Source of the DNA: a bacterium | GTDB lineage: Bacteria > Babelota > Babeliae > Babelales > GCA-2401785 | Reading direction: 5' to 3' | Length of the DNA stretch: 64,000 nt | NCBI GenBank assembly: GCA_023249975.1 | Contig: JAHFBP010000001.1 | Coordinates: forward strand, 69,870 to 133,869 | Shown: positions 1-64,000 of the stretch, piece by piece | Numbering within the stretch: position 1 is the first letter of the stretch | How the letters are laid out: every line of letters begins with the position of its first letter | The notes under the pieces: model-generated | Database searches by the model: none | What the model was told of the DNA's origin: nothing | What the model saw: only the letters and a program-made list of their open reading frames with translations | Program-made: the position numbers and the translations under genes

Positions 1-232
1 TTATGGACCTTTTGATAGAGGGTACAAAGTGCACCTTTGTCATCGAATTTAAACGAAACAGTACTCCAGAAATTGCCCTAACTCAAATTGAAGAAAAACG
101 ATACTGGGAGCCATATCCAATTTTACAAAATAAAAAAATTGTATTGGCTGGAATTACCTTTAATAAGACACCAGAAGGCACCATTGTTTTGTGGAAAACT
201 AAAGATCTTTAATCAAATTTTAAAAATAAAAA

Positions 233-270
233 GGCCCCAGCAATTTAATATGCTGGGGCCTTTTTATTTT
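233..270. terminator. Rho-independent terminator downstream of groEL: 10-bp perfect stem GGCCCCAGCA/TGCTGGGGCC followed by a T-run. A-run on the other side makes it potentially bidirectional.
   Basis: Perfect inverted repeat at 233-242 and 251-260, then TTTTTATTTT. Sits 30 bp past the groEL stop. Confidence 0.7.
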
Positions 271-298
271 TAATTTAAGTACAGACTATTTCAAATCC

Positions 299-1957
<1,659 letters not shown>

Positions 1958-1965
1958 TTAATGTA

Positions 1966-2322
1966 TTACGCGCAGCTTGAATTAGATGAACATTTTCCAG
2001 TAGCACGAGCTGACACATCACAATATGCTGCGTCACTAATCGTGCCCAAAAGTTCTTCTTCGCGAAGGATTAAAAAATCTTCTCCGTCAAATTTGATCTC
2101 AGTTCCTGAGTATTTGCCGAACAAAACTTTGTCACCCACATTAACGTTGATTTTGCGAATAGATCCGTCAGCCAAAAGCTTACCCTCGCCCGTTGCCACA
2201 ACGACGCCTGATTGGGTTTTTTCTTGTGCTGAATTGGGAATAAAGATACCGCCAGATGAAATGTCTTGATTTTCGAGTCTTTTAACAAGAACTCTGTCGT
2301 ACAATGGTTTGACGTGTGCCAC
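1966..2322 (-). CDS. groES: Co-chaperonin GroES, with an unusual ~20-aa C-terminal extension containing 3 Cys
   Basis: N-terminal 95 aa match GroES (KPLYDRVLVKR...GGIFIP...GDKVLFGKYSGTEIK). The tail DAAYCDVSARATGKCSSNSSCA extends beyond the normal GroES end. Lies directly upstream of groEL on the same strand. Confidence 0.9.
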   Translation of the reverse strand: MAHVKPLYDRVLVKRLENQDISSGGIFIPNSAQEKTQSGVVVATGEGKLLADGSIRKINVNVGDKVLFGKYSGTEIKFDGEDFLILREEELLGTISDAAYCDVSARATGKCSSNSSCA

Positions 2323-2528
2323 TATACACTCCTTTATTTCTTCAATTTAAAACAGCCACATTCCAAGCATTACTGATCAGCTCTGCCGGACCAGAGGAAC
2401 CGATACCTGTTTTCCACAAAAGAATATGGAAACTCACGTATATTCCATCATTTTTGATTATAAGTTAGCCAGGGAAAAAATCAAGAAACCTTATAGTGCT
2501 CGACTCAGAAATTATAGGCGCAAAAGAC

Positions 2529-2798
2529 TCAGGCATATGCCGGGCCACCCTTGCCTGCAACGAGCAAAACAACGATCTTGTCGGTTCTGTTGCGTGAATC
2601 ACCACCACAACCACCCATCATTCTCAATGGTCTAATTAAATCAAGGTTGGCAGTCGAGATAAATAATTCTTCTTCAGTTCCGCCCCATACTTCATCTTCA
2701 AACAAATTGTTACCAATGTAAATTCCATTGTAATCAGATGAATATTCACTTTCATAACAAAGAAGAATGCCTTGCTTTGTTGATATATCGTACTTCAA
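2529..2798 (-). CDS. Hypothetical small protein (89 aa) in the groES-rho intergenic region; may be spurious
   Basis: It is the only ORF in a ~740-bp gap. The translation looks protein-like but has a Gly-rich tail. No recognisable domain. Confidence 0.25.
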   Translation of the reverse strand: MKYDISTKQGILLCYESEYSSDYNGIYIGNNLFEDEVWGGTEEELFISTANLDLIRPLRMMGGCGGDSRNRTDKIVVLLVAGKGGPAYA

Positions 2799-2963
2799 GA
2801 GGGTATCCAGGGTTAATCCGAAGGCAGAAAAGCCCTACAGGTGGGCCACTCTCAAGAGTATAGCAAGCGGACAGCAACCCACCTAAACAAAGATGTAAAC
2901 CGGCATTTTTTGCAAAAAATCTCTGTTTTACTTACCAAAAGCCTTTATCCTCGGCCTTAAATA

Positions 2964-2997
2964 GCAAAAAAGGCCCCAGAATTTTGGAGCCTTTTTT
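2964..2997 (-). terminator. Probable rho-independent terminator for rho on the minus strand
   Basis: Minus-strand RNA reads GGCUCC-AAAAUUCU-GGGGCC (6-bp stem with one G·U pair) followed by UUUUUU. Located ~70 bp downstream of the rho stop. Confidence 0.5.
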
Positions 2998-3067
2998 GAA
3001 TTCGAAATAACCCTTCGATACTATTTTTCTTGCGAAAAATACTCAGGGCATGCAGAGCGTTAAAAAC

Positions 3068-4924
3068 TTATGACTTGGACGGAGCTCCGTTTGCTCTCTT
3101 GGCATTCATAAGATCCCAGAATTCCTGGTTCGTTTTGGTTTTGCGCATTTTATCAATCATGAATTCCATAGCATCGGAATTGTTCATGGTTGACAAGAAC
3201 TTCTGCAATACCCACATGCGTTTGACTTCTTCATCAGGGAGAAGTAAATCTTCGCGACGTGTTCCAGAATCGAGGATATCAAATGATGGATAGATACGAC
3301 GATTGGAGAGTTTGCGCGTCAAATGGATTTCCATATTGCCCGTACCTTTAAACTCTTCAAAAATCACTTCATCCATACGTGATCCTGTTTCAACAAGTGC
3401 GGTTGCGATAATGGTCAATGAACCACCTTCTTCAACATTACGTGCTGCACCAAAAAATCGTTTTGGACGATGCAATGCGTTGGCATCAATACCACCAGTC
3501 AAAACTTTACCCGATGACGGAGCAAGTGTGTTGTACGCACGCGCAAGACGAGTTAATGAATCTAAGAAGATCACTACATCTTGACCACATTCGACCAAGC
3601 GCTTTGCTTTTTCGAGCACAATTTCCGCTACTTGAACGTGACGTGTTGCATATTCGTCAAAGGTTGAACTGACCACTTCACAATTGACAGAACGTTGCAT
3701 GTCGGTCACTTCTTCTGGACGCTCATCAATCAACAGAACAATAACTTTTGATTCTGGATGATTTTTGATAATTGCGTTGATCAAATCCTTTTGCAGAACC
3801 GTTTTACCCGTTCGAGGTGGAGCTACGATCAGCCCACGCTGACCTTTACCAATAGGAGCAAGAGTCTGCAAAATACGTGTTGAAATGATTGAAGGATCAG
3901 TTTCCAAATTAAACGGCTTATCCGGGAAAAGTGGTGTTAAGTTTTCAAATACCGTGCGATTAATACTCGCTGATGGTGATTGATAGTTAATGCTATCAAC
4001 GCGCTGGAGGGCAAAATATTTTTCACCTTCTTTTGGATGACGCAAGGTTCCTTTAACAACGTCACCGGTACGTAAACCGAATCGACGCATATGAACAGGG
4101 GACACATAAATGTCATCTGGGCCCGGAACATAGTTAAATTTAGGTGAACGCAAAAATCCAAAGCCATCTGGTAAGCGCTCAAGAATTCCGTCTCCAAAAA
4201 TCTCCACACGTTTTTCAGATTGAGCCTCAAGGATGCGGAAAATAATTTCTTGTTTTTTCAGTGCAGAGACATTCTGCAAACCAATTTTTTGTGAATACAG
4301 AATCAACGCATTAATGCCCATATCCTTGAGCTCTTGCATGTTAATTGATTCTTTAACTTCACCTGGTACAACAGACCCTTCAATTTCTTCTTCAGGCTCA
4401 CAAACAAGTGGGCGTGGGCCACGGCTGTTGCCGTTGCCATTTCCATTTCCGGAATTTCCTGAGTAGCCATTATTGCCAGAATAGCCGCCGTTACTGGAGC
4501 CACCATTGTTGCCAGAGTAACCACCGTTACCTGAGTAGCCACCATTACTGGAAGAATTGCTGTTGTTTGAGTGGCTATTATTGCTACCACCAGAATAATT
4601 ATTGTTATTGTCAGTATTATTATCGTCGCTACCACCAGGAATATTGCCACTACTTGAGTTGCCGATAGTATTGCCATCAACTGGTCGCTCTTGTGAGTCA
4701 GGTCGTGGAGAAGGCGAACGATATGGGCGTGGTGCTCCGGTTCGCGGTGCGCCGGTCCTCGGCTTGCGCACAGGAGCTTTGGTGCCATCTTCAGAATTTT
4801 TACGCACGGCACCTTCTTTGGATGCATCATCACGTTGCTGACGAGGAGTATACGGACGTGGTCGACGAGGAGTGTCGTCCTTCATAACCATACGTGGAAC
4901 AAAATCTTTAGAATAGTCTGACAT
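3068..4924 (-). CDS. rho: Transcription termination factor Rho with a ~195-aa N-terminal extension (basic RP-rich segment plus N/G/S/Y low-complexity repeats)
   Basis: C-terminal ~420 aa form a canonical Rho: N-terminal helix bundle ([19 protein letters not shown]), OB-fold/RNA-binding motif (FGFLR), Walker A (GKTVLQ) and ATPase core. The N-terminus reads MSDYSKDF...[15 protein letters not shown]... followed by GGYSGNNG-type repeats. Confidence 0.93.
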
Positions 4925-5225
4925 AGAAAAAACCTTTTAAGAACGAACAGCAACTCTCTTTATTTCAAGTGCTGATAATATTTCACACAAGAGTTGTGTA
5001 AAAAAACATTAATACAAAAACTTTGGGTAGATGATTTCAATAGTTAAATCGTGATTTTTATAGTGAGTCGATAAAAAAAATGAGCATCGTGCTCAGAAAA
5101 AACCCCCTCTTTTTTCTCACAAATTTTTGTAAGTTGCCGACCAGATTTAATCCAGTCGGCAAACTTTTTTCATTGTCCACAAGCGTGAATCAATGCAGAA
5201 CATCAAAGAAAGAGTCCGTGATGCC

Positions 5226-6104
5226 TTATAACTTTGTTCCAGCAACTGCGAGCATAACTGGGCTTGCAATATAAATGGAAGAATACGTACCGACAACAAT
5301 AGCAATCATCATGGTCAACGAAAAAGCTTCAAGCGCCTCTCCGCCAAACAGATAGAGTACCGTTACTGATAAGAATGTTGCAAAACTGGTCAAAAGCGTT
5401 CTGCGTAATGTCTTGTTCAAACTATAATTAACAAGATCATACGCGGCTTGAGTGCTCGCAGGAGGAGTCTTTGCGGCACATTCACGAATTTTACTAAAAA
5501 TAATAATAGTATCATTCAGCGAATAACCAAGTAACGCAATAATCGCCGCAAGGACATGTTGAGAAAATGCCATTTTGGTAATGAGTAAAAAACTCAAAAT
5601 TGCCAACAAGTCATGCCCCAAAGAAACAATGGCTCCAAGTCCATATGCAAAGCGAAAGCGTGCTGCAATATAAATTAAAAGAGCAATCAAGGCCAAAATG
5701 ATCGATTTGGCAGCATTCCAACAAACTTCTTTACCGGCCTCTGGTCCAACGTGATCAACACTGGAAACAACAAAAGTGTGATCAGAGAGCTTATCGCTCA
5801 CCTTTCGCTTGAATCGCTCGCCAATATTGGCACCTTCTTCATCAGATTTAATACGAACCAAAAATTCGTCTGACGTAGAACCAAGAGTTTGAATAGTTGC
5901 ATGACTCCAACCAGAATGTTCAACTGCTGAACGAACCTTGGCGATATCAACAACTTTTTCAAACTTGAGCCGGAGCTCAGAACCACCTTCAAAGTCTATG
6001 TGATAGGCAAATCCATTATTCTTAACGTAACCAAAAATTCCAACACCCAAAACAGCTATTGAAAGAACCAAAAAAAAGTAACGGTATTTCAAAAAATCTA
6101 CCAT
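5226..6104 (-). CDS. secF: Protein-export membrane protein SecF
   Basis: 292 aa. N-terminal TM segment followed by FEGGSELRLKFEK periplasmic domain and C-terminal multi-TM region typical of SecF. No adjacent secD. Confidence 0.85.
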   Translation of the reverse strand: MVDFLKYRYFFLVLSIAVLGVGIFGYVKNNGFAYHIDFEGGSELRLKFEKVVDIAKVRSAVEHSGWSHATIQTLGSTSDEFLVRIKSDEEGANIGERFKRKVSDKLSDHTFVVSSVDHVGPEAGKEVCWNAAKSIILALIALLIYIAARFRFAYGLGAIVSLGHDLLAILSFLLITKMAFSQHVLAAIIALLGYSLNDTIIIFSKIRECAAKTPPASTQAAYDLVNYSLNKTLRRTLLTSFATFLSVTVLYLFGGEALEAFSLTMMIAIVVGTYSSIYIASPVMLAVAGTKL

Positions 6105-6247
6105 TGCACAGCCTTGTGGTTAACGAAAAAAATGATTTAAGATCTCAAAGTCACAAACTTAAAAAAATCTTATATGCCTTAAGCAATTGCTTGAGCTACC
6201 AGCTCGATGAATTGCCAACGTAGTAAGTTGCGAACTCACTGAGTTTG

Positions 6248-6502
6248 TTATTCTGGAACAACAGACACAAAAAGTCTACCGCGAACACCTGTACGAAATT
6301 GCACGATACCTTCTGATGTTGCAAAAAGAGTATCATCACCACCGCGATCAACACCTGATCCAGGATGAAACTTAGTACCTCTTTGACGAATCAAAATTTC
6401 GCCAACGCCAACATATTGTCCACCAAAACGTTTGCAGCCTAGTCGTTTACTTTGACTATCGCGACCATTCCCGGTTGATCCACCCGTTTTACTTGTTGCC
6501 AC
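6248..6502 (-). CDS. rpmA: 50S ribosomal protein L27
   Basis: 84 aa. Motifs [22 protein letters not shown] and [11 protein letters not shown] match L27. Confidence 0.92.
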
Positions 6503-6649
6503 TTATGTGCCACCTTCTTATAATTTTTCGAACAGATATGAAATTGCATGGAGTATCCTCTGACGAGGAACATTGTTAGTTTGCCCCTATTTTATTCGAA
6601 AGTCAAAAGCCCTCAGGATTTCCGGGTTTTTTAGCCCTTTTTTTCGAAT

Positions 6650-9385
6650 TTATTTGGAAACGTCACCCCAATTTTTGCCCCATGCGGTCGAAACATTCAA
6701 CGGAATGGCCCAATTAACCACACTTTGCATCATTGAAGTCACAAGTTTGCAGACCATCTCTTTTTCTTCAATTTTCACCTCAAGCAGCAATTCATCATGA
6801 ATCTGAAGCAAAAGCCGACTCTTAAGATTATGTTCTTTGAGTGCGTTTTCAATTTTGATCATGGCAAGACCAATAATTTCAGCCGTAGTGCCCTGAATCA
6901 CAGTGTTAACCGCAGCCCGACGAGCCGCTTCAAACATTATGCGATTTTTTTCACGCAAACCGCCCAAATAGCGCCGACGACCCAAAAAAGTTTGTACATA
7001 ACCGTTTGCGATCGCAAATTCTTCCACACTTTTTTGCCATGGAGACACAGCAGGATACTGCTGAAAATACCGATCGATGTAAACCTTGGCTTCACTTGGA
7101 GAGATTTTCAGCTCACGAGAAAGCCCAAATGGCGTCAGGCCATAAATGATACTGAAATTGATGCGTTTACCGATGCGTCGCTCATTTTCCGTCAGAGCAT
7201 CACCCGAAACTGAAAAAATCTGACGAGCTGTTTCGGTATGAATATCGCGGCCATGGGCAAATGCGTCAATCAAATTGGCATCGTTGGTGAAATGAGCCAA
7301 AACGCGCAATTCCATTTGGGAATAGTCGACTGACAAGAAATCATATCCTTCAGTTGCAACAAAAGCCTCACGCACTTTATGGCCATATTCACCCATAGTT
7401 GGAATGTTTTGCAAATTAGGATCACTACTGGCAAGCCGGCCGGTTGCGACAGTGGTTTGATAGTAAGTAGTATGAATGCGACCCGTAAAAGGACTGATAG
7501 TTTCTGGAAGTGGTACCAAATAAGTGCTTTTTAATTTTGCAAACTCTCGATATTCCAACAAAAGCCCTGGCACAGGATGGATCTCTGCCAACTGCAGTAA
7601 GACCGCATGGTCAGTTGATCGCTCATTTTTGCCTTTTTGGGGGGATTTGAGCCCAATGACATCGAACAACAATTCAGCCACTTGCTTGGGAGAGTTACAA
7701 TTGAAAACCTCCGCTTCCCGTGGTCCTTTGGCTGCCTCAACAGCTCCTTTAATTTTCAGTTCAATATACTGCAATTGCCGATCTATAACCTTTTCAAGCT
7801 CTTTCAATTTTGACGCATCAAGCAAAATGCCCGCTTGTTCCATATCGCACAACACCCACATCAAGGGCATGTCGAGATTGCGATATAACTTTTCCAGCTT
7901 AGCTTCTGCCGCCAATAATGGATTGAGGTACTGGTATAACTTAAAAGTCTGCAAAGAATCATGTGCCGAATAGGCTGCTGCAATGGCCAGGGGAACTTTG
8001 TCAAAAGATTTGTATTCTTTCAAAAGCCCCTTGCATTCAACCATGGCCTCATTCAAGACACGATGCGACATCGCCTTGAGTCCAATTTTTTCATCTTCTT
8101 TACGCAAAATATTGGCCATAATTAACGTATCTTCAATTGGTGCGACTATAATGACGCCAAAATTAAGCAAAATACGCAGATCATATTTGGCATTATGCAT
8201 AACAAAACGAACGCTTTTAAGACTAAAAATTTCATTCAAAGCGGAACTAATCTGCTCATTGGTTAATTCTGTTTCAATATGTGCGCCAATTGGCAGTGGA
8301 ATGTAGTACGACATTGAATCTGAAAATGCACACGAAAAGCCAACCATTGTGCAATGCGAAGGGTCAAGTCCGGTAGTTTCGGTATCAAAGGCACAAAGTT
8401 TTTGCTGCTTAATGGCATCAACCAATGCGTCCAATTGTGATTTCTTTACCACAACTTCATGTGGAATTGATTCAATATTTTTGCTTACAACCTGCTCTGC
8501 TTGTTTGTGAGCAGAAGCCGGAGTAAGGCTTGTAAACTCAAGTCGCTTGAATTCAGGATAAGCATAGCTCCAATTTTCAATATGATATTCAAACGTATTT
8601 TCATGTGACTCTGGCATAGGAACTTGAATCAATTGAAAGAGTTGATAACTCAAAAATGCATTTTCCTTGCCTGCTTCAAGCAACATTTTTGTGCGTTTTT
8701 TTTCAATTTCATCAAGACGCGAATACATCTGTTCAAGTGAGCCAAATTTTTGCGTTAAATCAGTCGCTGTTTTGTCGCCTATTCCCGCAACGCCCGGAAT
8801 GTTGTCACTCGTGTCACCTACCAATGCGTGATATACCTGAAGATGTGCGGGCTCAAAACCATAGGCTTTGACAAATGCATCATGATTATACGTCGTATTA
8901 AACATAGGATCGAACGTTAAAACCCGATCGGTGATCAACTGGCGCAAATCTTTGTCGGGTGAAACTATAACAATTTCCATATCGGGATTATTTTTTACGA
9001 CAGTTGCAATAATGTCATCCGCTTCATACCCCACAACTTCAAGTTGCGGCATTTTGATATCTGACAAAATTTTCTTAATATCCGTACGCTGAATCGCCAA
9101 CTCACTGGGAGTTGCCTGCCGCGTTGCTTTATAGTCAGCAAAAAGTTCTGTTCTTCCAGATGTTCCATGATCCCAAACAACGGCTATTTGAGTCGGATTG
9201 CACACGTCCAAGAGTCTTTTGATAGCCTTAAAAAAACCATAGGTCGCCTGAGTTGGCGTACCATCCGATGTCTTCAGCGGCTTAAGTCCATAGAATGAGC
9301 GATAGAGCAGTGATGAACCATCGATGAGGAACAGAGCATTTTTAGGCAGATTTTTCACAACAATCTCACAAGACGATTCAATCAC
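6650..9385 (-). CDS. polA: DNA polymerase I (5'-3' exonuclease + 3'-5' exonuclease + polymerase domains)
   Basis: 911 aa. N-terminal FEN-like domain, polymerase motifs DYSQMELRVLAH, RRxAKxxNFGxxYG-like (RRIGKRINFSIIYG) and QIHDELLLE. Confidence 0.95.
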   Translation of the reverse strand: MIESSCEIVVKNLPKNALFLIDGSSLLYRSFYGLKPLKTSDGTPTQATYGFFKAIKRLLDVCNPTQIAVVWDHGTSGRTELFADYKATRQATPSELAIQRTDIKKILSDIKMPQLEVVGYEADDIIATVVKNNPDMEIVIVSPDKDLRQLITDRVLTFDPMFNTTYNHDAFVKAYGFEPAHLQVYHALVGDTSDNIPGVAGIGDKTATDLTQKFGSLEQMYSRLDEIEKKRTKMLLEAGKENAFLSYQLFQLIQVPMPESHENTFEYHIENWSYAYPEFKRLEFTSLTPASAHKQAEQVVSKNIESIPHEVVVKKSQLDALVDAIKQQKLCAFDTETTGLDPSHCTMVGFSCAFSDSMSYYIPLPIGAHIETELTNEQISSALNEIFSLKSVRFVMHNAKYDLRILLNFGVIIVAPIEDTLIMANILRKEDEKIGLKAMSHRVLNEAMVECKGLLKEYKSFDKVPLAIAAAYSAHDSLQTFKLYQYLNPLLAAEAKLEKLYRNLDMPLMWVLCDMEQAGILLDASKLKELEKVIDRQLQYIELKIKGAVEAAKGPREAEVFNCNSPKQVAELLFDVIGLKSPQKGKNERSTDHAVLLQLAEIHPVPGLLLEYREFAKLKSTYLVPLPETISPFTGRIHTTYYQTTVATGRLASSDPNLQNIPTMGEYGHKVREAFVATEGYDFLSVDYSQMELRVLAHFTNDANLIDAFAHGRDIHTETARQIFSVSGDALTENERRIGKRINFSIIYGLTPFGLSRELKISPSEAKVYIDRYFQQYPAVSPWQKSVEEFAIANGYVQTFLGRRRYLGGLREKNRIMFEAARRAAVNTVIQGTTAEIIGLAMIKIENALKEHNLKSRLLLQIHDELLLEVKIEEKEMVCKLVTSMMQSVVNWAIPLNVSTAWGKNWGDVSK

Positions 9386-9539
9386 GATATACTGGTATTA
9401 TAACCCAATTTAATAAAGGGCACACCTTGACGCTAAAAGTTATTTAACCCTAAAACCGCATTCCCTGAGTGTTTTGCGAAATTATTATGAGCAAAATATA
9501 TCGAAGGGTTGGTTGGTATAAAAAAATTAAGAGGATCTC

Positions 9540-9959
9540 ATGAAATACCTTGGAATTGACTGGGGCGACAAATGGGTCGGTATGGCTATTTCAGATGCCA
9601 TTGGCATGACCTGCCGCCCCTACAAAACAGTTGCAACACCACAATCATTCAATGCCATTATTGAAATTGTGGCATTAGAAAAAATAACTACAATTGTCGC
9701 CGGAATTCCAATAACTATGGGTGGGACGGTGAGCGATCAAACACGCAGAGCGCAACAACAGACGGCTATGCTCAAACAAAAGCTTGCTGATGCGGGGCAT
9801 ATAATTGAAATCATTGAATGGGATGAGCGATTGAGCAGTTCACATGCTCAAACTATTGCCCAACAAAAGGGTGAAAAGAAATCGGACATCATCCACGCTC
9901 GAGCAGCAGCGTTTATTCTTCAAAACTACCTCGACCATCAAGCATTTGATCGTGCTTGA
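9540..9959 (+). CDS. ruvX: Putative pre-16S rRNA nuclease / Holliday junction resolvase-like YqgF
   Basis: 139 aa. N-terminal LGIDWGDKWVGMAISD is the YqgF/RuvX signature. Confidence 0.85.
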   Translation: MKYLGIDWGDKWVGMAISDAIGMTCRPYKTVATPQSFNAIIEIVALEKITTIVAGIPITMGGTVSDQTRRAQQQTAMLKQKLADAGHIIEIIEWDERLSSSHAQTIAQQKGEKKSDIIHARAAAFILQNYLDHQAFDRA

Positions 9960-10106
9960 AAAAAACTATCCCTGTATAACCCTTGGGCTATCTCTTTTTT
10001 TTGCAAAGATTTGACTATTCAAGCTACACTATGGTCAAGTGAGGGGTGAAACATTCTTTTGATCTTTGAAAGAACTTATCACCACTAACAAGGGAGGGGG
10101 GAGAAC

Positions 10107-10289
10107 ATGAGATGTCCCAAATGCGAGGGATTGATGATCGTGCAAACGTTTTTCAATCACTTCATTAATTTTGAGGGCTGGAAATGTTTAAACTGCGGTA
10201 AGGTCATCGAAAAAAAAGAAAACACCCTGAAAGACAACGCGTTTAGTCTTTTTTACCAACGCCAGCGCACCAAAGACGAAGAAGAATAA
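10107..10289 (+). CDS. Small zinc-ribbon protein (60 aa; CPKC...CLNC)
   Basis: Two CxxC pairs. Strong Shine-Dalgarno (AAGGGAGGGGGGAG) 6 nt upstream of the ATG. Sits between ruvX and tsaB on the same strand. Confidence 0.55.
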   Translation: MRCPKCEGLMIVQTFFNHFINFEGWKCLNCGKVIEKKENTLKDNAFSLFYQRQRTKDEEE

Positions 10290-10317
10290 CCACACACAAA
10301 ATACGAAACACACAAAC

Positions 10318-11022
10318 ATGTCATACATATTTTTAGCGCTCCAAGGCAGTTATTCTTCTACTTCAATTACACTTTTTCGTAACAACGAAGAAATACTGAC
10401 CCTTGGTGGCGAAAGTATTCGCGCGAGCTCACAACTGGTTCCAGAGCTAGACCAACTTTTAAAAAAAACGGGCCACACCCTTTCCGACATTCAATTCATG
10501 GCTGTCGAACAGGGGCCCGGAGCCTTTACGTCATTACGCGTAGCTATTACCACCGCAAATGCTATTGGATTTGCGACAAACATCCCACTCGTAGGTATTG
10601 ACGGACTGCATGCGCTGGCACACGAAGCAGCACAATCACTGTGTCCTTCAGAAACCACTCATATTGTCCCCATTCTCAATGCCTACAATGATGAAGTGTA
10701 TTATGGCATTTACCCACTTATCGGCACAGAGTGCGGCCAAGCCCTTGAGCATGGGTATGAAAAAGTTTCCGCATTGCGTCAAAAACTCGTGTCTCAACCG
10801 GCAATCAAGCCGTTTGTGCTCGGCAATGGAACGATTTTACACCATGAGTTTTTTAAACAAGCTTTTGGAGAAAACCAGGTTTTAACTAATAAGAAACACA
10901 TGCAGTCATCTATTCAAAACATTGCACGAATGGGACTTGCTGCCTGGAAATCAAATCACGAGCAAGGCGAAAAAAAACTCACTCCGCTGTATCTCAAAAC
11001 CCAGACATTTGCAACGCGCTAA
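10318..11022 (+). CDS. tsaB: tRNA threonylcarbamoyladenosine biosynthesis protein TsaB (YeaZ)
   Basis: 234 aa. Motif GPGAFTSLRVAITTANAIGFA...PLVGIDGLHALA resembles TsaB/YeaZ (GPGSFTGLRIG). Confidence 0.7.
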   Translation: MSYIFLALQGSYSSTSITLFRNNEEILTLGGESIRASSQLVPELDQLLKKTGHTLSDIQFMAVEQGPGAFTSLRVAITTANAIGFATNIPLVGIDGLHALAHEAAQSLCPSETTHIVPILNAYNDEVYYGIYPLIGTECGQALEHGYEKVSALRQKLVSQPAIKPFVLGNGTILHHEFFKQAFGENQVLTNKKHMQSSIQNIARMGLAAWKSNHEQGEKKLTPLYLKTQTFATR

Positions 11023-11040
11023 CGCCCATAGGTTCAAGAA

Positions 11041-11808
11041 TCATCTGCGACCAAGCAAGCTGCGAATTGCTCCCAGTGCAACAATTGTTGCGTCAATGGC
11101 CCGTAAAATGGATGGCGTTAAACAATACCCTTCAAATCCCGCAAGACGCAGATCCTCTTGCTCAGAAGAGGTAAGGCCACCCTCGGGTCCAATAAGGCAA
11201 CTGAGGCTAAGTGATTCATTGTGATACAATGGATCTGAAACAAGCGAACTTAATGGCTGTTGATCAGCTTCAAAGAATATACGTCGTTCATTTTCCACAC
11301 GTTCAAGACTCATAAGATCTCGCAAGTGCATGGGTTCGGCAAGATGCGGAATGGCATATTGCTTTGACTGCTCACAAGCTGCAACCATCATGGCCTCAAA
11401 TCGTGGCGCTATAGCCTCGATCCATTCTTGCTGAGTACGAGCAGTAATAAGAGGGACAATTGTCTGTACGCCCATTTGAGCGGCTGTATAGATGACATTT
11501 TCAAAAGCATTCTTTTTCAAAATAGCCGCATACAAGGTAATGCGTGGAGTGAGTGGCTGAACGCGACGGACGGATTCAATAATCCCAACAACCATATTTT
11601 TTTGAGTAAAGGTTGTGGCCGAAAGCTTAAGTTGAACAATGTGGTTACCATCAAACAAAATAATAACTTGTCCCTGATCGAGACGAAGAACTTTGGTAAT
11701 GCGCTGCCAACAAGGCATATCATATAATACTAACTCTTGGCCTTGAGATTTTTGACTCAGCGATTCATGAAGCGTTGATGTATGCAATGCAAATATGTGC
11801 GAACTCAC
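11041..11808 (-). CDS. rsmE: 16S rRNA (uracil1498-N3)-methyltransferase RsmE
   Basis: C-terminal SPOUT motifs (LIGPEGGLTSSEQEDL, LTPSILRAIDA). The ORF-track ATG (11892) would overlap the upstream gene. A GTG at 11806-11808 with a GAGGA site upstream is the more likely start. Confidence 0.75.
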   Translation of the reverse strand: MSSHIFALHTSTLHESLSQKSQGQELVLYDMPCWQRITKVLRLDQGQVIILFDGNHIVQLKLSATTFTQKNMVVGIIESVRRVQPLTPRITLYAAILKKNAFENVIYTAAQMGVQTIVPLITARTQQEWIEAIAPRFEAMMVAACEQSKQYAIPHLAEPMHLRDLMSLERVENERRIFFEADQQPLSSLVSDPLYHNESLSLSCLIGPEGGLTSSEQEDLRLAGFEGYCLTPSILRAIDATIVALGAIRSLLGRR

Positions 11809-11813
11809 GGTGA

Positions 11814-12479
11814 TTATTTCCTCAATATTGATTTTATGGTGCGATAAATTCCATAACATACAATCACGGTGACTGTAGCTCCTGCTGCGCAAAATACTTT
11901 ATTTTTATGTTTTTCTAACTTTTCAATAGCATCTGGATGTTCAATAATCATTCTTGCTGCAATCAGTTCAACCCAACCCGGATCAAGCTGTTGCTTTGGT
12001 TGCTCAACGGGCACGGCAAGTACAGCCGGCTTAGCAACAGGCTGCGCCAACGCGGCAGCAAGCTTTTTCTTGTGATCAATAATTTGAGCGACTCGCTCCG
12101 ATGGCGTAAATTCTGGATATAATTGCAATGCTTTTTGATTTTCTTCTTCCGCGCGCTGAAATTGCTTGAGCTGTGCGCTCAGCAACGCGCAATCATGATA
12201 ATGCTCGGGAGTTTCTTCCTCAATGGAAATCAGCTGTGTGTAAGCTTGAGAAAAATCTTTACACAAACAAAGTTGGCATATCAAACGTTTTTTGGTTTCA
12301 ACATCCAGCTGGCTTTGCATATCACGGATTTGAATTAATTCTGAAACATCATATTGCTGGCAATCAATACTCAAAAAATCCTGTGGTAATCTCAATCGAG
12401 CAGCATGTGCCGAGACCATTGATACCATCAAACTTATAATTACTAAAATACTTCGATACTTAAACAATACGGTTTTCAT
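11814..12479 (-). CDS. Hypothetical secreted protein (221 aa) with N-terminal signal peptide and C-terminal hydrophobic helix
   Basis: MKTVLFKYRSILVIISLMVSMVSAHA signal-like N-terminus. Coiled-coil/TPR-like middle. C-terminal FCAAGATVTVIVCYGIY TM segment. Confidence 0.55.
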   Translation of the reverse strand: MKTVLFKYRSILVIISLMVSMVSAHAARLRLPQDFLSIDCQQYDVSELIQIRDMQSQLDVETKKRLICQLCLCKDFSQAYTQLISIEEETPEHYHDCALLSAQLKQFQRAEEENQKALQLYPEFTPSERVAQIIDHKKKLAAALAQPVAKPAVLAVPVEQPKQQLDPGWVELIAARMIIEHPDAIEKLEKHKNKVFCAAGATVTVIVCYGIYRTIKSILRK

Positions 12480-12604
12480 GCATTATTACACTATCAAAAA
12501 TATGATCTATGTCAGACCCTAAAGCATAAATTAATGTAGTCGAAGTGCTGCTGAGTGTCAAAAAAGTCCATATAATAGCCACTTTTGCCTGTTCTTCGTC
12601 ATTT

Positions 12605-15600
12605 TTACGATGCATTCTTAAGCAAAGTAGCAAGGTGAGCCAAATCATCGGCGCTCATGCCACTGGTATCGCCTGAAGCTTCGGCAGCATTAGGATCAAC
12701 GGCAACAGCATTAGGATCAGCAACTGGGGCAGCTGCAACTGAAGTCGGCTCTTTCCATCCTTCTTTGAGTGCCTGTTGATATGGTGGAGCCACAAAAATA
12801 TTACGGTAATTAATAGGGGTATTCCAACTACTCAGACCCACATATTGCATACGACCAGGCGGATAAGGATCAGTCCATTCAAGAACCTTGTTAGTTCCCA
12901 AATCACCCTTACCCAAAGCAATCGTGCCATTATCCAAACTAATCCAATACTTTTGATATTCAATGGGCGTAATCATCGCATCAGGATGCTCTTCAGAAGT
13001 AAACTGCGCAACCGGGAAATCAAGACTTTGGACCCTTATGGCTGTTTTAGTATTGTCCCAACCACCAATAACTATCTCATAAATTTCATTTGATGAATTT
13101 CTTGTTTTGAATGGCGTTTGCCCAAAGCAAATGAAAATATCATTAATTGCTTTAGCTTCAAAAACGATTGACCCTTTTCCTGTTTCTTTAAGCTTATCGG
13201 TCAACCACACATATTCAGCATAATAAGGTCGCAATTCAACGCCAGCTCGTGCATTGTCTGCCAGCAAGGCGCGCGCCAATCCATTAATCCAGCTATACCA
13301 AACATCCTTGAGTTTTGCTTCATCAGGTTTATTCATATCAATCAAATATGCATTGTTTTGTGCTGAAATCAGCAAGTTTAAAAGGTCATTGTAAGGAGCA
13401 CGGGCTCCAGGCTGAGTTGGATCTGGATATAATTCTTTTTGAGCTTCATTTAAGCTCGCCAATGCATCGAATAGACTTTTTTTGACATATGGATTTTGAA
13501 CAACATATGGATGATTAATAAGATAAACAATCTGTTGATATAAGCTTACCAAACGCTCAAACTTGTCAGGAGTTGACGGTTTCCACTTGCTACCAAGCTC
13601 AATATTTGCATCAACTTTTGCTTTATTTTCAACAGCTTCTGGAGGGATGCTCGCTTCACCCAAATGCGCACCCATATATTTATCGGTATACACATAAGCC
13701 TGTGCATCACGGAAATTTTGCAATTTAGCCGACTGTGCAGCTGCACCAGCTCCCAGAGCCGCTCCTGCAGCACTAAACCCAAGACTTCCTATTGTTGCTA
13801 TCAAACCACCAATCTGAGTCTGTCCGCTCACTGACTGCCCAGAAGCATCCAAGGATTCTGATGTTGCTTTCATAATGTCTGCTGACTTTTGAAGTTCTAT
13901 TTTGCTTGGATTTTCAGGCTCAGTAACCCAATCCAACTGAGGAAACCCATCTGATTTAACTGTGATCATAAAATAATATTTTGCACGCTGTTGTGGCGTT
14001 GCCCCAGGATAATACGTTTTATTATTAACAATATCTTTAAATTTAACGGATGAACCCTCTTGTTCAATGTGATATTCATACGGCAAAATGATATACACTG
14101 CGCCTTTATACGCAAATTGAGCAAGTTCACGTTTATATGACTCAGAAACTGTGGCAATTTCAGGGCGAACAGGTGAGGCAACTTTAATATTCTTAAAGGA
14201 TGCTGACGTTCCACCAGTACCGCCAAACCCTATATATTTTAAAGTACTGATTGGCGAAATATCTTGAAGAAGAGTAAATGCACCTTCTCCCAACTTTCCC
14301 TCACCAATAATCAATTCACCAAAATAAAAGCTTGCCCAATAACTGCGCACACCACTGGGGTCAAGTGCAGCTTTTGGATATGATTTTGCCTTTAAAAATG
14401 CCATGTCCTTGTATCCGCCGCTGACATCTGAAGACATACGCTGAATTCTGAGGCCTTCATTTTCGCCATCCCCAAAAATAATAAGGTAACGATCACTCTT
14501 GCCATCTTTTTCAGCTGCTATAGCAAAAACCGCCTGCTTATTTCCTTTAACATCAAATGAAACTGCTCCGCGCCCTGGAACACGAAACGGCTTGTCATAC
14601 CAGGTCAAATTATCCAAAGATCCTGATGTATTCACTTCGGTCGTTCCTGCATCAAAAACTCGTTTTGCCGCCGTCATAACGACGGGCTTGCGCATTTGAA
14701 CTTCTGCATAAGTAACCGGTGTTTTATCGGTAGAAAAACCAACACGCCTGACCTGAGCTGGCGGGTTAGGATCACGCCACGACATAATGGTTCCTACGCC
14801 TGGCTGACTTCCCGCTCCAACTAAAATAAGTCCGTCATTAATACTCACCCAATAAGGAATAAAAACTCCTGGCGTAGTTGAAGCGGCTGGAGTCTCGTCA
14901 CGTGTAATTTCAAAAACAACTTCATCAACAGGAAGACCTTCCTCAAATCGTCTTTTAATAATTTGAGACTTGGTATTGTCATATGCACCTAGTCGAACTT
15001 TCCACACAAAGTCTATACCAACATCAAAACCAAAAACGACCTGAATGTCGCCCCTATCTTCCGCCTTTGCTCGAAATAAAATGGTAACCTTGCCAGGAGT
15101 ATCAAGAGATGTCCCCAACCAGGCAGCACCCTTGCTCAACAATGAATTAACGGTCAACATAAAACTTGAATCGAAGTTATCAATCTGATCTTTGGCAAAA
15201 CCCGACAATCGTGGTTTTTTTGCAGCACTCAACGTATCTGCAAAGTCTTGCGTTGCCTTGGGCGCAATTCCTCCACCCATCCCGAGTTTTACAATTTCGA
15301 TATTAACAAGCTCATTTGCCCCATCCTCCGCAGGTGAACCATAAGGCGCTCCTGTCCAGGCAACATCATCTTCGGGCATTGCCGATTCTATGGCATCAAA
15401 GACCCACCATAATCGACTTTTTTGATCGGATGTGAGAGCTTGCGCCACAGGTTCGGCAGGCGCAGTGGTCGCTGCTGTTTTTTGAGCAGCTTCTGCCTGA
15501 GCCGTGGCCTTTGCCTGTATAGCTTCAATCTGTACCGTTGTTGCATCTTTTTGCACAACTGCCTGAGCGCGAACAAGAGCCTCAGCCCCCATAACCTCAC

Positions 15601-16405
15601 TACTTGCTGAATATAATTCACACTTTGCGTCTACACTCACAAAAGTAACATTGCGCCCCCAAATCCACTGTCCACCACCTTCAACCAGTACTTGAAAGTT
15701 GTCTCCTCCATCACCAAGGCCATCTTTTCCATTTAAAGCTACGGCCAAGTTGGATGGTATTGAAGACGCGCGCCTTTGTTTGTCCATGTGGAGATTGCCA
15801 TTGTGTGCAGGATCTGCGCATTGCAAACGAATAATATCGCCATGCATAACAGGAGTCCCTGGGATGCAGTTCCATGGATCATCTTTGCGATGCGGGCCTT
15901 TGACTACCCAATACTCAGGAAGCTCTGCTGCAGCTGCTACCCCAGAAGAAGACTGAAGATTATATTCATAATGATCCCTTCTTACCTTTTCTTTGGTTGT
16001 TCTCATTTCTTGAATACCACTAGAATTATGAATGGATGTGAAATAGTGCTTATAGGTAACATCCTCTTCGGCTTCCTTAGATACAAGCTTTTTAGTAACT
16101 TTCAAATCAACGGCAGAAACTGTGCCCGCTGGGGCACGCAAGCCTTTACTCGATCCAAGGTTACAAATCTTGAGATAGTCGCCATAATTTATCGGTTTTT
16201 TGCGACTCAACAAACCATTCTTAAGAACTGATAGTTGTTCATCTGCAGGAACATCTTTTGCTTCATAATTCAACACCTTTCCCACGTCCTTATTCCCTGC
16301 GATGTCTTTACCTTCTGGGGTGAGTGCGGAGCCTGAAAAAATATTCAAAAAAAGAATGTATCCCCACATTTTACTCTGGTTTTTATTAATCATCATTTTT
16401 GTCAT
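12605..16405 (-). CDS. Giant secreted protein (1266 aa) with three FAMeT-like (Methyltransf_FA-like) beta-sandwich repeats. Paralog of the 17312-21835 protein.
   Basis: N-terminal signal peptide. Three modules match the motif pattern ...IGGWDNTKTAIR...YWISLDNGTIALGKG...VLEWTDPYPP...YVGLSSW. Pro/Ala-rich C-terminal tail. Extensive collinear similarity to the 1507-aa neighbour. Confidence 0.85.
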   Translation of the reverse strand: MTKMMINKNQSKMWGYILFLNIFSGSALTPEGKDIAGNKDVGKVLNYEAKDVPADEQLSVLKNGLLSRKKPINYGDYLKICNLGSSKGLRAPAGTVSAVDLKVTKKLVSKEAEEDVTYKHYFTSIHNSSGIQEMRTTKEKVRRDHYEYNLQSSSGVAAAAELPEYWVVKGPHRKDDPWNCIPGTPVMHGDIIRLQCADPAHNGNLHMDKQRRASSIPSNLAVALNGKDGLGDGGDNFQVLVEGGGQWIWGRNVTFVSVDAKCELYSASSEVMGAEALVRAQAVVQKDATTVQIEAIQAKATAQAEAAQKTAATTAPAEPVAQALTSDQKSRLWWVFDAIESAMPEDDVAWTGAPYGSPAEDGANELVNIEIVKLGMGGGIAPKATQDFADTLSAAKKPRLSGFAKDQIDNFDSSFMLTVNSLLSKGAAWLGTSLDTPGKVTILFRAKAEDRGDIQVVFGFDVGIDFVWKVRLGAYDNTKSQIIKRRFEEGLPVDEVVFEITRDETPAASTTPGVFIPYWVSINDGLILVGAGSQPGVGTIMSWRDPNPPAQVRRVGFSTDKTPVTYAEVQMRKPVVMTAAKRVFDAGTTEVNTSGSLDNLTWYDKPFRVPGRGAVSFDVKGNKQAVFAIAAEKDGKSDRYLIIFGDGENEGLRIQRMSSDVSGGYKDMAFLKAKSYPKAALDPSGVRSYWASFYFGELIIGEGKLGEGAFTLLQDISPISTLKYIGFGGTGGTSASFKNIKVASPVRPEIATVSESYKRELAQFAYKGAVYIILPYEYHIEQEGSSVKFKDIVNNKTYYPGATPQQRAKYYFMITVKSDGFPQLDWVTEPENPSKIELQKSADIMKATSESLDASGQSVSGQTQIGGLIATIGSLGFSAAGAALGAGAAAQSAKLQNFRDAQAYVYTDKYMGAHLGEASIPPEAVENKAKVDANIELGSKWKPSTPDKFERLVSLYQQIVYLINHPYVVQNPYVKKSLFDALASLNEAQKELYPDPTQPGARAPYNDLLNLLISAQNNAYLIDMNKPDEAKLKDVWYSWINGLARALLADNARAGVELRPYYAEYVWLTDKLKETGKGSIVFEAKAINDIFICFGQTPFKTRNSSNEIYEIVIGGWDNTKTAIRVQSLDFPVAQFTSEEHPDAMITPIEYQKYWISLDNGTIALGKGDLGTNKVLEWTDPYPPGRMQYVGLSSWNTPINYRNIFVAPPYQQALKEGWKEPTSVAAAPVADPNAVAVDPNAAEASGDTSGMSADDLAHLATLLKNAS

Positions 16406-16419
16406 CCTACATTCTCATC

Positions 16420-17190
16420 TTATTTTTTTGCATTTGAGTTCACAATAGGTACCCCGGGCACCACAACTTGTGGCGTAGTGGATGTTTTTGCCGCAATAAG
16501 AGGTACGCCTAGGCCAGCTGCATCTGTTTTTCTTGTAAACACCTGCCCACTTGCCGGTAAACAAGTCTCGGAGCCTCGTGGACTTAAAAATCCTGAAACG
16601 CGACTCTTGAGGTGGCAATTTACAATGCCATCACCTGTTATCTGCCAATGTCCCTGACTGTAGTCCTCATCTGTAATGGTCGGAAGCCTGAAAAGAATAG
16701 CGCGCGAATCATCCGTTGCGGCATATTTTCCATTGGCAACATTAGAATACACTCCAAGATAATCCGTCAAATCACGTGAAATATATCGTGAAACAACAAA
16801 ATGAGTAGCTTCGTCATCTGGATCGGTTGTATCGGCAACAATTCTGTACCCACCCATAACCTTACGAACCGCATAGTATCGCCCTGCCGTCCCATATTTT
16901 GGACGCAGTGATTTTATGCGAATAATAGTCCCCTCGGGCAATAAATCATGTACTGTTTTTTCCAAAGAAAATGATATGGGATATTCTGATTCATTCCGAA
17001 CTCGTTGCAAAAAACCCCAGCCATGTTCAGATATACTAGGAGCCGCACCAAGAGGATTGGCCGAACCTGTGGCCTTTTCAACCTCATGGCCTGCTGCCTT
17101 TTGTTCTGCTGTCTCAGCCTGCAGTGAATAATGAACGGTCCCGAATATTACACAACAACCGACTACGATTGTTAGTATCTTTCTTTTCAT
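16420..17190 (-). CDS. Secreted protein (approx. 257 aa) sharing an N-terminal domain with the 1507-aa giant protein
   Basis: Start MKRKILTIVVGCCVIFG (ATG 17188-17190). HGWGFLQRVRNESEYPISFS parallels NHGWGIIERIENNSDFPIVVSFS in the neighbouring giant protein. Confidence 0.7.
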   Translation of the reverse strand: MKRKILTIVVGCCVIFGTVHYSLQAETAEQKAAGHEVEKATGSANPLGAAPSISEHGWGFLQRVRNESEYPISFSLEKTVHDLLPEGTIIRIKSLRPKYGTAGRYYAVRKVMGGYRIVADTTDPDDEATHFVVSRYISRDLTDYLGVYSNVANGKYAATDDSRAILFRLPTITDEDYSQGHWQITGDGIVNCHLKSRVSGFLSPRGSETCLPASGQVFTRKTDAAGLGVPLIAAKTSTTPQVVVPGVPIVNSNAKK

Positions 17191-17311
17191 ATACATACCA
17201 TTCCTATAATCGTTTTTTGTGCCACCCAAATACACCCCCATTGTTTGTAACCCCATCCAGGGGGGCTAATGCAAGAGTTTTATCTATGGAGCAATCTATT
17301 TTGGATCACTG

Positions 17312-20300
17312 TCACTTTGGCATACCGTCTGATCCTTGCTCAGTAGCAGCAGCACCAGTAGCAGCTGGTGGTGGTGCTGGTGCTGTGGTTGGAGCTTGAG
17401 CTGACACACCTGTAGGAACAGCCGCTGGTGTTGGAGACTGTACGGTACTTGATTTCTTGATCACAGCAGGATCTTTTTTCTTGATAGCATCTGTCGCAAT
17501 TTTCTTAAGAGCCGCAGATACTGCTCCTGATTTGATTGCTTCCCGAGCTTTTGCAGTCGCTACTTTTTCTTGTTCATAAGCATCTTTAGACTCTTTTTTT
17601 GCATCTTTAAAAGCAGTCTTGAGAGCTGACTTCAGGCCGCCTTTTTCTTTAAAGAAAGCAATCTCCCCCTTAAGCATATGCTTATCTTGTTTTGCCAAAA
17701 AGGCTGCTCCTTGTGCATTCATAATACTTTGTCCTGCAGCACCCCCCTTAACCCGCTGTGCCGCACGAACAATTGGAGTAAAGCCAGTTTCAGCAACCTG
17801 TCGGGCAGCTTTTCGCTCAGCCAAAACTGGCGGTGGCCCAAAGGTATAGTCCCATCCCTCCAGTGTGAGTGGGTCATACGACAGTTCATCATATGCAAGC
17901 TCATCAAAATCTGTTTTTTTGGTGCTAAGAATATCTATTTTTTCAGCCTTTGAGTCCTGAGCAAGCTTGTCCGACTTGGTAATGTCCTCAAATGACAGTG
18001 CTAGAGTAGCTGCTTTTTCCTTTTCAAGAGCCGTCGCCGCGGTTTCTATCGCGCTCGGACCTTTTTGTTTTACTTCAACTAAATATGACAAATCAGTTTC
18101 ATTGGTAACGGGAGGTCCCACCTTGATGTTCGCAAATGTTACGGGAATTGCCCACGTACTAAAGCCTAAATATTGAGTTTTTATAGGGTACGGATCAACC
18201 CACTCCAAAACCTTACCCGTTCCCCATGGTCCATGACCAAGCTTGACCACCCCATCGTTAACGCTTACCCAAAATTTTTCAAGTACATTCGGTGTAAGCG
18301 CAGCATTAATATTATCATCGCTCGAAACCGTTGCGACGGAATGACCAAGGCTATAAGTTCTGATAAAGGTCTTTTGATTTGCCATTCCCCCAAATACGCA
18401 CTCGTAAAAGTCAACGTCCGTATTGCGCACATCCTGAGGTTGTGGAATAAGCCCCACAAAAATATCACTCAATCCACTCGCTTCAAAATACACAGATCCA
18501 CGTCCAGGTTGAGGCAGTTGAATATTTGAAAGCCAAATATATTCACCAAACAATGGCCGAACCGTCAAATCTTTACCTTTTTCAAATAACTCTTGGATCA
18601 ATTGCTGTATCCAGCCAGTCCAGAGGGTTTTTCGCTTGAGATCCATTTCATCACGACGATCCAATAGGTACGCATTTTCACGCGCTTCTACCAAAAGGGC
18701 CACTATCTGCTTTTTAAACATTTCTGGAGCAGCCCAGCGCGTTTCGGGTATTCCATACTGATCATATTTAAGGGGGGTATTTGCTGCATTTCGAGCTTCC
18801 ATATTTTTAACATGCTGGATACCTTGATCATAAACCTGCTTGATCATTCCAAAAAGTTTATTTTTCAGAGCCACTTTGTCTTGTGCTTGCCCAAGAATTA
18901 CCGGATGCGTAATAAGCATAATCGCTTGCTGAAGGATTGAAATATAATATTCGTAGTCACGCGCAATCCCCGGATTGAATTGTTCGAGCTTGTGCATTTT
19001 GTCATCAAACAAAGTCTTGTTGTCTTGAGCCTCCTGAGGAATAACGCCAGCCTTGCCACGCACAGATGTCTGTATTTTTTCCGTAAACACATAATTGTCA
19101 TGTGGTCGGTAACCAAAAGTATTGTTTGCCTCAAGAGTTGCAACTCCCACACTTCCCGCCACAAATGCCGAAGCTGATGCTATAGACGCTGCTGCATTAA
19201 CCGCAGAAAGTGCCATTCCAACAGGATCCCCATCCTGATACGGAACATTTCCTATTTCAGCAGCAGCACTGAGGGTCGTTCCAATAATGGTTCTTGCACC
19301 AAAAACAGCTAAGTTTTTCAAGAACACTTGTGCATTTTTCGGTTGACGCGACCAATCTCCAATCTCAGGAGTTCCATCTGGCTTGATAATCAAACGAAAG
19401 AAGTACGAGGCTGCTTGCTGTGGAGTTTTTCCTGGATACCATGTCTCTTGAGCTATTGCATCATAACACTCAATTTGCTGACCTTTTTGATCAAAATGAT
19501 ATGAAAAAGGAAATGCAACATTGATGACCCCTGCAAAATTATCACGCTGTTTAAATCCAGCAGCTACTTGCATACCCAATTGAACAGGCGACCCAATGCT
19601 CACATTTTGGATTTCACCCGTACTGGCATCGTTCAAGAAAAAACCTATTTTTTTCATTGAAGCCAACTGATCAATCCGGAGTATCGCCATTATCTTCTCA
19701 CCAGGCTCGCCATGCCCAATCACCATATAATCATAAAAAAGGCTCACCCAAAACTTTTTCCACTGATCTGGATCAAGCGCTTCCTGAATAAAAGCTACTG
19801 GAGTGGCTAGTACAGTTTCTTCGTACTCACCCTTTTCATTCATTTTCCATAGCGAAATGCCATCAAGATTATTGGCCCCGAAGGAAACTTGTATAACGGA
19901 TGCCTTATCCGCAGAAATCACGCCCTGAGAATCATCGCTTTTCAAGTTCAATACAACTTGCCCCTGACCTCGTGCCTCAAAGGTGACGCACCCTCGGCCA
20001 TCTTCACGCAAAGGCTTGTCGAGCCACAGCGGAGCATCCATTCCAACAGAAAGAACTCCCGGCTTTTCTATTGCTGTATAAACTTTGGATTGTTTTGTTG
20101 CTTTGATTGGGGGGCCAAGTTGAACTTCAACTATTTCAACATTTGTCTTAAAGTTTGAAAATCCAATGCGATCAACTTCGGCTGGTGGTGCAGGGTCTGC
20201 CCATGCAATAATAATATTTTCTCCAGGAATAGCCCCTGCGCCTGCAACAATCAATCCATTGTCAACACTTACCCAATAAGGCATATGCATGCCTGGCGGT

Positions 20301-21835
20301 ATTGCGGCAAGTGCGTTTTGTTCAACGGGAACCTCCGCTACAATGCAATCCCCCTTCATGATTACAGCCTTGGTATTATTAAACCCCCCAATAATTACTT
20401 TCCACACATATTGAGCAGGCGAAAGCTTGGTCGAACCAAATACTATTTGAAGATTTGCCGCATCTTCAACTTGTGCCCTAAACATAATAGAAGTACTCAT
20501 TGGTGTTGCCAAAGGAGTCTGAAGCCAGGCTGCCCCAAGATTCATAAGGCGACTCAGTTTTAAGCTTGTTTGATAATTGAAATTTTCAATGCGCTGTTGC
20601 GCAAAACCACTAATCACTGGTCGATCACGAACATATACTCGAAATGCTCCCGTTGGAGCATCAAATGGCAACATATTTTGAAGCGTATCTCGAAATGAAC
20701 CCTTGGCGCTCACCGTTAGTGCCGCAAGCCCTGCACTTGCTGCACCAAGCCCTCCAACCGCTAACGCAACCAGCCCGATGCTCTTTGCACTTGCAATCCC
20801 AGCTCCTCTATCGGCCGCACTTCGAGAAGCCTCTTTAGTGTCCCCATCGGCACTAATAGTTGCCATTTTTACACTTTGAGCATTGCGAGTAATCATTTTT
20901 TCTCTGAATTTTTGCTGAATTTTTTTTGCAGCTTCATCTTTTGTTACAGATGTAGCATTTTTTGCTTTTTCTATTGTTTCAGCCTTTTTTTCAGCAGCAA
21001 ACTTATCCTTCTTTTTTTCAGCAGCAGCCTTATCCTTGTTGTCCTGAACCTGCTTATCATAACCCTCCTTAATATGCTTATCTGCAAAACGCTGCAATAC
21101 ACTACCAGAAGTCTGTACCTTTACAGCTGCTTGCCGAGCCTCAAGCTCTACTTGAGTTCTTTTACTTTCATCAATTTGTTTCTTAATTTTTTTTGCTTCA
21201 TCTGAGTCTTGATCTTTATGCTCAAGCAACTTATTACTTAAATCGTTCTGTTTTTGCCTATGCTTATCAATACCTTTTTCATTAGCTCGATAATCAAGAG
21301 ACCGCGAAACTATTGCATCTTTTTCGGCAAATTGTTTTTTGAGCTTTTCATCATTTGGATTGTCTTCAAGTTGCTTTTTAAGCTCCCTGCGATTTTGTAT
21401 TTCTTTATCTAATTCATTGGGATTTTCTATCAATCCCTTACGCTCTTGTCCCACAATTTTTTTTACTGCCTTATTGGCTTGAGAGTTAAGGGCATACATA
21501 AGAGCCGCAGACCCCATCATCCCAAGGCTAGCCAAAAAGGTTTGTGCTTTTGCTGGCTCTGGATCTAATTGGATATTATCAGAATTTCCGCCATTGGCCC
21601 CAATTCGATAATCTTTGTTGGAAAAAGAAACTACTATAGGAAAATCAGAATTATTTTCTATGCGTTCGATAATCCCCCAGCCATGATTAGCTTTGGCAAA
21701 AAAATCCTGATTAACTTGATCACTTGCCTCTTGCATGTCCTGATCGGTAAGCGGAAAGCACTCATGAAGTGTATTGCCACAAAGAATAATTGTTAAAAAT
21801 ATGGCAATTTTTTTTCGATAGCCATTGTCATACAT
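17312..21835 (-). CDS. Giant secreted protein (1507 aa): K/E-rich coiled-coil N-region followed by three FAMeT-like repeats. Paralog of 12605-16405.
   Basis: Signal peptide MYDNGYRKKIAIFLTIILCGN. Long KEKKDK charged region. Modules with VWKVIIGGFNNTKAVI, PYWVSVDNGLIVAGAG and VLEWVDPYP. Pro/Ala-rich C-terminus. Confidence 0.85.
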   Translation of the reverse strand: MYDNGYRKKIAIFLTIILCGNTLHECFPLTDQDMQEASDQVNQDFFAKANHGWGIIERIENNSDFPIVVSFSNKDYRIGANGGNSDNIQLDPEPAKAQTFLASLGMMGSAALMYALNSQANKAVKKIVGQERKGLIENPNELDKEIQNRRELKKQLEDNPNDEKLKKQFAEKDAIVSRSLDYRANEKGIDKHRQKQNDLSNKLLEHKDQDSDEAKKIKKQIDESKRTQVELEARQAAVKVQTSGSVLQRFADKHIKEGYDKQVQDNKDKAAAEKKKDKFAAEKKAETIEKAKNATSVTKDEAAKKIQQKFREKMITRNAQSVKMATISADGDTKEASRSAADRGAGIASAKSIGLVALAVGGLGAASAGLAALTVSAKGSFRDTLQNMLPFDAPTGAFRVYVRDRPVISGFAQQRIENFNYQTSLKLSRLMNLGAAWLQTPLATPMSTSIMFRAQVEDAANLQIVFGSTKLSPAQYVWKVIIGGFNNTKAVIMKGDCIVAEVPVEQNALAAIPPGMHMPYWVSVDNGLIVAGAGAIPGENIIIAWADPAPPAEVDRIGFSNFKTNVEIVEVQLGPPIKATKQSKVYTAIEKPGVLSVGMDAPLWLDKPLREDGRGCVTFEARGQGQVVLNLKSDDSQGVISADKASVIQVSFGANNLDGISLWKMNEKGEYEETVLATPVAFIQEALDPDQWKKFWVSLFYDYMVIGHGEPGEKIMAILRIDQLASMKKIGFFLNDASTGEIQNVSIGSPVQLGMQVAAGFKQRDNFAGVINVAFPFSYHFDQKGQQIECYDAIAQETWYPGKTPQQAASYFFRLIIKPDGTPEIGDWSRQPKNAQVFLKNLAVFGARTIIGTTLSAAAEIGNVPYQDGDPVGMALSAVNAAASIASASAFVAGSVGVATLEANNTFGYRPHDNYVFTEKIQTSVRGKAGVIPQEAQDNKTLFDDKMHKLEQFNPGIARDYEYYISILQQAIMLITHPVILGQAQDKVALKNKLFGMIKQVYDQGIQHVKNMEARNAANTPLKYDQYGIPETRWAAPEMFKKQIVALLVEARENAYLLDRRDEMDLKRKTLWTGWIQQLIQELFEKGKDLTVRPLFGEYIWLSNIQLPQPGRGSVYFEASGLSDIFVGLIPQPQDVRNTDVDFYECVFGGMANQKTFIRTYSLGHSVATVSSDDNINAALTPNVLEKFWVSVNDGVVKLGHGPWGTGKVLEWVDPYPIKTQYLGFSTWAIPVTFANIKVGPPVTNETDLSYLVEVKQKGPSAIETAATALEKEKAATLALSFEDITKSDKLAQDSKAEKIDILSTKKTDFDELAYDELSYDPLTLEGWDYTFGPPPVLAERKAARQVAETGFTPIVRAAQRVKGGAAGQSIMNAQGAAFLAKQDKHMLKGEIAFFKEKGGLKSALKTAFKDAKKESKDAYEQEKVATAKAREAIKSGAVSAALKKIATDAIKKKDPAVIKKSSTVQSPTPAAVPTGVSAQAPTTAPAPPPAATGAAATEQGSDGMPK

Positions 21836-21930
21836 TGCAGCACATCCTTGATCCTGATCAAATTATCAGTCCAATCATCAGCAATCAAGGGACAGCAATG
21901 CAAGAGTTGTGCAAAAGGAAAAGAAGAGTG

Positions 21931-21965
21931 AAAAGCAAAAAGGCCCAGTCTATGATGACTGGGCC
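21931..21965 (-). terminator. Rho-independent terminator downstream of the OMP gene
   Basis: Hairpin GGCCCAGTC...GACTGGGCC with a flanking A-run on plus (U-run on the minus transcript), ~90 bp past the stop of the 22055-22753 gene. Confidence 0.6.
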
Positions 21966-22054
21966 TTTTAAATTCTACAAAAACTTTATTTCAAAGTTCT
22001 CGCGAAAAATAGTTATCACGCACAGCGCAATACTACCTAGCTAGTGGTGTCGAA

Positions 22055-22753
22055 TTAGAACGAAAAACCAACAGTAGCTGAAACACTAGGTGCCTTGAAA
22101 GCTGAATAGCCTTTGGCAAGTGAATCTGATTCTGCTGCAACTTTAAGGTTTACAGGATAGCTTTCGCTGTTAACTTTGTAACCAACTGATGCTTCTACTT
22201 TGTGAGTAAATTTATCATCTTGAACGTTTTTATATCCAAGGTTGTAACCAGTCTTAACTGTAAATCCTGACATTCCATATTTTACGCCAGTTGAGTATTT
22301 AGCATGATGAACTGAAGAAGCGTCAGCAGATTTTGGTTGGAAAGCGTAGTTAGCATCTGCCACTACTGAGAAATCACCATAGGTTGTTTCTGCAACTGTG
22401 TAGCTACCATCAACACCAAGACCAAGTTTATAGCAATTGCGATCAACTGCAGCTTTGGCATATGCGCCAACTACAGCTGAATCATTTAAGTCAAAATCAT
22501 GTCCAACAACAAGATCACCTTTTGAAAGGCCCCTTTTGTTCAAACCATCAACTGAAACAGTTGTACGACCGTAAACTTCTTGTCCGTACACATCAGCAGA
22601 AACTTCAGCACCAAGACGTTGTGTGAAAGCTTTTGATGCATATGAAGTTGTTGTATCAAGAGCAATGCGGTTAGTCAAAGCAGCTTGAGCATTTGAACCA
22701 AAAAATCCAAGTGACAAGAAAGCTAGTGAAAGAAGTGAATTTGTATTTTTCAT
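22055..22753 (-). CDS. Outer-membrane beta-barrel protein (porin/OmpA-like family, about 230 aa)
   Basis: Signal peptide MKNTNSLLSLAFLSLGFFGSNAQA. Alternating amphipathic beta-strand pattern rich in Y/G/S/T. C-terminal Phe (…ATVGFSF). Confidence 0.75.
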   Translation of the reverse strand: MKNTNSLLSLAFLSLGFFGSNAQAALTNRIALDTTTSYASKAFTQRLGAEVSADVYGQEVYGRTTVSVDGLNKRGLSKGDLVVGHDFDLNDSAVVGAYAKAAVDRNCYKLGLGVDGSYTVAETTYGDFSVVADANYAFQPKSADASSVHHAKYSTGVKYGMSGFTVKTGYNLGYKNVQDDKFTHKVEASVGYKVNSESYPVNLKVAAESDSLAKGYSAFKAPSVSATVGFSF

Positions 22754-22943
22754 GGGAAAACTTCCAAATAAGAATAAAAGAACAAGCACCACTACATGCT
22801 AGGACACTACGGGCAAATCGTACCGCACTCCGCCAGAAAAGTCAAAGTGTAAAAAAGTTGATTTTTCCTTGATACAAAGGGCTTTTTTGCTGTTTTTTGC
22901 CACCTTATCCCACCGTAAGTATTTCTATATGGATAATAATTAT

Positions 22944-23360
22944 TTAAAAAGCCCTTTGCAGCAACACTTTTGCTATCGAAAATTCATGCTCGTGCGTAAC
23001 ACAGGCCATTATTACAAGGTTTTTTGAATATGAAATTTCAACATTTAATAAATTCCATGCTACATAAATTTCAACACCACCCCATGATGCCCGCGCAGTT
23101 GACACTGCACGACAAACTAATAAAAAAGGAGGTGTTGTGATGTTACATTGAGCAAAAGACTGACTTAGTGCCTTGAAAAACGCTTCCTTGAGTGCAAAAC
23201 GTGATCCAATAAACAGCTGGGCCTGAACTGAATTTTTGATTGACCGATACGAATCAATCTCACTTTGTGAAAAAACTTTTCTCAGCCGCGCATCTGAAAA
23301 TGTATGCCAATGCTCAAATCGAGCAATTTTTACCAGGTCTATGCCAATACCAAGTACCAT
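22944..23360 (-). CDS. acpS: Holo-[acyl-carrier-protein] synthase
   Basis: MVLGIGIDLVKIARF N-terminus is the AcpS signature. About 138 aa. Confidence 0.8.
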   Translation of the reverse strand: MVLGIGIDLVKIARFEHWHTFSDARLRKVFSQSEIDSYRSIKNSVQAQLFIGSRFALKEAFFKALSQSFAQCNITTPPFLLVCRAVSTARASWGGVEIYVAWNLLNVEISYSKNLVIMACVTHEHEFSIAKVLLQRAF

Positions 23361-23365
23361 AAAAC

Positions 23366-24898
23366 TCAATCTATCTTTTTATCCAAACACCGATAAGTTA
23401 GCGCTTCTTGCAAATGAACCCGCTCAATTAACTCTGATTGACTAAAGTCAGCAATGGTGCGCGCAACTTTCAAAATCTTGTGGTAAGAGCGCATGCTCAT
23501 GGAGAGTTTATCAAATGCCAAGCGTATGAGTTTTTCTGCATCTTCACTCAAAACACAATACTGCTCAATTTGTTGTGAGCTCAAATGCGCATTAAAAATG
23601 CCGCCCTGACGGGCTTGTTGCACTTTGATGGCCGCATCAACTTCCGCACGCATTTGCTCAGAACTACGCTCTTTGGATTGATCAATACCTTTAATTTCAT
23701 CATAACAAACTGATGCAACACTCACATGCAAGTCAATTCGATCAAGCAAGGGCCCCGACAACCTGCCAAAATAACGCGCAATAGCCTGGGGTGAACAAAT
23801 ACATGTACGCTTTGCATCACTAAAATAACCACAAGGACAAGGATTGAGTGCCGCCACCAATAAAAATGATGCCGGAAATTCAACGGAAGAATTGGCTCTT
23901 GAAATTAAAACTTTTTTGCACTCAAGTGGCTGACGCAAACCTTCAAGCGTTGCTCGCCTGAATTCTGTCAGTTCATCAAGAAACAAAACCCCATGATGCG
24001 CCAGACTGATCTCTCCTGGAGTTGGGCCGGTGCCGCCACCTATTAATCCTGCTTGTGTAATCGTGTGATGTGGTGACCGAAATGGACGTTCTGCTACCAA
24101 ATTTTCACCACTCAATTGACCTGCAATTGAATACACTTTGGTTGCTTCAATAACTTCATCAAATCCAAGTGACGGCAAGATGGTCGCCAATCGCTTGGCC
24201 AACATCGTTTTTCCACCACCGGGTGACCCAATAAATAAAATGTTATGCAATCCAGCTGCGGCAAATTGTAATGCGCGCTTGGCCTGCCACTGCCCTTTGA
24301 CTTGATTAAAATCAAGAAGATGTTGCCCTCGTGATTTTTTAATAAAATTATCAAATGTCGGCTCAGCTGGCTTGATTTCAATTTCATGCCGCAAATACGC
24401 AACCAACTGACTTAATGAGGCAACCCCGATTACCTCAAGCCCCGTAATCAAACTTGCTTCAATAGTGTTGGCCAATGGAACAACAATGCGTTTCTTGCCA
24501 AGCTTGAGAGCTCCATGGGCCACAGAGAGTACCCCACAAACACTGCGTATGGTGCCATCAAGAGACAATTCACCCAGAAAAATGGTGTCGTGCAAAAAAT
24601 CTTGAGAAAGCTGCAATTCACGCGAAGCCAACATAATGGCAATGGCGATGGGGACATCAAATAAAATATCACGTTTTTTCAAATGAGCTGGAGCCAAATT
24701 GACGGTAACGAGCTTGTCGGGAAACTTCAAGCCCGTATTTTTAAATGAAGCCCGAACCCGTTCCCTTGATTCGCTAATCGCTTTGTCAGGAAGCCCAACA
24801 ATAAAAAAATTGGCCATGCCAAATGAGATATCAACCTCAACTTCAATCAATGAAGCCGTAATTCCAATAGTTGTAGCAGAAAAAACACGCGCGTGCAT
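23366..24898 (-). CDS. yifB: YifB/ComM family Mg-chelatase-like AAA+ ATPase
   Basis: 510 aa. N-terminal Lon-protease-like domain, Walker A IGSPGGGKTMLAKR, C-terminal Mg-chelatase ChlI-like region. Confidence 0.9.
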   Translation of the reverse strand: MHARVFSATTIGITASLIEVEVDISFGMANFFIVGLPDKAISESRERVRASFKNTGLKFPDKLVTVNLAPAHLKKRDILFDVPIAIAIMLASRELQLSQDFLHDTIFLGELSLDGTIRSVCGVLSVAHGALKLGKKRIVVPLANTIEASLITGLEVIGVASLSQLVAYLRHEIEIKPAEPTFDNFIKKSRGQHLLDFNQVKGQWQAKRALQFAAAGLHNILFIGSPGGGKTMLAKRLATILPSLGFDEVIEATKVYSIAGQLSGENLVAERPFRSPHHTITQAGLIGGGTGPTPGEISLAHHGVLFLDELTEFRRATLEGLRQPLECKKVLISRANSSVEFPASFLLVAALNPCPCGYFSDAKRTCICSPQAIARYFGRLSGPLLDRIDLHVSVASVCYDEIKGIDQSKERSSEQMRAEVDAAIKVQQARQGGIFNAHLSSQQIEQYCVLSEDAEKLIRLAFDKLSMSMRSYHKILKVARTIADFSQSELIERVHLQEALTYRCLDKKID

Positions 24899-24926
24899 AA
24901 TAATCTTCGATGGTTAAAATTTAAAG

Positions 24927-26009
24927 TTAATCTAAATAGATCCTTGATCTCAAAGGACGTCCTGCACGCCGATCAGCTGCAATGTCTTGCTCAATTTGCT
25001 CAGCATACTTTGACATTAAGTCATGATATTCTACAGCCTCACAATCCTTGAGATATTCTGCATCTGCAACAAACGCATCACAAGCTCTTAAAAATTGAGA
25101 ACTTTCTCCAGCTTCATCATACGAAATTGCTCGACGTTGCTTGGCATGATCCCGTTCAGCTTCATCACAAGCTCTTATAAGCTCTAAATCTTCTTCAGAA
25201 ATAACCAGATTTTGCACGGGATCAGCAACTCCAAATGCTATGGCTAAACTTCTTTTTCGACTCTGCCAATCTAAATGGGATTGTCCCATTTCTGCCTGAT
25301 TACAATACTTTATGTCTGCAAAATCACGTATCTCAGCAATATACAGATTCACTAAATCTTCAATAGCTCGCCTTACTGGTATATACGCTAAATCATGCCC
25401 AATATGGGCATCAGTCACCCTAAGTGCAAGATCTCTAAAACATTCCAATTTACTCAAACAATAGGTTGGATTGTCTTTACGATTATGAATATCAATGTTT
25501 TCATAATTTTCGCAAGCTGCAGCACGAGTCCAATTGAATGACCCAGAAATAACTTCATCATCAACAATCACCATCTTGTGATGAATCATTTTTTCTTTTT
25601 TGGCGCTTTTAATCAAATAAACACGATCAGGATATCTGTGCACAAGCTCCTTAAGGTCAAGAATTGCATTGTTAAGAGTAAGGCGACCCTTTGGAGTTGA
25701 AGCTTTATCATAAATAACAACAACTTTTAGATTTTGATTGTGACGCACAGCATCTACAATTGCACGAGTAAAATGATTATCGGTCAACATATACATCGCA
25801 ACAAAAATAACATTTTTTGCGCCAGCAAGCTTTTCACAAATAAACTCGCGAATATCATGCTCAGGGGTATGCATTGTTCGTGGGGAACTAGAAAAAAAGC
25901 TTTCTCGTGGTGGAGTCTGAAAACCAACTGCCGGAGGTAACACAGGCTGAACTGTTGTTGAGACTAGTATCGAAAAAAGTAAGGCTAGGCTTTTTATGGT
26001 GGAATTCAT
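24927..26009 (-). CDS. Secreted phospholipase D/nuclease-superfamily protein with a single HKD motif and a ~180-aa C-terminal extension
   Basis: Signal peptide MNSTIKSLALLFSILVSTTVQP. HHKMVIVDD...GSFNWT matches HxK(x4)D(x6)GSxN. Confidence 0.7.
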   Translation of the reverse strand: MNSTIKSLALLFSILVSTTVQPVLPPAVGFQTPPRESFFSSSPRTMHTPEHDIREFICEKLAGAKNVIFVAMYMLTDNHFTRAIVDAVRHNQNLKVVVIYDKASTPKGRLTLNNAILDLKELVHRYPDRVYLIKSAKKEKMIHHKMVIVDDEVISGSFNWTRAAACENYENIDIHNRKDNPTYCLSKLECFRDLALRVTDAHIGHDLAYIPVRRAIEDLVNLYIAEIRDFADIKYCNQAEMGQSHLDWQSRKRSLAIAFGVADPVQNLVISEEDLELIRACDEAERDHAKQRRAISYDEAGESSQFLRACDAFVADAEYLKDCEAVEYHDLMSKYAEQIEQDIAADRRAGRPLRSRIYLD

Positions 26010-26240
26010 ATACAATTTCTTCAAGATACGAATAAAAATAATCAAATTTCATGATGAGTAAAAATAATAAAACAAAACAGGCAAATAGGCTTTTTTTTTT
26101 ACAAAAGGCCACTTTTTATCATTTTTATGCGCACCAACCTTCACGGCATTACAACATGGCTATACTTGAAACACTGGACATGTTAGAATATTTCACATAG
26201 TACACAAAACAACAGGGGAACAATATTAATGAAGGATGTT

Positions 26241-26792
26241 ATGAAAAAACAGTTTTTAACTATTATAAGCATACTTATACTGACACAATCAACGCCAATG
26301 CAAGCTGTTCATCGCAGCCGCGCAACAGCTTCTCAATCACGTAACACTGAACCATCCGAAACTTACGAGCCTGGGATTGAAGAAAAATGTACTTTTTGCC
26401 CTGGACGCACAAGTCCCAACCACCCACATCTGTGCGAAAATTGCGAAGAAATCCTTGAAGATATACATCTTACTAGGCAGGCCGAGTTCGACAATGGTTC
26501 ACTGGACAGCACACCCAGAGGATCAAATACAGCAACTCCACAAACGGGGACTTCTCTTGAAAAATTATCGCCATTTGGATCATTGCACTGTTCCACAAAA
26601 ACAAGGTACGGTCGCCATCAAACAGCCCCTCAAGCACCAAAAAGTTCTCCGATTAGACGCCAAGACGAAAATGTACTACTCAATCAACATATAAAATCTC
26701 ACCTAAAATCTCACCAACTCTTTGCCCAAGCTGACTCAGCAGACGACGAGCCCTTCTTTTTTGGAGACCTTGACGAAGAAGCGCAGAAATAA
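26241..26792 (+). CDS. Hypothetical secreted low-complexity protein (about 183 aa)
   Basis: Signal peptide MKKQFLTIISILILTQSTPMQA. S/T/P/Q-rich. CxxC...CxxC (CTFCPGR...CENCEE) near the N-terminus. Confidence 0.5.
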   Translation: MKKQFLTIISILILTQSTPMQAVHRSRATASQSRNTEPSETYEPGIEEKCTFCPGRTSPNHPHLCENCEEILEDIHLTRQAEFDNGSLDSTPRGSNTATPQTGTSLEKLSPFGSLHCSTKTRYGRHQTAPQAPKSSPIRRQDENVLLNQHIKSHLKSHQLFAQADSADDEPFFFGDLDEEAQK

Positions 26793-26793
26793 C

Positions 26794-27879
26794 TCAACTT
26801 TTAATCATTGCAACATACGCCAAATTACGTGATCGCGCCCAAGCGGTCAAAAAACTATCCAGAGGGCATCTTCGTAAGGTGTCCTCATTTTTTTTGTGAT
26901 CCGAATCAATCAACACGACCTCTTTTGTTGTATTGTCCCACCCAATCACCAACACAAAATGGCCCTTGGTATATGGCTTGGTTCCACTGGCAATTTCTCC
27001 GCGCACACTCACCGGCACAGGGATTCCTTTGTGTAAATAGTGATATAAATCTTTGAATGAATTAAGACGCTCAACTCGGACATTCACCTTGCCATCCAGC
27101 TCATGGTATGCCTGCGCAACATTAAACAACCAGTTTCCATAGATATGCAACGCCCCATTGTCATACACCTTTTCTGCAAATCGAACCACGCCCTGGTCAA
27201 GAGCGATATCATTTTTTTTGCCTAATGTGCGCTTGAGATACCTTACCAAAAGCATTGTGGCAGTTGGTGAACAAAATGCAGGACAACGGTGATGTTTTAA
27301 CAAATGCTGCGACTGCAGCTCAATGTCCCGAAGAAGGATTGATGATTTGTTAAAATGATTCTTTTTGCGAAACAATGCGTCAGTCGAAGTGGCTGCGCAC
27401 AATTGGTTTACACAATTTAATTGCGCGCCATCCTCTGCGCAAACCTCAAACTTCAATCCCGTAGCTTTATGCTTTTTCTGAACATCAAATCGAACATATT
27501 GAGCATAAGCCTTAGATTTTTTTTTGCCGAAGCCGAATGATCGCTGTTCATCCAGTGCCCATGTCGCAAACTTTTGCAATGGCGACCAAGTGCCATCAAC
27601 TAACAAACTTCCCTTAAATGAAAGCTGTCCGACTAAAGGGCGGCGTGCGTTCCATGAAAAAATGCATTCAGTAAAGGGATCACATTTGGTGCACTCCCAC
27701 AACAGGGTCTTTGTATGATTTTTATTATGATTTTTATGGGGATGATAAATGTAGGTCTTGGAAAATTGATGTGAATTTAAAGGCGCAGCGCCCAAGGTTA
27801 TTAATAAAGACAGAAAAAGACTCTTACTTGCCCACGCAAAATTTTTGAAACACAAGATCAAGTGTTTTTTCTGAGACAT
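26794..27879 (-). CDS. Secreted papain-like cysteine peptidase, C39-like domain
   Basis: Catalytic-Cys region HRCPAFCSPTATMLLVRYL resembles CGPTSLAMVLNYL of C39-like peptidases. His motif GHFVLVIGWD follows. N-terminal hydrophobic signal. The 5' end overlaps the mnmE 3' end. Confidence 0.55.
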   Translation of the reverse strand: MSQKKHLILCFKNFAWASKSLFLSLLITLGAAPLNSHQFSKTYIYHPHKNHNKNHTKTLLWECTKCDPFTECIFSWNARRPLVGQLSFKGSLLVDGTWSPLQKFATWALDEQRSFGFGKKKSKAYAQYVRFDVQKKHKATGLKFEVCAEDGAQLNCVNQLCAATSTDALFRKKNHFNKSSILLRDIELQSQHLLKHHRCPAFCSPTATMLLVRYLKRTLGKKNDIALDQGVVRFAEKVYDNGALHIYGNWLFNVAQAYHELDGKVNVRVERLNSFKDLYHYLHKGIPVPVSVRGEIASGTKPYTKGHFVLVIGWDNTTKEVVLIDSDHKKNEDTLRRCPLDSFLTAWARSRNLAYVAMIKS

Positions 27880-29206
27880 GTTTACCTGCAAGTTGTGACA
27901 ACTGAATCAGCATATCCTTTGCAGTATACGCAACCAGCTCATATTGCCCACCCTGCTGTGTAAGATTTTGAATATCATGAATCTTACGTATCAAAGTTTC
28001 AATGGTTGCACGATGCCGCTCATTCAATAAATAAGGCGTTGCTCCAACTTGAGTGCAATGTGTGATCTTAGATTCGATCAACGAAATAAGCTCTTCAATT
28101 CCACGCTCTTGTAGAGCAGAAACTTTATGGACTGACTCAAAAATATCATCTTGAGCTTTTATGACACCCTCACACTTGGATGCCACCACAATAATCTTGT
28201 CGCCATATTGTGCGCTAATTTCTTGATAGCGTTCACGTTCCTGGTCAGACATAACTCGTGACGCATCAAAAACCAAAACGACCACATCTGCCTTGGCCGC
28301 TTCTTCATGCGTCCGAAGAATGCCTTCTTGTTCAATGACTTCGTCCGTTTTGCGCAAGCCGGCCGTATCGACAACTGTCCACAAAATTCCATTGACTGAA
28401 AGCCCTGCTTCAATAGTATCGCGTGTGGTACCTGCCTGAGGGCTTACAATCGCACGTTTTTTGCCGATCACGGCATTAAACAATGTCGATTTTCCCACAT
28501 TAACTGTACCGACAAGAACAATACGCACACCTTCACGCACATGTTGTTGCCCTGCAAAACCATGATGTAATTTTTTTATTTTTGAATAGACAAGTTCAAT
28601 CTGATCCAAAATTCTTTGCCCATGCCCAAAATCAACCTGCTCTTCTTCCAAGAACTCAAAGCTCACTTCAGACAATACCACCAAAAACTCAAGATCATTT
28701 TGCAATTGAGCAAACTGAGCGGACAAACTTCCTTCAACCTGACCTAGTGCCTTTTCAACTGCAGCTTCAGATTGAGCGGCAATCAACTCGGCGATTGACT
28801 CGGCTTGGACAAGGTCAATTTTACCATTTATCACAGCCTGACGAGTGAATTCACCGCGTTGCGCAATGCGTGCACCAGCTTTGACTAATGACTGAATGGT
28901 TCGATCGATTAAAAGATTATTGTTGTGTCCAGTGATCTCAACGGTGTCATATCCCGTGAATGTGCGAGGAGCTCTCATGAGCATGAAAAGCACTTCGTCG
29001 ACTTTAACATGTCCATCCATCACAAAACCATGATGAATGGTATGGCTGACGGCATCAACCAGTTTCTTTTTTGAAGTGAGCAAGGCGCATGTATCGGCTA
29101 TCTCAACAGCGCCTGGCCCCGAAATTCGTATCATAGACAGCGCGCCCGATCCACGTGGCGTACACAAAGCAACCACGGCCTCATGATTAAGCGACACCGA
29201 CTTCAT
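27824..29206 (-). CDS. mnmE: tRNA modification GTPase MnmE (TrmE)
   Basis: 460 aa. G-domain motifs GTVNVGKSTLFNA and DTAGLR. C-terminal FCVGK matches the MnmE C(I/V)GK tail. Confidence 0.93.
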   Translation of the reverse strand: MKSVSLNHEAVVALCTPRGSGALSMIRISGPGAVEIADTCALLTSKKKLVDAVSHTIHHGFVMDGHVKVDEVLFMLMRAPRTFTGYDTVEITGHNNNLLIDRTIQSLVKAGARIAQRGEFTRQAVINGKIDLVQAESIAELIAAQSEAAVEKALGQVEGSLSAQFAQLQNDLEFLVVLSEVSFEFLEEEQVDFGHGQRILDQIELVYSKIKKLHHGFAGQQHVREGVRIVLVGTVNVGKSTLFNAVIGKKRAIVSPQAGTTRDTIEAGLSVNGILWTVVDTAGLRKTDEVIEQEGILRTHEEAAKADVVVLVFDASRVMSDQERERYQEISAQYGDKIIVVASKCEGVIKAQDDIFESVHKVSALQERGIEELISLIESKITHCTQVGATPYLLNERHRATIETLIRKIHDIQNLTQQGGQYELVAYTAKDMLIQLSQLAGKHVSEKTLDLVFQKFCVGK

Positions 29207-29212
29207 AATTAT

Positions 29213-29968
29213 TTATTCCTTATTCGCAACGCACAACATAATGCGCAGCTCTCGGAATCGCTTTTTATGCTTCTTTTTAAGCATTTGCAATAACAATGCG
29301 GCAAGACTTGCATACAATGATCGCTCATTATCTGAATCTTCAAGCAATTTTTTTGAAAATATTACATTCAATATCACACCAGCAGGTTCAGCTTGCAAAC
29401 TCACACCAGGACTCAAGATCCCAATAATTTCGCTCAGCCAAGCTTGTGCATCTGCAATATATTCATCAGTCCACACATTTTCTGCTGGAGCTAAAACCTT
29501 AGGTTGGGCAACTTTAGGTTGAACTACTTTTGATTGAGCAACAACTTCAGATTTTTCTGTTTTTTCAATTTTTGGTGCAGATTCTTTTTTAACAACCGCA
29601 TCTTTATGAACAAGAGGTCGAAGCACTGCTTCTTTGCGAAGTTGAGGTTTTTTCTCTTTAGGAATTTCCTTTGGAGCTTCTTTGGAAACTATAGCTTTGT
29701 TTGAAACTTGAACTGATTGTTGGGGCTTGCGAGACTGAGATTGAGTCTGTTGAGGCTTGCCACCGCGCTGTGATTGGTTCAGCCCGGGCTTTTCATTACC
29801 CCCTGTGTACGTCAATGAAATAACAGCATATTTTTTGGTAAAACCCAAAAAACCTCGCTCGCCTGGCTCCAGGACACACACAGAAAAATCTTGTGGCATA
29901 CCGGCGGTTAACCAAGCTTGAGCTATTGCTTTTTCAACTGATGATGCCTCTTGTAGCACCGATTTCAT
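29213..29968 (-). CDS. jag: Jag/SpoIIIJ-associated RNA-binding protein (Jag_N domain + K-rich linker + KH-like region)
   Basis: N-terminus MKSVLQEASSVEKAIAQAWL resembles Jag_N. Position immediately upstream of mnmE fits the conserved yidC-jag-mnmE arrangement. Confidence 0.6.
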   Translation of the reverse strand: MKSVLQEASSVEKAIAQAWLTAGMPQDFSVCVLEPGERGFLGFTKKYAVISLTYTGGNEKPGLNQSQRGGKPQQTQSQSRKPQQSVQVSNKAIVSKEAPKEIPKEKKPQLRKEAVLRPLVHKDAVVKKESAPKIEKTEKSEVVAQSKVVQPKVAQPKVLAPAENVWTDEYIADAQAWLSEIIGILSPGVSLQAEPAGVILNVIFSKKLLEDSDNERSLYASLAALLLQMLKKKHKKRFRELRIMLCVANKE

Positions 29969-30243
29969 CGTCTTGTACCTTTCTGCAACGACAATTTGAG
30001 CATGGAATTATCATGCGCACAAACAATAGTGCTATGAATTAAAAGCTCTGATATGTATCTGGGAATTTGGAGAAAAACAAAGAGAAACAAATTATTGATC
30101 ATTTTATCAACTAAAATGCTATTAACTGAATTATGCCAAGTTTTTATACTTGTGCGGCAAGTCGATACTAATTTTCGCAACTTACCAGCTTTCTATTCTT
30201 TCAACTGGCGCACCAGTCATAAATTTTGTCCATTTTTCAAAAA

Positions 30244-30318
30244 ATCAAAAAATGGAGCGGGAAACGGGATTCGAACCCGCGGCCCCTGCCATGGCAAGGC
30301 AGTGCTCTACCACTGAGC
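30244..30318 (-). tRNA. tRNA-Gly (anticodon GCC), CCA encoded
   Basis: Reverse complement reads GCGGGAATAGCTCAGTGGTAGAGCACTGCCTTGCCATGGCAGGGGCCGCGGGTTCGAATCCCGTTTCCCGCTCCA. Cloverleaf fits, with anticodon loop TTGCCAT. Confidence 0.92.
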
Positions 30319-30730
30319 TATTCCCGCACATAATTTCAAGTATCCCTCCAAAAACCTGCTTTTAAAGCTTACCTTAAACAACGCCCGTGTCAATTTTAAG
30401 TCAGTAGAATTATGCATAAATGCAATCTTTTTTTAAAAAACTATACTTGTATCAAAATTAGCAACTGTTTAAAATAGGCATACACCTCTCGAAAAACTCG
30501 ATTCACTATGGTTTTCTTGAATAAAGTGGTTAAAAAGTTTATGCAGATCGCAATAATTGCAACAACTCTATTTTCTTTGTCTGCCAAGGCTTTTTTTGTG
30601 GGATATTCTGTTTTGAAGTGCGCAAACGCGTCCGAACGCATCACTTTTAATGGATTTCTCTTCATTCCTTGCGCATACGCGGAAACTCTGTCACCTTGGT
30701 TGTAAGTAGATAAATACAGATTTTTTCATC

Positions 30731-31261
30731 ATGAAAGGATGCTTTATGTACATCACCAATCTCTCAATGCTCTTGTCGCAGGTCTACAACTGTGAGGTTG
30801 GCGCATTTCAAGCTTCATGGCTTCTGCCAATTTCGTGGATTTTAATAAGCCTGGGATTAACGGCTTTCGAGCTATTTACGCCAGGGACCTTCTTTTTTCT
30901 CGCATTTGGGGTTGGATGCGCATGTGCAGCCATTGCCGCATTTTCAGGATACTCAATTGTTATGCAATGCCTTGTTTCAGCACTTGCATCGATTATATTT
31001 TTTATAATTTTAAAAAAACTGATCAAAGTTAATCATTTGTCTCAACTCCAAACGGGGGTGGCGCATACGAATATAAGCGCCCTTATTGGCGCTCATGCGA
31101 TCGTCACCAAAAACATTGGCTCACGCGAACCCGGCCAAATTAAAGTAGGTCGTGAATTGTGGCCAGCACGAGAAAAAGATGGAATCGCCGTTGAAGCTGA
31201 TTCATCAGTTCTCGTTATCGGAATCTCAGGAAACACACTCATAGTTAAGGAGTTATCATGA
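30731..31261 (+). CDS. NfeD-family membrane protein (partner of the SPFH/stomatin protein)
   Basis: N-terminal TM helices plus C-terminal OB-fold-like region (GQIKVGRELWPAREKDGIAVEADSSVLVIGISGNTLIVKE). Directly upstream of a band-7 gene. Confidence 0.7.
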   Translation: MKGCFMYITNLSMLLSQVYNCEVGAFQASWLLPISWILISLGLTAFELFTPGTFFFLAFGVGCACAAIAAFSGYSIVMQCLVSALASIIFFIILKKLIKVNHLSQLQTGVAHTNISALIGAHAIVTKNIGSREPGQIKVGRELWPAREKDGIAVEADSSVLVIGISGNTLIVKELS

Positions 31262-31490
31262 TACAATATTGCAACGATCCACTGTATTTCATTTTTCTGA
31301 TAGCGTGTGGTGTACTTTTAGCACAACTCATGAAGTCAGCCTTATTTGTTATATTTGCTCTATTAGCTCGTCTTTTTTACCAAAATTCAAAGTGATTTAG
31401 CTAAAGAAAAGGCCGTTCTCTTTCATATCTAAAAACTATAAAGATGAGCGGCCTTGTCTATAAAAGTCTTAACCTAAGGAAGTACCTAAA

Positions 31491-32510
31491 ATGGAAATCT
31501 TCATGGACAGCACATTTGCTTTTATTTTTTTGACAATCTTTGCCGTGGCGGTCGTTGTATTTTTAATGGCGATTTTTCAAGCAACCTATGTCGTAAAACA
31601 AGCTGAAATTATTATTATCGAACGCTTTGGAAAATTTCACTCAATTCTGCATCCAGGAATTCACGTAGTTATTCCTTTTATGGACCAAGCACGTAAAGTT
31701 GTCTGGAGTTTTGCAAAAGAAGACCCTAACACCAAGCGCTATTATCAATATATTGAAATTATTGATCGCATCGACTTGCGTGAATCAGTTTTTGATTTTC
31801 CAAAACAAAACGTGATCACCAAAGATAACGTGACCATGGAAATCAATGCGATTTTGTATTATCAAATCACTGATCCTGTCAGAGCTGTGTATGAAATTAA
31901 CAATGTATCATTGGCGATTGAAAAACTTGCCCAAACAGCATTGCGTGACATTGTAGGATCCATGGATCTTGATGAAACACTTTCATCACGTGACTTCATT
32001 AATGAAAAATTGCGCATCCGACTTGACGAAGCCACTGACAAATGGGGCGTGAAAGTTAACCGCGTTGAACTGCAAGATGTTAATCCACCACTTGAAATTC
32101 GTATGGCGATGGAAAAACAAATGCGTGCAGAGCGTGATCGACGTGCACATATTTTGGTAGCTGAAGGAAACAAAAGCTCAGAAATTTTGGAAGCGGAAGG
32201 CGAAAAACAATCACGTATTGAACGTGCTCGTGGAGAAGCTGAAGCAAAAATCACTCTTGCCAATGCAGAAGCTGAATCACGCATCACCATTGCTCGTGCC
32301 GAAGCTGAAGTTATTGAATTGATAAAAAATGCATTGCCTTCAAAGGATCCGGCGTCATTCATTATCGCAAGCAAGTACATTCAAGCCTTACCAGAAATCA
32401 CTAAGGACAAAGAAGGCAAAATGATCCTTGTGCCTTATGAAGCAAGCGCTATGATGGGTGCATTCTCAGGAATTAAAGAAATTCTGAGCAATGGCAACTC
32501 AAAGTCTTAA
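31491..32510 (+). CDS. SPFH/band-7 (stomatin/prohibitin-like) protein
   Basis: 339 aa. N-terminal TM anchor, then the SPFH core (YVVKQAEIIIIERFGKF...). C-terminal Ala/Glu-rich coiled coil. Confidence 0.85.
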   Translation: MEIFMDSTFAFIFLTIFAVAVVVFLMAIFQATYVVKQAEIIIIERFGKFHSILHPGIHVVIPFMDQARKVVWSFAKEDPNTKRYYQYIEIIDRIDLRESVFDFPKQNVITKDNVTMEINAILYYQITDPVRAVYEINNVSLAIEKLAQTALRDIVGSMDLDETLSSRDFINEKLRIRLDEATDKWGVKVNRVELQDVNPPLEIRMAMEKQMRAERDRRAHILVAEGNKSSEILEAEGEKQSRIERARGEAEAKITLANAEAESRITIARAEAEVIELIKNALPSKDPASFIIASKYIQALPEITKDKEGKMILVPYEASAMMGAFSGIKEILSNGNSKS

Positions 32511-34089
32511 TAGAACTCATCTGAAGGAAGTCGTAAAAAAACTTCCTTCAACTCCTGGTGTCTATCTTTTCAAAGATGCATCAGGGGTTATTATTTATAT
32601 TGGCAAAGCAAAGAATCTCAAGTCACGTTGCTCAAGTTATGTCAAAGAGACCAATATAACCATTAAAACTGCCAATCTCATGCGTGAAGCCGCCGAACTT
32701 TCGCACATTCAAACGGGTGATGAACTTGAGGCCATGCTGCTCGAAGCAACACTCATACAAGAGCACAAACCGCGCTATAATGTTCTTTTACGTGACGGTC
32801 AGCCATTCCTCTACTTCCTTATCACGCGTGGCAAATTTCCCAAATTAGAGCTCGTACGGAACACAAAGCGGGGCGGCACCTACTTTGGCCCCTTCATCGA
32901 CAAAACCAACATGCGTTCTATTCACACAAAATTACTCAAAACATTTCGGCTCAAGATTTGTGGCAAGAAAATGGTGAACGGATGTTTGTACTACCACATG
33001 GGCGCCTGTTCTGGCTCATGTCGCGAAGATTTTGATCTGCCCGGATATTTACAACGGCTCGAGATGGTTAAAACTTTTTTTAAAAAAGGAAAAGGCGCTT
33101 TAATCACCGATCTTAAACACCGTATTGAAGAACACAGTCAAAAATTAGAGTTTGAAAAAGCTCTGGGACTGAAAACTTTACTCGACGCCATTCATGAACT
33201 TTCTGGTCAACTTGTTTCCAGCAAATCAGCACAATCGGTCATTGCATCGCATCAACACATGGAGATTTGGTACTTTGACCAGCAACATGAACGCCTATTT
33301 TTATTCACTGAACTGCAAGCAACCCTCAAACAACGCCAGATGTTTTTAATCCCCGAAGAAACTTGTTCAGAAGATTTTTTTACGGAATTTTATCGCAACA
33401 ATGCACCGGCCCCCGTGATTATCACCAACATTGAATTTGAAAACCTCAAACTCACCAATGATTTTTTGAACCACTGGTGGCCCAAACGAGAATTGCCCAC
33501 CAATGTCATGAATCCAACTAGCGGGCACTATTTTCAATTACTTAAGCTTGCAGAAGTTTCGGCAGAAAAGTATCACGAAAAATATGGTAAAAGCGCACAA
33601 TACCTACAAATCTTACTCAAATTGCCCAAACCTCCGCACACAATTGACTGCTTTGACGTTTCACACAAACAAGGCCACAACATCGTCGCCTCATGCATTC
33701 GTTTCGTTGATGGATTACCCGACAAAAATATGTTCAGGAAATTCAAGATCAACAGCCTTGATGAACAAAATGACTATGCCGCACTGCAAGAAGCAGTACA
33801 ACGTCGGTATGAAAAAAATCATGATTATCCTGATTTGATTTTTGTCGATGGTGGCAAAGGGCAATTGAGCGCTGTCAGAAAAATAGTCCCCAGCCACATT
33901 GAATGCGCAAGTATTGCCAAGCGCGAAGAACAAATTTTTTCATCGCGCATCAATGGCAAGCGTCTCGATCCAGACAAAGTTGCCGCCCAAACATTGCTGG
34001 CTCTGCGCGATTATGCGCATCATTTTGCTATTACTTATCATCGTGAGCTTGATCTGAAAGAAAAAACTAACCCCGAGAAAACTTCTTAA
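32491..34089 (+). CDS. uvrC: Excinuclease ABC subunit C homolog (GIY-YIG + UvrBC + RNase H-like endonuclease domains; apparently lacks C-terminal HhH)
   Basis: N-terminal GIY-YIG motif GVYLFKDASGVIIYIGKAKNLKSR. 532 aa. Ends just after the endonuclease domain. Overlaps the upstream gene by 20 nt. Confidence 0.8.
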   Translation: MATQSLNRTHLKEVVKKLPSTPGVYLFKDASGVIIYIGKAKNLKSRCSSYVKETNITIKTANLMREAAELSHIQTGDELEAMLLEATLIQEHKPRYNVLLRDGQPFLYFLITRGKFPKLELVRNTKRGGTYFGPFIDKTNMRSIHTKLLKTFRLKICGKKMVNGCLYYHMGACSGSCREDFDLPGYLQRLEMVKTFFKKGKGALITDLKHRIEEHSQKLEFEKALGLKTLLDAIHELSGQLVSSKSAQSVIASHQHMEIWYFDQQHERLFLFTELQATLKQRQMFLIPEETCSEDFFTEFYRNNAPAPVIITNIEFENLKLTNDFLNHWWPKRELPTNVMNPTSGHYFQLLKLAEVSAEKYHEKYGKSAQYLQILLKLPKPPHTIDCFDVSHKQGHNIVASCIRFVDGLPDKNMFRKFKINSLDEQNDYAALQEAVQRRYEKNHDYPDLIFVDGGKGQLSAVRKIVPSHIECASIAKREEQIFSSRINGKRLDPDKVAAQTLLALRDYAHHFAITYHRELDLKEKTNPEKTS

Positions 34090-35329
34090 GTTCCGTGTAT
34101 CCAAAAACTTCAGTCAAAAATTCAGCAGAAGCTAACGCTGTTGCGTAGGACGATACCACAACAACATTTTTTTTCTTGCCCGCCATAGTTTTGACGTCGG
34201 AGGGTTGATCATCGGGCAGCTGATCAATTGCAGAAACTCTCGCAATTATTGATAAAATCAATGCCCCATAACCTTGGCCCAAAGCACAACACTCATTCAC
34301 AAACTCCATAAGAACTTGAAGTATTTGATGCATATTCCCTCGCGTAAATTGATCTGGGTGTTCACCCCACTTGTCCCTTGATCGCAATGCTTGAAACAAT
34401 AGTCGAAAGGCATTGTTACTTGAAATTCCCTCATCAAAAGTATCCACCCCTCCACGATCACCACGGATCGCACAAATTTTTTTTATGCCACAAATTTCTG
34501 AAAACAACGCCCCTTGAAGCAATTCAAGAGTTTTTATTGAGTTGGTAAAATCTTTTCGATCACTTAATAGAAGTTTCATTAACTTCCCCCACTGTGCAAT
34601 CTCTTTTTTAGGTTGAGTTAATCGAATCAAATCATCCAATATATTGATTTGATACTGAATCTGATTTTTCATAATCCCAATTAAATCAACAACCGGACTA
34701 TGCGCAAAAGAGAAAAAATCATCCTGCAGGCAATAATCAACAAAATCCAAGTTGCCCGTAAAATGTTCCTTTAAAAAACACGCCTGCAAGTAATCCTTGG
34801 TTAATGAAAAAAACTGCCCCAAATCATCAATTTCACCGTGAATATCAATCTTTTGTGATTCATGAAACAGCAGAGCCAAGTTTTCAAAATTACAATCAAC
34901 TTCATTATTAATATTAAAATGTGATGAAAAGCTGAATGATTTTTGAGGAGCAGTACCCCTTATTTTTGTTTTCATGGGCTCTAATCGTAGATTAAAAAGA
35001 CGCTCAAGTTTTTTCTGTATGCACTGATGCTCATACAAAAATTTATCCTTTTCGTAATAAGCGGCATGAATTTTTGATGTAACATATGATGAACTTCCCT
35101 GGAATAAAAATTCAACAGGCCCTGCTAATGCCTTACTTTCAAAAATTGGCATCAATACATTAAATGCCAATTTGGGTGAACCTTCCTGAAAATTAACCGC
35201 ATAAAATGTGACATATCTACCTGAGGGACTTTGCAGTTCACATGTATCAATCAGATTGGCTGAAATAGTTGTTGAAAAAAGCAAAGAAAAATACAAAATG
35301 TTGCGCAGAAACTGTGAGCAGAATGACAT
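34067..35329 (-). CDS. Hypothetical secreted protein (420 aa)
   Basis: Signal-peptide-like N-terminus (LYFSLLFSTTISANL). No recognisable catalytic motif. Confidence 0.5.
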   Translation of the reverse strand: MSFCSQFLRNILYFSLLFSTTISANLIDTCELQSPSGRYVTFYAVNFQEGSPKLAFNVLMPIFESKALAGPVEFLFQGSSSYVTSKIHAAYYEKDKFLYEHQCIQKKLERLFNLRLEPMKTKIRGTAPQKSFSFSSHFNINNEVDCNFENLALLFHESQKIDIHGEIDDLGQFFSLTKDYLQACFLKEHFTGNLDFVDYCLQDDFFSFAHSPVVDLIGIMKNQIQYQINILDDLIRLTQPKKEIAQWGKLMKLLLSDRKDFTNSIKTLELLQGALFSEICGIKKICAIRGDRGGVDTFDEGISSNNAFRLLFQALRSRDKWGEHPDQFTRGNMHQILQVLMEFVNECCALGQGYGALILSIIARVSAIDQLPDDQPSDVKTMAGKKKNVVVVSSYATALASAEFLTEVFGYTELKKFSRG

Positions 35330-35356
35330 GTGACACCGTGATGTTAAAGGGTTAAG

Positions 35357-35965
35357 CTATAACGATTTGCCCCCACGCGAAAGAAAACTAAGGCCTTGCC
35401 TCAAGAGCTTGTCAAACTCGAGCTGGTCAGTGTTTTCAGAACTTGCAATGAAGGAAAGCGCTTGAACGATTTCCGGCTTAGTGTAACCCAATGAACCGAG
35501 AGCGTCACCCACTTGTCGCACAATTTTTGACCGATCATTCAAGATAGATGACTCAGTCGACTGTCCCATGAGTTCTAAAACTTTATCCTGTAGATCATTG
35601 ATAATTTGAGCTGCTTTTTTAGCGCCAAGACCCTTGAAGGAACTCAATTCGCTCACGTCACCACGATGAATAATTTGCAAACATAATTCAACATCTGCCT
35701 GAGACAAAAGCTGCATTGCAAGTGCAGGACCAATTTTTGGACAAGAAATTACGAGTAAAAAAAAGGTACGCTCAAGTTCGCTGGAAAATCCAAATAAGAC
35801 TGGACCCCTATCCTGGCTCCATGCACAATACGTAGGCAAAACCTGAGTCTTGCCTACTGCAAATTGTTCTGGCCTTGCAACCGTAACTGCAAAACCTACG
35901 CCATGAACATCAACAACAATATATTTTTCTTTAATGATCGCCACACGACCTTCAAGTCTTTCAAT
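35357..35965 (-). CDS. ruvA: Holliday junction branch-migration complex subunit RuvA
   Basis: MIERLEGRVAIIKEKYIVVDVHGVGFAVTV matches the RuvA N-terminus. HhH region LLSQADVELC...FKGLGAKKAAQII. Confidence 0.85.
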   Translation of the reverse strand: MERLEGRVAIIKEKYIVVDVHGVGFAVTVARPEQFAVGKTQVLPTYCAWSQDRGPVLFGFSSELERTFFLLVISCPKIGPALAMQLLSQADVELCLQIIHRGDVSELSSFKGLGAKKAAQIINDLQDKVLELMGQSTESSILNDRSKIVRQVGDALGSLGYTKPEIVQALSFIASSENTDQLEFDKLLRQGLSFLSRGGKSL

Positions 35966-35967
35966 CA

Positions 35968-36447
35968 TTATATTTGTATCTCTCGAAATGAAGGTTTGTG
36001 AGCATAAGGGGCTTTTGTTTTGCCGATATCCATGCACTCTTGTGCATATGCTATGAGCCTTGAAAGATTACTCGCAGCCTTGCTTTCTAGCTTTTTGGTC
36101 ATCAATCGTCCATACAAATACGAAAGAGGTCCCGTCACTTCTATGCGGTGCACAACAATGGTACCATCAGGTGTTTTGATAATATCAAAAACATATGAAA
36201 TCCAAGCAAGTGGCAGTCGAGAACGCGTCACCACAAATCGACCTGGTTGTACTTCAGAAATAATAAAATGAGTACGCCTTCCATTGCGACCCTTTATTGT
36301 TCCCCAAGTCCCTTCTTTTACAGGGCCATGAATGGTACTAAATTCAACACCCTCAATCCATTCATACCAACAAGATGTATCTACTAAAATAGACCAAATA
36401 AGCGTTGGACTTGCTTTTGTTTCCGCACTGCGCTGCACCGACCACAC
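35968..36447 (-). CDS. SRPBCC (START/Bet v1-like, polyketide-cyclase-like) family protein
   Basis: 159 aa. Pattern W..L.D...W..W...V is consistent with the SRPBCC fold. Low certainty without an HMM search. Confidence 0.45.
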   Translation of the reverse strand: MWSVQRSAETKASPTLIWSILVDTSCWYEWIEGVEFSTIHGPVKEGTWGTIKGRNGRRTHFIISEVQPGRFVVTRSRLPLAWISYVFDIIKTPDGTIVVHRIEVTGPLSYLYGRLMTKKLESKAASNLSRLIAYAQECMDIGKTKAPYAHKPSFREIQI

Positions 36448-36507
36448 AACCGATTCTCCTCGCCTCTATGAGTCAATTCGAGAAATAAATTCGAAAGCCA
36501 AATCTAA

Positions 36508-37962
36508 CTACAGGTATTTCTTAAGCAATTGCTGAATAACTGTCGGATTTGCCTTACCCCCCGTTTGCTTCATAACTTGCCCCACAAAAAATCCAAGCAT
36601 ACGCTCATTTCCTGCGCGGTAGTTATTTGCAACATCGGGGTTTGTATCCACCAGCTTTTTCACTAATGCGTCCAATTCATCTGATGCGCCAACTTGCCGC
36701 AAATCCTTTTCTTGTATAATAATAGAAGGATATTTGCCAGTTTCTGCCATCTCATTAAAGACATCTTGTGCCGTCTTGGAATTGATAACATCCTTAACGA
36801 TTTCTTCAATAAGTTCGGCAAGCATGTCAGGTTTGACCTTGCACTCTGAAAGTGACAATTTATGCTCTTTCAGATATCCAAGCAAATTTCTGAGCATCCA
36901 GTTACTAACTTGTTTTGGTTCATTGCAACGTTTGACAGCATTTTCAAAGAAATTACCAAGCTCAATAGTTTCAGCCAAAATTTCTGCATCATACGCCAAA
37001 ATGCCATACTCTTTTACAAATCGTGCAATTTTTTGATGAGGTAATTCAGGAATAGTTTTTGCAATGCGCGAGACCCAGTCTTCATCAATGATCAAAAGAG
37101 GTAAGTCTGGATCGGTAAAATATCGATAATCTACTGCATCTTCTTTGGAGCGCATAAAAACAGTTTTTTGATCTTTAGTATTCCACAAGCGCGTTTCTTG
37201 TGTAATTTTGCCGCCATCATCAAGAATGCCAATGTGTCGCTCAATTTCATACTCAATGGCTTGGCCAATAAACTTGAATGAGTTGATATTTTTCATCTCA
37301 ACACGAGTTCCAAGTTTTTCAGAATCTCTCTTCTTTACAGAAATATTCACGTCTGCGCGGAATGAACCTTCTTCCATGTTGGCATCACTGATCCCCACAT
37401 ACTGAACAATGGCATGCAACTGCATGAGATAATCACGCGCTTCGTCAGCACTTGAAATATCAGGATGTGTCACAATTTCAACAAGCGGAGTTCCTGCACG
37501 ATTGAGATCAACAAAGCTCTCGGTATCAGTTGCGTGAATATTTTTGCCTGCATCTTCTTCCATGTGAATGCGCTGAATCCTAATTTTTTTAGATACACCA
37601 CCCACGTTAATTTCTATAAAACCATTTTCACAAATGGGCTTATCCGCTTGAGTTATTTGATAATTTTTTGGCAAATCAGGATAGGTATAATGTTTGCGTG
37701 AAAATTCGGAAATTTTGGCGATTGAACAATTTGTCGCAAGTCCTGCCTTGATAGCATACTCAACAGCCTTTTTGTTCAAAACAGGTAATACGCCGGGACT
37801 TGCCGTACAAACAGGGCAAATGTTAGTATTCGGCTGCTCTCCAAACTTGTTTGGACATGAACAAAATATTTTAGATTCAGTTTTGAGTTGAACGTGAACC
37901 TCAATGCCAATCGTCGCTTCATATTCCGGATATCGTGATAATGCAGATGCTTTTCGTGTCAT
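36508..37962 (-). CDS. gatB: Asp-tRNA(Asn)/Glu-tRNA(Gln) amidotransferase subunit B
   Basis: 484 aa. N-terminal YEATIGIEVHVQL...SKIFCSC...CPVC signature. C-terminal GatB/YqeY domain. Confidence 0.93.
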   Translation of the reverse strand: MTRKASALSRYPEYEATIGIEVHVQLKTESKIFCSCPNKFGEQPNTNICPVCTASPGVLPVLNKKAVEYAIKAGLATNCSIAKISEFSRKHYTYPDLPKNYQITQADKPICENGFIEINVGGVSKKIRIQRIHMEEDAGKNIHATDTESFVDLNRAGTPLVEIVTHPDISSADEARDYLMQLHAIVQYVGISDANMEEGSFRADVNISVKKRDSEKLGTRVEMKNINSFKFIGQAIEYEIERHIGILDDGGKITQETRLWNTKDQKTVFMRSKEDAVDYRYFTDPDLPLLIIDEDWVSRIAKTIPELPHQKIARFVKEYGILAYDAEILAETIELGNFFENAVKRCNEPKQVSNWMLRNLLGYLKEHKLSLSECKVKPDMLAELIEEIVKDVINSKTAQDVFNEMAETGKYPSIIIQEKDLRQVGASDELDALVKKLVDTNPDVANNYRAGNERMLGFFVGQVMKQTGGKANPTVIQQLLKKYL

Positions 37963-38030
37963 AATTTATACCTTAGTATTTGCAAATCGGCCCTTGATCT
38001 CATCCTATACCAAAAACAAAAAGAGGAAAA

Positions 38031-39566
38031 TTATACCTCGTTCAGCTTAAGTTGATATTCGTCATCACAACAAGATTGAGAGCTTTCTAATAAAATTTTA
38101 TGCCCAAGATGTTTTTCAAGTTCAATAAGTGCTGAAAATTCTGTTTTAACCAGATAATCAAATACACGCTGAGAAACAACTAATCCAAAGTTGCCTTCTT
38201 TGAGCACGAGATCTTTTTTGCTAATCTCAGCAACAAATTTACGCAAAATATCATAGGCATGCGTACTTGCTGATTTGACTACTCCCAAAGTTCTGCACGC
38301 ATTACAATTTTCAGTAAGCTGCGCTATGAGGGTTTTTCCTGATCGCTTGCGCGTCATTTGAACCAATCCAAACTCAGAAATTTTGAGTGCAACAGATTGA
38401 AGCTTATCTTTTTCTTTAAGTGTTTTTTGCAAAACACGAGAAAGCTTTTGGCGATTTCCTGCTTTGTACATATCGATAAAGTCGATGACAATCAATCCAC
38501 CAATATTACGCAATCTCAATTGACGAACCACTTCTTCGGCCGCCTCAATATTTGTTTTGAGGATGGTAACTTCTTGGTCGTCTTTACCAATGAACTTTCC
38601 GGTATTCACGTCGATAACCGTCATTGCTTCAGCAGCTTCGATAATCAAAGATCCGCCAGACTTCAATTCAACTTTTTTATTCAGAAGAGGGTCAATTTGT
38701 TGTTCAACATTACAGTGGTCAAACAAAGGACGCTTGTCGGTATAAAGCCTAAGTAATGAAATTTTATCAGGCATAAAATATTTAATAAATTTTTGGGCCG
38801 TTGCAATATCTTCTTCTGAGTCACAAATAATAGCTTCGACGTCATCATCAAGATGTTCGCGGATAGTTCTGAGAGCAAGGGACAAGTCTTCGTGAACCTT
38901 TTCGCCATAAACAGCTTTGGCATAGCGTTTTTGAATGGACTGCCAAACAGAAATCAGCATGGCAAGGTCTTTGCCTATGTCTTCTTCTGAGCGCCCTTCT
39001 GTTGTTGTTCGAATAATCGCACCCATTCCCTCAGGAAGGCGTGACGAGACAAAAGTCTTCAGCCGTTCGCGTTCAGCTTGTTTTTCAATTTTACGCGAAA
39101 CTCCTATTTGAGGAATATTTGGCATAAGAACGATGAATTTACCTGGCAAGGCAAAGCACGTGGTCAACTTGGCGCCCTTTTCGTACACAGGTTCTTTGAT
39201 GACCTGAACAAGAATATCTTCGCCTTCTTTAAAGATTTTGCTGACATCCATCACATTTGCACGCCGAGAAGATTTACTCGGAGCCTTGGTTTCACCTTCA
39301 TGATCAACTTCATACGCGGAAAATTTTTCCAGCGCAAGAGAATGATCTACTTCTGATATATGTAAAAACCCTGCTTTTTTCTGCCCAATATCAACAAAGG
39401 CAGTTTGTATCCCAGGTAGAACCTTAGAAACTCGTGCTTTAAAAAAGCAGCGCTCTAGTTCTTCTTTCGTACGGCTCTCAAAATATAAATCTTGAAGGCG
39501 GCCGTCATCATCGAGAACTGCAACGCGTGTTTGCCAAGGCTCTCTATTAACTAAAATTTTCTTCAA
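38031..39566 (-). CDS. rng: Ribonuclease G/E family endoribonuclease
   Basis: 511 aa. S1 domain (FKARVSKVLPGIQTAFVDIG), then the RNase E/G catalytic core. Confidence 0.88.
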   Translation of the reverse strand: MKKILVNREPWQTRVAVLDDDGRLQDLYFESRTKEELERCFFKARVSKVLPGIQTAFVDIGQKKAGFLHISEVDHSLALEKFSAYEVDHEGETKAPSKSSRRANVMDVSKIFKEGEDILVQVIKEPVYEKGAKLTTCFALPGKFIVLMPNIPQIGVSRKIEKQAERERLKTFVSSRLPEGMGAIIRTTTEGRSEEDIGKDLAMLISVWQSIQKRYAKAVYGEKVHEDLSLALRTIREHLDDDVEAIICDSEEDIATAQKFIKYFMPDKISLLRLYTDKRPLFDHCNVEQQIDPLLNKKVELKSGGSLIIEAAEAMTVIDVNTGKFIGKDDQEVTILKTNIEAAEEVVRQLRLRNIGGLIVIDFIDMYKAGNRQKLSRVLQKTLKEKDKLQSVALKISEFGLVQMTRKRSGKTLIAQLTENCNACRTLGVVKSASTHAYDILRKFVAEISKKDLVLKEGNFGLVVSQRVFDYLVKTEFSALIELEKHLGHKILLESSQSCCDDEYQLKLNEV

Positions 39567-39795
39567 ACTATAATCCCGTTAAAACTTTATCAAATACATT
39601 GATGACTCTATTCTAATTAACTATTTTATTTCAATAAGTCCTGTACACAAGAAAATGTCTCTCATGCTCTCTACTATGTTATCTAATCTTTATATTTCTT
39701 AGTAGGAAATTGAAGAAAATTATGATACTGTGAGTGCCCGTAGTATTCTACTAGCGAAAATAAATTTTCGCATGCGCTATCGAGAGGAGCAGCAT

Positions 39796-40509
39796 ATGAA
39801 TGCCTTAAAACTATTTCTAGCATCTATGTCTATTCTAGTACTGTCTGGCTGTGAAAAAAAAGAGCCAGCAGCTACCCATAAAGGTAAAGTATCTAAAGAA
39901 AAAAAGACAGAATCTAAAAAAAAGAGCAAAAAAGTAGCTCAAAACGACCCCTGGGGTGAGCAATTCTTGCTTGGCGAGGATTATGATGCTGCCAACGAAC
40001 TAGCTCTTCTTGAAGACGATCTTGCTCTTGATAGCCTCACCAGCGAGAACTTCTTTGGTGACGACTCATTAGCTTTTAATGAATCCGAAAGCAGTGTAGA
40101 AGATGAAATTGATGCACTCGTTGCCCTTTGGGAAAACGAAGAAGATGAACTTGATGTAACTCTTGATCCTGTTCATTTTGATTTCAACAAAAAAACTGTC
40201 AGTACCTCTGACAAAACTACTCTCAAGCAAAATGTAGAAACAGCAAAACTCGCTGTTGAACAAGGTAAAAATATTACCGTTGAAGCTTATTGCGACCAAA
40301 CAGGTCCTGCAAGTTACAACCTTGCCCTTTCACAAAAAAGAGCACAAACCATTGTTGATGAAATGGTAAAAAGCGGAGTTGACTCTGAACACTTGGCCGC
40401 TATTGGCCGTGGACAAGAAAATCAAATCGCTTCATCAAACAGTACAGATAAAGCACAAATGATCAAAGAACTTGCACCAAATCGTCGTGCTGAGTTCCTA
40501 GTTTCATAA
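39796..40509 (+). CDS. pal: Peptidoglycan-associated lipoprotein / OmpA-family lipoprotein with acidic linker
   Basis: Lipoprotein signal with LSGC lipobox. GAGGAG site upstream of the ATG at 39796. C-terminal OmpA-like domain (NLALSQKRAQTIVDEMVKSGV...NRRAEFLVS). Confidence 0.8.
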   Translation: MNALKLFLASMSILVLSGCEKKEPAATHKGKVSKEKKTESKKKSKKVAQNDPWGEQFLLGEDYDAANELALLEDDLALDSLTSENFFGDDSLAFNESESSVEDEIDALVALWENEEDELDVTLDPVHFDFNKKTVSTSDKTTLKQNVETAKLAVEQGKNITVEAYCDQTGPASYNLALSQKRAQTIVDEMVKSGVDSEHLAAIGRGQENQIASSNSTDKAQMIKELAPNRRAEFLVS

Positions 40510-40534
40510 TAATTACGAAATTAAAAAATAAAAA

Positions 40535-40570
40535 GGGCATGTCTTTACGGACATGCCCTTTTTATTTTTT
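40535..40570. terminator. Bidirectional rho-independent terminator between the convergent pal gene and the 40588-41211 gene
   Basis: Perfect 9-bp stem GGGCATGTC/GACATGCCC flanked by an A-run upstream and a T-run downstream. Confidence 0.7.
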
Positions 40571-40587
40571 AAACTATTCGGTCAATG

Positions 40588-41211
40588 TTACTCAGATTGC
40601 GCTTGCACCATTTTTTGCTGTTTTACATGTTCAGCAATATACAACAGCCGAGCTTCAAGATTTTTCAATTTTCGCGCATGTCCCTCAAAACCATGAATGT
40701 AGCGTGAAAAACTCACACGAACATGTTTTTGAATGTTCTTAATGTTCCGCTTGAGTGCAACTATTTTATTTTCAACAAAGACATCTGCATATTCTGCAAA
40801 TTCAGTAGGCATTGCAAGCTTGCCTTCATGGCAAACTAACTGCTCAAGTTCACGTTGCACTTCCAGCAAAACACCATCAAGGAGCCTGAGATACGAAACA
40901 ACACTCTGCTCAAATGGCGAAACGCCTTCATCTTCTGTACTGCCCGTAATTGACTTAAGGTTGACCATAGAGGCCTGAATTGCTTGACCATAATCAATAA
41001 TAGCTTCACGCTTTTCTTGAATCTCTTGTGCAAGAGATTCAAGTTGCTCTGTTGCAAGATTTACAATTTTCAAGCTTTGAGCAGAAATTTCAACATTCGC
41101 CAAAGAAACGATTTCTTCTGCAGGTACAAAGGTTACCTTTTCAGCAACATTCTCGTCTTCTTGTAACACTTCTACAGCTTCTTCTTCAGTACAGATATTT
41201 TCAGTACACAT
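40588..41211 (-). CDS. Hypothetical acidic coiled-coil protein (207 aa)
   Basis: ORF with protein-like composition. No recognisable domain. Confidence 0.45.
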   Translation of the reverse strand: MCTENICTEEEAVEVLQEDENVAEKVTFVPAEEIVSLANVEISAQSLKIVNLATEQLESLAQEIQEKREAIIDYGQAIQASMVNLKSITGSTEDEGVSPFEQSVVSYLRLLDGVLLEVQRELEQLVCHEGKLAMPTEFAEYADVFVENKIVALKRNIKNIQKHVRVSFSRYIHGFEGHARKLKNLEARLLYIAEHVKQQKMVQAQSE

Positions 41212-41245
41212 AGCTTCACTTTCTATTTTTTCTAAGATTGTTTTT

Positions 41246-43690
41246 TTAATTCACCACAAAGTTAACAAGTCTCCCTGGAATGAAAACAAGACGCGCAATG
41301 TCTTTGCCTTCAAGCCATTTGGCAACGCTACCTTGTGCCATTTTTTCAATATCTTCACGGGATGCATTGCGATCAACATTTAAAGTTGCACGCAATTTTC
41401 CATTCACTTGAACAGGAATTGCTATTGTATCCTCTTGGGCAAGTGATTCATCAAATGTTGGCCACTGACAATGTTCAAGCTGAACACCGGCCAATGTTTC
41501 CAATAACTCACTGGCATAGTAGGGCGCCATGACCGAAATCGACGTCAAAAGATCACGCACTATAGTGCGATCTAATTTCATCTTGCCTGCATGAGCGTCA
41601 TTATAAAATTCCATAAGCGAGGCAACTGCCGTATTAACACGATACGTCGACAAACGATATTGATAATCTTTTAAAAATTGAGCAAATCGCCGCTGCATTG
41701 AAATATCAGCCCGTTGACCTTCTGGCAATATTGATCCGGGCACTGAAAGATACGTATACAAACGACCAAGAAAATTGTGAACTCCTCGAATTGAATCAGA
41801 GTTCCACTCGTTATCCAATTCAGGAGGGCCCATAAATAACGTGTACATGCGCAAAGTGTCTGCGCCATACATTTGAACGATCTCGTCAGGATCGACAACG
41901 TTACCCTTGGATTTGGACATCTTTTCAACACGGCCAGTAATTTCTGACTTCATACAAACCATGCCTTGATTAAATAGTTTGGCAAAAGGTTCGTTGAAGG
42001 GAAGGGCGCCAATGTCGTATAAAAATTTGACGTAAAAGCGCGCATACAATAAATGCAAAACCGCGTGTTCAATTCCGCCAACATATAAATCAACTGGCAT
42101 CCAATATTTTACATCGTCCGCATCAAATGGCTTGTCTTCAAGTTTGGGATTGAGGTAGCGCAAGAAATACCAACACGAACCAGCCCATTGCGGCATAGTG
42201 TTCGTTTCGCGTTTTCCCGGACCTGAACACTTTGGACACGTTGTGTTCACCCACCAATCAATTGCGGCAAGTGGCGACTCACCCGTTCCGGTCGGTTCAT
42301 ATTCTTCCACGTCGGGCAAAATGATTGGCAATTCACTTTCTGGAACGGGTATAATTCCACATGATGCACAATGCACCAGAGGAATTGGTTCGCCCCAATA
42401 ACGTTGGCGTGAAAAAATCCAATCACGAAGTTTGTATGCAACTTTTTTCTGAGCTAAACCTTGTTGTTCGCAATATTCAATAATTTCTTGCCGAACATCA
42501 CCAGCTCGCTTTCCCGCAAACTGTAAGGGTTCTGACAAGACACCTTCTTGCATGTCGGTATAACAAACTTCATGCTTTTTAACTTTTTGGGCTAATTCAG
42601 GATCCTGTGGAAACAAAACTGCTTTAAGGGCGATGTTATATTTTTTTGCAAAAGCAAAATCACGTTCATCATGCGCAGAACATTTAACAATTCCGGTTCC
42701 ATAATGAGCTAAGGCAAAGTTAGCCACCCAAATAGGTAAATCACCATTTCCAATAGGATCGACAATGTATCGTCCCGTAAAAATACCTTCTGGTTCTATT
42801 TCTTCGTTGCCATTATGCTGCCGCTCCAAAAGAATTTTTTTGCAAAAACTCAAAATCTCATCTTTATTGGGTACACCATCAAGAAGTTCTGGCAATCGCT
42901 CATGACCTGGTGCGATTACCACAAAAGTATCTGCTGCAAAAGCTTCAAAGTGCGCAGAAAATGTCTCAATTGTTAAATTGGTATCTTTTACAGGAGCCGT
43001 AAATACAAGGCCATGACTGCGACCAATCCAATTGCGCTGCATTGCTTTAACTTTTTCTGACCAATCAAGACCATCAAGATCATCGGTCAAACGGTCGGCA
43101 TACTCAGTAATTTTCAAAACCCACTGGCGAACTGGTTTTTGCTCAGTTGTCGAGCCGCAACGGTCGCAAATACCGTCTTTTGATTCTTCATTGGCAAGAC
43201 CAGTCAAACATTTTGGGCACCAGTTGATCGGCATGTTGGCTTCGTACGCGAGACCTTTTTCGAACATTTTCAAAAAGATCCACTGAGTCCACTTGTAATA
43301 TTCAGGATCGGTGGTGCTCAGCTCCTTGCTCCAGTCATACATCGCGCCAATGGTTTTAAGTTGTGATCTAAAGTTGTCGATATTGGATTGTGTCCCAATC
43401 TTTGGCTTAATTTTTTTCTTGATAGCATCATTTTCAGCAGGAAGCCCAAATGAATCAAACCCCATTGGGTGCAATACATTGTAGCCTTCCAAGAACTTCA
43501 TGCGAGCATACACGTCAGAAAAGACATAACCCTTCCAATGTCCTACATGAAGCCCTGAGCCAGACGGATAAGGGAACATATCGAGGCAATAAAACTTCTT
43601 CCCTTTATTTCCATCTTTAGCTGCAAAATAAGGATTTTTTTCCCAATTTGCCTGCCATTTTGCTTCAACTTCCTTAAATGAATAAGACAT
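41246..43690 (-). CDS. leuS: Leucine--tRNA ligase
   Basis: 814 aa. HIGH-type motif (HVGHWKGY) and KMSKS (VEKMSKSKGN). Editing-domain insert present. Confidence 0.96.
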   Translation of the reverse strand: MSYSFKEVEAKWQANWEKNPYFAAKDGNKGKKFYCLDMFPYPSGSGLHVGHWKGYVFSDVYARMKFLEGYNVLHPMGFDSFGLPAENDAIKKKIKPKIGTQSNIDNFRSQLKTIGAMYDWSKELSTTDPEYYKWTQWIFLKMFEKGLAYEANMPINWCPKCLTGLANEESKDGICDRCGSTTEQKPVRQWVLKITEYADRLTDDLDGLDWSEKVKAMQRNWIGRSHGLVFTAPVKDTNLTIETFSAHFEAFAADTFVVIAPGHERLPELLDGVPNKDEILSFCKKILLERQHNGNEEIEPEGIFTGRYIVDPIGNGDLPIWVANFALAHYGTGIVKCSAHDERDFAFAKKYNIALKAVLFPQDPELAQKVKKHEVCYTDMQEGVLSEPLQFAGKRAGDVRQEIIEYCEQQGLAQKKVAYKLRDWIFSRQRYWGEPIPLVHCASCGIIPVPESELPIILPDVEEYEPTGTGESPLAAIDWWVNTTCPKCSGPGKRETNTMPQWAGSCWYFLRYLNPKLEDKPFDADDVKYWMPVDLYVGGIEHAVLHLLYARFYVKFLYDIGALPFNEPFAKLFNQGMVCMKSEITGRVEKMSKSKGNVVDPDEIVQMYGADTLRMYTLFMGPPELDNEWNSDSIRGVHNFLGRLYTYLSVPGSILPEGQRADISMQRRFAQFLKDYQYRLSTYRVNTAVASLMEFYNDAHAGKMKLDRTIVRDLLTSISVMAPYYASELLETLAGVQLEHCQWPTFDESLAQEDTIAIPVQVNGKLRATLNVDRNASREDIEKMAQGSVAKWLEGKDIARLVFIPGRLVNFVVN

Positions 43691-43839
43691 TGCTCGTTAT
43701 TCCTTATGAGTGTGACGAATAGAACGCATCAAGCTGCATTTATCCATATTACCACGAGTCAGCCCGCGTGCACAGGCAAAACAATACCCTTATCTCATTT
43801 TTATCAAAAATATCGCTATTGATTTCTTATTTGAAATAA

Positions 43840-43869
43840 TTGACATCGTTTTGCCCATTTCATTAGGAT
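43840..43869 (+). promoter_or_regulatory. Candidate sigma70-type promoter for the C11 peptidase gene (TTGACA-18 nt-TAGGAT)
   Basis: TTGACA at 43840-43845, 18-nt spacer, TAGGAT at 43864-43869, about 35 nt upstream of the ATG at 43904. Confidence 0.4.
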
Positions 43870-43903
43870 AAAAGCAAGGGGAGAATTATTGCGGGGGAAT
43901 CTT

Positions 43904-45466
43904 ATGAAAGTTCATTTACACAGACAATTATTTATTATTTGTGCGGTAATCAGCACCATCTCTTGTGTCATTTTTCCAAAAGACGATACCCTCAAAGCTC
44001 AAGTTGGCATTATCTCAGACCAAGCTGATCGTCGGGCTGGAAGAAAGCATCCGCACACCAATGCGGCCCCAATTGTTCAGCAAGACCCTGTTGAACAAAA
44101 GCAAATTGTTGCCCAAAAAGACTGGACTATTTTTTTGTATATTCAGGCTCGCAACAACCTTGCTCCATTTGCCATCAGAAACCTTAAAGAAATTACCGAT
44201 GTTGGGCCTGGCGAAAAAGTTAACGTGGTCGTTCAATGGGAACAACCGCACCAGAAGGGCGTTTGGCGTTATATCATAGAAAAAGACCGCATTGTATTGC
44301 TCGAGAGCGATGAGACTGATCATAATATTGACCCGGCCAAAAGATTGGTTGATTTTATAGCCTGGGGCGCTAAGCGCTATCCGTCCAAAAAAACTGCCGT
44401 CATTTTGTGGAATCATGGGATTGGAGCTCTTGATCCAACGTGGGGCAACCCAATGCGGTTCCTTGTATTTGGTGATGGCAAACACAACCCACGCCTTGAT
44501 ATTGAAGGCGTTACCTACACAAGCTCTAATATAGAGCAAGAAGAGTCCGAAGAGGGTAACTCCTATCAAACACAGCAATCCCGCTCAGCGAAAGCTGCAA
44601 AGGACAGATCTGACCTGTCTGAAAACGAGCACAGGGGATTGCTCTTTGATGAGCTCTACAAAATTTATATGACCAATAAAGACCTGGGGCGTGCCTTGCG
44701 CGGCATTTATGCTGTTTTAGGAAAAAAAATAGACGTTCTTGGAATGGATACCTGTTTCTCGCAAATGATGGAGCCTGCCTATCTAGCCAAAGACTTTGCG
44801 CATTATTATGTAGCATCTCAGGACATCGAACTGGCAAGAGGTTGGCCCTATGACGAAATTATGAAAGCACTCCAAAACGACCTGTCTCCACGCCAACTGG
44901 CCGAAACCATCGTACAAAAATACGAACAACTTTATCGCGGAAAAACACATCTTTTTACGCTTTCAGCAATTGATTTGAGTAAAATTATGCCCCTCAAACA
45001 AAATATTGACTCAGTTGCACAACACCTCATTGCAGCCATGAGTGCTGAGCGTGGTCCTGTTACATCACTCATCAGACGGTCACGCAAGGAAACGCTTGAA
45101 TTTTCAACACCTCTTTATGTTGACCTCCATTCATTCTATCTCGAACTTTCTAATAATATTTCTGCAGCATTTCAAAACCGGATGGGCCAGGGTCTTTTCC
45201 CTTCCTTGGCTCATCGCTATCCAAATCGCATCATAAGTAGCATCAGCAGAACGCCACTTTCAGAAAATCTTCTCAGGGAAGTTCAAAGCGGCATCAATTT
45301 GATCAATCAAGCCGTATTTGCAAAAACATCCAGCCAACGATTGGGTCGATCTCAAGGAATTTCGATCTATTTCCCTCAATATGGACTCGACGATTCATAT
45401 ATCAACAATGAATTTGCTCAACAATCGACATGGACCCAACTCATTAATGTTATGCTTCAATCCTAA
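43904..45466 (+). CDS. Secreted clostripain-like cysteine peptidase (MEROPS C11 family)
   Basis: Signal peptide MKVHLHRQLFIICAVISTISC. Catalytic dyad motifs ILWNHGIGA (His-Gly) and LGMDTCFSQMME (Cys). Paralog of 62181-63458. Confidence 0.7.
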   Translation: MKVHLHRQLFIICAVISTISCVIFPKDDTLKAQVGIISDQADRRAGRKHPHTNAAPIVQQDPVEQKQIVAQKDWTIFLYIQARNNLAPFAIRNLKEITDVGPGEKVNVVVQWEQPHQKGVWRYIIEKDRIVLLESDETDHNIDPAKRLVDFIAWGAKRYPSKKTAVILWNHGIGALDPTWGNPMRFLVFGDGKHNPRLDIEGVTYTSSNIEQEESEEGNSYQTQQSRSAKAAKDRSDLSENEHRGLLFDELYKIYMTNKDLGRALRGIYAVLGKKIDVLGMDTCFSQMMEPAYLAKDFAHYYVASQDIELARGWPYDEIMKALQNDLSPRQLAETIVQKYEQLYRGKTHLFTLSAIDLSKIMPLKQNIDSVAQHLIAAMSAERGPVTSLIRRSRKETLEFSTPLYVDLHSFYLELSNNISAAFQNRMGQGLFPSLAHRYPNRIISSISRTPLSENLLREVQSGINLINQAVFAKTSSQRLGRSQGISIYFPQYGLDDSYINNEFAQQSTWTQLINVMLQS

Positions 45467-45543
45467 AACTTACCGCTTTGACACACGCAAATTTAATCAG
45501 TAGGGTGCTTACTAGGTCATTTCAAAACTAAGCACCCTAAAAA

Positions 45544-46215
45544 ATGAGCATTCTTATGTCTTTACAAAAACATGAAGAACAAATCCTTGTTGTTAGCCGT
45601 AAAAATCTTTTTGGTGCATCAACCCCACAGGGGCTCATTGTTTCAGATGTCGAAAATTATCGCGATTTAATCGAAGAAAAAAAAGAATTCCATGCACGTG
45701 GACTCATGGAAATCAACCCATCATACAAACAAATCATTCCATATTTGGTATTTGCCTATACCGATAAACTATTTGTCATGCAACGCAAAACCAAAGCAAG
45801 CGAACAACGGCTTGCCAATAAATATTCATTGGGAATTGGCGGCCACATCAGACAAGATGATCTTTCTGGATCAATTTCTGATTGGGCACAGCGTGAATTT
45901 GAAGAAGAAGTTGCCTATTCGGGTGACATGAAAATAGAAACCATTGGCCTACTCAATGACGAAACAAATGCTGTCGGACAAGTTCACCTTGGATTTGTAT
46001 ATTTACTCAAAGGCAACAGTGACCAGATTGTCATCAAAGATGAACATGCATCAGGTCAACTCATGACCCTTGAGCAATGCGAACAGATTTATGACAACAT
46101 GGAGACTTGGAGCCAATTGGTACTTGACTACCTCAAATCAAACCAAAGCTTACTATATCCCGCCTGCCCTGAGTTTATCGAAGGATTAAGCTCGAAACAG
46201 GTTCCAAAATTTTAA
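45544..46215 (+). CDS. Hypothetical protein with degenerate Nudix-like box (REFEEEVAY)
   Basis: 223 aa. GIGGHI...REFEEEVA partly matches the Nudix signature Gx5Ex7REUxEExGU. Weak. Confidence 0.35.
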   Translation: MSILMSLQKHEEQILVVSRKNLFGASTPQGLIVSDVENYRDLIEEKKEFHARGLMEINPSYKQIIPYLVFAYTDKLFVMQRKTKASEQRLANKYSLGIGGHIRQDDLSGSISDWAQREFEEEVAYSGDMKIETIGLLNDETNAVGQVHLGFVYLLKGNSDQIVIKDEHASGQLMTLEQCEQIYDNMETWSQLVLDYLKSNQSLLYPACPEFIEGLSSKQVPKF

Positions 46216-47013
46216 AAAGTCTGCAAATGTCAGCTGCTGAGCACGCTTGGTTAAAATATCAGAACCAAGTGCTTCAAACTCAAATGCTGAAGATTTCAAA
46301 TTATTGCGCAAATTTTGTCGAGGAAACCGGAAGCACTGTTTCACAAACTTCCAAAAACCTTCTTCGTCAGCAATTGGAATTAAAACAGATTTAGGCTTGA
46401 AATACACCAGGCGTGAATCCACTTTTGGTGGCGGATTGAATGCCGATGGTAAAATTTTGGTTAAAAGTTCAAAGTCAAAATAGTGCTGGAAAAATAGTGT
46501 CTGCGCCCCAAATGGACGACCATGCGTTGCCACAAGCTTTTGCGCAACCTCTTCTTGAATCATAATCACACCTTCATTAAATAGGTGTCGATTCATTTGA
46601 ACTTTGTGCAAAAATGGGAAAGTAATCAGGTAAGGCAAGTTAGCAATCATCACCCACGGCATATCAACTTCAAGTAATCGCCAGTCAGAATCGAGCACAT
46701 TTTCATGCAAAATATTCATACGAGAATCATGAATTTTAGCTTTAACGACTGTAATCCATTCTTCATCGATCTCAAAAATACGCAATTGTTTGCAATCTGT
46801 TTGGGCAAGAATCGAGCGTGTCAAAAATCCATCACCACAGCCGATTTCCATAACAGAAGTAGTGTTATCGACCTTAACGCGCGCAATCATGGCGTCAACC
46901 ACAGATTGATCCAATAAAAAATGTTGGCCTAGCGCCTTTTTTTTACGTGGAAGATGATAAGGGTTTTCACGCGGAGTGAGCAACGAGCTGGTTTTTGGTG
47001 ATTTGTAAGCCAT
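46186..47013 (-). CDS. rsmA: 16S rRNA (adenine1518/1519-N6)-dimethyltransferase
   Basis: LGQHFLLDQSVVDAMIA and SAM-binding VMEIGCGDGFLT motifs. Confidence 0.9.
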   Translation of the reverse strand: MAYKSPKTSSLLTPRENPYHLPRKKKALGQHFLLDQSVVDAMIARVKVDNTTSVMEIGCGDGFLTRSILAQTDCKQLRIFEIDEEWITVVKAKIHDSRMNILHENVLDSDWRLLEVDMPWVMIANLPYLITFPFLHKVQMNRHLFNEGVIMIQEEVAQKLVATHGRPFGAQTLFFQHYFDFELLTKILPSAFNPPPKVDSRLVYFKPKSVLIPIADEEGFWKFVKQCFRFPRQNLRNNLKSSAFEFEALGSDILTKRAQQLTFADFLKFWNLFRA

Positions 47014-47193
47014 GGACCTGATTCAAACACATTTTAAAGATTATATACATTTAGAATGCCTTAATATCCTAAAAAACACAAAAAAGCTTTAAATAAAGCA
47101 TAGAATGGCACATTTTCCCTTGACCAGCTATTTTCAATTGGTAAACTCGGTGCTTGTTGGTGCGATTACTCAAAACAAATAATTCGGAATATT

Positions 47194-47646
47194 ATGAACA
47201 AGCCATATGCTTTTGCCGTTATTTTGACGCTTTTCAGCCTTGTCGGCACATGCTGTGCAGGTAAGCTTGGCAAAAAATTTACTAACCTAACTCTTATTTG
47301 CGATGAATCGCCTGAAACCCGACTTATTAATCGCATAGCCATCATCAAAAACCTATGTGAACACCTACCTCAACATGCAAACTATGGGGTTATTGATGCA
47401 GCAACTCTCAGCAACCTTATCGGTCGGCAAGAATGCACCTTTGTTGATGATTCAAACCTCAATCTATTGGCGCTTGTAAAAGACTTTAGAGAAAAACTTA
47501 ATTCATATATTACAGAATCAAGAATCGACCTTACACAACCATACACCTTCCCAATAGAATGTGTAATCGAATACCTTCGGCATAAAAAAGTAGTTTACAT
47601 CAATGCATTATCCCAACTTCAGGACAACCGTCCCGCAACCCGTTAA
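47194..47646 (+). CDS. Hypothetical small secreted protein (150 aa)
   Basis: Signal peptide MNKPYAFAVILTLFSLVGTCCA. Confidence 0.5.
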   Translation: MNKPYAFAVILTLFSLVGTCCAGKLGKKFTNLTLICDESPETRLINRIAIIKNLCEHLPQHANYGVIDAATLSNLIGRQECTFVDDSNLNLLALVKDFREKLNSYITESRIDLTQPYTFPIECVIEYLRHKKVVYINALSQLQDNRPATR

Positions 47647-47664
47647 AACCCGATAAGGATTACT

Positions 47665-48072
47665 ATGAACAAATTGCATGCACTTATTATTACTTTTGCC
47701 CTTGGCTCTTCAATCCAAGCCATGAACAGCGATTTTGAAACTCCACCACAAAGCCCACGCAAAAATCCTTATGCCGACTGCTGCGCCCCTGTTCAAAAGC
47801 CGAAAAAAGATGTACTTCGTATGCTCGTTAATGAATACAATGAGACTCCATGTATTCCCGAAAATCGCATTATCAGACAGGGTCTTTATAATGAAATCCT
47901 AAGTTTCTTGCCTCCCAGAAACCTGGTACCAGCATGTCTTTTAAACGCGCTTAATCTGGATGATTACTTGACGCTTCTCGCCGCAGGACAAGCAACCATC
48001 CAGGATCGTGATGCGTTCGTAGACGGGATTGAAAACCTGCTTGCTCACTATGCTGCTCTTGGCTTAAATTAA
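47665..48072 (+). CDS. Hypothetical small secreted protein (135 aa)
   Basis: Signal peptide MNKLHALIITFALGSSIQA. Tandem to the previous small secreted ORF. Confidence 0.5.
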   Translation: MNKLHALIITFALGSSIQAMNSDFETPPQSPRKNPYADCCAPVQKPKKDVLRMLVNEYNETPCIPENRIIRQGLYNEILSFLPPRNLVPACLLNALNLDDYLTLLAAGQATIQDRDAFVDGIENLLAHYAALGLN

Positions 48073-48190
48073 TAAAATTTCATCTAATGGGGGCGTTGAA
48101 TATGATCGCCCCTTTTGACAATGCCGTCATTCATCTGGTAGCCTAATAGAGTAGCTTTTCTTGGGCTACATGATCTTTGATAGAAAATCT

Positions 48191-48640
48191 GGGGGTGTAC
48201 CGGCTTTCGACGTGTCGTTGTGTATCCTTGGTGCGTGTCGAGTTTGATTGTGGCTCGTAAAAAAACGATCAGCACAATAAGTGCAAACACAACAATGGCC
48301 CTTGTGGCCTGTGCTTCTGCAGCTCTTGTAGCTGCAGCTACAGCTTTTGTTGCTCCTGTTGCCGCTGCTTTTGCAGTTGCCTTCAGCAACGACACTGTAG
48401 TAGCTTAACCGCTGAACACCTTGTAAGCAGGTGTGTCTATTCACCCAGCTTACTCGTATTATAATAATAGAACTTGCCAGGTAGATTTCCTCTTTGGGTA
48501 ACCTGGTTTGTATCAACCAAAAGGGCAGAGTGGGTTTTGGGGCTTCTTGCATTCCTTCTCTGAACCTCAAGAAGACACACACGTAGTACCTCTGATATAA
48601 AGCGGGGCGGACATGGGTTCGACTCCCATCACCTCCACCA
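48191..48640 (+). ncRNA. ssrA: tmRNA (ssrA), about 450 nt, with a long Ala/Val-rich tag reading frame
   Basis: 5' end GGGGGTGTACCGGCTTTCGACG. 3' end is a T-arm (ATGGGTTCGACTCCCAT) + CACCTCC + A + CCA pairing with the 5' GGGGGTG, including a G3·U wobble (alanine identity). Candidate resume codon GCA at 48283 is preceded by AAAAAACGATCAGCACAATAAGU, as in E. coli. Tag frame runs to TAA at 48406-48408. Confidence 0.8.
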
Positions 48641-48980
48641 TTCTTCGCCAAGGCTTCGAATGGCACAGCTAGCCCTAATGTGTAGCCAGATTTTTTAATA
48701 GGACCTAATTTTCTTATAATTTTTTCTATGTTTTATTCAACAAGCTTCATGTTGCAATACCCCATTTTTTTAAAATAAACGATGTTTTATAAACACTTTT
48801 GTGTTAATTATTTTTCATGCTAAGGTAGCAGTTAGCCCAAAAGATGATGAAGGCGAAAGTGTCCATCTTGAAAGCGATTACCTGAGTCATTGGTACGTGC
48901 TCTGCGTTCCTAGGTAATACCACTGCGATAACTACATAATAGAGATGTTCATATCAACCATTTTAAATTGCGAGATAATC

Positions 48981-49475
48981 ATGAACTATAAAACAACAAC
49001 TCTTCTTATCGCAAAAATCCTTGCCGCTACATTCTCTCTCGCGGCATCTAACCAAACATTCTCCCTACCAGAAAGCCCTCATAATAAGGAATTAATTAAA
49101 AAAGCTGACCGGACCGCTAGGATAGCTTCCAAAGAGGCAAAGGCCGCAAGGGAAGCTGAGAACAAAAAAGAGCGTAGCATTAAAATAGCAACGATAAATG
49201 CCCTTGCAGAAGAAAATAAAAAAATAGCTCAACAAGCTATTGATCATGCTGCAACGGTTATGGATATCACTATCAAAGATGCGATAAAAGATGTAGAAGC
49301 CACAGCTGCGCACGCATCTGTCCTAGCAAAAGAAGCAATCGCCGCAATAAGTGCTGAATCGGCCAATGCAACAAGGAATATTGTGTGTTCCGTAAATGAT
49401 CAATTGGCTACCCTAGAAGATGAAGTTGCTGTAACGGTAAAGGGTGTTCCTCAGTTACTCTATAAAGTAGTCTAA
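48981..49475 (+). CDS. Hypothetical secreted Ala/Lys-rich coiled-coil protein
   Basis: Signal peptide MNYKTTTLLIAKILAATFSLAAS. Followed by a rho-independent terminator (7-bp stem + T8) at about 49525-49560. Confidence 0.5.
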   Translation: MNYKTTTLLIAKILAATFSLAASNQTFSLPESPHNKELIKKADRTARIASKEAKAAREAENKKERSIKIATINALAEENKKIAQQAIDHAATVMDITIKDAIKDVEATAAHASVLAKEAIAAISAESANATRNIVCSVNDQLATLEDEVAVTVKGVPQLLYKVV

Positions 49476-49577
49476 ATATTCATAACCATGAAAGAAATAA
49501 TGCGTAGTTGTTCGTGAAAAAGATGTGCTCATATCATGTGGGCACATCTTTTTTTTCTCACTTTTTAGTTTTGATTT

Positions 49578-59798: not shown

Positions 59799-60965
59799 CT
59801 ACTCATCGAAGTGTGTATCTGTGTCCTCAAGTTGTTCATGATTTGTGGTAACAGTTTCATTTTCAATAACATCTTCAGTTGCATCTTCTACATCATCTGC
59901 ACTTTGAGCAAACAATTTATTTTTTTTGTCGTGTTGGCCATTTTGATCTATATCAGCACCTTGGAGCTGAATAATAATCCCTGCCATTTGTGAAGCAAGG
60001 GCTATGTTTTGGCCACCTTTTCCAATAGCGAAAGATCTTTGATCGTCAGCAACATGCACTGTTGCTCGTCGTTCATCTTCAGAGATTTCAACATCGTCTA
60101 CTTCAGCTGGTTTCAAACTCGACTTAACAAGTTCTTTTATGTTATCTGTCCAGGCAATGAGATCAATTTTCTCTTGGTCAAGGCTTCGTAGTATTGGTTT
60201 AATACGTGCACCACCAATCCCAACACATGTTCCAACAGGATCGATCTCTTTACTGTTACTTTGAAGGGCGATTTTGGTTTTGTATCCAGCAATACGAACT
60301 ACCTTTTTGACTTCAACGATACCTTCAAAGACTTCAGGTATCTCTGTTTCGATAAGTTTTTTAACGAAATCAGCAGAGGCTCGATCAAAAATCAATTGGT
60401 AGCCACCTTGTGAGTCAGCTAACACTTCCTTGAGCAATGCTCGAGTAGAATAACCTACACGTAGTGTTTCTCCTGGGATAGTGCAAGAGAAGGGCATAAA
60501 GCCAATAACTTCTCCCAAGCTGATTGCAAAACCAGAGCGTTCTTTTTTGTGAATAGTTCCAGTAACAATCGTACCTTGGCGATCCTTGAACTCTTCGTAG
60601 ACTGCGTCTTGCTCTAGTTTTCGGATATGACGAGCAATAATTTGACGTGCAGCAAGAATCTCAATACGTCCAATTTTTTCCTCAAAGGGAACATCCAAGA
60701 TATCGTCAAGCTGAGCTTTTAAATTAAATGCTTGGGCTTTTCTCAACGAGATTTGATGATCTTTGTCTTCAGCGGATGATACCACAGTTTTTTTAACAAA
60801 AACCTCAATAGCTAGAGTTTTTTTGTTAAAAACGATGCTGAATTCAAATTCAGGAAATTTTTTCTCATAAGCAGCACGAACTCCATCGCAAACAACTTCA
60901 ATAACCTGTTCACGGTTAAGTCCACGCTCTTCAACGAGAGATTCTATGACGTCGGCAAGATTCAC
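59799..60965 (-). CDS. nusA: Transcription termination/antitermination factor NusA
   Basis: 388 aa. N-terminal domain, S1 and tandem KH domains (GxxG: IGKGGQNI). No C-terminal acidic repeats. Confidence 0.93.
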   Translation of the reverse strand: MNLADVIESLVEERGLNREQVIEVVCDGVRAAYEKKFPEFEFSIVFNKKTLAIEVFVKKTVVSSAEDKDHQISLRKAQAFNLKAQLDDILDVPFEEKIGRIEILAARQIIARHIRKLEQDAVYEEFKDRQGTIVTGTIHKKERSGFAISLGEVIGFMPFSCTIPGETLRVGYSTRALLKEVLADSQGGYQLIFDRASADFVKKLIETEIPEVFEGIVEVKKVVRIAGYKTKIALQSNSKEIDPVGTCVGIGGARIKPILRSLDQEKIDLIAWTDNIKELVKSSLKPAEVDDVEISEDERRATVHVADDQRSFAIGKGGQNIALASQMAGIIIQLQGADIDQNGQHDKKNKLFAQSADDVEDATEDVIENETVTTNHEQLEDTDTHFDE

Positions 60966-61300
60966 TACGGTAAGCCCTTTGATTGGGTGAATATTAAAAC
61001 AACCTGGCTTGAATAATTAGGCAACCTGGTCGAAGAACACTGAATAGCAAGGCTTGCTGAAAACCATGCTAGATATTTCTTGAATATACCTGAACGTGAA
61101 AAAAAAGAAAGGTCCATTTTGTTCAAAACCTTACAATCTTGAAATCCTAGGGTCTTTGGTTTGAAAAAGGGTTTAGCTTATTATTATTATTTCATAAATA
61201 CTTTTTAAGTATGATAATGATAGATGAAAGTACTTTCTGTTCATAACTCAACAAAAATAACGCCAAACAAGGCTCCAGGAGCCAGTTACAAAGAGACTTC

Positions 61301-61506
61301 AAATTGTTCATAACCTGTTCATAACTTGTTCACAACATGTTCACAACTTTTTTTTCATCTCCTAAAGATGCCAGTAGGAGCCACTTTTGAAACATGCCAC
61401 TTTCAATAATATTATCTAGAGCCATGTTTGAGGGGGTTCAAAATAAGTTATGAACAATTTGAAATGAGTTATGAACAGGTTATGAACAGGTTATGAACAA
61501 TTTGAG
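61301..61506. repeat. Iteron-like array. Four direct TGTTCA(T/C)AAC decamers at 11-bp phase (61301-61348), mirrored by an inverted array (61447-61506), separated by ~98 bp.
   Basis: Left arm CAAATTGTTCATAACCTGTTCATAACTTGTTCACAACATGTTCACAAC. The right arm is its near-perfect reverse complement (first 26 nt identical). Confidence 0.8.
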
Positions 61507-61517
61507 CCCTGATAGAA

Positions 61518-62099
61518 TCATGCTTTTGAAGAGGTGACTAAAAACTTGATTATTTTGTGCAAATCCCACGACAGAATCGACTCTTTGGAGGGATTTCTGA
61601 GTACATAGGCAGGGTGGTAAGTTGGTATAATTACAAAGCCTTCCCACTGATGTACATTTCCCCGCTCTTTGGCTATACGTGACTTGGCTCCCAGAAGGGC
61701 TTTTGTTGCGGTTGAACCTAGAGTACAGATAACTTTTGGGTTGATTATTTTAATCTCATCAAGTAAATGGGCGTTTTTACAAATATTGAGTTCTTTGACC
61801 GTAGGGGCTCTGTTTTCGTGAGGACGACATTTGACCACATTGGTGATATAAACTTCGTCCCGAGAAAGCCCTGATTCTTCAAGAAGCTTGGTCAAAAGTT
61901 TGCCTGATCGGCCTACAAATGGAACGCCTTGTTCATCTTCGTCATGGCCAGGAGCTTCGCCAATGAACATAATTTGGGCATCAGGATTACCTACCCCAAA
62001 CACGATGTGATTATCCCGTGCAATTTTAAAAAGGCATTTGTGGGATGCTGCATAGGTGGCATTGAGTTTGGCAAGCTGTGAAAGCTTATCTTCATGCAT
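61518..62099 (-). CDS. Uracil-DNA glycosylase, family 4 (UdgA-type)
   Basis: [23 protein letters not shown] motif and C-terminal HPAYVLRNP are typical of family-4 UDG. Confidence 0.85.
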
Positions 62100-62180
62100 A
62101 GGTGTGCCTTTTTTATGTGTGAATCATGAGTTGCTTAACATTAGGCAACAGGTATTTATATCAGTTTAGCCGGAAGATTG

Positions 62181-63458
62181 TTATGCGAACAGCCCTGTTG
62201 GTCCATGCGGCACATTTTTCAAGAATTTGGGCCAATAACAATTTTTGGCAAAGACTGTTTTGGCATACGATGCATGTGCGGCATTGAGGGGATAGTAAAT
62301 GGAAAGTCCGCCAATATTTTCATGATCAGAGCCAAATGAGCGTGCAATGATCGCATTATTAATAAGCGAGAGTCCATCTTTCACGAGAGCTTGTAGTTTA
62401 GGTACGAGAGGATTTCTAGCCAATTCTGGTTGGGCCCCAAAATTTTCACTGATACTGATGTACCAGCGAGAGAGATCAACAAAGTTTCGATCATGAAAAA
62501 CTGGCGTCATGGCACGATTTCTTCTGATAAACATAAGTAACTTGCGAACAGCTTCCCCCTTAGGTCCCTTATACAAGTCTTCCAAGCAGTGAGCCACATT
62601 CGAGATATTATCTTCAATTTTGCTGACAGTATTGGTTCGAGTTGCCACGAGGGTAAAGCCAGGAAATGCCGCATAACGTTCGCGATATTCCTTTTCGTAA
62701 GCTTTGACAATAGCCTTGGAAAGCTCTTCTGGGGTTGGGGTATTGTTTTTAAATATTTTTAAGATTTCTGTATAGCCCCATCCATTGCCAGGCTCCACTT
62801 CTGGAGACGCAATTACAATTTCTGCAGTGTGCTGAATTTGTGATAATATTTCAGCACCATTCATGAGGCAGGCATCAAATCCAACAATGGCAAACTTTTT
62901 ACCATTCATGTGTTTTAGCACGGCGTCTTCCAGGGTTGACTTAAGGTCTTGATTGTCGAGATACACATTGTATTCATCATTAAACGCAATGCCGCGTGAT
63001 AAAAAGTGACCTGATATAAACTTAGACCTGTCCAGGCATCCGCTGCCATGGTTACCGATAATAACGACATAATTATCCGCAGGAAATGATGGAATTCCCC
63101 AGGCGAGAAAATCAGCAAAACTTTCACGAGTACCACTTGCATTTTTGGCTGTTTTTTCCAATGAAGCACACTCAATAATTTGACCAGGTTTGATGTAAAG
63201 TCGTTTGATGTGTGAAGTGTTTTTGATATCAACTTGTGCGACAAGGTTAACATTTTTGTCAGAGATTAAGCTCATCAATTCCTCAATGTCTTCTTCAAGG
63301 TATTGCGCCAGAGAGTTATTCCCAGCTTCGTAAAATAGCAAAGTATAAGCCTTTTTAGGCTGCTTTGGCTGAATGACTCTGTTTTCATCCTGAGCTGTTT
63401 TTGAAAAAAGATTTACACTGCATACTACGAGAAAAAATATTGATAATAATTTTTTCAT
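62181..63458 (-). CDS. Secreted clostripain-like cysteine peptidase (MEROPS C11), paralog of 43904-45466
   Basis: Signal peptide MKKLLSIFFLVVCSVNLFS. His motif VVIIGNHGSGC. Cys motif VGFDACLMNGAE (classic FDACLM). Confidence 0.75.
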   Translation of the reverse strand: MKKLLSIFFLVVCSVNLFSKTAQDENRVIQPKQPKKAYTLLFYEAGNNSLAQYLEEDIEELMSLISDKNVNLVAQVDIKNTSHIKRLYIKPGQIIECASLEKTAKNASGTRESFADFLAWGIPSFPADNYVVIIGNHGSGCLDRSKFISGHFLSRGIAFNDEYNVYLDNQDLKSTLEDAVLKHMNGKKFAIVGFDACLMNGAEILSQIQHTAEIVIASPEVEPGNGWGYTEILKIFKNNTPTPEELSKAIVKAYEKEYRERYAAFPGFTLVATRTNTVSKIEDNISNVAHCLEDLYKGPKGEAVRKLLMFIRRNRAMTPVFHDRNFVDLSRWYISISENFGAQPELARNPLVPKLQALVKDGLSLINNAIIARSFGSDHENIGGLSIYYPLNAAHASYAKTVFAKNCYWPKFLKNVPHGPTGLFA

Positions 63459-63524
63459 AATGAACTCAGGGTCAAGGTAGGTTATGTAAGGTATCGCCAG
63501 ATTAAGGATATTTTCCAGACAGTT

Positions 63525-63950
63525 TCAAGATCTTGCATAAGTTATATCACGGACCATAAAGGGTGCTGTTGCAACAAGTGCTGCAGTCAAGGCATAACTG
63601 AGCTGAAAATCAACAAAAAATAAGTGAAACGGATTGTACATCAAAATCGCATAGCAGGTTAAGCCGAGCAGGTGCAAACTTGATTTTTGACGTGCAATGA
63701 GGGCAATACCCAAAAGATTGAGCACAAAGAAAAATAGCGATCGTATGAATGAAATTGATGACCAAGAAAAGATAGTATAGAGCAGGCAGAACAATAACAG
63801 AAAAATGTGCTTGATAATCATTGGAGCTGGAATGAGCTGCAAAAGTGGCTGAATCGTGATAATTAACAATGTGATATGCAATCCCGATCGGGCTAAATAG
63901 TGCGACAATCCCCAGTGCATAAATGTTTCACGCAAGGGGTCGGAAACCAT
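63525..63950 (-). CDS. ComEC/Rec2-like membrane protein fragment (possibly truncated or pseudogene)
   Basis: SHYLARSGLHITLLI resembles the ComEC competence-domain motif HLLAISGLH. Only 141 aa of multi-TM sequence. True N-terminus unclear near the window edge. Confidence 0.3.
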   Translation of the reverse strand: MVSDPLRETFMHWGLSHYLARSGLHITLLIITIQPLLQLIPAPMIIKHIFLLLFCLLYTIFSWSSISFIRSLFFFVLNLLGIALIARQKSSLHLLGLTCYAILMYNPFHLFFVDFQLSYALTAALVATAPFMVRDITYARS

Positions 63951-64000
63951 ATATGTTTTTTTGCCTAAAAAGATGGTACCAAAAAGTCGCTGTGTGGTGC

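Follow-up and report, generated by a model that had tools for sequence, protein, structure and literature searches.

Intrinsically disordered regions (IDRs) of the termination factor Rho are an active topic, with phase separation described in Bacteroides, rut-site selection in Mycobacterium tuberculosis and prion behavior in Clostridium botulinum. According to Moreira et al. 2024 NAR (PMC11347177), 18.7% of Rho sequences have an initial region, for which disorder and droplet promotion are predicted. In that classification, Type 2a atypical Rho proteins, such as those of Xanthomonas oryzae/campestris (+214 aa), have an extra region of >25 aa ahead of the helix bundle, with Rho_N and the OB fold not parted by an insertion; a Type 2a Xanthomonas Rho is reported to be active in termination (noted in PMC11347177). 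The Rho of Bacteroides thetaiotaomicron (BtRho) instead contains a K/E-rich insertion of 309 aa between the helix bundle and the OB fold, a modular IDR by the RNA-binding surface in which a charged subdomain plus an Asn/Gln-rich, prion-like subdomain of roughly 68 aa drives RNA-dependent condensation; condensation, ppGpp control and a role in fitness have all been demonstrated (Krypotou et al. 2023 Science; EMBO J 2026, PMC13269538). Bacteroides Rho IDRs vary in sequence and length but agree in composition and keep short charged motifs (PMC13269538). The Arg-rich IDRs of M. tuberculosis and Micrococcus luteus Rho raise RNA affinity and are needed for productive rut-site recruitment (PMC13650167, PMC8828861); in M. 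tuberculosis, where the disordered domain is needed for that recruitment (PMC13650167), the main region is an insertion and a further initial region of 35-36 aa is present. The prion domain of C. botulinum Rho is likewise an insertion between the helix bundle and the OB fold, with a predicted amyloid core (Pallares et al. 2016, PMC4703818; Yuan & Hochschild 2017). Finally, Lachnospiraceae Rho IDRs contain short tandem peptide repeats, YQSRGD x14 in C. symbiosum and RNYQD x5 in Blautia obeum (Schumbera et al. 2023, PMC10284900).

Domain layout and class of a Dependentiae Rho

The rho gene analyzed here occupies positions 3068..4924 on the minus strand of the window (the whole 64,000-nucleotide stretch of DNA that was analyzed) as one uninterrupted ORF of 618 aa with an ATG start; all rho features given below lie on the same strand. 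The three-domain Rho layout is present. Specifically, the protein contains a Rho_N helix-bundle domain at residues 198-238 (4211..4333; Pfam E = 2.5e-11, pLDDT 84-92), a Rho_RNA_bind OB-fold domain at residues 245-317 (3974..4192; Pfam E = 3.4e-30) and a RecA-type ATPase domain with Walker A/B, Q-loop and R-loop at residues 350-553 (3266..3877), the last delimited by Pfam and by alignment with E. coli Rho. The NCBIfam Rho equivalogs TIGR00767 and NF006886 span residues 195-607 over the full model length (positions 2-414), with scores of 652.1 bits (cut-off 509.45) and 655 bits (cut-off 315), both above the curated cut-off. E. coli Rho aligned end to end, with GFGF RNP1, the GKT Walker A, the DERPEEV motif and the Q-loop and R-loop stretches all kept, and the core is modeled by AF2 with pLDDT values of 80-93. 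A complete canonical Rho is contained in residues 194-607. Since E. coli residue 2 matches residue 195, nucleotides 4340-4924 (residues 1-195) precede the canonical N terminus. The original prediction of a ~195-aa extension upstream of a canonical Rho is thus borne out by Pfam, NCBIfam and the E. coli alignment that it had proposed.

This extension, or initial region (residues 1-195, with its end at about 193-195; 4340..4924), lies before Rho_N and is predicted to be intrinsically disordered: AF2 assigns residues 1-190 pLDDT values of 35-50 without secondary structure, and FoldIndex is negative across the whole extension. By composition it falls into three parts. Residues 1-85 (4670..4924) form a basic Arg/Pro-rich segment with a net charge of +8 (R 16%, P 16%; K+R 20, D+E 12), and its DNA includes a small direct repeat with 24-nt spacing at 4832-4873. 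Residues 86-167 (4424..4669) form an N/G/S/Y low-complexity segment, in which N, G, S and Y make up 30%, 28%, 24% and 6% of residues (together 88%, counted over about residues 86-168); it contains only five Tyr, five [GSN]Y[GSN] motifs and four exact GYSGN units. A linker at residues 168-195 (4340..4423) begins with a short basic RGPRP and continues as an acidic/hydrophobic stretch abutting Rho_N, with a net charge of -5 over residues 169-194. The order of a basic Arg/Pro part followed by an N/G/S/Y part had been foreseen, and the acidic linker is an addition to it. The low-complexity stretch is the most extreme among the 41 long ORFs of the window, none of which comes near it, so that low complexity as a genome-wide habit was rejected.

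The protein matches, by its domain layout, the Type 2a atypical Rho of Moreira et al. 2024 (PMC11347177), to which a disordered region in front of the helix bundle assigns it. There are 193-195 residues before the position of E. coli Met1 and the Pfam Rho_N domain; Rho_N (ending at 238) and Rho_RNA_bind (starting at 245) are six residues apart, and this junction is gap-free relative to E. coli Rho in a pairwise alignment; and the extra region is compositionally biased and predicted disordered (AF2 pLDDT <50, FoldIndex negative). The extension had earlier been likened to the N-terminal insertion domains of Rho. That disordered Rho additions are known in other phyla holds, but here the addition is an initial region before Rho_N rather than an insertion between the helix bundle and the OB fold. 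Because disordered Rho tails are a documented class, the window tail is a new example and not a new kind. Like the Xanthomonas Type 2a proteins, it combines a biased, predicted-disordered stretch with prion-like scoring and a canonical core. Unlike the Xanthomonadales tails, which carry arrays of APA and QN motifs, it consists of N/G/S/Y and Arg/Pro segments and has no sequence homology to them; the phylum also differs, and Dependentiae do not appear in the survey of Moreira et al. (PMC11347177). Taken together, this Dependentiae (TM6/Babeliales) bacterium probably has a functional Rho helicase that is canonical apart from a ~195-residue disordered initial region.

Reading frame and start codon of the extension

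The extension frame has no stop in 195 codons, compared with a mean of 9.9 in mononucleotide shuffles, of which only 0.005% (5e-5) were stop-free. Its GC1/GC2/GC3 values are 0.546/0.557/0.345, the last close to the coding GC3 background of the window (0.348). With no in-frame stops and an uninterrupted ORF, a frameshift or assembly artifact splitting the extension from rho was rejected. Upstream of the rho ATG lies a putative sigma-70-like promoter, TTTACA-16-TATTAT (4975..5002), which matches the consensus at 10/12 positions and is identified by that match only, and an AAGG Shine-Dalgarno-like motif (4933..4936) is located at -12 of the ATG at 4924. AAGG is found at -11 to -15 before 11 of 35 putative genes in all (rho and ten others, including groEL and secF). 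The start codon candidates are M1, M12 and M14, and the motif was not found before the internal M12 or M14. Between secF (5226-6104), upstream of rho, and the rho promoter, an intrinsic-terminator-like hairpin with a T-run (5081..5095) ends the secF unit. The secF-rho synteny is conserved in relatives, with short intergenic spacers. Downstream of rho, the 745-nt gap matched no Rfam family (E <= 0.2) and contained no CIRCE element.

An annotation artifact, in which translation would begin at the internal M196 and the upstream 585 nt would be a noncoding leader, must be weighed against these data. Gene callers did place the start there in two relatives (P0088 and P0117), and the low-complexity DNA leaves one more frame nearly open, with a single stop in frame -1. 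The short calls of P0088 and P0117, however, have open polar frames upstream. Moreover, the absence of stops and the coding-like GC3 argue against a leader, the putative promoter and the AAGG motif sit at the upstream ATG with no such motif visible in the 45 nt preceding M196, the homologue residue aligned to M196 is Val in 108/119, and, the genome being compact, initiation at M196 would imply an unusual 890-nt gap. We regard the artifact as extremely unlikely. The single open ORF, coding GC3, candidate promoter and Shine-Dalgarno-like motif confirm, at the level of sequence, the claim that the extension is translated as part of rho and is not misannotated.

Repeat DNA and prion-likeness of the low-complexity block

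A degenerate tandem repeat had been predicted over ~4400-4660. This stands for ~115 nt, at 4455..4570, where degenerate 18/36-nt units encode (G)GYSGN(N) and which is the only real tandem-repeat DNA; the remainder of the low-complexity DNA has a biased composition and no tandem array. TRF reported only 4467-4547 (period 36/18, 2.2-2.4 copies), with 82% matches at period 36 (2.2 copies) and 68% for the other report, and a repeat search found four 44-nt copies of 68-75% identity within 4455-4570. The longest exact DNA repeat is 12 nt. As the repeat is short and degenerate, it is a weak substrate for slippage. The GYSGN units are at residues 129, 135, 147 and 153, and 19 of 30 pairwise codon comparisons among them differ, all synonymously. 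Local duplication of an 18-nt (GGYSGN) unit probably gave rise to the low-complexity block, with the copies later diverging at synonymous sites. The short tandem peptide repeats and regularly spaced Tyr recall the Lachnospiraceae Rho IDRs, and such repeats would have arisen independently inside Rho IDRs; unlike the Lachnospiraceae repeats, GGYSGN is uncharged and present in ~4 copies, and Arg is in a separate block.

For the prion-like label that the original prediction gave this block, the PAPA check it proposed and a Q/N census gave mixed results. A PAPA-like score from our own re-implementation was 0.079 against a threshold of 0.05, with controls behaving as expected (Sup35 and FUS 0.10, E. 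coli Rho -0.16). The Q/N census, on the other hand, gave 25 Q/N in the best 80 residues, below the classical 30. By these measures, the prion-likeness of the tail is marginal. High Gly content disfavors amyloid cores, and the block is 28-30% Gly.

Like the prion domain of C. botulinum Rho (Cb-Rho), the tail contains a disordered polar stretch that is rich in Asn and scores above a PAPA-type threshold. It is this resemblance, and the Cb-Rho precedent itself (PMC4703818; also PMC11347177), that would favor a bona fide prion domain acting as a heritable amyloid low-activity switch with genome-wide read-through. We consider such a switch very unlikely here. In Cb-Rho the domain lies between the helix bundle and the OB fold, whereas the window tail lies N-terminal to Rho_N; the Gly content and the shortfall from 30 Q/N in 80 residues also set the window block apart from the Cb-Rho domain, and the tail has no homologue among 1.84 billion cluster representatives or by word search. 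Further, Moreira et al. 2024 (PMC11347177) point out that a QN motif is not sufficient for a prion and that B. fragilis Rho showed no aggregation.

The block is also similar to the low-complexity domains of the eukaryotic FUS family, sharing their G/S/(Q or N)/Y composition, their [G/S]Y[G/S] motifs and their occurrence in an RNA-binding protein with an Arg-rich region. Compared with FUS, the composition is N33 G30 S25 Y8 versus G25 S24 Q20 Y13, with Asn where FUS has Gln; the PAPA-like score is 0.08 versus 0.10, the block length 64-82 aa versus 214, and the number of Tyr motifs 5-6 versus 23. The resemblance to FUS is compositional only, with no homology.

Tails of Dependentiae Rho and their possible roles

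In its layout of basic block (1-85), polar block (86-167) and acidic linker, the window tail is analogous, not homologous, to the BtRho IDR. It differs in its N-terminal position, its length of 195 aa and its R/P-rich composition, the polar block being rich in Gly and Tyr and nearly devoid of Gln. For residues 1-85, the Arg-rich IDRs of M. tuberculosis and M. luteus Rho serve as a model, although the EDDV or TDL motif is absent from the window tail. Those species are GC-rich with structured RNA, while the window genome has a GC content of 41%; Dependentiae are AT-rich, and the published rationale for Arg-rich Rho IDRs, GC-rich structured RNA, is not obviously applicable to them, which counts against the functional model outlined below.

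By analogy with the Mycobacterium, Micrococcus and Bacteroides proteins, six tails would project from the outer face of the hexamer beside the primary RNA-binding sites. The Arg-rich block would add nonspecific RNA affinity, aiding capture of poor or structured rut sites, and the Tyr-studded N/G/S block may provide weak multivalent self-association via Tyr-Arg and Tyr-Tyr contacts. Such self-association could lead to RNA-dependent clustering or condensation that tunes termination activity, and the acidic linker may act as a tuner by folding back on the basic block or the RNA-binding cleft. By the same analogy the tail may contribute extra RNA binding, and control by condensation or aggregation appears plausible. 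Against this model, the low-complexity block spans only about 64-82 aa, and its 5 Tyr are far fewer than the 23 motifs of a FUS-type domain.

Alternatively, this block might neither self-associate nor condense and be a mere flexible entropic spacer from which the basic Arg/Pro segment can "fly-cast" for RNA. Gly, Ser and Asn amount to 82% of it, as in a classical flexible linker, the basic segment is at the far N terminus, and both the five Tyr and the Q/N content under the prion-census threshold would suit a spacer. Yet Tyr is a recurring part of the regular GYSGN unit, the peptide of this unit has stayed the same while its codons diverged synonymously, the PAPA-like score is near those of Sup35 and FUS and far from that of E. 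coli Rho, and hexamerization, established for Rho structures, gives a sixfold valency. On balance a pure spacer seems rather unlikely.

We compared the tail with those of the 120 closest Dependentiae Rho proteins. Essentially all of them, with three apparent exceptions, have an equivalent polar tail of ~20-255 aa that cannot be aligned, and in 112 of the 120 the tail reaches 25 aa or more (median 87, maximum 255 aa). Of the three homologues that seem to lack a tail, P0088 and P0117 are truncated gene calls with open polar upstream frames; the third, P0092, on a 2.9-kb contig, looks N-terminally truncated, since it starts inside Rho_N. BLASTP of the window tail against the tails of the 120 homologues gave no significant alignment (best E-value 0.26). 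When metagenome contigs were searched with residues 1-101, none of 600 pattern hits was confirmed, and a word-indexed search of 5.8 billion proteins returned nothing at E <= 10. A full HMMER scan of the 1.84 billion cluster representatives with residues 1-194 gave a sole match, P0121, which was rejected as a spurious 17-copy repeat translation.

These data bear on whether the tail is a tolerated, essentially neutral appendage, a product of slippage-born low complexity drifting in small-population intracellular symbionts. As the Rho N terminus points out of the hexamer, low-complexity sequence could accumulate there and turn over by drift. Indeed, cores 75-84% identical to the window Rho come with unalignable tails, relatives at 95-97% core identity already have tail identities of 40-64% with dozens of gapped columns, and where the cores of two Dependentiae Rho proteins are 99-100% identical, indels in poly-N and poly-Q runs set the tails apart. 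The wide range of tail lengths and the lack of a window-tail homologue in any database searched also agree with drift. That the tail sequence is unconserved in any relative, a point against the functional model, is equally expected under neutral drift.

Several features nevertheless argue for constraint. Essentially all Dependentiae Rho proteins keep tails despite reduced genomes; short motifs, e.g. MPHFSDLDDLIETP, are invariant inside otherwise variable tails; and the repeat units of the window tail differ only synonymously. The tails are strongly depleted of hydrophobics, with L, I and F at 0.16-0.35 x core frequency, pointing to selection at least for solubility and disorder. They also have a charge pattern in common, net-basic and Q/N-rich distally and net-acidic beside Rho_N. 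Specifically, in 64 of 68 long tails the 20 residues adjoining Rho_N are more acidic than the preceding 55 (Wilcoxon p = 3e-12, a value inflated because the sequences are phylogenetically related), and the window tail follows the arrangement seen across the clade, acidic at -6..-25 and basic at -26..-80 from Rho_N. A specific acidic-hydrophobic triad motif near Rho_N was not enriched (25/68 versus 26/68 in a control segment) and was dropped for the charge profile. We therefore consider a neutral appendage possible but on the whole unlikely.

The disordered Rho tail is real, ordinary for its class and moderately interesting. It comes from an uncultured, reduced-genome, intracellular phylum absent from published surveys, in which the Rho tail is near-universal and hypervariable yet has a common charge pattern. 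Its Arg block plus Gly/Ser/Asn/Tyr block offers a compact, easily synthesized test case for Tyr-Arg "sticker" logic on a bacterial hexameric helicase. It also exposes an annotation pitfall, as some pipelines cut Dependentiae rho genes to the canonical N terminus, hiding the tails. More speculatively, and with a likelihood that we consider low, Dependentiae as a phylum may have made a disordered N-terminal tail obligatory in Rho, evolving extremely fast in sequence and length but under a fixed grammar of a basic polar distal part, an acidic-hydrophobic stretch by Rho_N and a PK(T/S)S(I/M)N junction. Such a tail would be an autoinhibited RNA coacervation/capture module tuning termination inside a protist host, represented here by a bacterial FUS-like Tyr/Arg sticker system. 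If true, this would be at odds with published work, in which an IDR on Rho is expected to accompany a free-living, environmentally complex lifestyle.

The upstream extension and the Rho core

The rho gene is a single ORF (3068–4924, − strand) that starts with ATG and encodes 618 aa. Pfam places the Rho_N domain at residues 198 to 238, Rho_RNA_bind at 245 to 317 and the RecA-type ATPase domain at 350 to 553, and two NCBIfam Rho equivalog models match residues 195 to 607 over their whole length with 652 to 655 bits, well over their cut-offs. When aligned against solved structures, residue 195 lies opposite residue 2 of E. coli Rho, and the GFGF RNP1 motif, Walker A (PPRTGKT), DERPEEV and the Q-loop and R-loop stretches are conserved between the two proteins. 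The core is thus a complete canonical Rho from about residue 195, and residues 1 to 193/195 (nt 4340–4924, − strand) are therefore an upstream addition. The coordinates and peptides quoted in the original prediction agree with the domain matches and the E. coli alignment; both the observation and the gene model hold up.

Several independent lines of sequence evidence indicate that the extension is translated. The original prediction would have been refuted by a closed upstream frame with the true start at an internal Met; over the 195 extension codons, stops number 0 in the rho frame, compared with 1, 27, 5, 7 and 7 in the other five frames. Mononucleotide shuffling of the same 585 nt gave a mean of 9.9 stops, with none in 0.005% of shuffles. 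The GC content at codon positions 1/2/3 is 0.546/0.557/0.345; positions 1 and 2 are raised by amino-acid composition, and GC3 matches both the window's background coding value (0.348) and that of the rho core (0.358). Moreover, 19 of 30 pairwise codon comparisons among four identical GYSGN peptides differ, all synonymously. An AAGG Shine–Dalgarno (SD)-like motif lies at −12 of the rho ATG (− strand), and AAGG recurs at −11 to −15 ahead of ten further putative genes of the window. Farther upstream are a promoter-like site, TTTACA-16-TATTAT (5002–4975, −), and, beyond it, a terminator-like hairpin (5095–5081, −) that closes the secF unit. No SD-like motif is visible before the internal M196, or before M12 or M14, start candidates that differ from M1 by 11 to 13 residues. 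M196 is not a conserved start, because the aligned residue is Val in 108 of 119 homologues. An annotation artefact is the least likely of the rival explanations.

ORFs of 79 to 176 aa overlap the extension in other frames, at 4303–4833 (−), 4408–4668 (+) and 4602–4841 (+); they reflect the scarcity of stops in low-complexity DNA and are not genes. On the other side of rho, the 745 nt between its stop and groES (2323–3067) lack a long ORF and contain a terminator-like hairpin (about 2970–3000), a promoter-like site read by eye (TTTACA...TATACT, about 2860–2900) and a small ORF (2529–2798, −). This stretch matched no Rfam family at E ≤ 0.2 and contained no CIRCE element. In relatives, rho is followed by tsaD instead of groES.

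Anatomy, repeat and prion-likeness of the extension

The extension has three parts: a basic Arg/Pro-rich segment with a doubled PRTGA unit (residues 1 to 85; R 16%, P 16%, net +8), an almost chargeless low-complexity segment (residues 86 to 167/168; N 30%, G 28%, S 24%, Y 6%) and, preceded by a short RGPRP, an acidic, partly hydrophobic segment (residues 169 to 194, net −5). In the low-complexity segment the [GSN]Y[GSN] motif occurs five times, and the GYSGN unit recurs in four exact copies, at residues 129, 135, 147 and 153. AlphaFold2, run with a 53-sequence alignment, gave residues 1 to 190 pLDDT values of 35 to 50 without secondary structure and the Rho core values of 80 to 93. None of the other proteins encoded by the window's 41 long ORFs has a comparably extreme low-complexity stretch. 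Low-complexity stretches rich in A/K/E/T/Q occur in two very large ORFs, at 12605–16405 (−; 1266 aa) and 17312–21835 (−; 1507 aa). Elsewhere in the window, an unusually long tmRNA gene of 450 nt (48191–48640, +) has an atypical tag peptide predicted by ARAGORN, AATAFVAPVAAAFAVAFSNDTVVA, ending in VVA rather than the usual LAA.

The tandem DNA repeat originally described is present as a degenerate array at 4455–4570, of smaller extent than claimed. A repeat search found four 44-nt copies there with 68 to 75% identity; TRF reported 4467–4547 only, with periods of 36 (2.2 copies, 82% matches) and 18 (2.4 copies, 68% matches), and exact repeats in the low-complexity DNA reach 12 nt at most. Duplication of an 18-nt unit encoding GGYSGN evidently built up the block; synonymous differences have accumulated among the copies since then, and the present-day repeat is a poor slippage substrate.

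Prion propensity was scored by a PAPA-like re-implementation that included the FoldIndex gate. The window Rho scored 0.079 (peak at residue 137), above the published threshold of 0.05; the controls scored 0.100 (Sup35N), 0.101 (FUS LCD) and −0.159 (E. coli Rho). However, its best 80-residue stretch holds 25 Q/N, under the classical census threshold of 30. Prion behavior is therefore possible but weakly supported, and the earlier claim was too strong. Compositionally, FUS-type domains resemble the block most, with Asn standing in for their Gln, although the block is far shorter and has fewer Tyr. A true prion switch is less likely than a tail acting only as a flexible spacer.

Tails among the relatives

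Core identity to the closest proteins is 75 to 84%, and those of them with a named source belong to Candidatus Dependentiae, Babeliales or candidate division TM6; among GTDB representatives a Babeliales MAG ranks first, and no identical or near-identical protein was present in the collections searched. Among the 120 best homologues, 112 carry a tail of at least 25 residues before Rho_N (median 87, maximum 255), and three looked tail-less. Two of these (P0088 and P0117) are truncated gene calls that start at the canonical N-terminus in public annotation: upstream of P0088 the frame is open to an ATG preceded by the SD AAAGGTGA, giving a 58-aa polar tail (L081:2330–2500), and upstream of P0117 it is open to an ATG giving a polar tail of about 97 aa (L082:1130–1423). 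Annotation pipelines therefore hide some Rho extensions. The third, P0092, from a 2.9-kb contig, looks N-terminally truncated, since it begins within Rho_N. The tail is thus near-universal in the clade. The polA-rpmA-secF-rho synteny is conserved in relatives, and the tail occupies what would otherwise be intergenic space.

The tail sequences themselves evolve quickly. A word-indexed protein search found no homologue of residues 1 to 101, an exhaustive HMMER search of residues 1 to 194 against 1.84 billion representatives returned one spurious repeat translation, a metagenome contig scan found no homologue, and BLASTP against the tails of the 120 homologues gave a best E-value of 0.26. Where two cores are 95 to 97% identical, the tails share just 40 to 64% identity and their alignments contain tens of gapped columns. 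Pairs with 99 to 100% identical cores, such as P0084/P0109 and P0076/P0118, have poly-N and poly-Q indels in the tail, which shows strain-level length variation in the family. The main rival explanation, more likely than a spacer, sees the tail as an appendage that is tolerated and drifts. The same closely related pairs keep short motifs invariant; one of these, MPHFSDLDDLIETP, is a candidate short linear motif.

Composition and charge follow a common pattern. Pooled tails are enriched in Q (2.9-fold), N (2.5-fold), S, H and P and depleted in L, I, F, W and C. In 68 long tails anchored at the Rho_N junction, net acidic charge and higher hydrophobicity mark the 20 adjacent residues (−6 to −25), followed outward by a net-basic, Q/N-rich stretch at −26 to −80; in 64 of 68 the proximal segment exceeds the distal one in acidity (Wilcoxon p = 3e-12, inflated since the sequences are related). 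The window tail conforms to this pattern; it is unusual in having the highest Gly content, and it alone among the tails exceeds two [GSN]Y[GSN] motifs. One subclade (P0005, P0010, P0013–P0015, P0058, P0107, P0043 and P0069) has tails of 72 to 255 aa, mostly beginning MTRNK.R.GER, rich in alternating Arg-Asp/Glu repeats (RDNRENSERREGGDRRESGERRE...) that resemble eukaryotic mixed-charge RD/RE domains, with a conserved stretch, GLL.Y..LDEM.P...D..EPKR.LSMQELKDM, before Rho_N.

Relation to atypical Rho proteins and possible roles

Moreira et al. 2024 sort additional Rho regions by position (PMC11347177). The original interpretation is reasonable in spirit but needs correcting on three points: the DNA repeat is shorter, the prion case is weaker, and the region, which was likened to insertion domains, lies before Rho_N. 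The window Rho thus belongs to a described class, the Type 2a atypical Rho. Such initial regions occur in 18.7% of the sequences surveyed and reach 352 aa; they are predicted to lack order and to promote droplets, and some to be prion-like, and the authors note that a Type 2a Xanthomonas Rho has reported termination activity (PMC11347177). The C. botulinum Rho prion domain, in contrast, is an insertion (PMC4703818). Rut-site recruitment in M. tuberculosis needs the disordered domain of Rho (PMC13650167). The B. thetaiotaomicron Rho IDR combines a charged subdomain with a 68-aa N/Q prion-like subdomain and drives RNA-dependent condensation via short charged motifs and intra-IDR interactions (PMC13269538).

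As the most likely mechanism, we propose that six tails per hexamer would project from the face bearing the primary RNA-binding sites. The Arg/Pro block would add nonspecific RNA affinity, the GYSGN block would add weak multivalent Tyr-Arg and Tyr-Tyr contacts, possibly promoting RNA-dependent clustering, and the acidic linker may fold back onto the basic block or the RNA cleft and so act as a tuner.

The survey of Moreira et al. 2024 does not mention Dependentiae (PMC11347177), and no paper on Dependentiae and Rho together was found in the literature searched. Schumbera et al. 2023 note that Tyr-containing tandem repeats occur in Rho IDRs and expect IDR-bearing Rho with complex lifestyles (PMC10284900); the Dependentiae pattern runs against this expectation. 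The phylum-wide, fast-evolving tails that keep their grammar are the more interesting by-product of the analysis.

Follow-up and report, generated by a model that had tools for sequence, protein, structure and literature searches.

A conserved gene cluster of a Dependentiae bacterium encoding giant, putatively exported proteins with galectin/LamG-like PF12248 modules and a possible role in host interaction

Introduction

The domain PF12248 carries a methyltransferase name and occurs in arthropod FAMeT proteins, in 1-4 copies usually followed by DUF3421/DM9, yet the biochemical function of FAMeT is unresolved (PMC10015273). The domain is also included in the secreted protein CPAMD8 (PMC9363628) and in the abalone shell protein UP5 (PMC6003135), and the title of Li et al. 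2021, cited in PMC9358689, reports an oyster PF12248 protein as microbe-binding. Bacteria of the TM6 group have genes for Sec and type II secretion components (PMC4776705). In C. destructans, 44% of the coding sequences have a signal peptide, and outer-membrane vesicles are released by the cells while they are still in the food vacuole, prior to reaching the cytoplasm (PMC6561590). Here we describe a cluster in which PF12248 modules build up two giant bacterial proteins. Our literature search returned no paper tying Dependentiae to PF12248, and the named homologs of the cluster proteins are, every one, annotated as hypothetical protein, which agrees with the statement of the initial annotation that this architecture is not characterised functionally.

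Results

Within the 64,000-nucleotide stretch of DNA analysed (hereafter the window), three minus-strand open reading frames are present as initially annotated: G2 (17312-21835), a giant of 1507 aa; S (16420-17256), a small putative exported protein of 278 aa that probably starts at 17190 (256 aa); and G1 (12605-16405), a giant of 1266 aa whose reading frame begins 14 nt past the S stop codon and whose translation probably starts at Met4, where the identical database protein P0001 also begins. All features below lie on the minus strand. Because the named homologs belong to Candidatus Dependentiae, Babeliales or TM6, the sequence assigns the source to an uncultured Dependentiae (TM6/Babeliales-like) bacterium. 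A terminator-like hairpin with a 13-bp stem (21938-21969), found by consensus match only, where such matches are no more numerous than in shuffled sequence, lies downstream of the gene preceding G2; it may end that gene, so that G2 would probably be the first gene of a G2-S-G1 transcription unit.

The cluster adjoins housekeeping genes. In four other contigs (L001, L010, L011 and L012), G1 orthologs (46-50% identity) adjoin RsmE and are preceded, at a distance of 13-29 nt, by an S-type gene; in these contigs the FA core also has a Tectonin domain (PF19193), either within the same protein or encoded beside it. The complete order G2-S-G1-RsmE was found in one other contig, L012, so that the syntenic trio suggested initially does exist elsewhere. 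We consider that G2-S-G1 is a conserved and probably co-transcribed cluster.

The initial annotation had expected three PF12248 copies in each giant, and the Pfam scans found exactly this (G1, 153.8 bits, E 3.2e-45; G2, 106.1 bits, E 1.6e-30), with five of the six modules passing the gathering score (24.2 bits) alone. Repeats within the giants were significant also in BLAST (for example, G1 FA1 against G2 FA3, E 6e-14), and the giants proved to be collinear paralogs as proposed (G1 397-1208 versus G2 405-1242, 32% identity, E 5e-140). S, which had been counted as a third paralog, does not belong with them: it has no match in G1 and only a weak one in G2 (blastp/tblastn, residues 2-108, 23% identity, E 2e-6, rising to 54% across 22 aa). 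Each of the three proteins has a signal-peptide-like N-terminus, and so do the orthologs; the signal peptides claimed for the giants were recognised by eye, from a charged n-region and a hydrophobic h-region that are clearer in orthologs. The Pro/Ala-rich C-terminal tails were evident in the composition of both giants.

G1 consists, in order, of the signal peptide, a MIR-like β-trefoil, an Ala/Gln-rich linker, FA1, FA2, a mid-module, FA3 and a Pro/Ala tail. The β-trefoil region (residues ~70-270, 15596-16198), which has an insertion inside, was recognised with a profile of orthologous N-termini that matched the SDF2-like protein 3mal (E 1e-10); Pfam MIR was matched by four of nine G1-type orthologs, while the G1 region alone scored under the threshold. 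FA1 (residues ~416-590, 14636-15160; 32.7 bits) and FA2 (residues ~609-745, 14171-14581; 38.5 bits) are both predicted β-sandwiches with pLDDT of ~85. The mid-module starts with a small four-strand β unit (residues ~778-828, 13922-14074), modelled with a pLDDT of only ~50-65. The unit has invariant alignment columns, and its motif T(Y/F)YPGxTPQQ varies less than any other in the family. A Gly/Ala/Ser-rich hydrophobic segment (residues ~865-890, 13736-13813; KD 1.58-1.69, G+A+S 63%) and a helical bundle (residues ~916-1052, 13250-13660) follow. FA3 (residues ~1056-1206, 12788-13240) is the best Pfam match among the modules, covering HMM positions 3-136 of 140 with 94.9 bits (E 4.7e-27), and the tail (residues 1207-1266, 12608-12787; A 24%, P 10%) has a low pLDDT.

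Thus, FA1, FA2, the β unit, the hydrophobic segment, the helical bundle and FA3 form a core of ~840 aa shared by G1 and G2. In its AlphaFold model (pLDDT 74.5, pTM 0.65) the β-sandwiches are confident, and the top PDB matches found by Foldseek were galectin-8 (E 3.7e-11), the Toxascaris tandem galectin, galectin-9 and the galectin domain of an adenovirus fibre, together with laminin and neurexin LG domains; BFVD matches were LamG/ConA-like phage receptor-binding proteins. Sequence identity of the core to galectins and LamG domains is 8-13%. The model thus bears out the lectin-like β-sandwich expected initially, and Big or cadherin adhesin repeats, the alternative considered then, were found in neither giant. 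According to the predicted structures, the FA modules are galectin/LamG-like jelly-roll β-sandwiches and not methyltransferase folds. That the giants are genuine farnesoic-acid-type O-methyltransferases is suggested by the name of PF12248 only, and we consider it extremely improbable: the predicted fold is not a Rossmann-type SAM-binding fold, the Pfam/NCBIfam scans gave no methyltransferase family other than PF12248 by name, the proteins are putatively exported giants, and according to the literature FAMeT activity has never been reliably shown, fly mutants keeping normal hormone levels (PMC10015273).

The mid-module has no annotation and occurs in ~130 representative proteins, nearly all of them giants. 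Its hydrophobic segment was present in 74 of the 107 representatives considered; throughout the family it keeps its place and its character, and in most members it contains at least 19 uncharged residues (median run 29). When the Hessa scale was summed over a 19-residue stretch, which is a crude estimate independent of position, the G1 segment gave +2.65 kcal/mol and the family range was +2.0 to +3.6, compared with +2.2 for the HIV-1 gp41 fusion peptide in the same calculation. This resemblance, which extends to composition (G+A+S 53-68%), and the flanking long helix and then helical bundle would suit a membrane-attacking entry or escape factor, which docks on the food-vacuole membrane by its lectin modules and inserts the segment and bundle to breach or remodel it; C. 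destructans takes no more than 3 h to pass from the food vacuole to the cytoplasm, and how it does so is unknown (PMC6561590). On the other hand, the argument is pure analogy, and the segment has a pLDDT below 50 in the model, so we regard such a role as improbable.

G2 has the same core behind a different N-terminus, its order being the signal peptide, an S-domain remnant, a hydrophobic segment, a K/E-rich region, a second hydrophobic segment, FA1, FA2, the mid-module, FA3 and the tail. By inspection and hydropathy, the signal-peptide-like segment spans residues 1-29 (RKK, then IAIFLTIILCG; 21749-21835). The remnant of the S-domain start (residues ~45-95, NHGWGIIERIENNSDFPIVVSFS; 21551-21703) was located by blastp/tblastn against S. 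Segment 1 (residues 100-116, 21488-21538; KD 1.60) and the Gly/Ala-rich segment 2 (residues 344-375, 20711-20806; KD 1.88-1.98) have counterparts in the L012 ortholog at 78-101 (KD 1.97, conserved) and 361-382, respectively; this full-length ortholog matches G2 at 29% identity over residues 49-1325 (E 3e-158). The charged low-complexity region between them (residues ~120-343, 20807-21478; K 19%, A 12%, E 10%, D 9%) is ~225 aa long (residues ~120-345) rather than the ~350 initially annotated. FA1 (residues 434-567, 20135-20536; 37.7 bits, E 2e-9) is followed by a degenerate FA2 (residues 608-732, 19640-20014; 18.1 bits, the one module below the gathering score), which is collinear with that of G1. 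The mid-module (residues 750-1096, 18548-19588; profile A2 match, E 2.6e-104, P0027) comprises the β unit, hydrophobic segment 3 (residues 882-901, 19133-19192, by hydropathy) and the helical bundle, and precedes FA3 (residues 1099-1236, 18128-18541; 61.3 bits, E 1e-16). The C-terminal extension (residues 1245-1507, 17315-18103), Ala/Lys-rich and then a Pro/Ala/Thr-rich tail by composition, had no Pfam match.

The 278-aa S had no Pfam or PDB relative in our searches. Its S-domain (~16552-17031, after the signal peptide) stands at the head of the genes directly upstream of the G1 orthologs in L001, L010, L011 and L012 (50-58% identity). In P0015, P0017-19 and P0021 the same domain forms one protein with the FA core (E 1e-30 to 2e-41); by sequence, therefore, S is a separate module that in other genomes is joined to giants. 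The Dependentiae proteins are putatively exported giants of 1200-2400 aa, and in a survey of 28 diverse members PF12248 was found in 27, Tectonin in 11 and Hyd_WA in 2. The modules ahead of the core are interchangeable, being a MIR β-trefoil (as in G1), a Tectonin β-propeller or an S-domain, the last sometimes provided, as in the window, by the preceding gene instead; tandem paralog arrays and exchange of N-terminal modules were observed in the family.

Discussion

Our preferred but tentative reading, to which we give somewhat less than an even chance, is that G1, G2 and S serve in host interaction, as membrane-associated proteins that are exported by Sec and recognise glycans. The three proteins would cross the inner membrane via Sec, and their lectin-type modules would bind carbohydrate-bearing ligands, most likely glycoconjugates on the protist host surface or the food-vacuole membrane. 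Holding the protein in a membrane, or inserting it there, would fall to the hydrophobic segment(s) together with the helical bundle, with G2 as the anchored paralog, its two extra hydrophobic segments flanking the Lys-rich loop, and G1 and S as partners. The adhesin/effector role proposed initially is likewise drawn from domain types and parasite lifestyle. On this reading, an uncultured parasite of protists would most likely use its giant proteins, which are built from folds of sugar-binding type, to recognise its host or attach to it. The "methyltransferase" name of the PF12248 domain is misleading.

Conservation bears on this question. Between two genomes, identity is 49% for G1 and 58% for S, compared with 45% for PolA, 51% for ComM and 52% for SecF; G1 is thus conserved like PolA or SecF. 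Since G1 and S match their housekeeping neighbours in conservation, they do not look like fast-evolving effectors, and this conservation and the fixed position beside RsmE/TsaB/RuvX/PolA accord with a role in the core envelope no less than with an adhesin directed at the host. The proteins could then be scaffolds or sensors anchored in the inner membrane, whose periplasmic modules (S, MIR, Tectonin, FA1 and FA2) bind the cell's own glycans, such as peptidoglycan, while the helical bundle, FA3 and tail face the cytoplasm without direct host contact. The long uncharged run of the segment in most members would allow such anchoring, and in G1 positive charge is greater on its C-terminal side (-1 before, +2 after). 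Around the Lys-rich region, G2-type proteins add exactly two segments, which would leave the core oriented as in G1, and the charge bias around segment 2 in the L012 ortholog is +4/-1; by sequence, segments and flanking charges are consistent with the same inner-membrane topology in G1 and G2. Such a topology would place FA3 in the cytoplasm and keep the lectin modules in the periplasm, away from the host. Domains for outer-membrane targeting or secretion (autotransporter, RTX or T9SS C-terminal domain) were not detected by the Pfam/NCBIfam scans. In C. destructans, a peptidoglycan pathway is present and the periplasm contains dense material (PMC6561590). We nevertheless hold a core envelope role to be rather unlikely. 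By the crude Hessa sum (+2 to +3.6 kcal/mol over 19 residues), the hydrophobicity of the core segment is no more than marginal, and splitting three homologous β-sandwiches between periplasm and cytoplasm would be unusual. Moreover, galectin/LamG, MIR and Tectonin folds are as a rule found outside the cell or in a lumen, tandem arrays with N-terminal module swapping are more typical of host-interaction families, and the sole peptidoglycan-amidase fusion (P0131) turned out to be a false-positive non-member.

Compared with known systems, the giants resemble CPAMD8, oyster MFCP and abalone UP5 in carrying PF12248 in secreted, recognition-type proteins, but the surrounding architectures of those animal proteins (α2-macroglobulin/thioester domains) are unrelated. 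Tectonin/tachylectin-type β-propeller lectins are represented by PF19193, fused to or adjoining the FA core in 11 of the 28 relatives; Tectonin is absent from the window, where S has lost, or never had, that part. To the MIR proteins (SDF2/SDF2-like, protein O-mannosyltransferases, the N-terminal β-trefoils of RyR/IP3R) the G1 N-terminus is homologous by profile, with 1t9f and RyR1 matched in addition to 3mal, but it carries the insertion, is too divergent for Pfam MIR, and stands in a bacterial, putatively exported context. The modelled FA1-FA2 pair, two jelly-roll β-sandwiches in a row, superposes on galectins of the tandem-repeat type (galectin-8, galectin-9 and that of Toxascaris) with Foldseek E values of 4e-11 to 3e-9 and low TM-scores for this multi-domain query, but identity is only 10-13% and the giants have no Pfam galectin match. 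Arthropod FAMeT proteins are small, whereas the Dependentiae giants lack the DM9 partner and combine a core of constant order, FA-FA-mid-module-FA, with hydrophobic segments and with a MIR, Tectonin or S module; nevertheless, both have the same Pfam domain, which G1 FA3 covers nearly in full, and both combine it in tandem with another lectin-type module.

Results

Three consecutive minus-strand genes encode two giant proteins, G2 (17312-21835, 1507 aa) and G1 (12605-16405, 1266 aa), and between them the small protein S (16420-17256), which has 278 aa or, counted from the ATG at 17190, 256 aa. The initial annotation had read the giants as collinear paralogs with three Methyltransf_FA modules each, and both points held: Pfam found three PF12248 copies in G1 (153.8 bits, E = 3.2e-45) and in G2 (106.1 bits, E = 1.6e-30), and G1 397-1208 aligns with G2 405-1242 at 32% identity (E = 5e-140). 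When the sequences were scanned piecewise against Pfam, the modules (FA1, FA2 and FA3) were located at residues ~465-566, 610-739 and 1063-1202 of G1, scoring 32.7, 38.5 and 94.9 bits singly, and at residues 434-567, 608-732 and 1099-1236 of G2, scoring 37.7, 18.1 and 61.3 bits. Against the curated Pfam cut-off (gathering score, 24.2 bits), five of the six thus qualify alone, and the middle copy of G2 falls short (18.1 bits). Non-equivalent modules of the two giants also match each other, down to E = 6e-14, which together with the collinear alignment argues that the triplication is real and predates the split of G1 and G2. The proposed motif series is present in the sequences, as are the Ala/Pro-rich C-terminal tails, which differ between orthologs. 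Invariant residues include those of GGWxN(T/S)K..IR and WxDPYP. Two statements had to be revised: S, taken for a further paralog, resembles only residues 2-108 of G2 (E = 2e-6) and nothing in G1, and is no paralog of their core; and the charged region of G2, put at ~350 aa, measures ~225 aa. The proposed signal peptides remain putative, with an n-region and an h-region visible, as judged by eye, in G1, G2, S and their orthologs. NCBIfam gave no match for any of the three proteins.

An AlphaFold2 model was built for G1 390-1266 from 21 aligned sequences (pLDDT 74.5, pTM 0.65). FA1 (~416-590) and FA2 (~609-745) were modelled confidently as β-sandwiches, and FA3 (~1056-1206) forms a third. Between FA2 and FA3 lies the mid-module, composed of a small four-strand unit (~778-828) that holds TxYPGxTPQQ, the most invariant motif of the family, a Gly/Ala/Ser-rich hydrophobic segment (~865-890) within a poorly modelled stretch, and a confidently modelled helical bundle (~916-1052); the model also shows one long helix. 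Foldseek matched the predicted core to PDB entries led by galectin-8 (E = 3.7e-11), a Toxascaris galectin, galectin-9 and the galectin domain of an adenovirus fibre, tandem-repeat galectins matching at E = 4e-11 to 3e-9, followed by the LG domains of laminin, neurexin and Gas6 and by glycoside-hydrolase β-sandwich domains. Viral models matched were LamG/ConA-like phage receptor-binding proteins. These structural matches indicate that the FA module, as modelled, is a galectin/LamG-type jelly roll and not a methyltransferase fold. PDB sequence searches found no relative for the FA or mid-module regions, Pfam has no family for the mid-module, and the helical bundle modelled alone matched generic helical proteins only. 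That the giants are true methyltransferases, as the name of PF12248 would have it, is extremely improbable given the predicted β-sandwich fold and the lack of a match to any SAM-binding family in Pfam and NCBIfam, and methyltransferase activity has been doubted even for the arthropod FAMeT (PMC10015273).

Ahead of the core, the N-terminal region of the G1-type proteins is, by profile comparison, a MIR β-trefoil. PF02815 (MIR) is matched by four of nine orthologs (best E = 6e-7), and the profile of these N-termini matches the SDF2-like protein 3mal at E = 1e-10. G1's own sequence gave no match to Pfam MIR; because it is too divergent for a direct match, its membership is by alignment. For the S-domain, the main domain of S, searches of Pfam and of PDB sequences found no relative, apart from a single stray RicinB_lectin_2 match (E = 0.025). 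Compared with the MIR profile by hhalign (probability 0.2%), the domain is unrelated to MIR. A β-trefoil assignment of this domain was discarded as unsupported. The initial annotation had named known bacterial adhesin repeats as an alternative for the modules; Pfam found no classical repeats of this kind (Big, cadherin-like, SdrD, Calx-β) in G1, G2 or S. Pfam and NCBIfam searches also found no autotransporter β-barrel, RTX/T1SS or T9SS C-terminal domain in either giant. Sec and type II secretion parts are encoded in TM6 genomes (PMC4776705).

Among representatives clustered at 50%, an exhaustive search with a mid-module profile matched 134, of which 79 reached E ≤ 1e-30, and nearly all matches were proteins of 900-2400 aa in which the full module was covered. 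In a survey of 28 diverse representatives, PF12248 was found in 27, Tectonin in 11 and Hyd_WA in two, and every other domain match came from P0131 alone. This protein (3492 aa, Calx-β/Big/SdrD/Amidase_3; from a 168-kb ENA contig) is a false positive that owes its profile match solely to a 23-residue stretch present 15 times, and could mislead automated surveys of the family; a peptidoglycan-amidase fusion, considered as a sign of a periplasmic role, belongs to this non-member and was dropped. The survey shows that the architecture is a fixed FA-FA-mid-FA core behind variable lectin-type N-terminal modules. The database entry identical to G1 comes from an ENA metagenome contig, and the named ones among 20 further G1 homologs are Candidatus Dependentiae or Babeliales. 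A pattern-based scan of species-representative genomes gave seven loci labelled Dependentiae, Babeliales or TM6, the exceptions being short contigs that were probably mis-binned, and further named representatives are likewise Dependentiae. As far as names exist, the family is restricted to this lineage. A word-indexed homolog search with the FA3 profile, aimed at the closest PF12248 relatives outside Dependentiae, gave one match, of 249 aa.

The window itself is unremarkable chromosomal DNA (GC ~41%) from a bacterium with a reduced genome, and carries genes for GroEL, Rho, SecF, PolA, RuvX, TsaB, RsmE, ComM, MnmE, GatB, LeuRS, IF-2 and NusA, a tRNA-Gly and a tmRNA. The tmRNA gene (48191-48640, plus strand) has a predicted tag peptide, AATAFVAPVAAAFAVAFSNDTVVA, that is unusually long (24 aa) and hydrophobic. 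GC skew is negative over the window and positive in its last 2 kb (+0.089; region ~60000-64000), the cumulative minimum lies near 62 kb, and genes up to 62 kb are mostly on the minus strand; the change near 62 kb could mark an origin or terminus of replication, or else a strand switch. Putative exported hydrolases are encoded at 24927-26045 (minus), 26794-27891 (minus), 43889-45466 (plus) and 62181-63458 (minus); the products are a PLD-like protein, its N-terminus resembling a signal peptide, a C39-like peptidase and two peptidases of the clostripain type (C11), a type also listed for the secreted peptidases of Chromulinavorax destructans (PMC6561590).

S ends 14 nt before G1 starts, and a strong terminator-like hairpin (21938-21969) lies directly upstream of G2, which suggests that G2-S-G1 is one transcription unit. 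The hairpin is 3' of an ORF just upstream of G2 (22055-22792, minus strand, 245 aa) that gave no Pfam match. Its N-terminus resembles a signal peptide, its sequence alternates as in β-strands and its last residue is Phe, and the product looks like a small outer-membrane β-barrel. Another ORF without a Pfam match (11814-12479, minus strand, 221 aa), between G1 and RsmE, begins with a signal peptide and carries a hydrophobic segment at its C-terminus. Since it overlaps RsmE when that ORF is extended to its TTG start, RsmE probably starts further downstream.

In a 557-kb JGI contig (L001), a 50%-identical G1 ortholog has the neighbours that G1 has in the window (RsmE, TsaB, RuvX and PolA), and 29 nt upstream of it lies a gene whose product combines a signal peptide with an S-domain (58% identity to S) and a Tectonin domain. 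The order of S-Tectonin gene, a gap of 13-16 nt, G1 ortholog and RsmE recurs in three other contigs (L010, L011, L012); in L001 and these three, the interval from the G1 ortholog to RsmE holds no gene call equivalent to the 11814-12479 ORF. L012 has in addition an upstream giant of 1449 aa that aligns with G2 49-1325 (29% identity, E = 3e-158), so the trio, which the initial annotation had suggested looking for in other genomes, is kept in at least one of them. A C11 peptidase gene lies directly upstream of this giant. In other lineages the S-domain is fused to a giant (P0015, P0021 and P0017-19, E = 1e-30 to 2e-41), and fusion and conserved adjacency together make a good case for a joint function of S and the giants. 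Further Dependentiae contigs, L004 (1-12911), L005 and L008, have two or three giants in tandem on one strand, indicating that local duplication of the family recurs; some array members have S and MIR fused ahead of the core.

Between the window and L001, identity is 58% for the S-domain and 49% for G1, compared with 52% for SecF, 51% for ComM, 45% for PolA, 37% for TsaB and 35% for RsmE, values that show G1 and S to be under strong purifying selection.

The place and character of the core hydrophobic segment are conserved (G+A+S 53-68%, KD 1.4-2.1), and a crude scan found it in 74 of 107 representatives, with a median uncharged run of 29 residues. Summed on the Hessa scale independently of position, the segment gives +2 to +3.6 kcal/mol in G1-type proteins, close to the value for the fusion peptide of HIV-1 gp41 (+2.2), and ~+1 kcal/mol in the Tectonin-type subgroup. 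In the Tectonin-type P0017-P0020 it is more hydrophobic (KD ~2.1), with ~150 aa of extra Ala/Gln/Lys-rich helical sequence around it. G2-type proteins have two more conserved hydrophobic segments (G2 100-116 and 344-375), which flank the Lys-rich region. Judged as membrane spans, the segments have KD values of 1.5-2.1 and uncharged runs of at least 19 residues, yet Hessa sums of +1 to +3.6 kcal/mol. If all of them span the inner membrane, G1 and G2 have a common topology with the lectin modules, FA1 and FA2 outside and the helical bundle, FA3 and tail on the inner side. Should only the two extra, more hydrophobic segments of G2 do so, all FA modules are non-cytoplasmic, G2 is anchored and G1 is soluble. 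An argument that the segments cannot be spans, as G1 and G2 would then have opposite topologies, was rejected since the third segment of the G2-type proteins (100-116) restores the same orientation.

The likeness to a fusion peptide bears on another possible role of the giants, that of a membrane-breaching entry factor, which we consider improbable. Chromulinavorax is ingested, vesicles are shed in the food vacuole and the cytoplasm is reached within 3 h (PMC6561590). Lectin modules would dock on food-vacuole glycans and the fusion-peptide-like Gly/Ala segment would insert, whereby Dependentiae would escape into the protist cytoplasm. It is similarly improbable that the conserved core represents a novel kind of bacterial machine for entry through host membranes; if it did, a corollary would be that the animal 'FAMeT' domain binds glycan or ligand and is not an enzyme.

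Discussion

Dependentiae, parasites of protists, form a widespread phylum with almost no cultured members, and we know of no established mechanism by which they recognize and enter their hosts. The giants are one of the few large, conserved families specific to this phylum, often present in tandem copies. Their conservation, at the level of replication and secretion genes, their tandem copies and their nearly exclusive use of glycan-recognition-type folds make them a concrete candidate for host-recognition or envelope machinery, for which the three cultured species offer a test. Our favoured reading, which we hold tentatively, is that G1, G2 and S may be exported, membrane-associated glycan-recognition proteins for host recognition or attachment. 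A role as a core scaffold of the envelope, binding glycans of the cell itself, we think rather unlikely.

The individual domains were already known, and automated Pfam annotation had marked PF12248 on these proteins. New are the fixed core with its unannotated mid-module, the combination of this core with MIR, Tectonin and S modules, and the conserved operon that encodes it. The homologs are all annotated as hypothetical and our literature search found no paper tying Dependentiae to the PF12248 domain or Tectonin, which agrees with the initial view that the function is uncharacterised.

The predicted fold is also relevant to a long-standing question of arthropod endocrinology, where methyltransferase activity of 'FAMeT' was never shown: the galectin/LamG-like FA fold and its lectin-module company support a binding role for this domain. 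A PF12248 protein of the oyster is reportedly microbe-binding, to go by the title of the paper on it (cited in PMC9358689). Further carriers of the domain are CPAMD8, which is secreted (PMC9363628), and a protein of the shell matrix (PMC6003135). Compared with galectins, the FA modules have in the predicted model the same jelly-roll β-sandwich. A sequence match to Pfam Gal-bind_lectin is absent from the giants at E ≤ 1-5. Pfam likewise found no DUF3421/DM9 in them. The arthropod FAMeT is a small protein, with two PF12248 domains alone or PF12248 followed by DUF3421/DM9, unlike the giants of 1266 and 1507 aa; the FA domain keeps the company of DM9 in arthropods and that of lectin modules in the Dependentiae giants.

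Follow-up and report, generated by a model that had tools for sequence, protein, structure and literature searches.

The tags encoded by tmRNAs are usually 8 to 25 or so codons long, and that of Escherichia coli, ANDENYALAA, has 10 codons. Gur and Sauer are said to have described, in 2008, a tag of about 27 aa in Mycoplasma/Mesoplasma, where ClpXP has reportedly been replaced by Lon. In M. pneumoniae, ssrA-tagged proteins are substrates of Lon (PMC8403727).

A survey of 2005 put the longest tmRNA at 425 nt (Chlamydophila psittaci) and the mRNA-like domains at 48 to 126 nt, the upper value being that of the Odontella sinensis chloroplast (PMC1168896). The ORF is highly variable in length and, for tagging, largely sequence-independent, and tmRNAs strongly prefer AUAG or AUAA upstream of the codon at which translation resumes (PMC4236655); the frame is set through SmpB by positions -6 to +1 (PMC3985003).

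Here, we analyze a tmRNA of 450 nt, with a predicted tag of 41 residues, that lies within a 64,000-nt stretch of bacterial DNA (hereafter, the window). We regard it as the functional ssrA of a divergent, uncultured member of the Dependentiae (TM6), predicted to work like any one-piece tmRNA, and place the probability of this reading at roughly 0.85.

The likeness to E. coli SsrA covers the tRNA-like domain with its G3.U pair and CCA, helix 2, pseudoknot 1 (PK1), the resume context AUAR-NN/GCA-AAC (the slash precedes the resume codon here and below), the stop codon in helix 5, and PK2 with the putative PK3 and PK4, as well as a tag that begins with AN and ends with a non-polar residue followed by Ala. 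The differences are the 41 rather than 10 codons, the uncharged Ala/Val-rich middle, and the lack of the ALAA end; in total length, the RNA measures 450 nt against the 374 positions of the Rfam model RF00023. With Mycoplasma/Mesoplasma, it shares a longer-than-usual tag without the LAA end in a reduced-genome, host-associated bacterium, although the phylum is unrelated and the tags have zero sequence similarity. The Chlamydophila psittaci and Odontella sinensis chloroplast extremes likewise show how widely the lengths of tmRNAs and mRNA-like domains vary, and the window tmRNA exceeds both, with 450 nt overall, 126 nt for the ORF and its stop alone, and ~150 nt between PK1 and PK2. As read from its sequence, this tmRNA differs from those described in degree, not in kind, and stands at the extreme of known tag-length variation; it leaves the understanding of trans-translation unchanged.

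Genomic context and sources of related tmRNAs

The window (~41% G+C) is an ordinary segment of a bacterial chromosome, and its genes include those for GroEL, Rho, PolA, YifB, MnmE, UvrC, GatB, RNase G, LeuRS, KsgA, Nfo, IF-2, and NusA. The nearest homologues of its KsgA are ~55-60% identical and, where named, belong to Candidatus Dependentiae or Babeliales (TM6); the gene order LeuRS, C11 peptidase, 219-aa protein, ksgA, ssrA is common to Dependentiae relatives. Because of these homologues and the shared synteny, the host is assigned to a deep-branching, uncultured Dependentiae lineage.

By means of the ksgA synteny, 16 distinct Dependentiae tmRNAs were recovered, and the clade alignment used below comprises 16 sequences, namely the window and 15 relatives. 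When further close KsgA relatives were looked up, their contigs were non-syntenic or truncated, and a protein search for close relatives with a spurious 166-aa ORF antisense to the tmRNA returned the query itself only. One scan of a genome collection with the pattern GGGGGTGTANNGGNTTTCGAC gave 61 unrelated tmRNAs, mostly from Fibrobacterota, and no close relative of the window tmRNA; this pattern is too narrow (the window has an extra base there) and serves for the size baseline alone. No SmpB was seen among the scanned ORFs of the 64-kb window, and no sigma-70 promoter upstream of ssrA rose above the scan threshold.

Identification and anatomy of the tmRNA

ARAGORN and the Rfam covariance model (CM) RF00023 set the same boundaries, 48191-48640 on the forward strand. 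The CM match is untruncated, spanning model positions 1-374 of 374, and its 120.8 bits exceed the gathering score of 47 (E 1.1e-46). Neither program found another tmRNA within the 64-kb window. The features are as follows, in coordinates of the window:

48191-48640, + strand, complete one-piece tmRNA gene (ssrA), 450 nt; RF00023, ARAGORN, and end-to-end alignment with 15 Dependentiae tmRNAs
48191-48197, + strand, 5' strand of the acceptor stem, GGGGGUG, pairing with CACCUCC at 48630-48636
48239-48271, + strand, PK1, with stem 1 CGAG (48239-42)/CUCG (48254-57) and stem 2 UGAUUGU (48245-51)/ACGAUCA (48265-71); CM and 16-sequence alignment
48276-48282, + strand, resume-codon determinant AAUAAGU, with the AUAA tetramer at -6 to -3; motif shared upstream of the relatives' resume codon
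48283-48405, + strand, tag reading frame of 41 codons, ANTTMALVACASAALVAAATAFVAPVAAAFAVAFSNDTVVA; translation, with the resume codon set by the CM, clade comparison, and an ARAGORN deletion test
48327-48342, + strand, perfect 16-nt palindrome UGUAGCUGCAGCUACA within the ORF; self reverse-complement match, and a 7-bp hairpin in the terminator scan
48401-48414, + strand, helix 5 mini-hairpin UAGC-UUAACC-GCUG with the stop codon in its loop; local folds of the window and 16 relatives
48406-48408, + strand, stop codon UAA, the first in-frame stop, homologous to the relatives' stops in a GCU-UAA block
48423-48565, + strand, PK2-PK4 domain; CM alignment and 16-sequence alignment
48423-48453, + strand, PK2 hairpin GUAAGCA...AGCUUAC, well conserved and clear
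48477-48506, + strand, PK3 hairpin CCAGGU/ACCUGG; CM alignment, low posterior
~48524-48561, + strand, PK4; CM alignment, low posterior
48613-48629, + strand, T-arm AUGGG/UUCGACU/CCCAU; CM alignment, highest posterior class ('*') throughout
48630-48640, + strand, 3' strand of the acceptor stem CACCUCC (48630-48636), discriminator A (48637), and encoded CCA (48638-48640); CM posterior '*' throughout

An earlier note on this DNA had proposed an unusually long tmRNA of about 450 nt here with textbook ends (GGGGGUG at the 5' end, then the T-arm, CACCUCC-A-CCA, and a G3.U pair at the 3' end); both programs return exactly these ends, and the coordinates of their elements come from the CM alignment. 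In the acceptor stem, G3 (48193) lies opposite U (48634), and this pair is present in 16/16 aligned sequences. The G3.U pair is an alanine identity element. At acceptor pair 6, the window has U-A where 15/15 relatives have C-G, that is, a compensatory change. The 3'-end motif, from the T-arm to CCA (48613-48640), is unique within the window. A genomic island integrated at the 3' end of ssrA was looked for as well, but the 3' 26 nt occur just once in the window, even with up to three mismatches allowed.

PK1 ends 11 nt before the resume codon, leaving a spacer of 11 nt, and throughout the clade its stem 1 remains paired (alignment columns 50-55 with 66-72). At the other end of the frame, most relatives have their stop in or beside a local helix-5 hairpin, several with the form GC-UUAAnn-GC, and in one relative (L094) the loop UUAACC is identical to that of the window. 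Helix 5 is lost from the Rfam alignment because of the large insertion before it. PK3 and PK4 have diverged most, and in the MAFFT register several of their consensus pairs do not form. PK3 and PK4 aside, every sequence-testable defining trait of a one-piece tmRNA is present, the single atypical one being the ORF, whose 41 codons are not short but do not disqualify the gene, given how variable ORF length is in tmRNAs; the family assignment and the anatomy can be read directly from the alignments, and by all of these traits 48191-48640 qualifies as a genuine, correctly read one-piece tmRNA (ssrA).

The tag and its length

The frame from GCA 48283 is free of stops until TAA 48406-48408, where its end position is fixed by the homologous stops of the relatives. 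Its translation, ANTTMALVACASAALVAAATAFVAPVAAAFAVAFSNDTVVA, is the 41-residue, Ala/Val-rich tag ending in VVA that had been expected. The alanine carried by the tmRNA is by convention added first, and the predicted addition is then 42 residues. The tag opens with a polar, clade-typical AN-TT, continues with a 30-residue Ala/Val/Leu/Phe core free of charged residues (residues 5-34) and a polar SND, and closes with the non-polar TVVA. Ala and Val make up 59% of it, against 15% in the housekeeping genes of the window. Its GRAVY is 1.56, the best 19-residue Kyte-Doolittle window reaches 2.22, and residues 5-23 come to ~0 kcal/mol, a borderline value, by a simple Hessa biological-scale sum. Codon usage of the tag compared with that of the housekeeping genes was uninformative. 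A second frame is also open across the tag region, and an open frame of 41 codons is not improbable on its own; the tag length is therefore derived from the position of the resume codon and not from ORF statistics.

The earlier note had suggested that the ~90 extra nucleotides equal the extra tag length and had proposed a comparison with the tmRNAs of related genomes, which bears this out. The 16 relatives are 354-415 nt long (median 372), with tags of 9-28 aa (median 12), all shorter than the 41 aa of the window. Relative to the median relative, the window has 78 nt more in the whole tmRNA and 87 nt more in the ORF, and in the 16-sequence alignment all of the extra length forms one block inside the ORF (columns ~128-215). 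The tRNA-like domain, helix 2, PK1, the resume block, the stop/helix-5 block, and PK2-PK4 are all in register.

Two relatives adjacent to ksgA come closest in size, L173 with 415 nt and the tag ANASKKGFNAFIPSYSNFANCNVAIAAA, and L086 with 409 nt and the tag AESNTATVVHHFTPSYAGVSMCACA. They share with the window the synteny, the resume motif and its position, and the helix-5 stop block, along with the leaning towards long tags seen in part of the clade. The window tag has 13 residues more than the longest tag of a relative, shows no sequence similarity to that tag, and lacks the FxPSY motif common to L086 and L173. Against the 61 unrelated tmRNAs, which measure 344-446 nt (median 352) with ARAGORN tags of 8-32 aa (median 10), 450 nt stands at the upper end without being unique, given the 446 nt of the tmRNA from a Peribacteria MAG. 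The predicted tag of 41 aa is the longest among the 78 tmRNAs examined, a record limited to these sequences, as no published maximum tag length was found in the literature searched.

The relatives' tags end in VYA, AYA, ALA, AFA, SFA, AAA, ATA, VQA, and ACA, with two exceptions (FVV and CCT), and a GCU-UAA block is common to many of them and to the window. Judged by this set, the VVA end of the window fits the clade pattern of a hydrophobic residue followed by Ala. It had been supposed that proteases or adaptors would have to be tuned differently to recognize a 41-aa tag with VVA at its end; this finds no support, because the ending is the clade norm. The clade's tags as a whole depart from the ALAA ending that is recognized by ClpX and ClpA (PMC3985003).

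Origin of the expansion

The extra length is attributed to a lineage-specific expansion of ~87 nt within the frame, between the conserved resume block and the stop/helix-5 block. No donor sequence for the insert was found elsewhere in the window, merely low-complexity chance matches. Internal tandem duplication was considered as the origin and dropped: Tandem Repeats Finder reported nothing, and 16-20% of codon shuffles do as well as the best periodicity, of 8 codons (ALVACASA / ALVAAATA). Nor does the folding of the expanded ORF point significantly to selected RNA structure, its minimum free energy being -48.4 kcal/mol against -43.2 +/- 3.6 for synonymous permutations, 9% of which fold as well.

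The alternative that survives best leaves the tmRNA assignment untouched and competes with an adaptive reading of the expansion. It holds that the long tag, although translated, arose neutrally as a by-product instead of being tuned as a degron, and that mid-frame sequence has drifted and grown by GCN/GUN-rich insertion or slippage; what matters in this lineage would then be ribosome release and a non-polar C-terminus alone. We would give it a little under an even chance. The variability of the clade tags (9-28 aa, with varied sequences) favors it, since the recurring parts are just the A-[N/E/D] start and the hydrophobic-Ala end, as does the absence of a significant signal of RNA-structure selection or repeat architecture in the tests above. 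The strong compositional bias of the tag, with its 30-residue charge-free run and its excess of Ala and Val over the housekeeping genes, is harder to reconcile with it. The repeat blocks also differ mostly at third codon positions (positions 1-2 are identical in 13/16 cases and position 3 in 2/8, which is not significant); this hints at constraint on the peptide, and GCN/GUN composition would explain it equally well. On balance, we lean towards drift and expansion of a weakly constrained mid-frame as more economical than adaptive expansion. If the prediction of a 41-residue tag holds, the gene amounts to a natural experiment on how far a degradation tag can grow while keeping just its two ends, and the Dependentiae, with tags of 9 to 41 residues, would stand out for the plasticity of their tags.

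Choice of the resume codon

The CM aligns the consensus resume block AAUAAuU-GCa-AAC to 48276-48288, which makes GCA 48283, at gene position 93, the resume codon in the context AUAA-GU/GCA-AAC (48277-48288). This is in exact register with the E. coli site, AUAG-UC/GCA-AAC. In 16/16 Dependentiae relatives, translation resumes at gene position 92-99, directly behind an AUAAGU-type motif (AUAAAU, AUACGU, and AUGAGU are its single-base variants) and with GCA-A/G downstream. The RNA contains four resume-like sites, and the AUAA tetramer occurs at the clade position solely at position 93.

Caution is called for with the automated result, as ARAGORN calls the in-frame GCA at 48334, which yields a tag of 24 aa. 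When codons were deleted one by one from the middle of the frame, the program gave a downstream or bogus resume call for every frame of at least 34 codons and moved to position 93 once the frame had 33 codons or fewer (102 nt including the stop). The 24-aa call is accordingly an artefact of a built-in maximum tag length, because the switch to position 93 occurs at that limit.

Resumption at 48334 would produce the 24-residue tag AATAFVAPVAAAFAVAFSNDTVVA, with the preceding 51 nt as an untranslated spacer, and we consider it very improbable. Apart from the program's own call, it has in its favor a UAG at -5 to -3 (GUAGCU/GCA) that resembles UAGUC/GCA of E. coli. That call, however, reflects the length limit, no relative resumes beyond position 99, the clade's AUAA motif is missing there, and the CM aligns the resume block to 48283. 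GCA 48334 also lies 62 nt past PK1 at the center of the palindrome 48327-48342, where it would be base-paired. Both codons are in the same frame, and the last 24 residues of the tag do not depend on which of them is used.

GCA 48283 is thus the resume codon as judged from the CM alignment, the clade motif, the published rule, the ARAGORN deletion test, and the structure of the alternative site, and the frame opens where the earlier note had placed it, in an E. coli-like context. Two outcomes that would have spoken against this reading were not observed: the CM block does not lie downstream but at 48276-48288, and PK1 does not overlap the coding region, as it ends at 48271 and the frame starts at 48283.

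ARAGORN-based pipelines, with a maximum reportable tag of 33 codons, silently truncate or misplace longer tags, and the tags of uncultured phyla may in truth reach greater lengths than annotations suggest. The tmRNA of one relative, L090, was missed by the program altogether.

Conservation of the RNA

Of the 71 consensus pairs that RNAalifold derived from the clade alignment, 40 show compensatory changes. In the window tmRNA, 53 of the consensus pairs are formed, including 13 that owe their pairing to changes on both sides with respect to the relatives' majority; acceptor pair 6 and three pairs in upper helix 2 are among these. The remaining 18 are unformed, mostly in PK3, PK4, and lower helix 2, where the MAFFT register is doubtful, and they may represent misalignment or real erosion. 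With a CM score of 120.8 bits, against 144-160 for the relatives, the window tmRNA has the lowest score of the clade and is the most diverged RNA of the set.

That score and the 18 unformed pairs could be taken to mean that the tmRNA is decaying or non-functional, its original stop having been lost and its long frame being meaningless. To us this appears a shade less probable still than resumption at 48334. The match is full length, and the tRNA-like domain, G3.U pair, encoded CCA, PK1, resume motif, and helix 5 are intact; the 13 double compensatory changes also oppose decay. The stop is homologous to those of the relatives, and is hence a retained stop and not a new one further downstream; the syntenic position is conserved, and this is the sole tmRNA in the window. 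We read the window tmRNA as diverged but maintained.

Since the sequences are metagenome assemblies, an assembly or chimera artefact was also considered as the source of the extra 87 nt, and is rejected as having a negligible chance because the locus recurs in independent assemblies (the identical 450 nt, at 100% identity, in the independent ENA metagenome assembly L002, and the locus in NCBI, ENA, and Logan assemblies from several samples and sources), the insert being moreover in frame, flanked on both sides by homologous blocks, and without another copy in the window, and no support for such an artefact having been found.

Predicted function and proteases

We infer aminoacylation, tagging, and the action of the tag as a degron from the anatomy described above. 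AlaRS would charge the tmRNA with alanine by way of the G3.U pair, and the tmRNA, together with SmpB, would enter the empty A site of a stalled ribosome, where the nascent chain would move to its alanine. AUAAGU would position GCA 48283 as the resume codon, and the ribosome would read 41 codons and terminate at UAA 48406 in the helix 5 loop. Rescued proteins would thereby gain a C-terminal extension of 42 residues, made up of A-ANTT, the uncharged core, SND, and TVVA.

What the core might do is a matter for tentative proposals. It could carry rescued chains to membrane-anchored FtsH-type proteases or form an extended Lon-type degron, and we regard this as unlikely. FtsH does degrade membrane-associated trans-translation products (PMC3985003). 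Proteases have been described in two cultured Dependentiae: Lon and M41 peptidases in Chromulinavorax (PMC6561590), and Prc together with an expanded ATP-dependent Zn protease family in Babela (PMC4378268). Clp is unmentioned in both of these papers, which is an absence of mention and not evidence that Clp is absent. Were the proposal true, the tmRNA tag would supply a targeting step in addition to proteolysis. The core would then be viewed as a marginally membrane-competent segment, with a Kyte-Doolittle value of 2.22 and a Hessa sum of ~0 kcal/mol.

Long tags and automated tmRNA detection

Tags of more than 33 codons go unreported by ARAGORN; in the tmRNA gene (window 48191-48640) it chose the correct resume codon only once the frame had been shortened. 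A 370-nt tmRNA in the Dependentiae relative L090 (3501-3870) was missed by the same program and is easily recovered with a profile search.

The longest tags among the relatives are those of L086 and L173 (25 and 28 aa), and both carry the motif F-x-P-S-Y mid-tag, which suggests a conserved internal tag element in that sub-lineage. The window tag does not have this motif. Its reading frame contains one further feature:

48327-48342 (+), perfect 16-nt palindrome UGUAGCUGCAGCUACA within the tag ORF

A U-rich stretch lies 3' of the palindrome and the site was flagged in a terminator scan; it is probably just a hairpin in the expanded ORF.

Spurious ORFs over the tmRNA gene

Three spurious ORFs overlap the tmRNA gene:

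48166-48666 (-), 166 aa, antisense
48084-48395 (-)
48220-48408 (+)

The antisense ORF of 166 aa was annotated as a gene, and NCBI, ENA and Logan each list a predicted protein for it (P0001). The gene call is an annotation artefact.

Gene neighborhood

ORFs without a Pfam match lie on both sides of the tmRNA, and the gene content at these positions differs in relatives:

47194-48072 (+), two small ORFs upstream
48945-52792, downstream ORFs, among them ones of 176, 467 and 425 aa

An integrated element beside the tmRNA is unsupported, because no att-like repeat of the 3' end of ssrA was found in the window.

The window encodes two clostripain-like C11 peptidases:

43889-45466 (+), first C11 peptidase
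62181-63458 (-), second C11 peptidase

The first belongs to the gene order LeuRS-C11-219aa-ksgA-ssrA, which is conserved in several Dependentiae (L086, L089, L172 and L173).

Other genes in the window

Three further genes encode the following proteins:

3068-4924 (-), Rho termination factor, 618 aa
12605-16405 (-), giant protein, 1266 aa, repeated Methyltransf_FA (PF12248) domains
17312-21835 (-), giant protein, 1507 aa, repeated Methyltransf_FA (PF12248) domains

In Rho, the region matching the Rho models is preceded by an N-terminal extension some 195 residues long. The genes for the two giant proteins adjoin. The Methyltransf_FA domain (farnesoic acid O-methyltransferase-like) is better known from eukaryotes, and the two proteins may therefore be host-interaction effectors.

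Adjoining genes for a PLD-like phospholipase-family protein and a C39-like peptidase-domain protein (24927-26045 and 26794-27891, both on the minus strand) are surrounded by housekeeping genes; they are possible genes of the effector type in an intracellular bacterium.

Follow-up and report, generated by a model that had tools for sequence, protein, structure and literature searches.

Box arrays upstream of nusA as the probable chromosomal replication origin of a Babeliales bacterium

The region upstream of nusA in a Babeliales (Dependentiae/TM6) bacterium hosts two inverted arrays of short, regularly spaced repeats. What are these repeats for? A preliminary description suggested binding sites for a dimeric protein, either at an autoregulatory operator of nusA-infB or at a replication/partition-type iteron site, and pointed out that the arms could form a long hairpin. 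We have analysed the locus within a stretch of 64 kb, here called the window, and in related genomes. We conclude with high confidence that the decamers are the DnaA boxes of the chromosomal replication origin (oriC). The architecture of an oriC, its conservation and the GC skew around it are directly observed. An oriC is an ordinary kind of element. What is unusual is that this one lies beside nusA instead of dnaA, and that its boxes carry a lineage-specific spelling, TTATGAACA.

Architecture of the nusA-upstream region

The decamer TGTTCAYAAC has nine matches in the window, against 0.48 expected, and none of 100 shuffles reaches nine; all of the matches lie in 61238-61499. Five matches start on the forward strand (61238, 61305, 61316, 61327 and 61338) and four lie on the reverse strand (61447, 61468, 61479 and 61490). 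Read as 9-bp boxes, 380 bp of the window host seven copies of TTATGAACA, two of TTGTGAACA and one of TTTTGAACA. With relaxed boxes the locus reaches 11 per 500 bp, against at most four elsewhere in the window. TTATGAACA differs from the canonical DnaA box TTATCCACA by two mismatches, one of which falls on the free position 5, and no canonical box is found in the window. This is the kind of cluster of TTATCCACA-related boxes that is expected of an oriC, and it occurs only once in the 64 kb searched. The features of the locus are collected in Table 1.

Table 1. Features of the putative origin and its flanks, in window coordinates.
Feature	Position	Strand	Remarks
nusA	59799..60965	-	Constant flank of the origin; infB follows at 57569-59788
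Rest of nusA upstream region	60966..61119	-	Presumed promoter and leader, from the alignment
Weak outlying (tenth) box TTTTGAACA	61120..61128	-	Beyond the unwinding element, toward nusA
AT-rich 40-mer, candidate duplex-unwinding element	61179..61218		36/40 A+T; overlaps the distal trios
Spacer of 14-16 nt, then DnaA-trio-like run	61207..61237	+	Orientation as in the B. subtilis basal unwinding system
Single proximal DnaA box, GAG-TTATGAACA-G	61238..61246	-	Putative anchor box of the unwinding module
Array B (nusA-proximal)	61305..61346	-	Four boxes at exact 11-bp pitch, pointing to the unwinding element: TTATGAACA at 61313-61305 and 61324-61316, TTGTGAACA at 61335-61327 and 61346-61338
Inter-array spacer	61347..61447		101 bp; length conserved, sequence not
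Array A (UDG-proximal)	61448..61499	+	Four TTATGAACA at 61448, 61469, 61480 and 61491; spacing 21, 11, 11 bp
UDG-superfamily gene	61518..62099	-	Pfam PF03167, E = 9e-42; other flank of the origin, transcribed toward it

Each of the two opposed arrays comprises four boxes with 2-bp separation, as in the bipartite orisome of E. coli; the spacings are 11, 11, 11 and 21, 11, 11 bp. The preliminary description gave the left array an exact 11-bp spacing, and this we can confirm. It called both arrays phased, and they are, although the right one is not uniform. Its 26-nt perfect inverted copy is recovered at 61300-61325 and 61479-61504, with longer arms (61299-61336 and 61468-61505) that are 95% complementary. 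It placed the arms about 98 bp apart, in agreement with the 98-101 bp that we find between the arrays, and the AT-rich stretch that it mentioned corresponds to the 40-mer of Table 1. To the eight sites that it listed we add the ninth, single box and the weak tenth. The outermost box of array A ends 18 bp from the stop codon of the UDG gene, and the single box and the last one of array B start 67 bp apart.

The single box is followed by what appears to be an unwinding module. Read 3'->5' on the forward strand from 61223, the trio run is GAT AGT AAT AGT ATG AA. Shifting the frame by two gives TAG TAA TAG TAT GAA, that is, five consecutive NAN trios. A basal unwinding system (BUS) consists of a box, a spacer of at most 16 nt and at least three NAN trios in the right orientation. 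Such an arrangement is clear in the relatives of this bacterium and borderline in the window, where the permissive rule of three or more NAN trios is satisfied only at the maximum spacer of 16 nt. The AT-rich 40-mer begins 20 bp from the proximal box, as is expected of the unwinding element of an oriC.

The preliminary description remarked that rimP is absent directly upstream of nusA. This is so, and a UDG-family gene is found there instead. It also placed the element where rimP and its leader would be. The element is no replacement of rimP, however, the order UDG-origin-nusA being ancestral in this Babeliales family. The UDG neighbour is shared with lineages L009, L017-L019 and L021-L024. 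The genes on the UDG side (UDG, C11 peptidase, ComEC, YajC, secretins and PilM) run toward the origin and thus head-on to the fork. Head-on genes near an origin are atypical. On the nusA side, a promoter scan of the window yielded no convincing nusA promoter. A weak -35/-10-like pair can be seen upstream of nusA at 61110-61105 and 61088-61083, and was not reported by the scan. The relatives have a common element roughly 100 nt upstream of nusA, CTTCACTTTTT..GTTTTTA..TAAACT, and this conserved TTCACT..TAAACT element is weakly recognisable in the window.

Conservation, GC skew and competing readings

Comparison with orthologous regions was one of the checks that the preliminary description had proposed, and all the relatives that we examined proved to have conserved the arrays upstream of nusA. 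An equivalent layout is present in 18 other Babeliales lineages, whose NusA proteins are 55-65% identical, making 19 of 19 lineages with the window included. In the shared layout, four boxes with a pitch of 11 bp are separated by about 100 bp from four inverted ones, and these by about 60 bp from one further box; after this come a spacer of 13-16 nt, a run of TTA/ATT trios and an AT-rich 40-mer. The boxes of the relatives have the canonical DnaA spelling, TTATCCACA or TTATCAACA (44 and 30 copies, respectively, in a census of 11 genomes), and the sites of the window are these boxes respelled as TTATGAACA or TTGTGAACA. For example, lineage L010 has nine perfect copies of TTATCCACA. Array A aligns with an array of four TGTGGATAA in the relatives and array B with an array of four GTTATC(C/A)ACA, and the TGAGTTATNNACA context of the single box is invariant in alignment A2.

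The distances are conserved too. Box spacing within the inverted arrays is 11-12 bp in all relatives. In eight lineages the gap between the arrays is 97-101 bp (106-110 bp start to start) and the fourth box of array B lies 66-69 bp from the single box, the gap from array B to the single box being 57-60 bp. Despite these conserved lengths, identity between the spacer sequences is no more than about 50-60%. Seven of eight relatives have an AT-rich 40-mer (34-40/40) at the equivalent offset from nusA, and the relatives show a 13-nt spacer, four or five trios of 3'-AAT-5' and then the AT-rich 40-mer. Some variation is seen in the number of boxes. The strain variant L002 has one 11-bp unit fewer in array A, and L006 and L022 have boxes beyond the AT-rich element too.

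The second check that had been proposed was GC skew, and the skew does flip at the locus. In the window the cumulative GC skew has its minimum at ~61.0-61.4 kb; the left 61 kb has a mean of -0.097 (the highest 2.48-kb window being +0.003), against +0.082 for the 2.5 kb to the right, which lie on the UDG side. As is expected of an oriC, the change of sign at the locus has the direction of an origin every time, in ten relatives as in the window. With flanks of at most 10 kb, the UDG-side and nusA-side values of the relatives are -0.131/+0.093 (L003), -0.114/+0.133 (L004), -0.116/+0.110 (L005), -0.033/+0.141 (L006), -0.120/+0.122 (L009), -0.150/+0.157 (L017), -0.211/+0.168 (L018), -0.059/+0.091 (L019), -0.069/+0.147 (L021) and -0.124/+0.162 (L022). 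L006 is the exception in detail: its minimum is displaced by 744 bp, and the sign is opposite in the outermost 3.5 kb.

Could the skew be a by-product of coding strand? It is not, because the genes on both sides of the site share one strand in the window, L021 and L022; moreover, the mostly forward-strand genes to the left of the L009 origin still give -0.12. A terminus can be rejected as well, since the cumulative minimum falls at the locus and the forward strand turns G-rich to its right.

Of the readings that compete with an origin, the one that survives best accepts the boxes as DnaA boxes. The cluster would be a titration site of the datA/DBC type or a DnaA-controlled operator that ties the expression of nusA-infB to the replication cycle, and the true oriC would lie elsewhere, for example at dnaA. 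The boxes are indeed 280-550 bp upstream of nusA and linked to it throughout. Linkage of oriC to dnaA/dnaN is common, and not obligatory; here a tblastn search at E <= 1 with a DnaA query, itself checked by Pfam (PF00308 at 2e-63, PF08299 at 1e-31), gave no dnaA match in either the window or the 25 loci that we retrieved. The origin of Babela massiliensis has been predicted next to dnaA (PMC4378268), and DnaA is known to regulate transcription from clusters of its boxes (PMC13438810). However, neither the conserved module of box, spacer, trios and AT-rich DNA nor a skew switch is required for titration or for an operator, and the skew changes sign exactly at this locus in ten relatives as well as in the window. 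A datA/DBC-type site would have no unwinding module and would lie away from the switch, whereas both are present here. We therefore regard this reading as improbable, although the element may have a regulatory side-effect on nusA transcription alongside origin function.

Direct, helically phased repeats in two inverted sets are also what one would see if a dimeric DNA-binding protein had its iterons or operators here, be it a plasmid-type Rep or partition protein or a dedicated autoregulator of nusA-infB. We consider this highly improbable. The core of the repeat is the DnaA box TTATCCACA in the relatives, there is no adjacent rep or par gene (the neighbours are the UDG gene and nusA), and a blastn search of plasmid and phage collections with the region found no match. 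The earlier idea of a replication-type site thus stands, but not its plasmid Rep/Par form, the units being 9-bp boxes with 2-bp spacers, 11 bp in all, and not iterons of 17-22 bp. Similarly, cooperative binding along one face of the helix remains the likely mechanism, without the dimeric regulator, since the relatives' repeats are canonical DnaA boxes. DnaA monomers bind boxes and then oligomerise through their AAA+ domains. The autoregulatory operator in particular is unneeded, and it would leave the skew switch, the DnaA-trio run and the AT-rich element unexplained.

Just as improbable is a structured element, such as a UDG-nusA read-through hairpin acting as terminator or leader, a cruciform or a mobile inverted repeat (MITE/REP). 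In the window the fold is very stable (-86 kcal/mol, z = -10.6), and between lineages the two arms change their box spelling in concert, as if they covaried. Yet in L003-L005 and L018 the two arrays are spelled differently; there the complementarity of the arms is only 75-88% and folding is weak (z = -3.6). Pairing is thus not maintained, and the long hairpin of the preliminary description is best seen as a by-product of two inverted arrays. No curated RNA family is matched convincingly either: with a cutoff of E <= 1, Rfam gave for 60500-62000 only plant miRNA-precursor and snoRNA matches, far below gathering scores (24-39 bits against 119-249 for the miRNA precursors). Matches of this type are artefacts of any long inverted repeat. 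A mobile or REP element is rejected, as there is no second copy in the 64 kb and the orthologous site is occupied in 19 of 19 lineages.

Comparison with known origins and a proposed mechanism

The geometry of the nusA-linked oriC matches, by analogy, two known designs: the pair of opposed arrays, four sites each, in E. coli oriC, and the basal unwinding system of Bacillus. E. coli oriC has two opposed clusters of four 9-bp sites with 2-bp separation (Rozgaja et al. 2011, as cited in PMC6070618 and PMC9198467); the phase between its halves matters, as a deletion of 10 bp is tolerated and deletions of 5 bp and 18 bp are not. The origin proposed here has the same 4+4 opposed sites at 11-bp pitch with an adjoining AT-rich element, in a comparison that is made array by array rather than arrow by arrow relative to the unwinding element, and it likewise keeps its inter-array length. 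The arrayed sites of E. coli are cryptic and of low affinity, flanked by the high-affinity sites R1, R2 and R4 and a site for IHF. By contrast, the boxes within any one of the nusA-linked origins are near-identical, with no distinction of high and low at the sequence level, and in the relatives they are of consensus type. The neighbouring genes also differ, E. coli oriC having gidA/mioC where the present locus has UDG/nusA.

The B. subtilis BUS is composed of DnaA-box#6/#7, a GC spacer and DnaA-trios, 3'-AATAGGTGT..CCGG GATGATAATGAAGATGAT-5' (PMC6669920, PMC8287927). The likeness extends to a 5'-TTATCCACA-3' box, a spacer of 12-16 nt on the same strand, trios with the complement 3'-(G/A)A(T/A)-5', and AT-rich DNA. 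The module of the relatives agrees in orientation and spacer with the BUS entries for B. subtilis and Oceanobacillus; its 13-nt spacer is the modal value for a BUS, its four or five AAT trios are as in the Oceanobacillus entry, and upstream distal boxes are also found in B. subtilis incC. The nusA-linked oriC departs from the B. subtilis model in having one proximal box and not a tandem pair, and in its position, as the origin of B. subtilis flanks dnaA. In the window the trio run is also interrupted, and needs the shifted frame and the 16-nt spacer.

From the DNA sequence we infer DnaA binding, the geometry of the oligomers and the melting site as follows. Domain IV of DnaA would bind ten 9-bp boxes of the lineage form TT(A/G)TGAACA, which is TTATCCACA altered at the free position 5 and at position 6. 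The opposed arrays, with 2-bp separations and a pitch of 11 bp or one helical turn, would template two head-to-tail oligomers of ATP-DnaA, facing opposite ways like those on the Left and Right DnaA-oligomerisation regions of E. coli. Array B and the single box would be directed at the AT-rich element, and the single box, its spacer and the NAN trio run would act as a Bacillus-type BUS. A DnaA filament may then grow from the single box onto the trio strand (forward strand, 61207-61223) and melt 61179-61223. Helicase would be loaded there, and bidirectional forks would give rise to the GC-skew switch.

Plasmid iteron origins resemble this locus in having phased direct repeats that bind an initiator beside an AT-rich region. 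They differ in the repeat (a Rep iteron of 17-22 bp, against a 9-bp DnaA box at 11-bp pitch), and the present locus has no rep gene, is chromosomal and sits at a skew switch. Closer to home, an oriC of about 590 bp has been predicted for Chromulinavorax destructans, another member of the Dependentiae, from GC skew and TTATCCACA, at 651641-652233 and away from position 1 (PMC6561590); that published prediction comes without architecture or neighbouring genes. The literature that we searched holds no description of a nusA-linked origin in the Dependentiae, nor does it list TTATGAACA among DnaA boxes.

Box spelling and what the probable origin means for the family

The proposed oriC is noteworthy for its linkage to nusA, for the great regularity of its 4+4+1 layout and because every one of its boxes has been replaced. 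The respelling as TTATGAACA or TTGTGAACA is private to one species-level lineage, the family otherwise having TTATC(C/A)ACA. Position 6, which changes from C to A in the window, is a position that DnaA contacts in E. coli (PMC5043019), and the affinity for a standard DnaA would thus be reduced. In the sister lineage L022 the boxes read TT(A/T)TC(A/G)ACC and are altered at another contact position, 9.

How can all boxes of an origin change together? The uniform spelling probably arose through slippage and gene conversion within and between arrays, possibly reinforced by the specificity of DnaA. A stronger version, which we put forward tentatively and consider rather doubtful, is that the DnaA of this lineage prefers G at position 5 and A at position 6 and has co-evolved with all ten boxes, and that L022 has shifted independently. 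Species-specific DnaA boxes are known from Helicobacter (TCATTCACN), Thermotoga (AAACCTACCACC) and Mycobacterium (TTGTCCACA) (PMC5043019, PMC6669920). There, too, all origin boxes are respelled lineage-wide, paired with lineage-specific recognition by DnaA; unlike in those groups, the change in the window is confined to one species-level lineage. If co-evolution were true, the family would combine a fixed 4+4+1 scaffold with freely respelled boxes, and would provide a natural series for studying the co-evolution of initiator specificity and origin sequence. It would also be a natural, idealised form of the orisome with two opposed oligomers that is hidden in cryptic sites in E. coli. The respelling of every box in single lineages is a direct and testable handle on DnaA-box co-evolution or on the concerted evolution of arrays.

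The nusA-linked oriC, very probable as we hold it to be, would give a group of uncultured, intracellular Dependentiae a defined replication origin. A known origin is useful for closing and orienting metagenome-assembled genomes, and for estimating growth rates from peak-to-trough ratios of read depth. The architecture is unusually legible, with opposed four-box arrays at one-turn pitch, a single box, trios and an AT-rich element, and this 4+4+1 design supports the view that the two-subcomplex geometry of E. coli and the BUS of Bacillus are parts of one widespread design. In this Babeliales family, the origin would be tied to nusA-infB and not to dnaA.

Repeat arrays and their surroundings

All nine copies of TGTTCAYAAC that a motif search recovers from the window lie within 61238-61499, between nusA and a UDG-superfamily gene, against 0.48 expected from shuffles, none of which held nine. 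At 11 relaxed boxes per 500 bp, compared with at most 4 elsewhere, the cluster is unique in the window. The inverted decamer arrays reported in the preliminary description are borne out by these nine decamers and by a perfect inverted copy of 26 nt; longer arms of 38 nt are 95% complementary. Its uniform spacing holds for the left array (array B, near nusA), at exactly 11 bp, but not for the right (array A, near the UDG gene), where the steps are 21, 11 and 11 bp.

Scanning genome and metagenome contigs with NusA assigns the window to Candidatus Babeliales (Dependentiae/TM6). At the protein level the identical NusA (P0001, on contigs of up to 159 kb) was recovered, together with over 100 homologues that are 55-65% identical. 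We compared the nusA neighbourhoods of 18 other Babeliales lineages (loci L003-L006, L008-L010, L012, L013 and L017-L025), and added three same-species contigs (L001, L002 and L016). The arrays are conserved 5' of nusA in all relatives examined, always with the same layout. Reading toward nusA, this consists of four boxes in one orientation at 11-12-bp pitch, a spacer of 97-101 bp, four boxes in the opposite orientation at 11-bp pitch, a spacer of 57-60 bp, one more box in the conserved context (T)GAGTTATNNACA, a relatively G+C-rich spacer of 13-16 nt, a TTATTATTATTA run, an AT-rich 40-mer (34-40 of 40 A+T) and, after about 200 bp, the nusA start. Start-to-start, the arrays are 106-110 bp apart, and array and single box 66-69 bp. 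Since the spacers hold their lengths while being only about 50-60% identical, the constraint on them appears to be one of geometry rather than sequence.

The window also has a G+C-rich palindrome in the spacer between array B and the single box, and a direct repeat, one copy per spacer and 99 bp apart; L003-L005 have repeats of their own after each array (e.g. CAAAAAGCAC and TTCAAAAGCAT). An accessory origin protein might bind at such sites. In L017 (LDIV01000001.1, 806 kb) only 2 + 1 boxes are present, joined across an N (aactNtctat). The assembler may have collapsed the inverted arrays, and MAG assembly could go wrong systematically at origins of this type. Relatives carry an element, CTTCACTTTTT(N)GTTTTTA...TA(A/G)ACT, some 90-130 nt 5' of nusA that fits a sigma-70-like promoter for this gene, TTCACT-17-TAAACT; in the window it can be made out only weakly.

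The ancestral gene order is secretin-PilM-secretin-YajC-ComEC-(C11 peptidase)-UDG-[ori]-nusA-infB-lpxK, on a single strand throughout. One of the window's two clostripain-family (Peptidase_C11) genes belongs to the conserved ComEC-C11-UDG-ori block, and L018 likewise has a second copy. Elsewhere in the window lies a long tmRNA with an unusual predicted tag peptide, AATAFVAPVAAAFAVAFSNDTVVA; a 166-aa ORF is probably spurious because the tmRNA occupies the opposite strand. Two giant adjacent paralogues each end in repeated copies of the Methyltransf_FA domain (PF12248), which is known mostly from eukaryotes, and a role in host interaction is therefore possible.

Coordinates of features in the window and, where a locus is named, in relatives
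Feature	Position	Strand	Remark
nusA	59799-60965	-	infB comes next
Box-bearing intergenic region	60966-61517
UDG-superfamily gene	61518-62099	-	PF03167, E = 9e-42
Decamers, array B	61305, 61316, 61327, 61338	+
Decamers, array A	61447, 61468, 61479, 61490	-
Decamer, single box	61238	+
Weak tenth box	61120-61128		TTTTGAACA
Perfect inverted copy	61300-61325 and 61479-61504		26 nt
Spacer palindrome	61271-61283		GGCTCCTGGAGCC
Spacer direct repeat	61277-61287, 61376-61386		AGGAGCCA(G/C)TT
Promoter-like element	61083-61110	-	weak
Promoter-like element, relatives	L003:3600-3640, L010:970-1010, L017:9893-9925, L018:9843-9875, L024:2705-2740
Head-on gene block	61518-64000		also Logan contig, L021, L022 gene tables
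Unit missing from L002	L002:2069-2110		vs window 61479-61505
Reduced origin, L017	L017:9660-9730		2 + 1 boxes
Privately spelled boxes, L022	9490-9830 of L022
TGTTCATAA in relatives	L003:3130-3138 (also L011), L012:3-11
tmRNA	48191-48640	+	450 nt, Rfam 120.8 bits
ORF opposite tmRNA	48166-48666		166 aa
Giant paralogues	12605-16405, 17312-21835	-	1266 aa, 1507 aa
Peptidase_C11 gene 1	43889-45466	+
Peptidase_C11 gene 2	62181-63458	-

Box identity and the unwinding module

In the relatives the repeated unit is the canonical DnaA box. L010 has nine perfect TTATCCACA/TGTGGATAA, all five visible boxes of L008 are perfect, L003-L005 mix TGTGGATAA and TTATCAACA, and L006 and L021 use TTATCAACA throughout. 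Across 11 non-window genomes we counted 44 TTATCCACA, 30 TTATCAACA and 15 minor variants. The window's boxes, TTATGAACA/TTGTGAACA, align with these column for column, which argues that its apparent iterons are DnaA boxes with GA at positions 5-6, not CC or CA. Published work describes position 5 of the E. coli and M. tuberculosis boxes (TTWTNCACA) as free and the remaining positions as DnaA contacts (PMC5043019). Across the window's family, position 6 is C and A about equally often.

The single box, spacer and run of the relatives closely match the basal unwinding system (BUS) of B. subtilis, 3'-AATAGGTGT TTAGGTGT CCGG GATGATAATGAAGATGAT-5', where 5'-TTATCCACA-3' leads, along one strand, into a spacer of 12 nt and then into trios that read 3'-GAT-5' on the complementary strand. 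Spacers are most often 13 nt and at most 16 nt long, and a BUS needs three or more NAN trios (PMC8287927). L003 has TTATCCACA, 13 nt and (TTA)5, whose complement is 3'-AAT-5' five times, much like the Oceanobacillus entry. In the window, where the plus strand is the complement of the box strand, the trios read 3' to 5' from 61223 as GAT AGT AAT AGT ATG AA after a 14-nt spacer or, shifted by two, TAG TAA TAG TAT GAA after 16 nt. Because the fitting frame needs the 16-nt spacer, the window matches the BUS pattern only at its limit. Where it differs from relatives by a T-to-C change, the middle base of the ATT/ATC frame is spared, as would fit a trio strand whose central adenine is constrained.

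A putative chromosomal origin

The preliminary description proposed looking for a skew switch, and GC skew changes sign at the arrays. Skew is negative over the first 61 kb (mean -0.097 in 2.48-kb windows, sd 0.038, maximum +0.003) and +0.082 to their right, where only 2.5 kb of flank is available; the cumulative minimum lies at about 61.0-61.4 kb. Ten relatives flip at the box cluster in the origin, not terminus, direction (at most 10 kb each side), three of them inside contigs of 557-806 kb. A coding-strand effect is rejected, as gene orientation is the same on both sides.

GC skew on the two flanks of the box cluster in ten relatives
Locus	UDG side	nusA side
L003	-0.131	+0.093
L004	-0.114	+0.133
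L005	-0.116	+0.110
L006	-0.033	+0.141
L009	-0.120	+0.122
L017	-0.150	+0.157
L018	-0.211	+0.168
L019	-0.059	+0.091
L021	-0.069	+0.147
L022	-0.124	+0.162

The element is thus very probably a chromosomal oriC of the DnaA-box/BUS type, a known kind of element. Several points count against this reading. The right flank available from this species is short (2.5 kb), the window has no canonical box, the skew minimum of L006 is displaced by 744 bp, and the UDG-side genes (UDG, C11 peptidase, ComEC, YajC, two secretins and PilM; at least 12 kb) read toward the origin and would meet a departing fork head-on, an order kept in several lineages.

A datA- or operator-type DnaA cluster leaves the skew switch and the unwinding module unexplained; a secondary regulatory effect on nusA alongside an origin role is possible. 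The long RNA hairpin suggested earlier is a by-product of the inverted arrays: the fold is weak in L003 (z-score -3.6 vs -10.6 in the window), because its two arrays are spelled differently, and Rfam gave only sub-threshold miRNA-precursor matches. The plasmid-type iteron or partition site, also proposed earlier, is excluded by the identity of the boxes, the neighbouring UDG and nusA genes and the lack of plasmid or phage similarity in the region. A mobile element is excluded, there being no other copies in the window and the locus being orthologously fixed.

We infer each step of the origin's mechanism from sequence. DnaA monomers would bind the boxes, the 11-bp pitch would align their domain IV contacts along one face of the helix to give head-to-tail AAA+ oligomers on each array, and the two arrays would form oppositely oriented DnaA subcomplexes. 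Array B and the single box point toward the trios and AT-rich element, the expected place of melting and helicase loading. This proposed arrangement is the one described for E. coli oriC, in which each half has four low-affinity sites 2 bp apart and the two subcomplexes face opposite ways. Their relative phase matters in E. coli, which tolerates the deletion of 10 bp but not of 5 or 18 bp (PMC6070618, PMC9198467).

Linkage to nusA and respelled boxes

Validated tblastn found no dnaA in the window or any of the 25 loci, a further point against the origin reading. The Babela origin was placed adjoining dnaA (PMC4378268), and that of Chromulinavorax was predicted at 651641-652233 from skew and TTATCCACA (PMC6561590). 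Three features stand out, none of them described in the literature searched: linkage to nusA rather than dnaA, conserved across the family; a very regular 4+4+1 scaffold that unites two features, the paired arrays of E. coli and the unwinding module of Bacillus; and replacement of every box, privately to a lineage.

Array units are near-identical, 2-bp spacers included. In the co-occurring strain L002, found in a different sample, array A is shorter by exactly one 11-bp unit (three boxes, not four), a case of natural DnaA-box copy-number variation through slippage; L001 differs by one A-to-G change in an array flank. Together with the perfect inverted outer copies, this suggests that slippage and gene conversion can homogenise boxes.

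The window's spelling TGTTCATAA occurs once each in otherwise canonical-box relatives. The L003 copy is 68 bp beyond array A, a mirror image of the single box, which is 69 bp away on the opposite side; the L012 copy forms the opening unit of array A. These occurrences could be coincidental, or the spelling may lie inside the family's DnaA repertoire.

Outside the arrays, the single box and the weak tenth box also have the GA spelling. In L022 all boxes are privately spelled TT(A/T)TC(A/G)ACC(AC) (e.g. GTGGTTGAAAA / TTATCAACCAC), with contact position 9 changed and the 4+4+1 scaffold and skew flip kept, a spelling distantly reminiscent of the Thermotoga box ..CTACCACC. The nearest relatives use ordinary boxes, TTATCAACA in L023 (of L022) and TTATCCACA in L024 (of the window). 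Selection by way of an altered DnaA specificity may thus have driven the respelling in these lineages.
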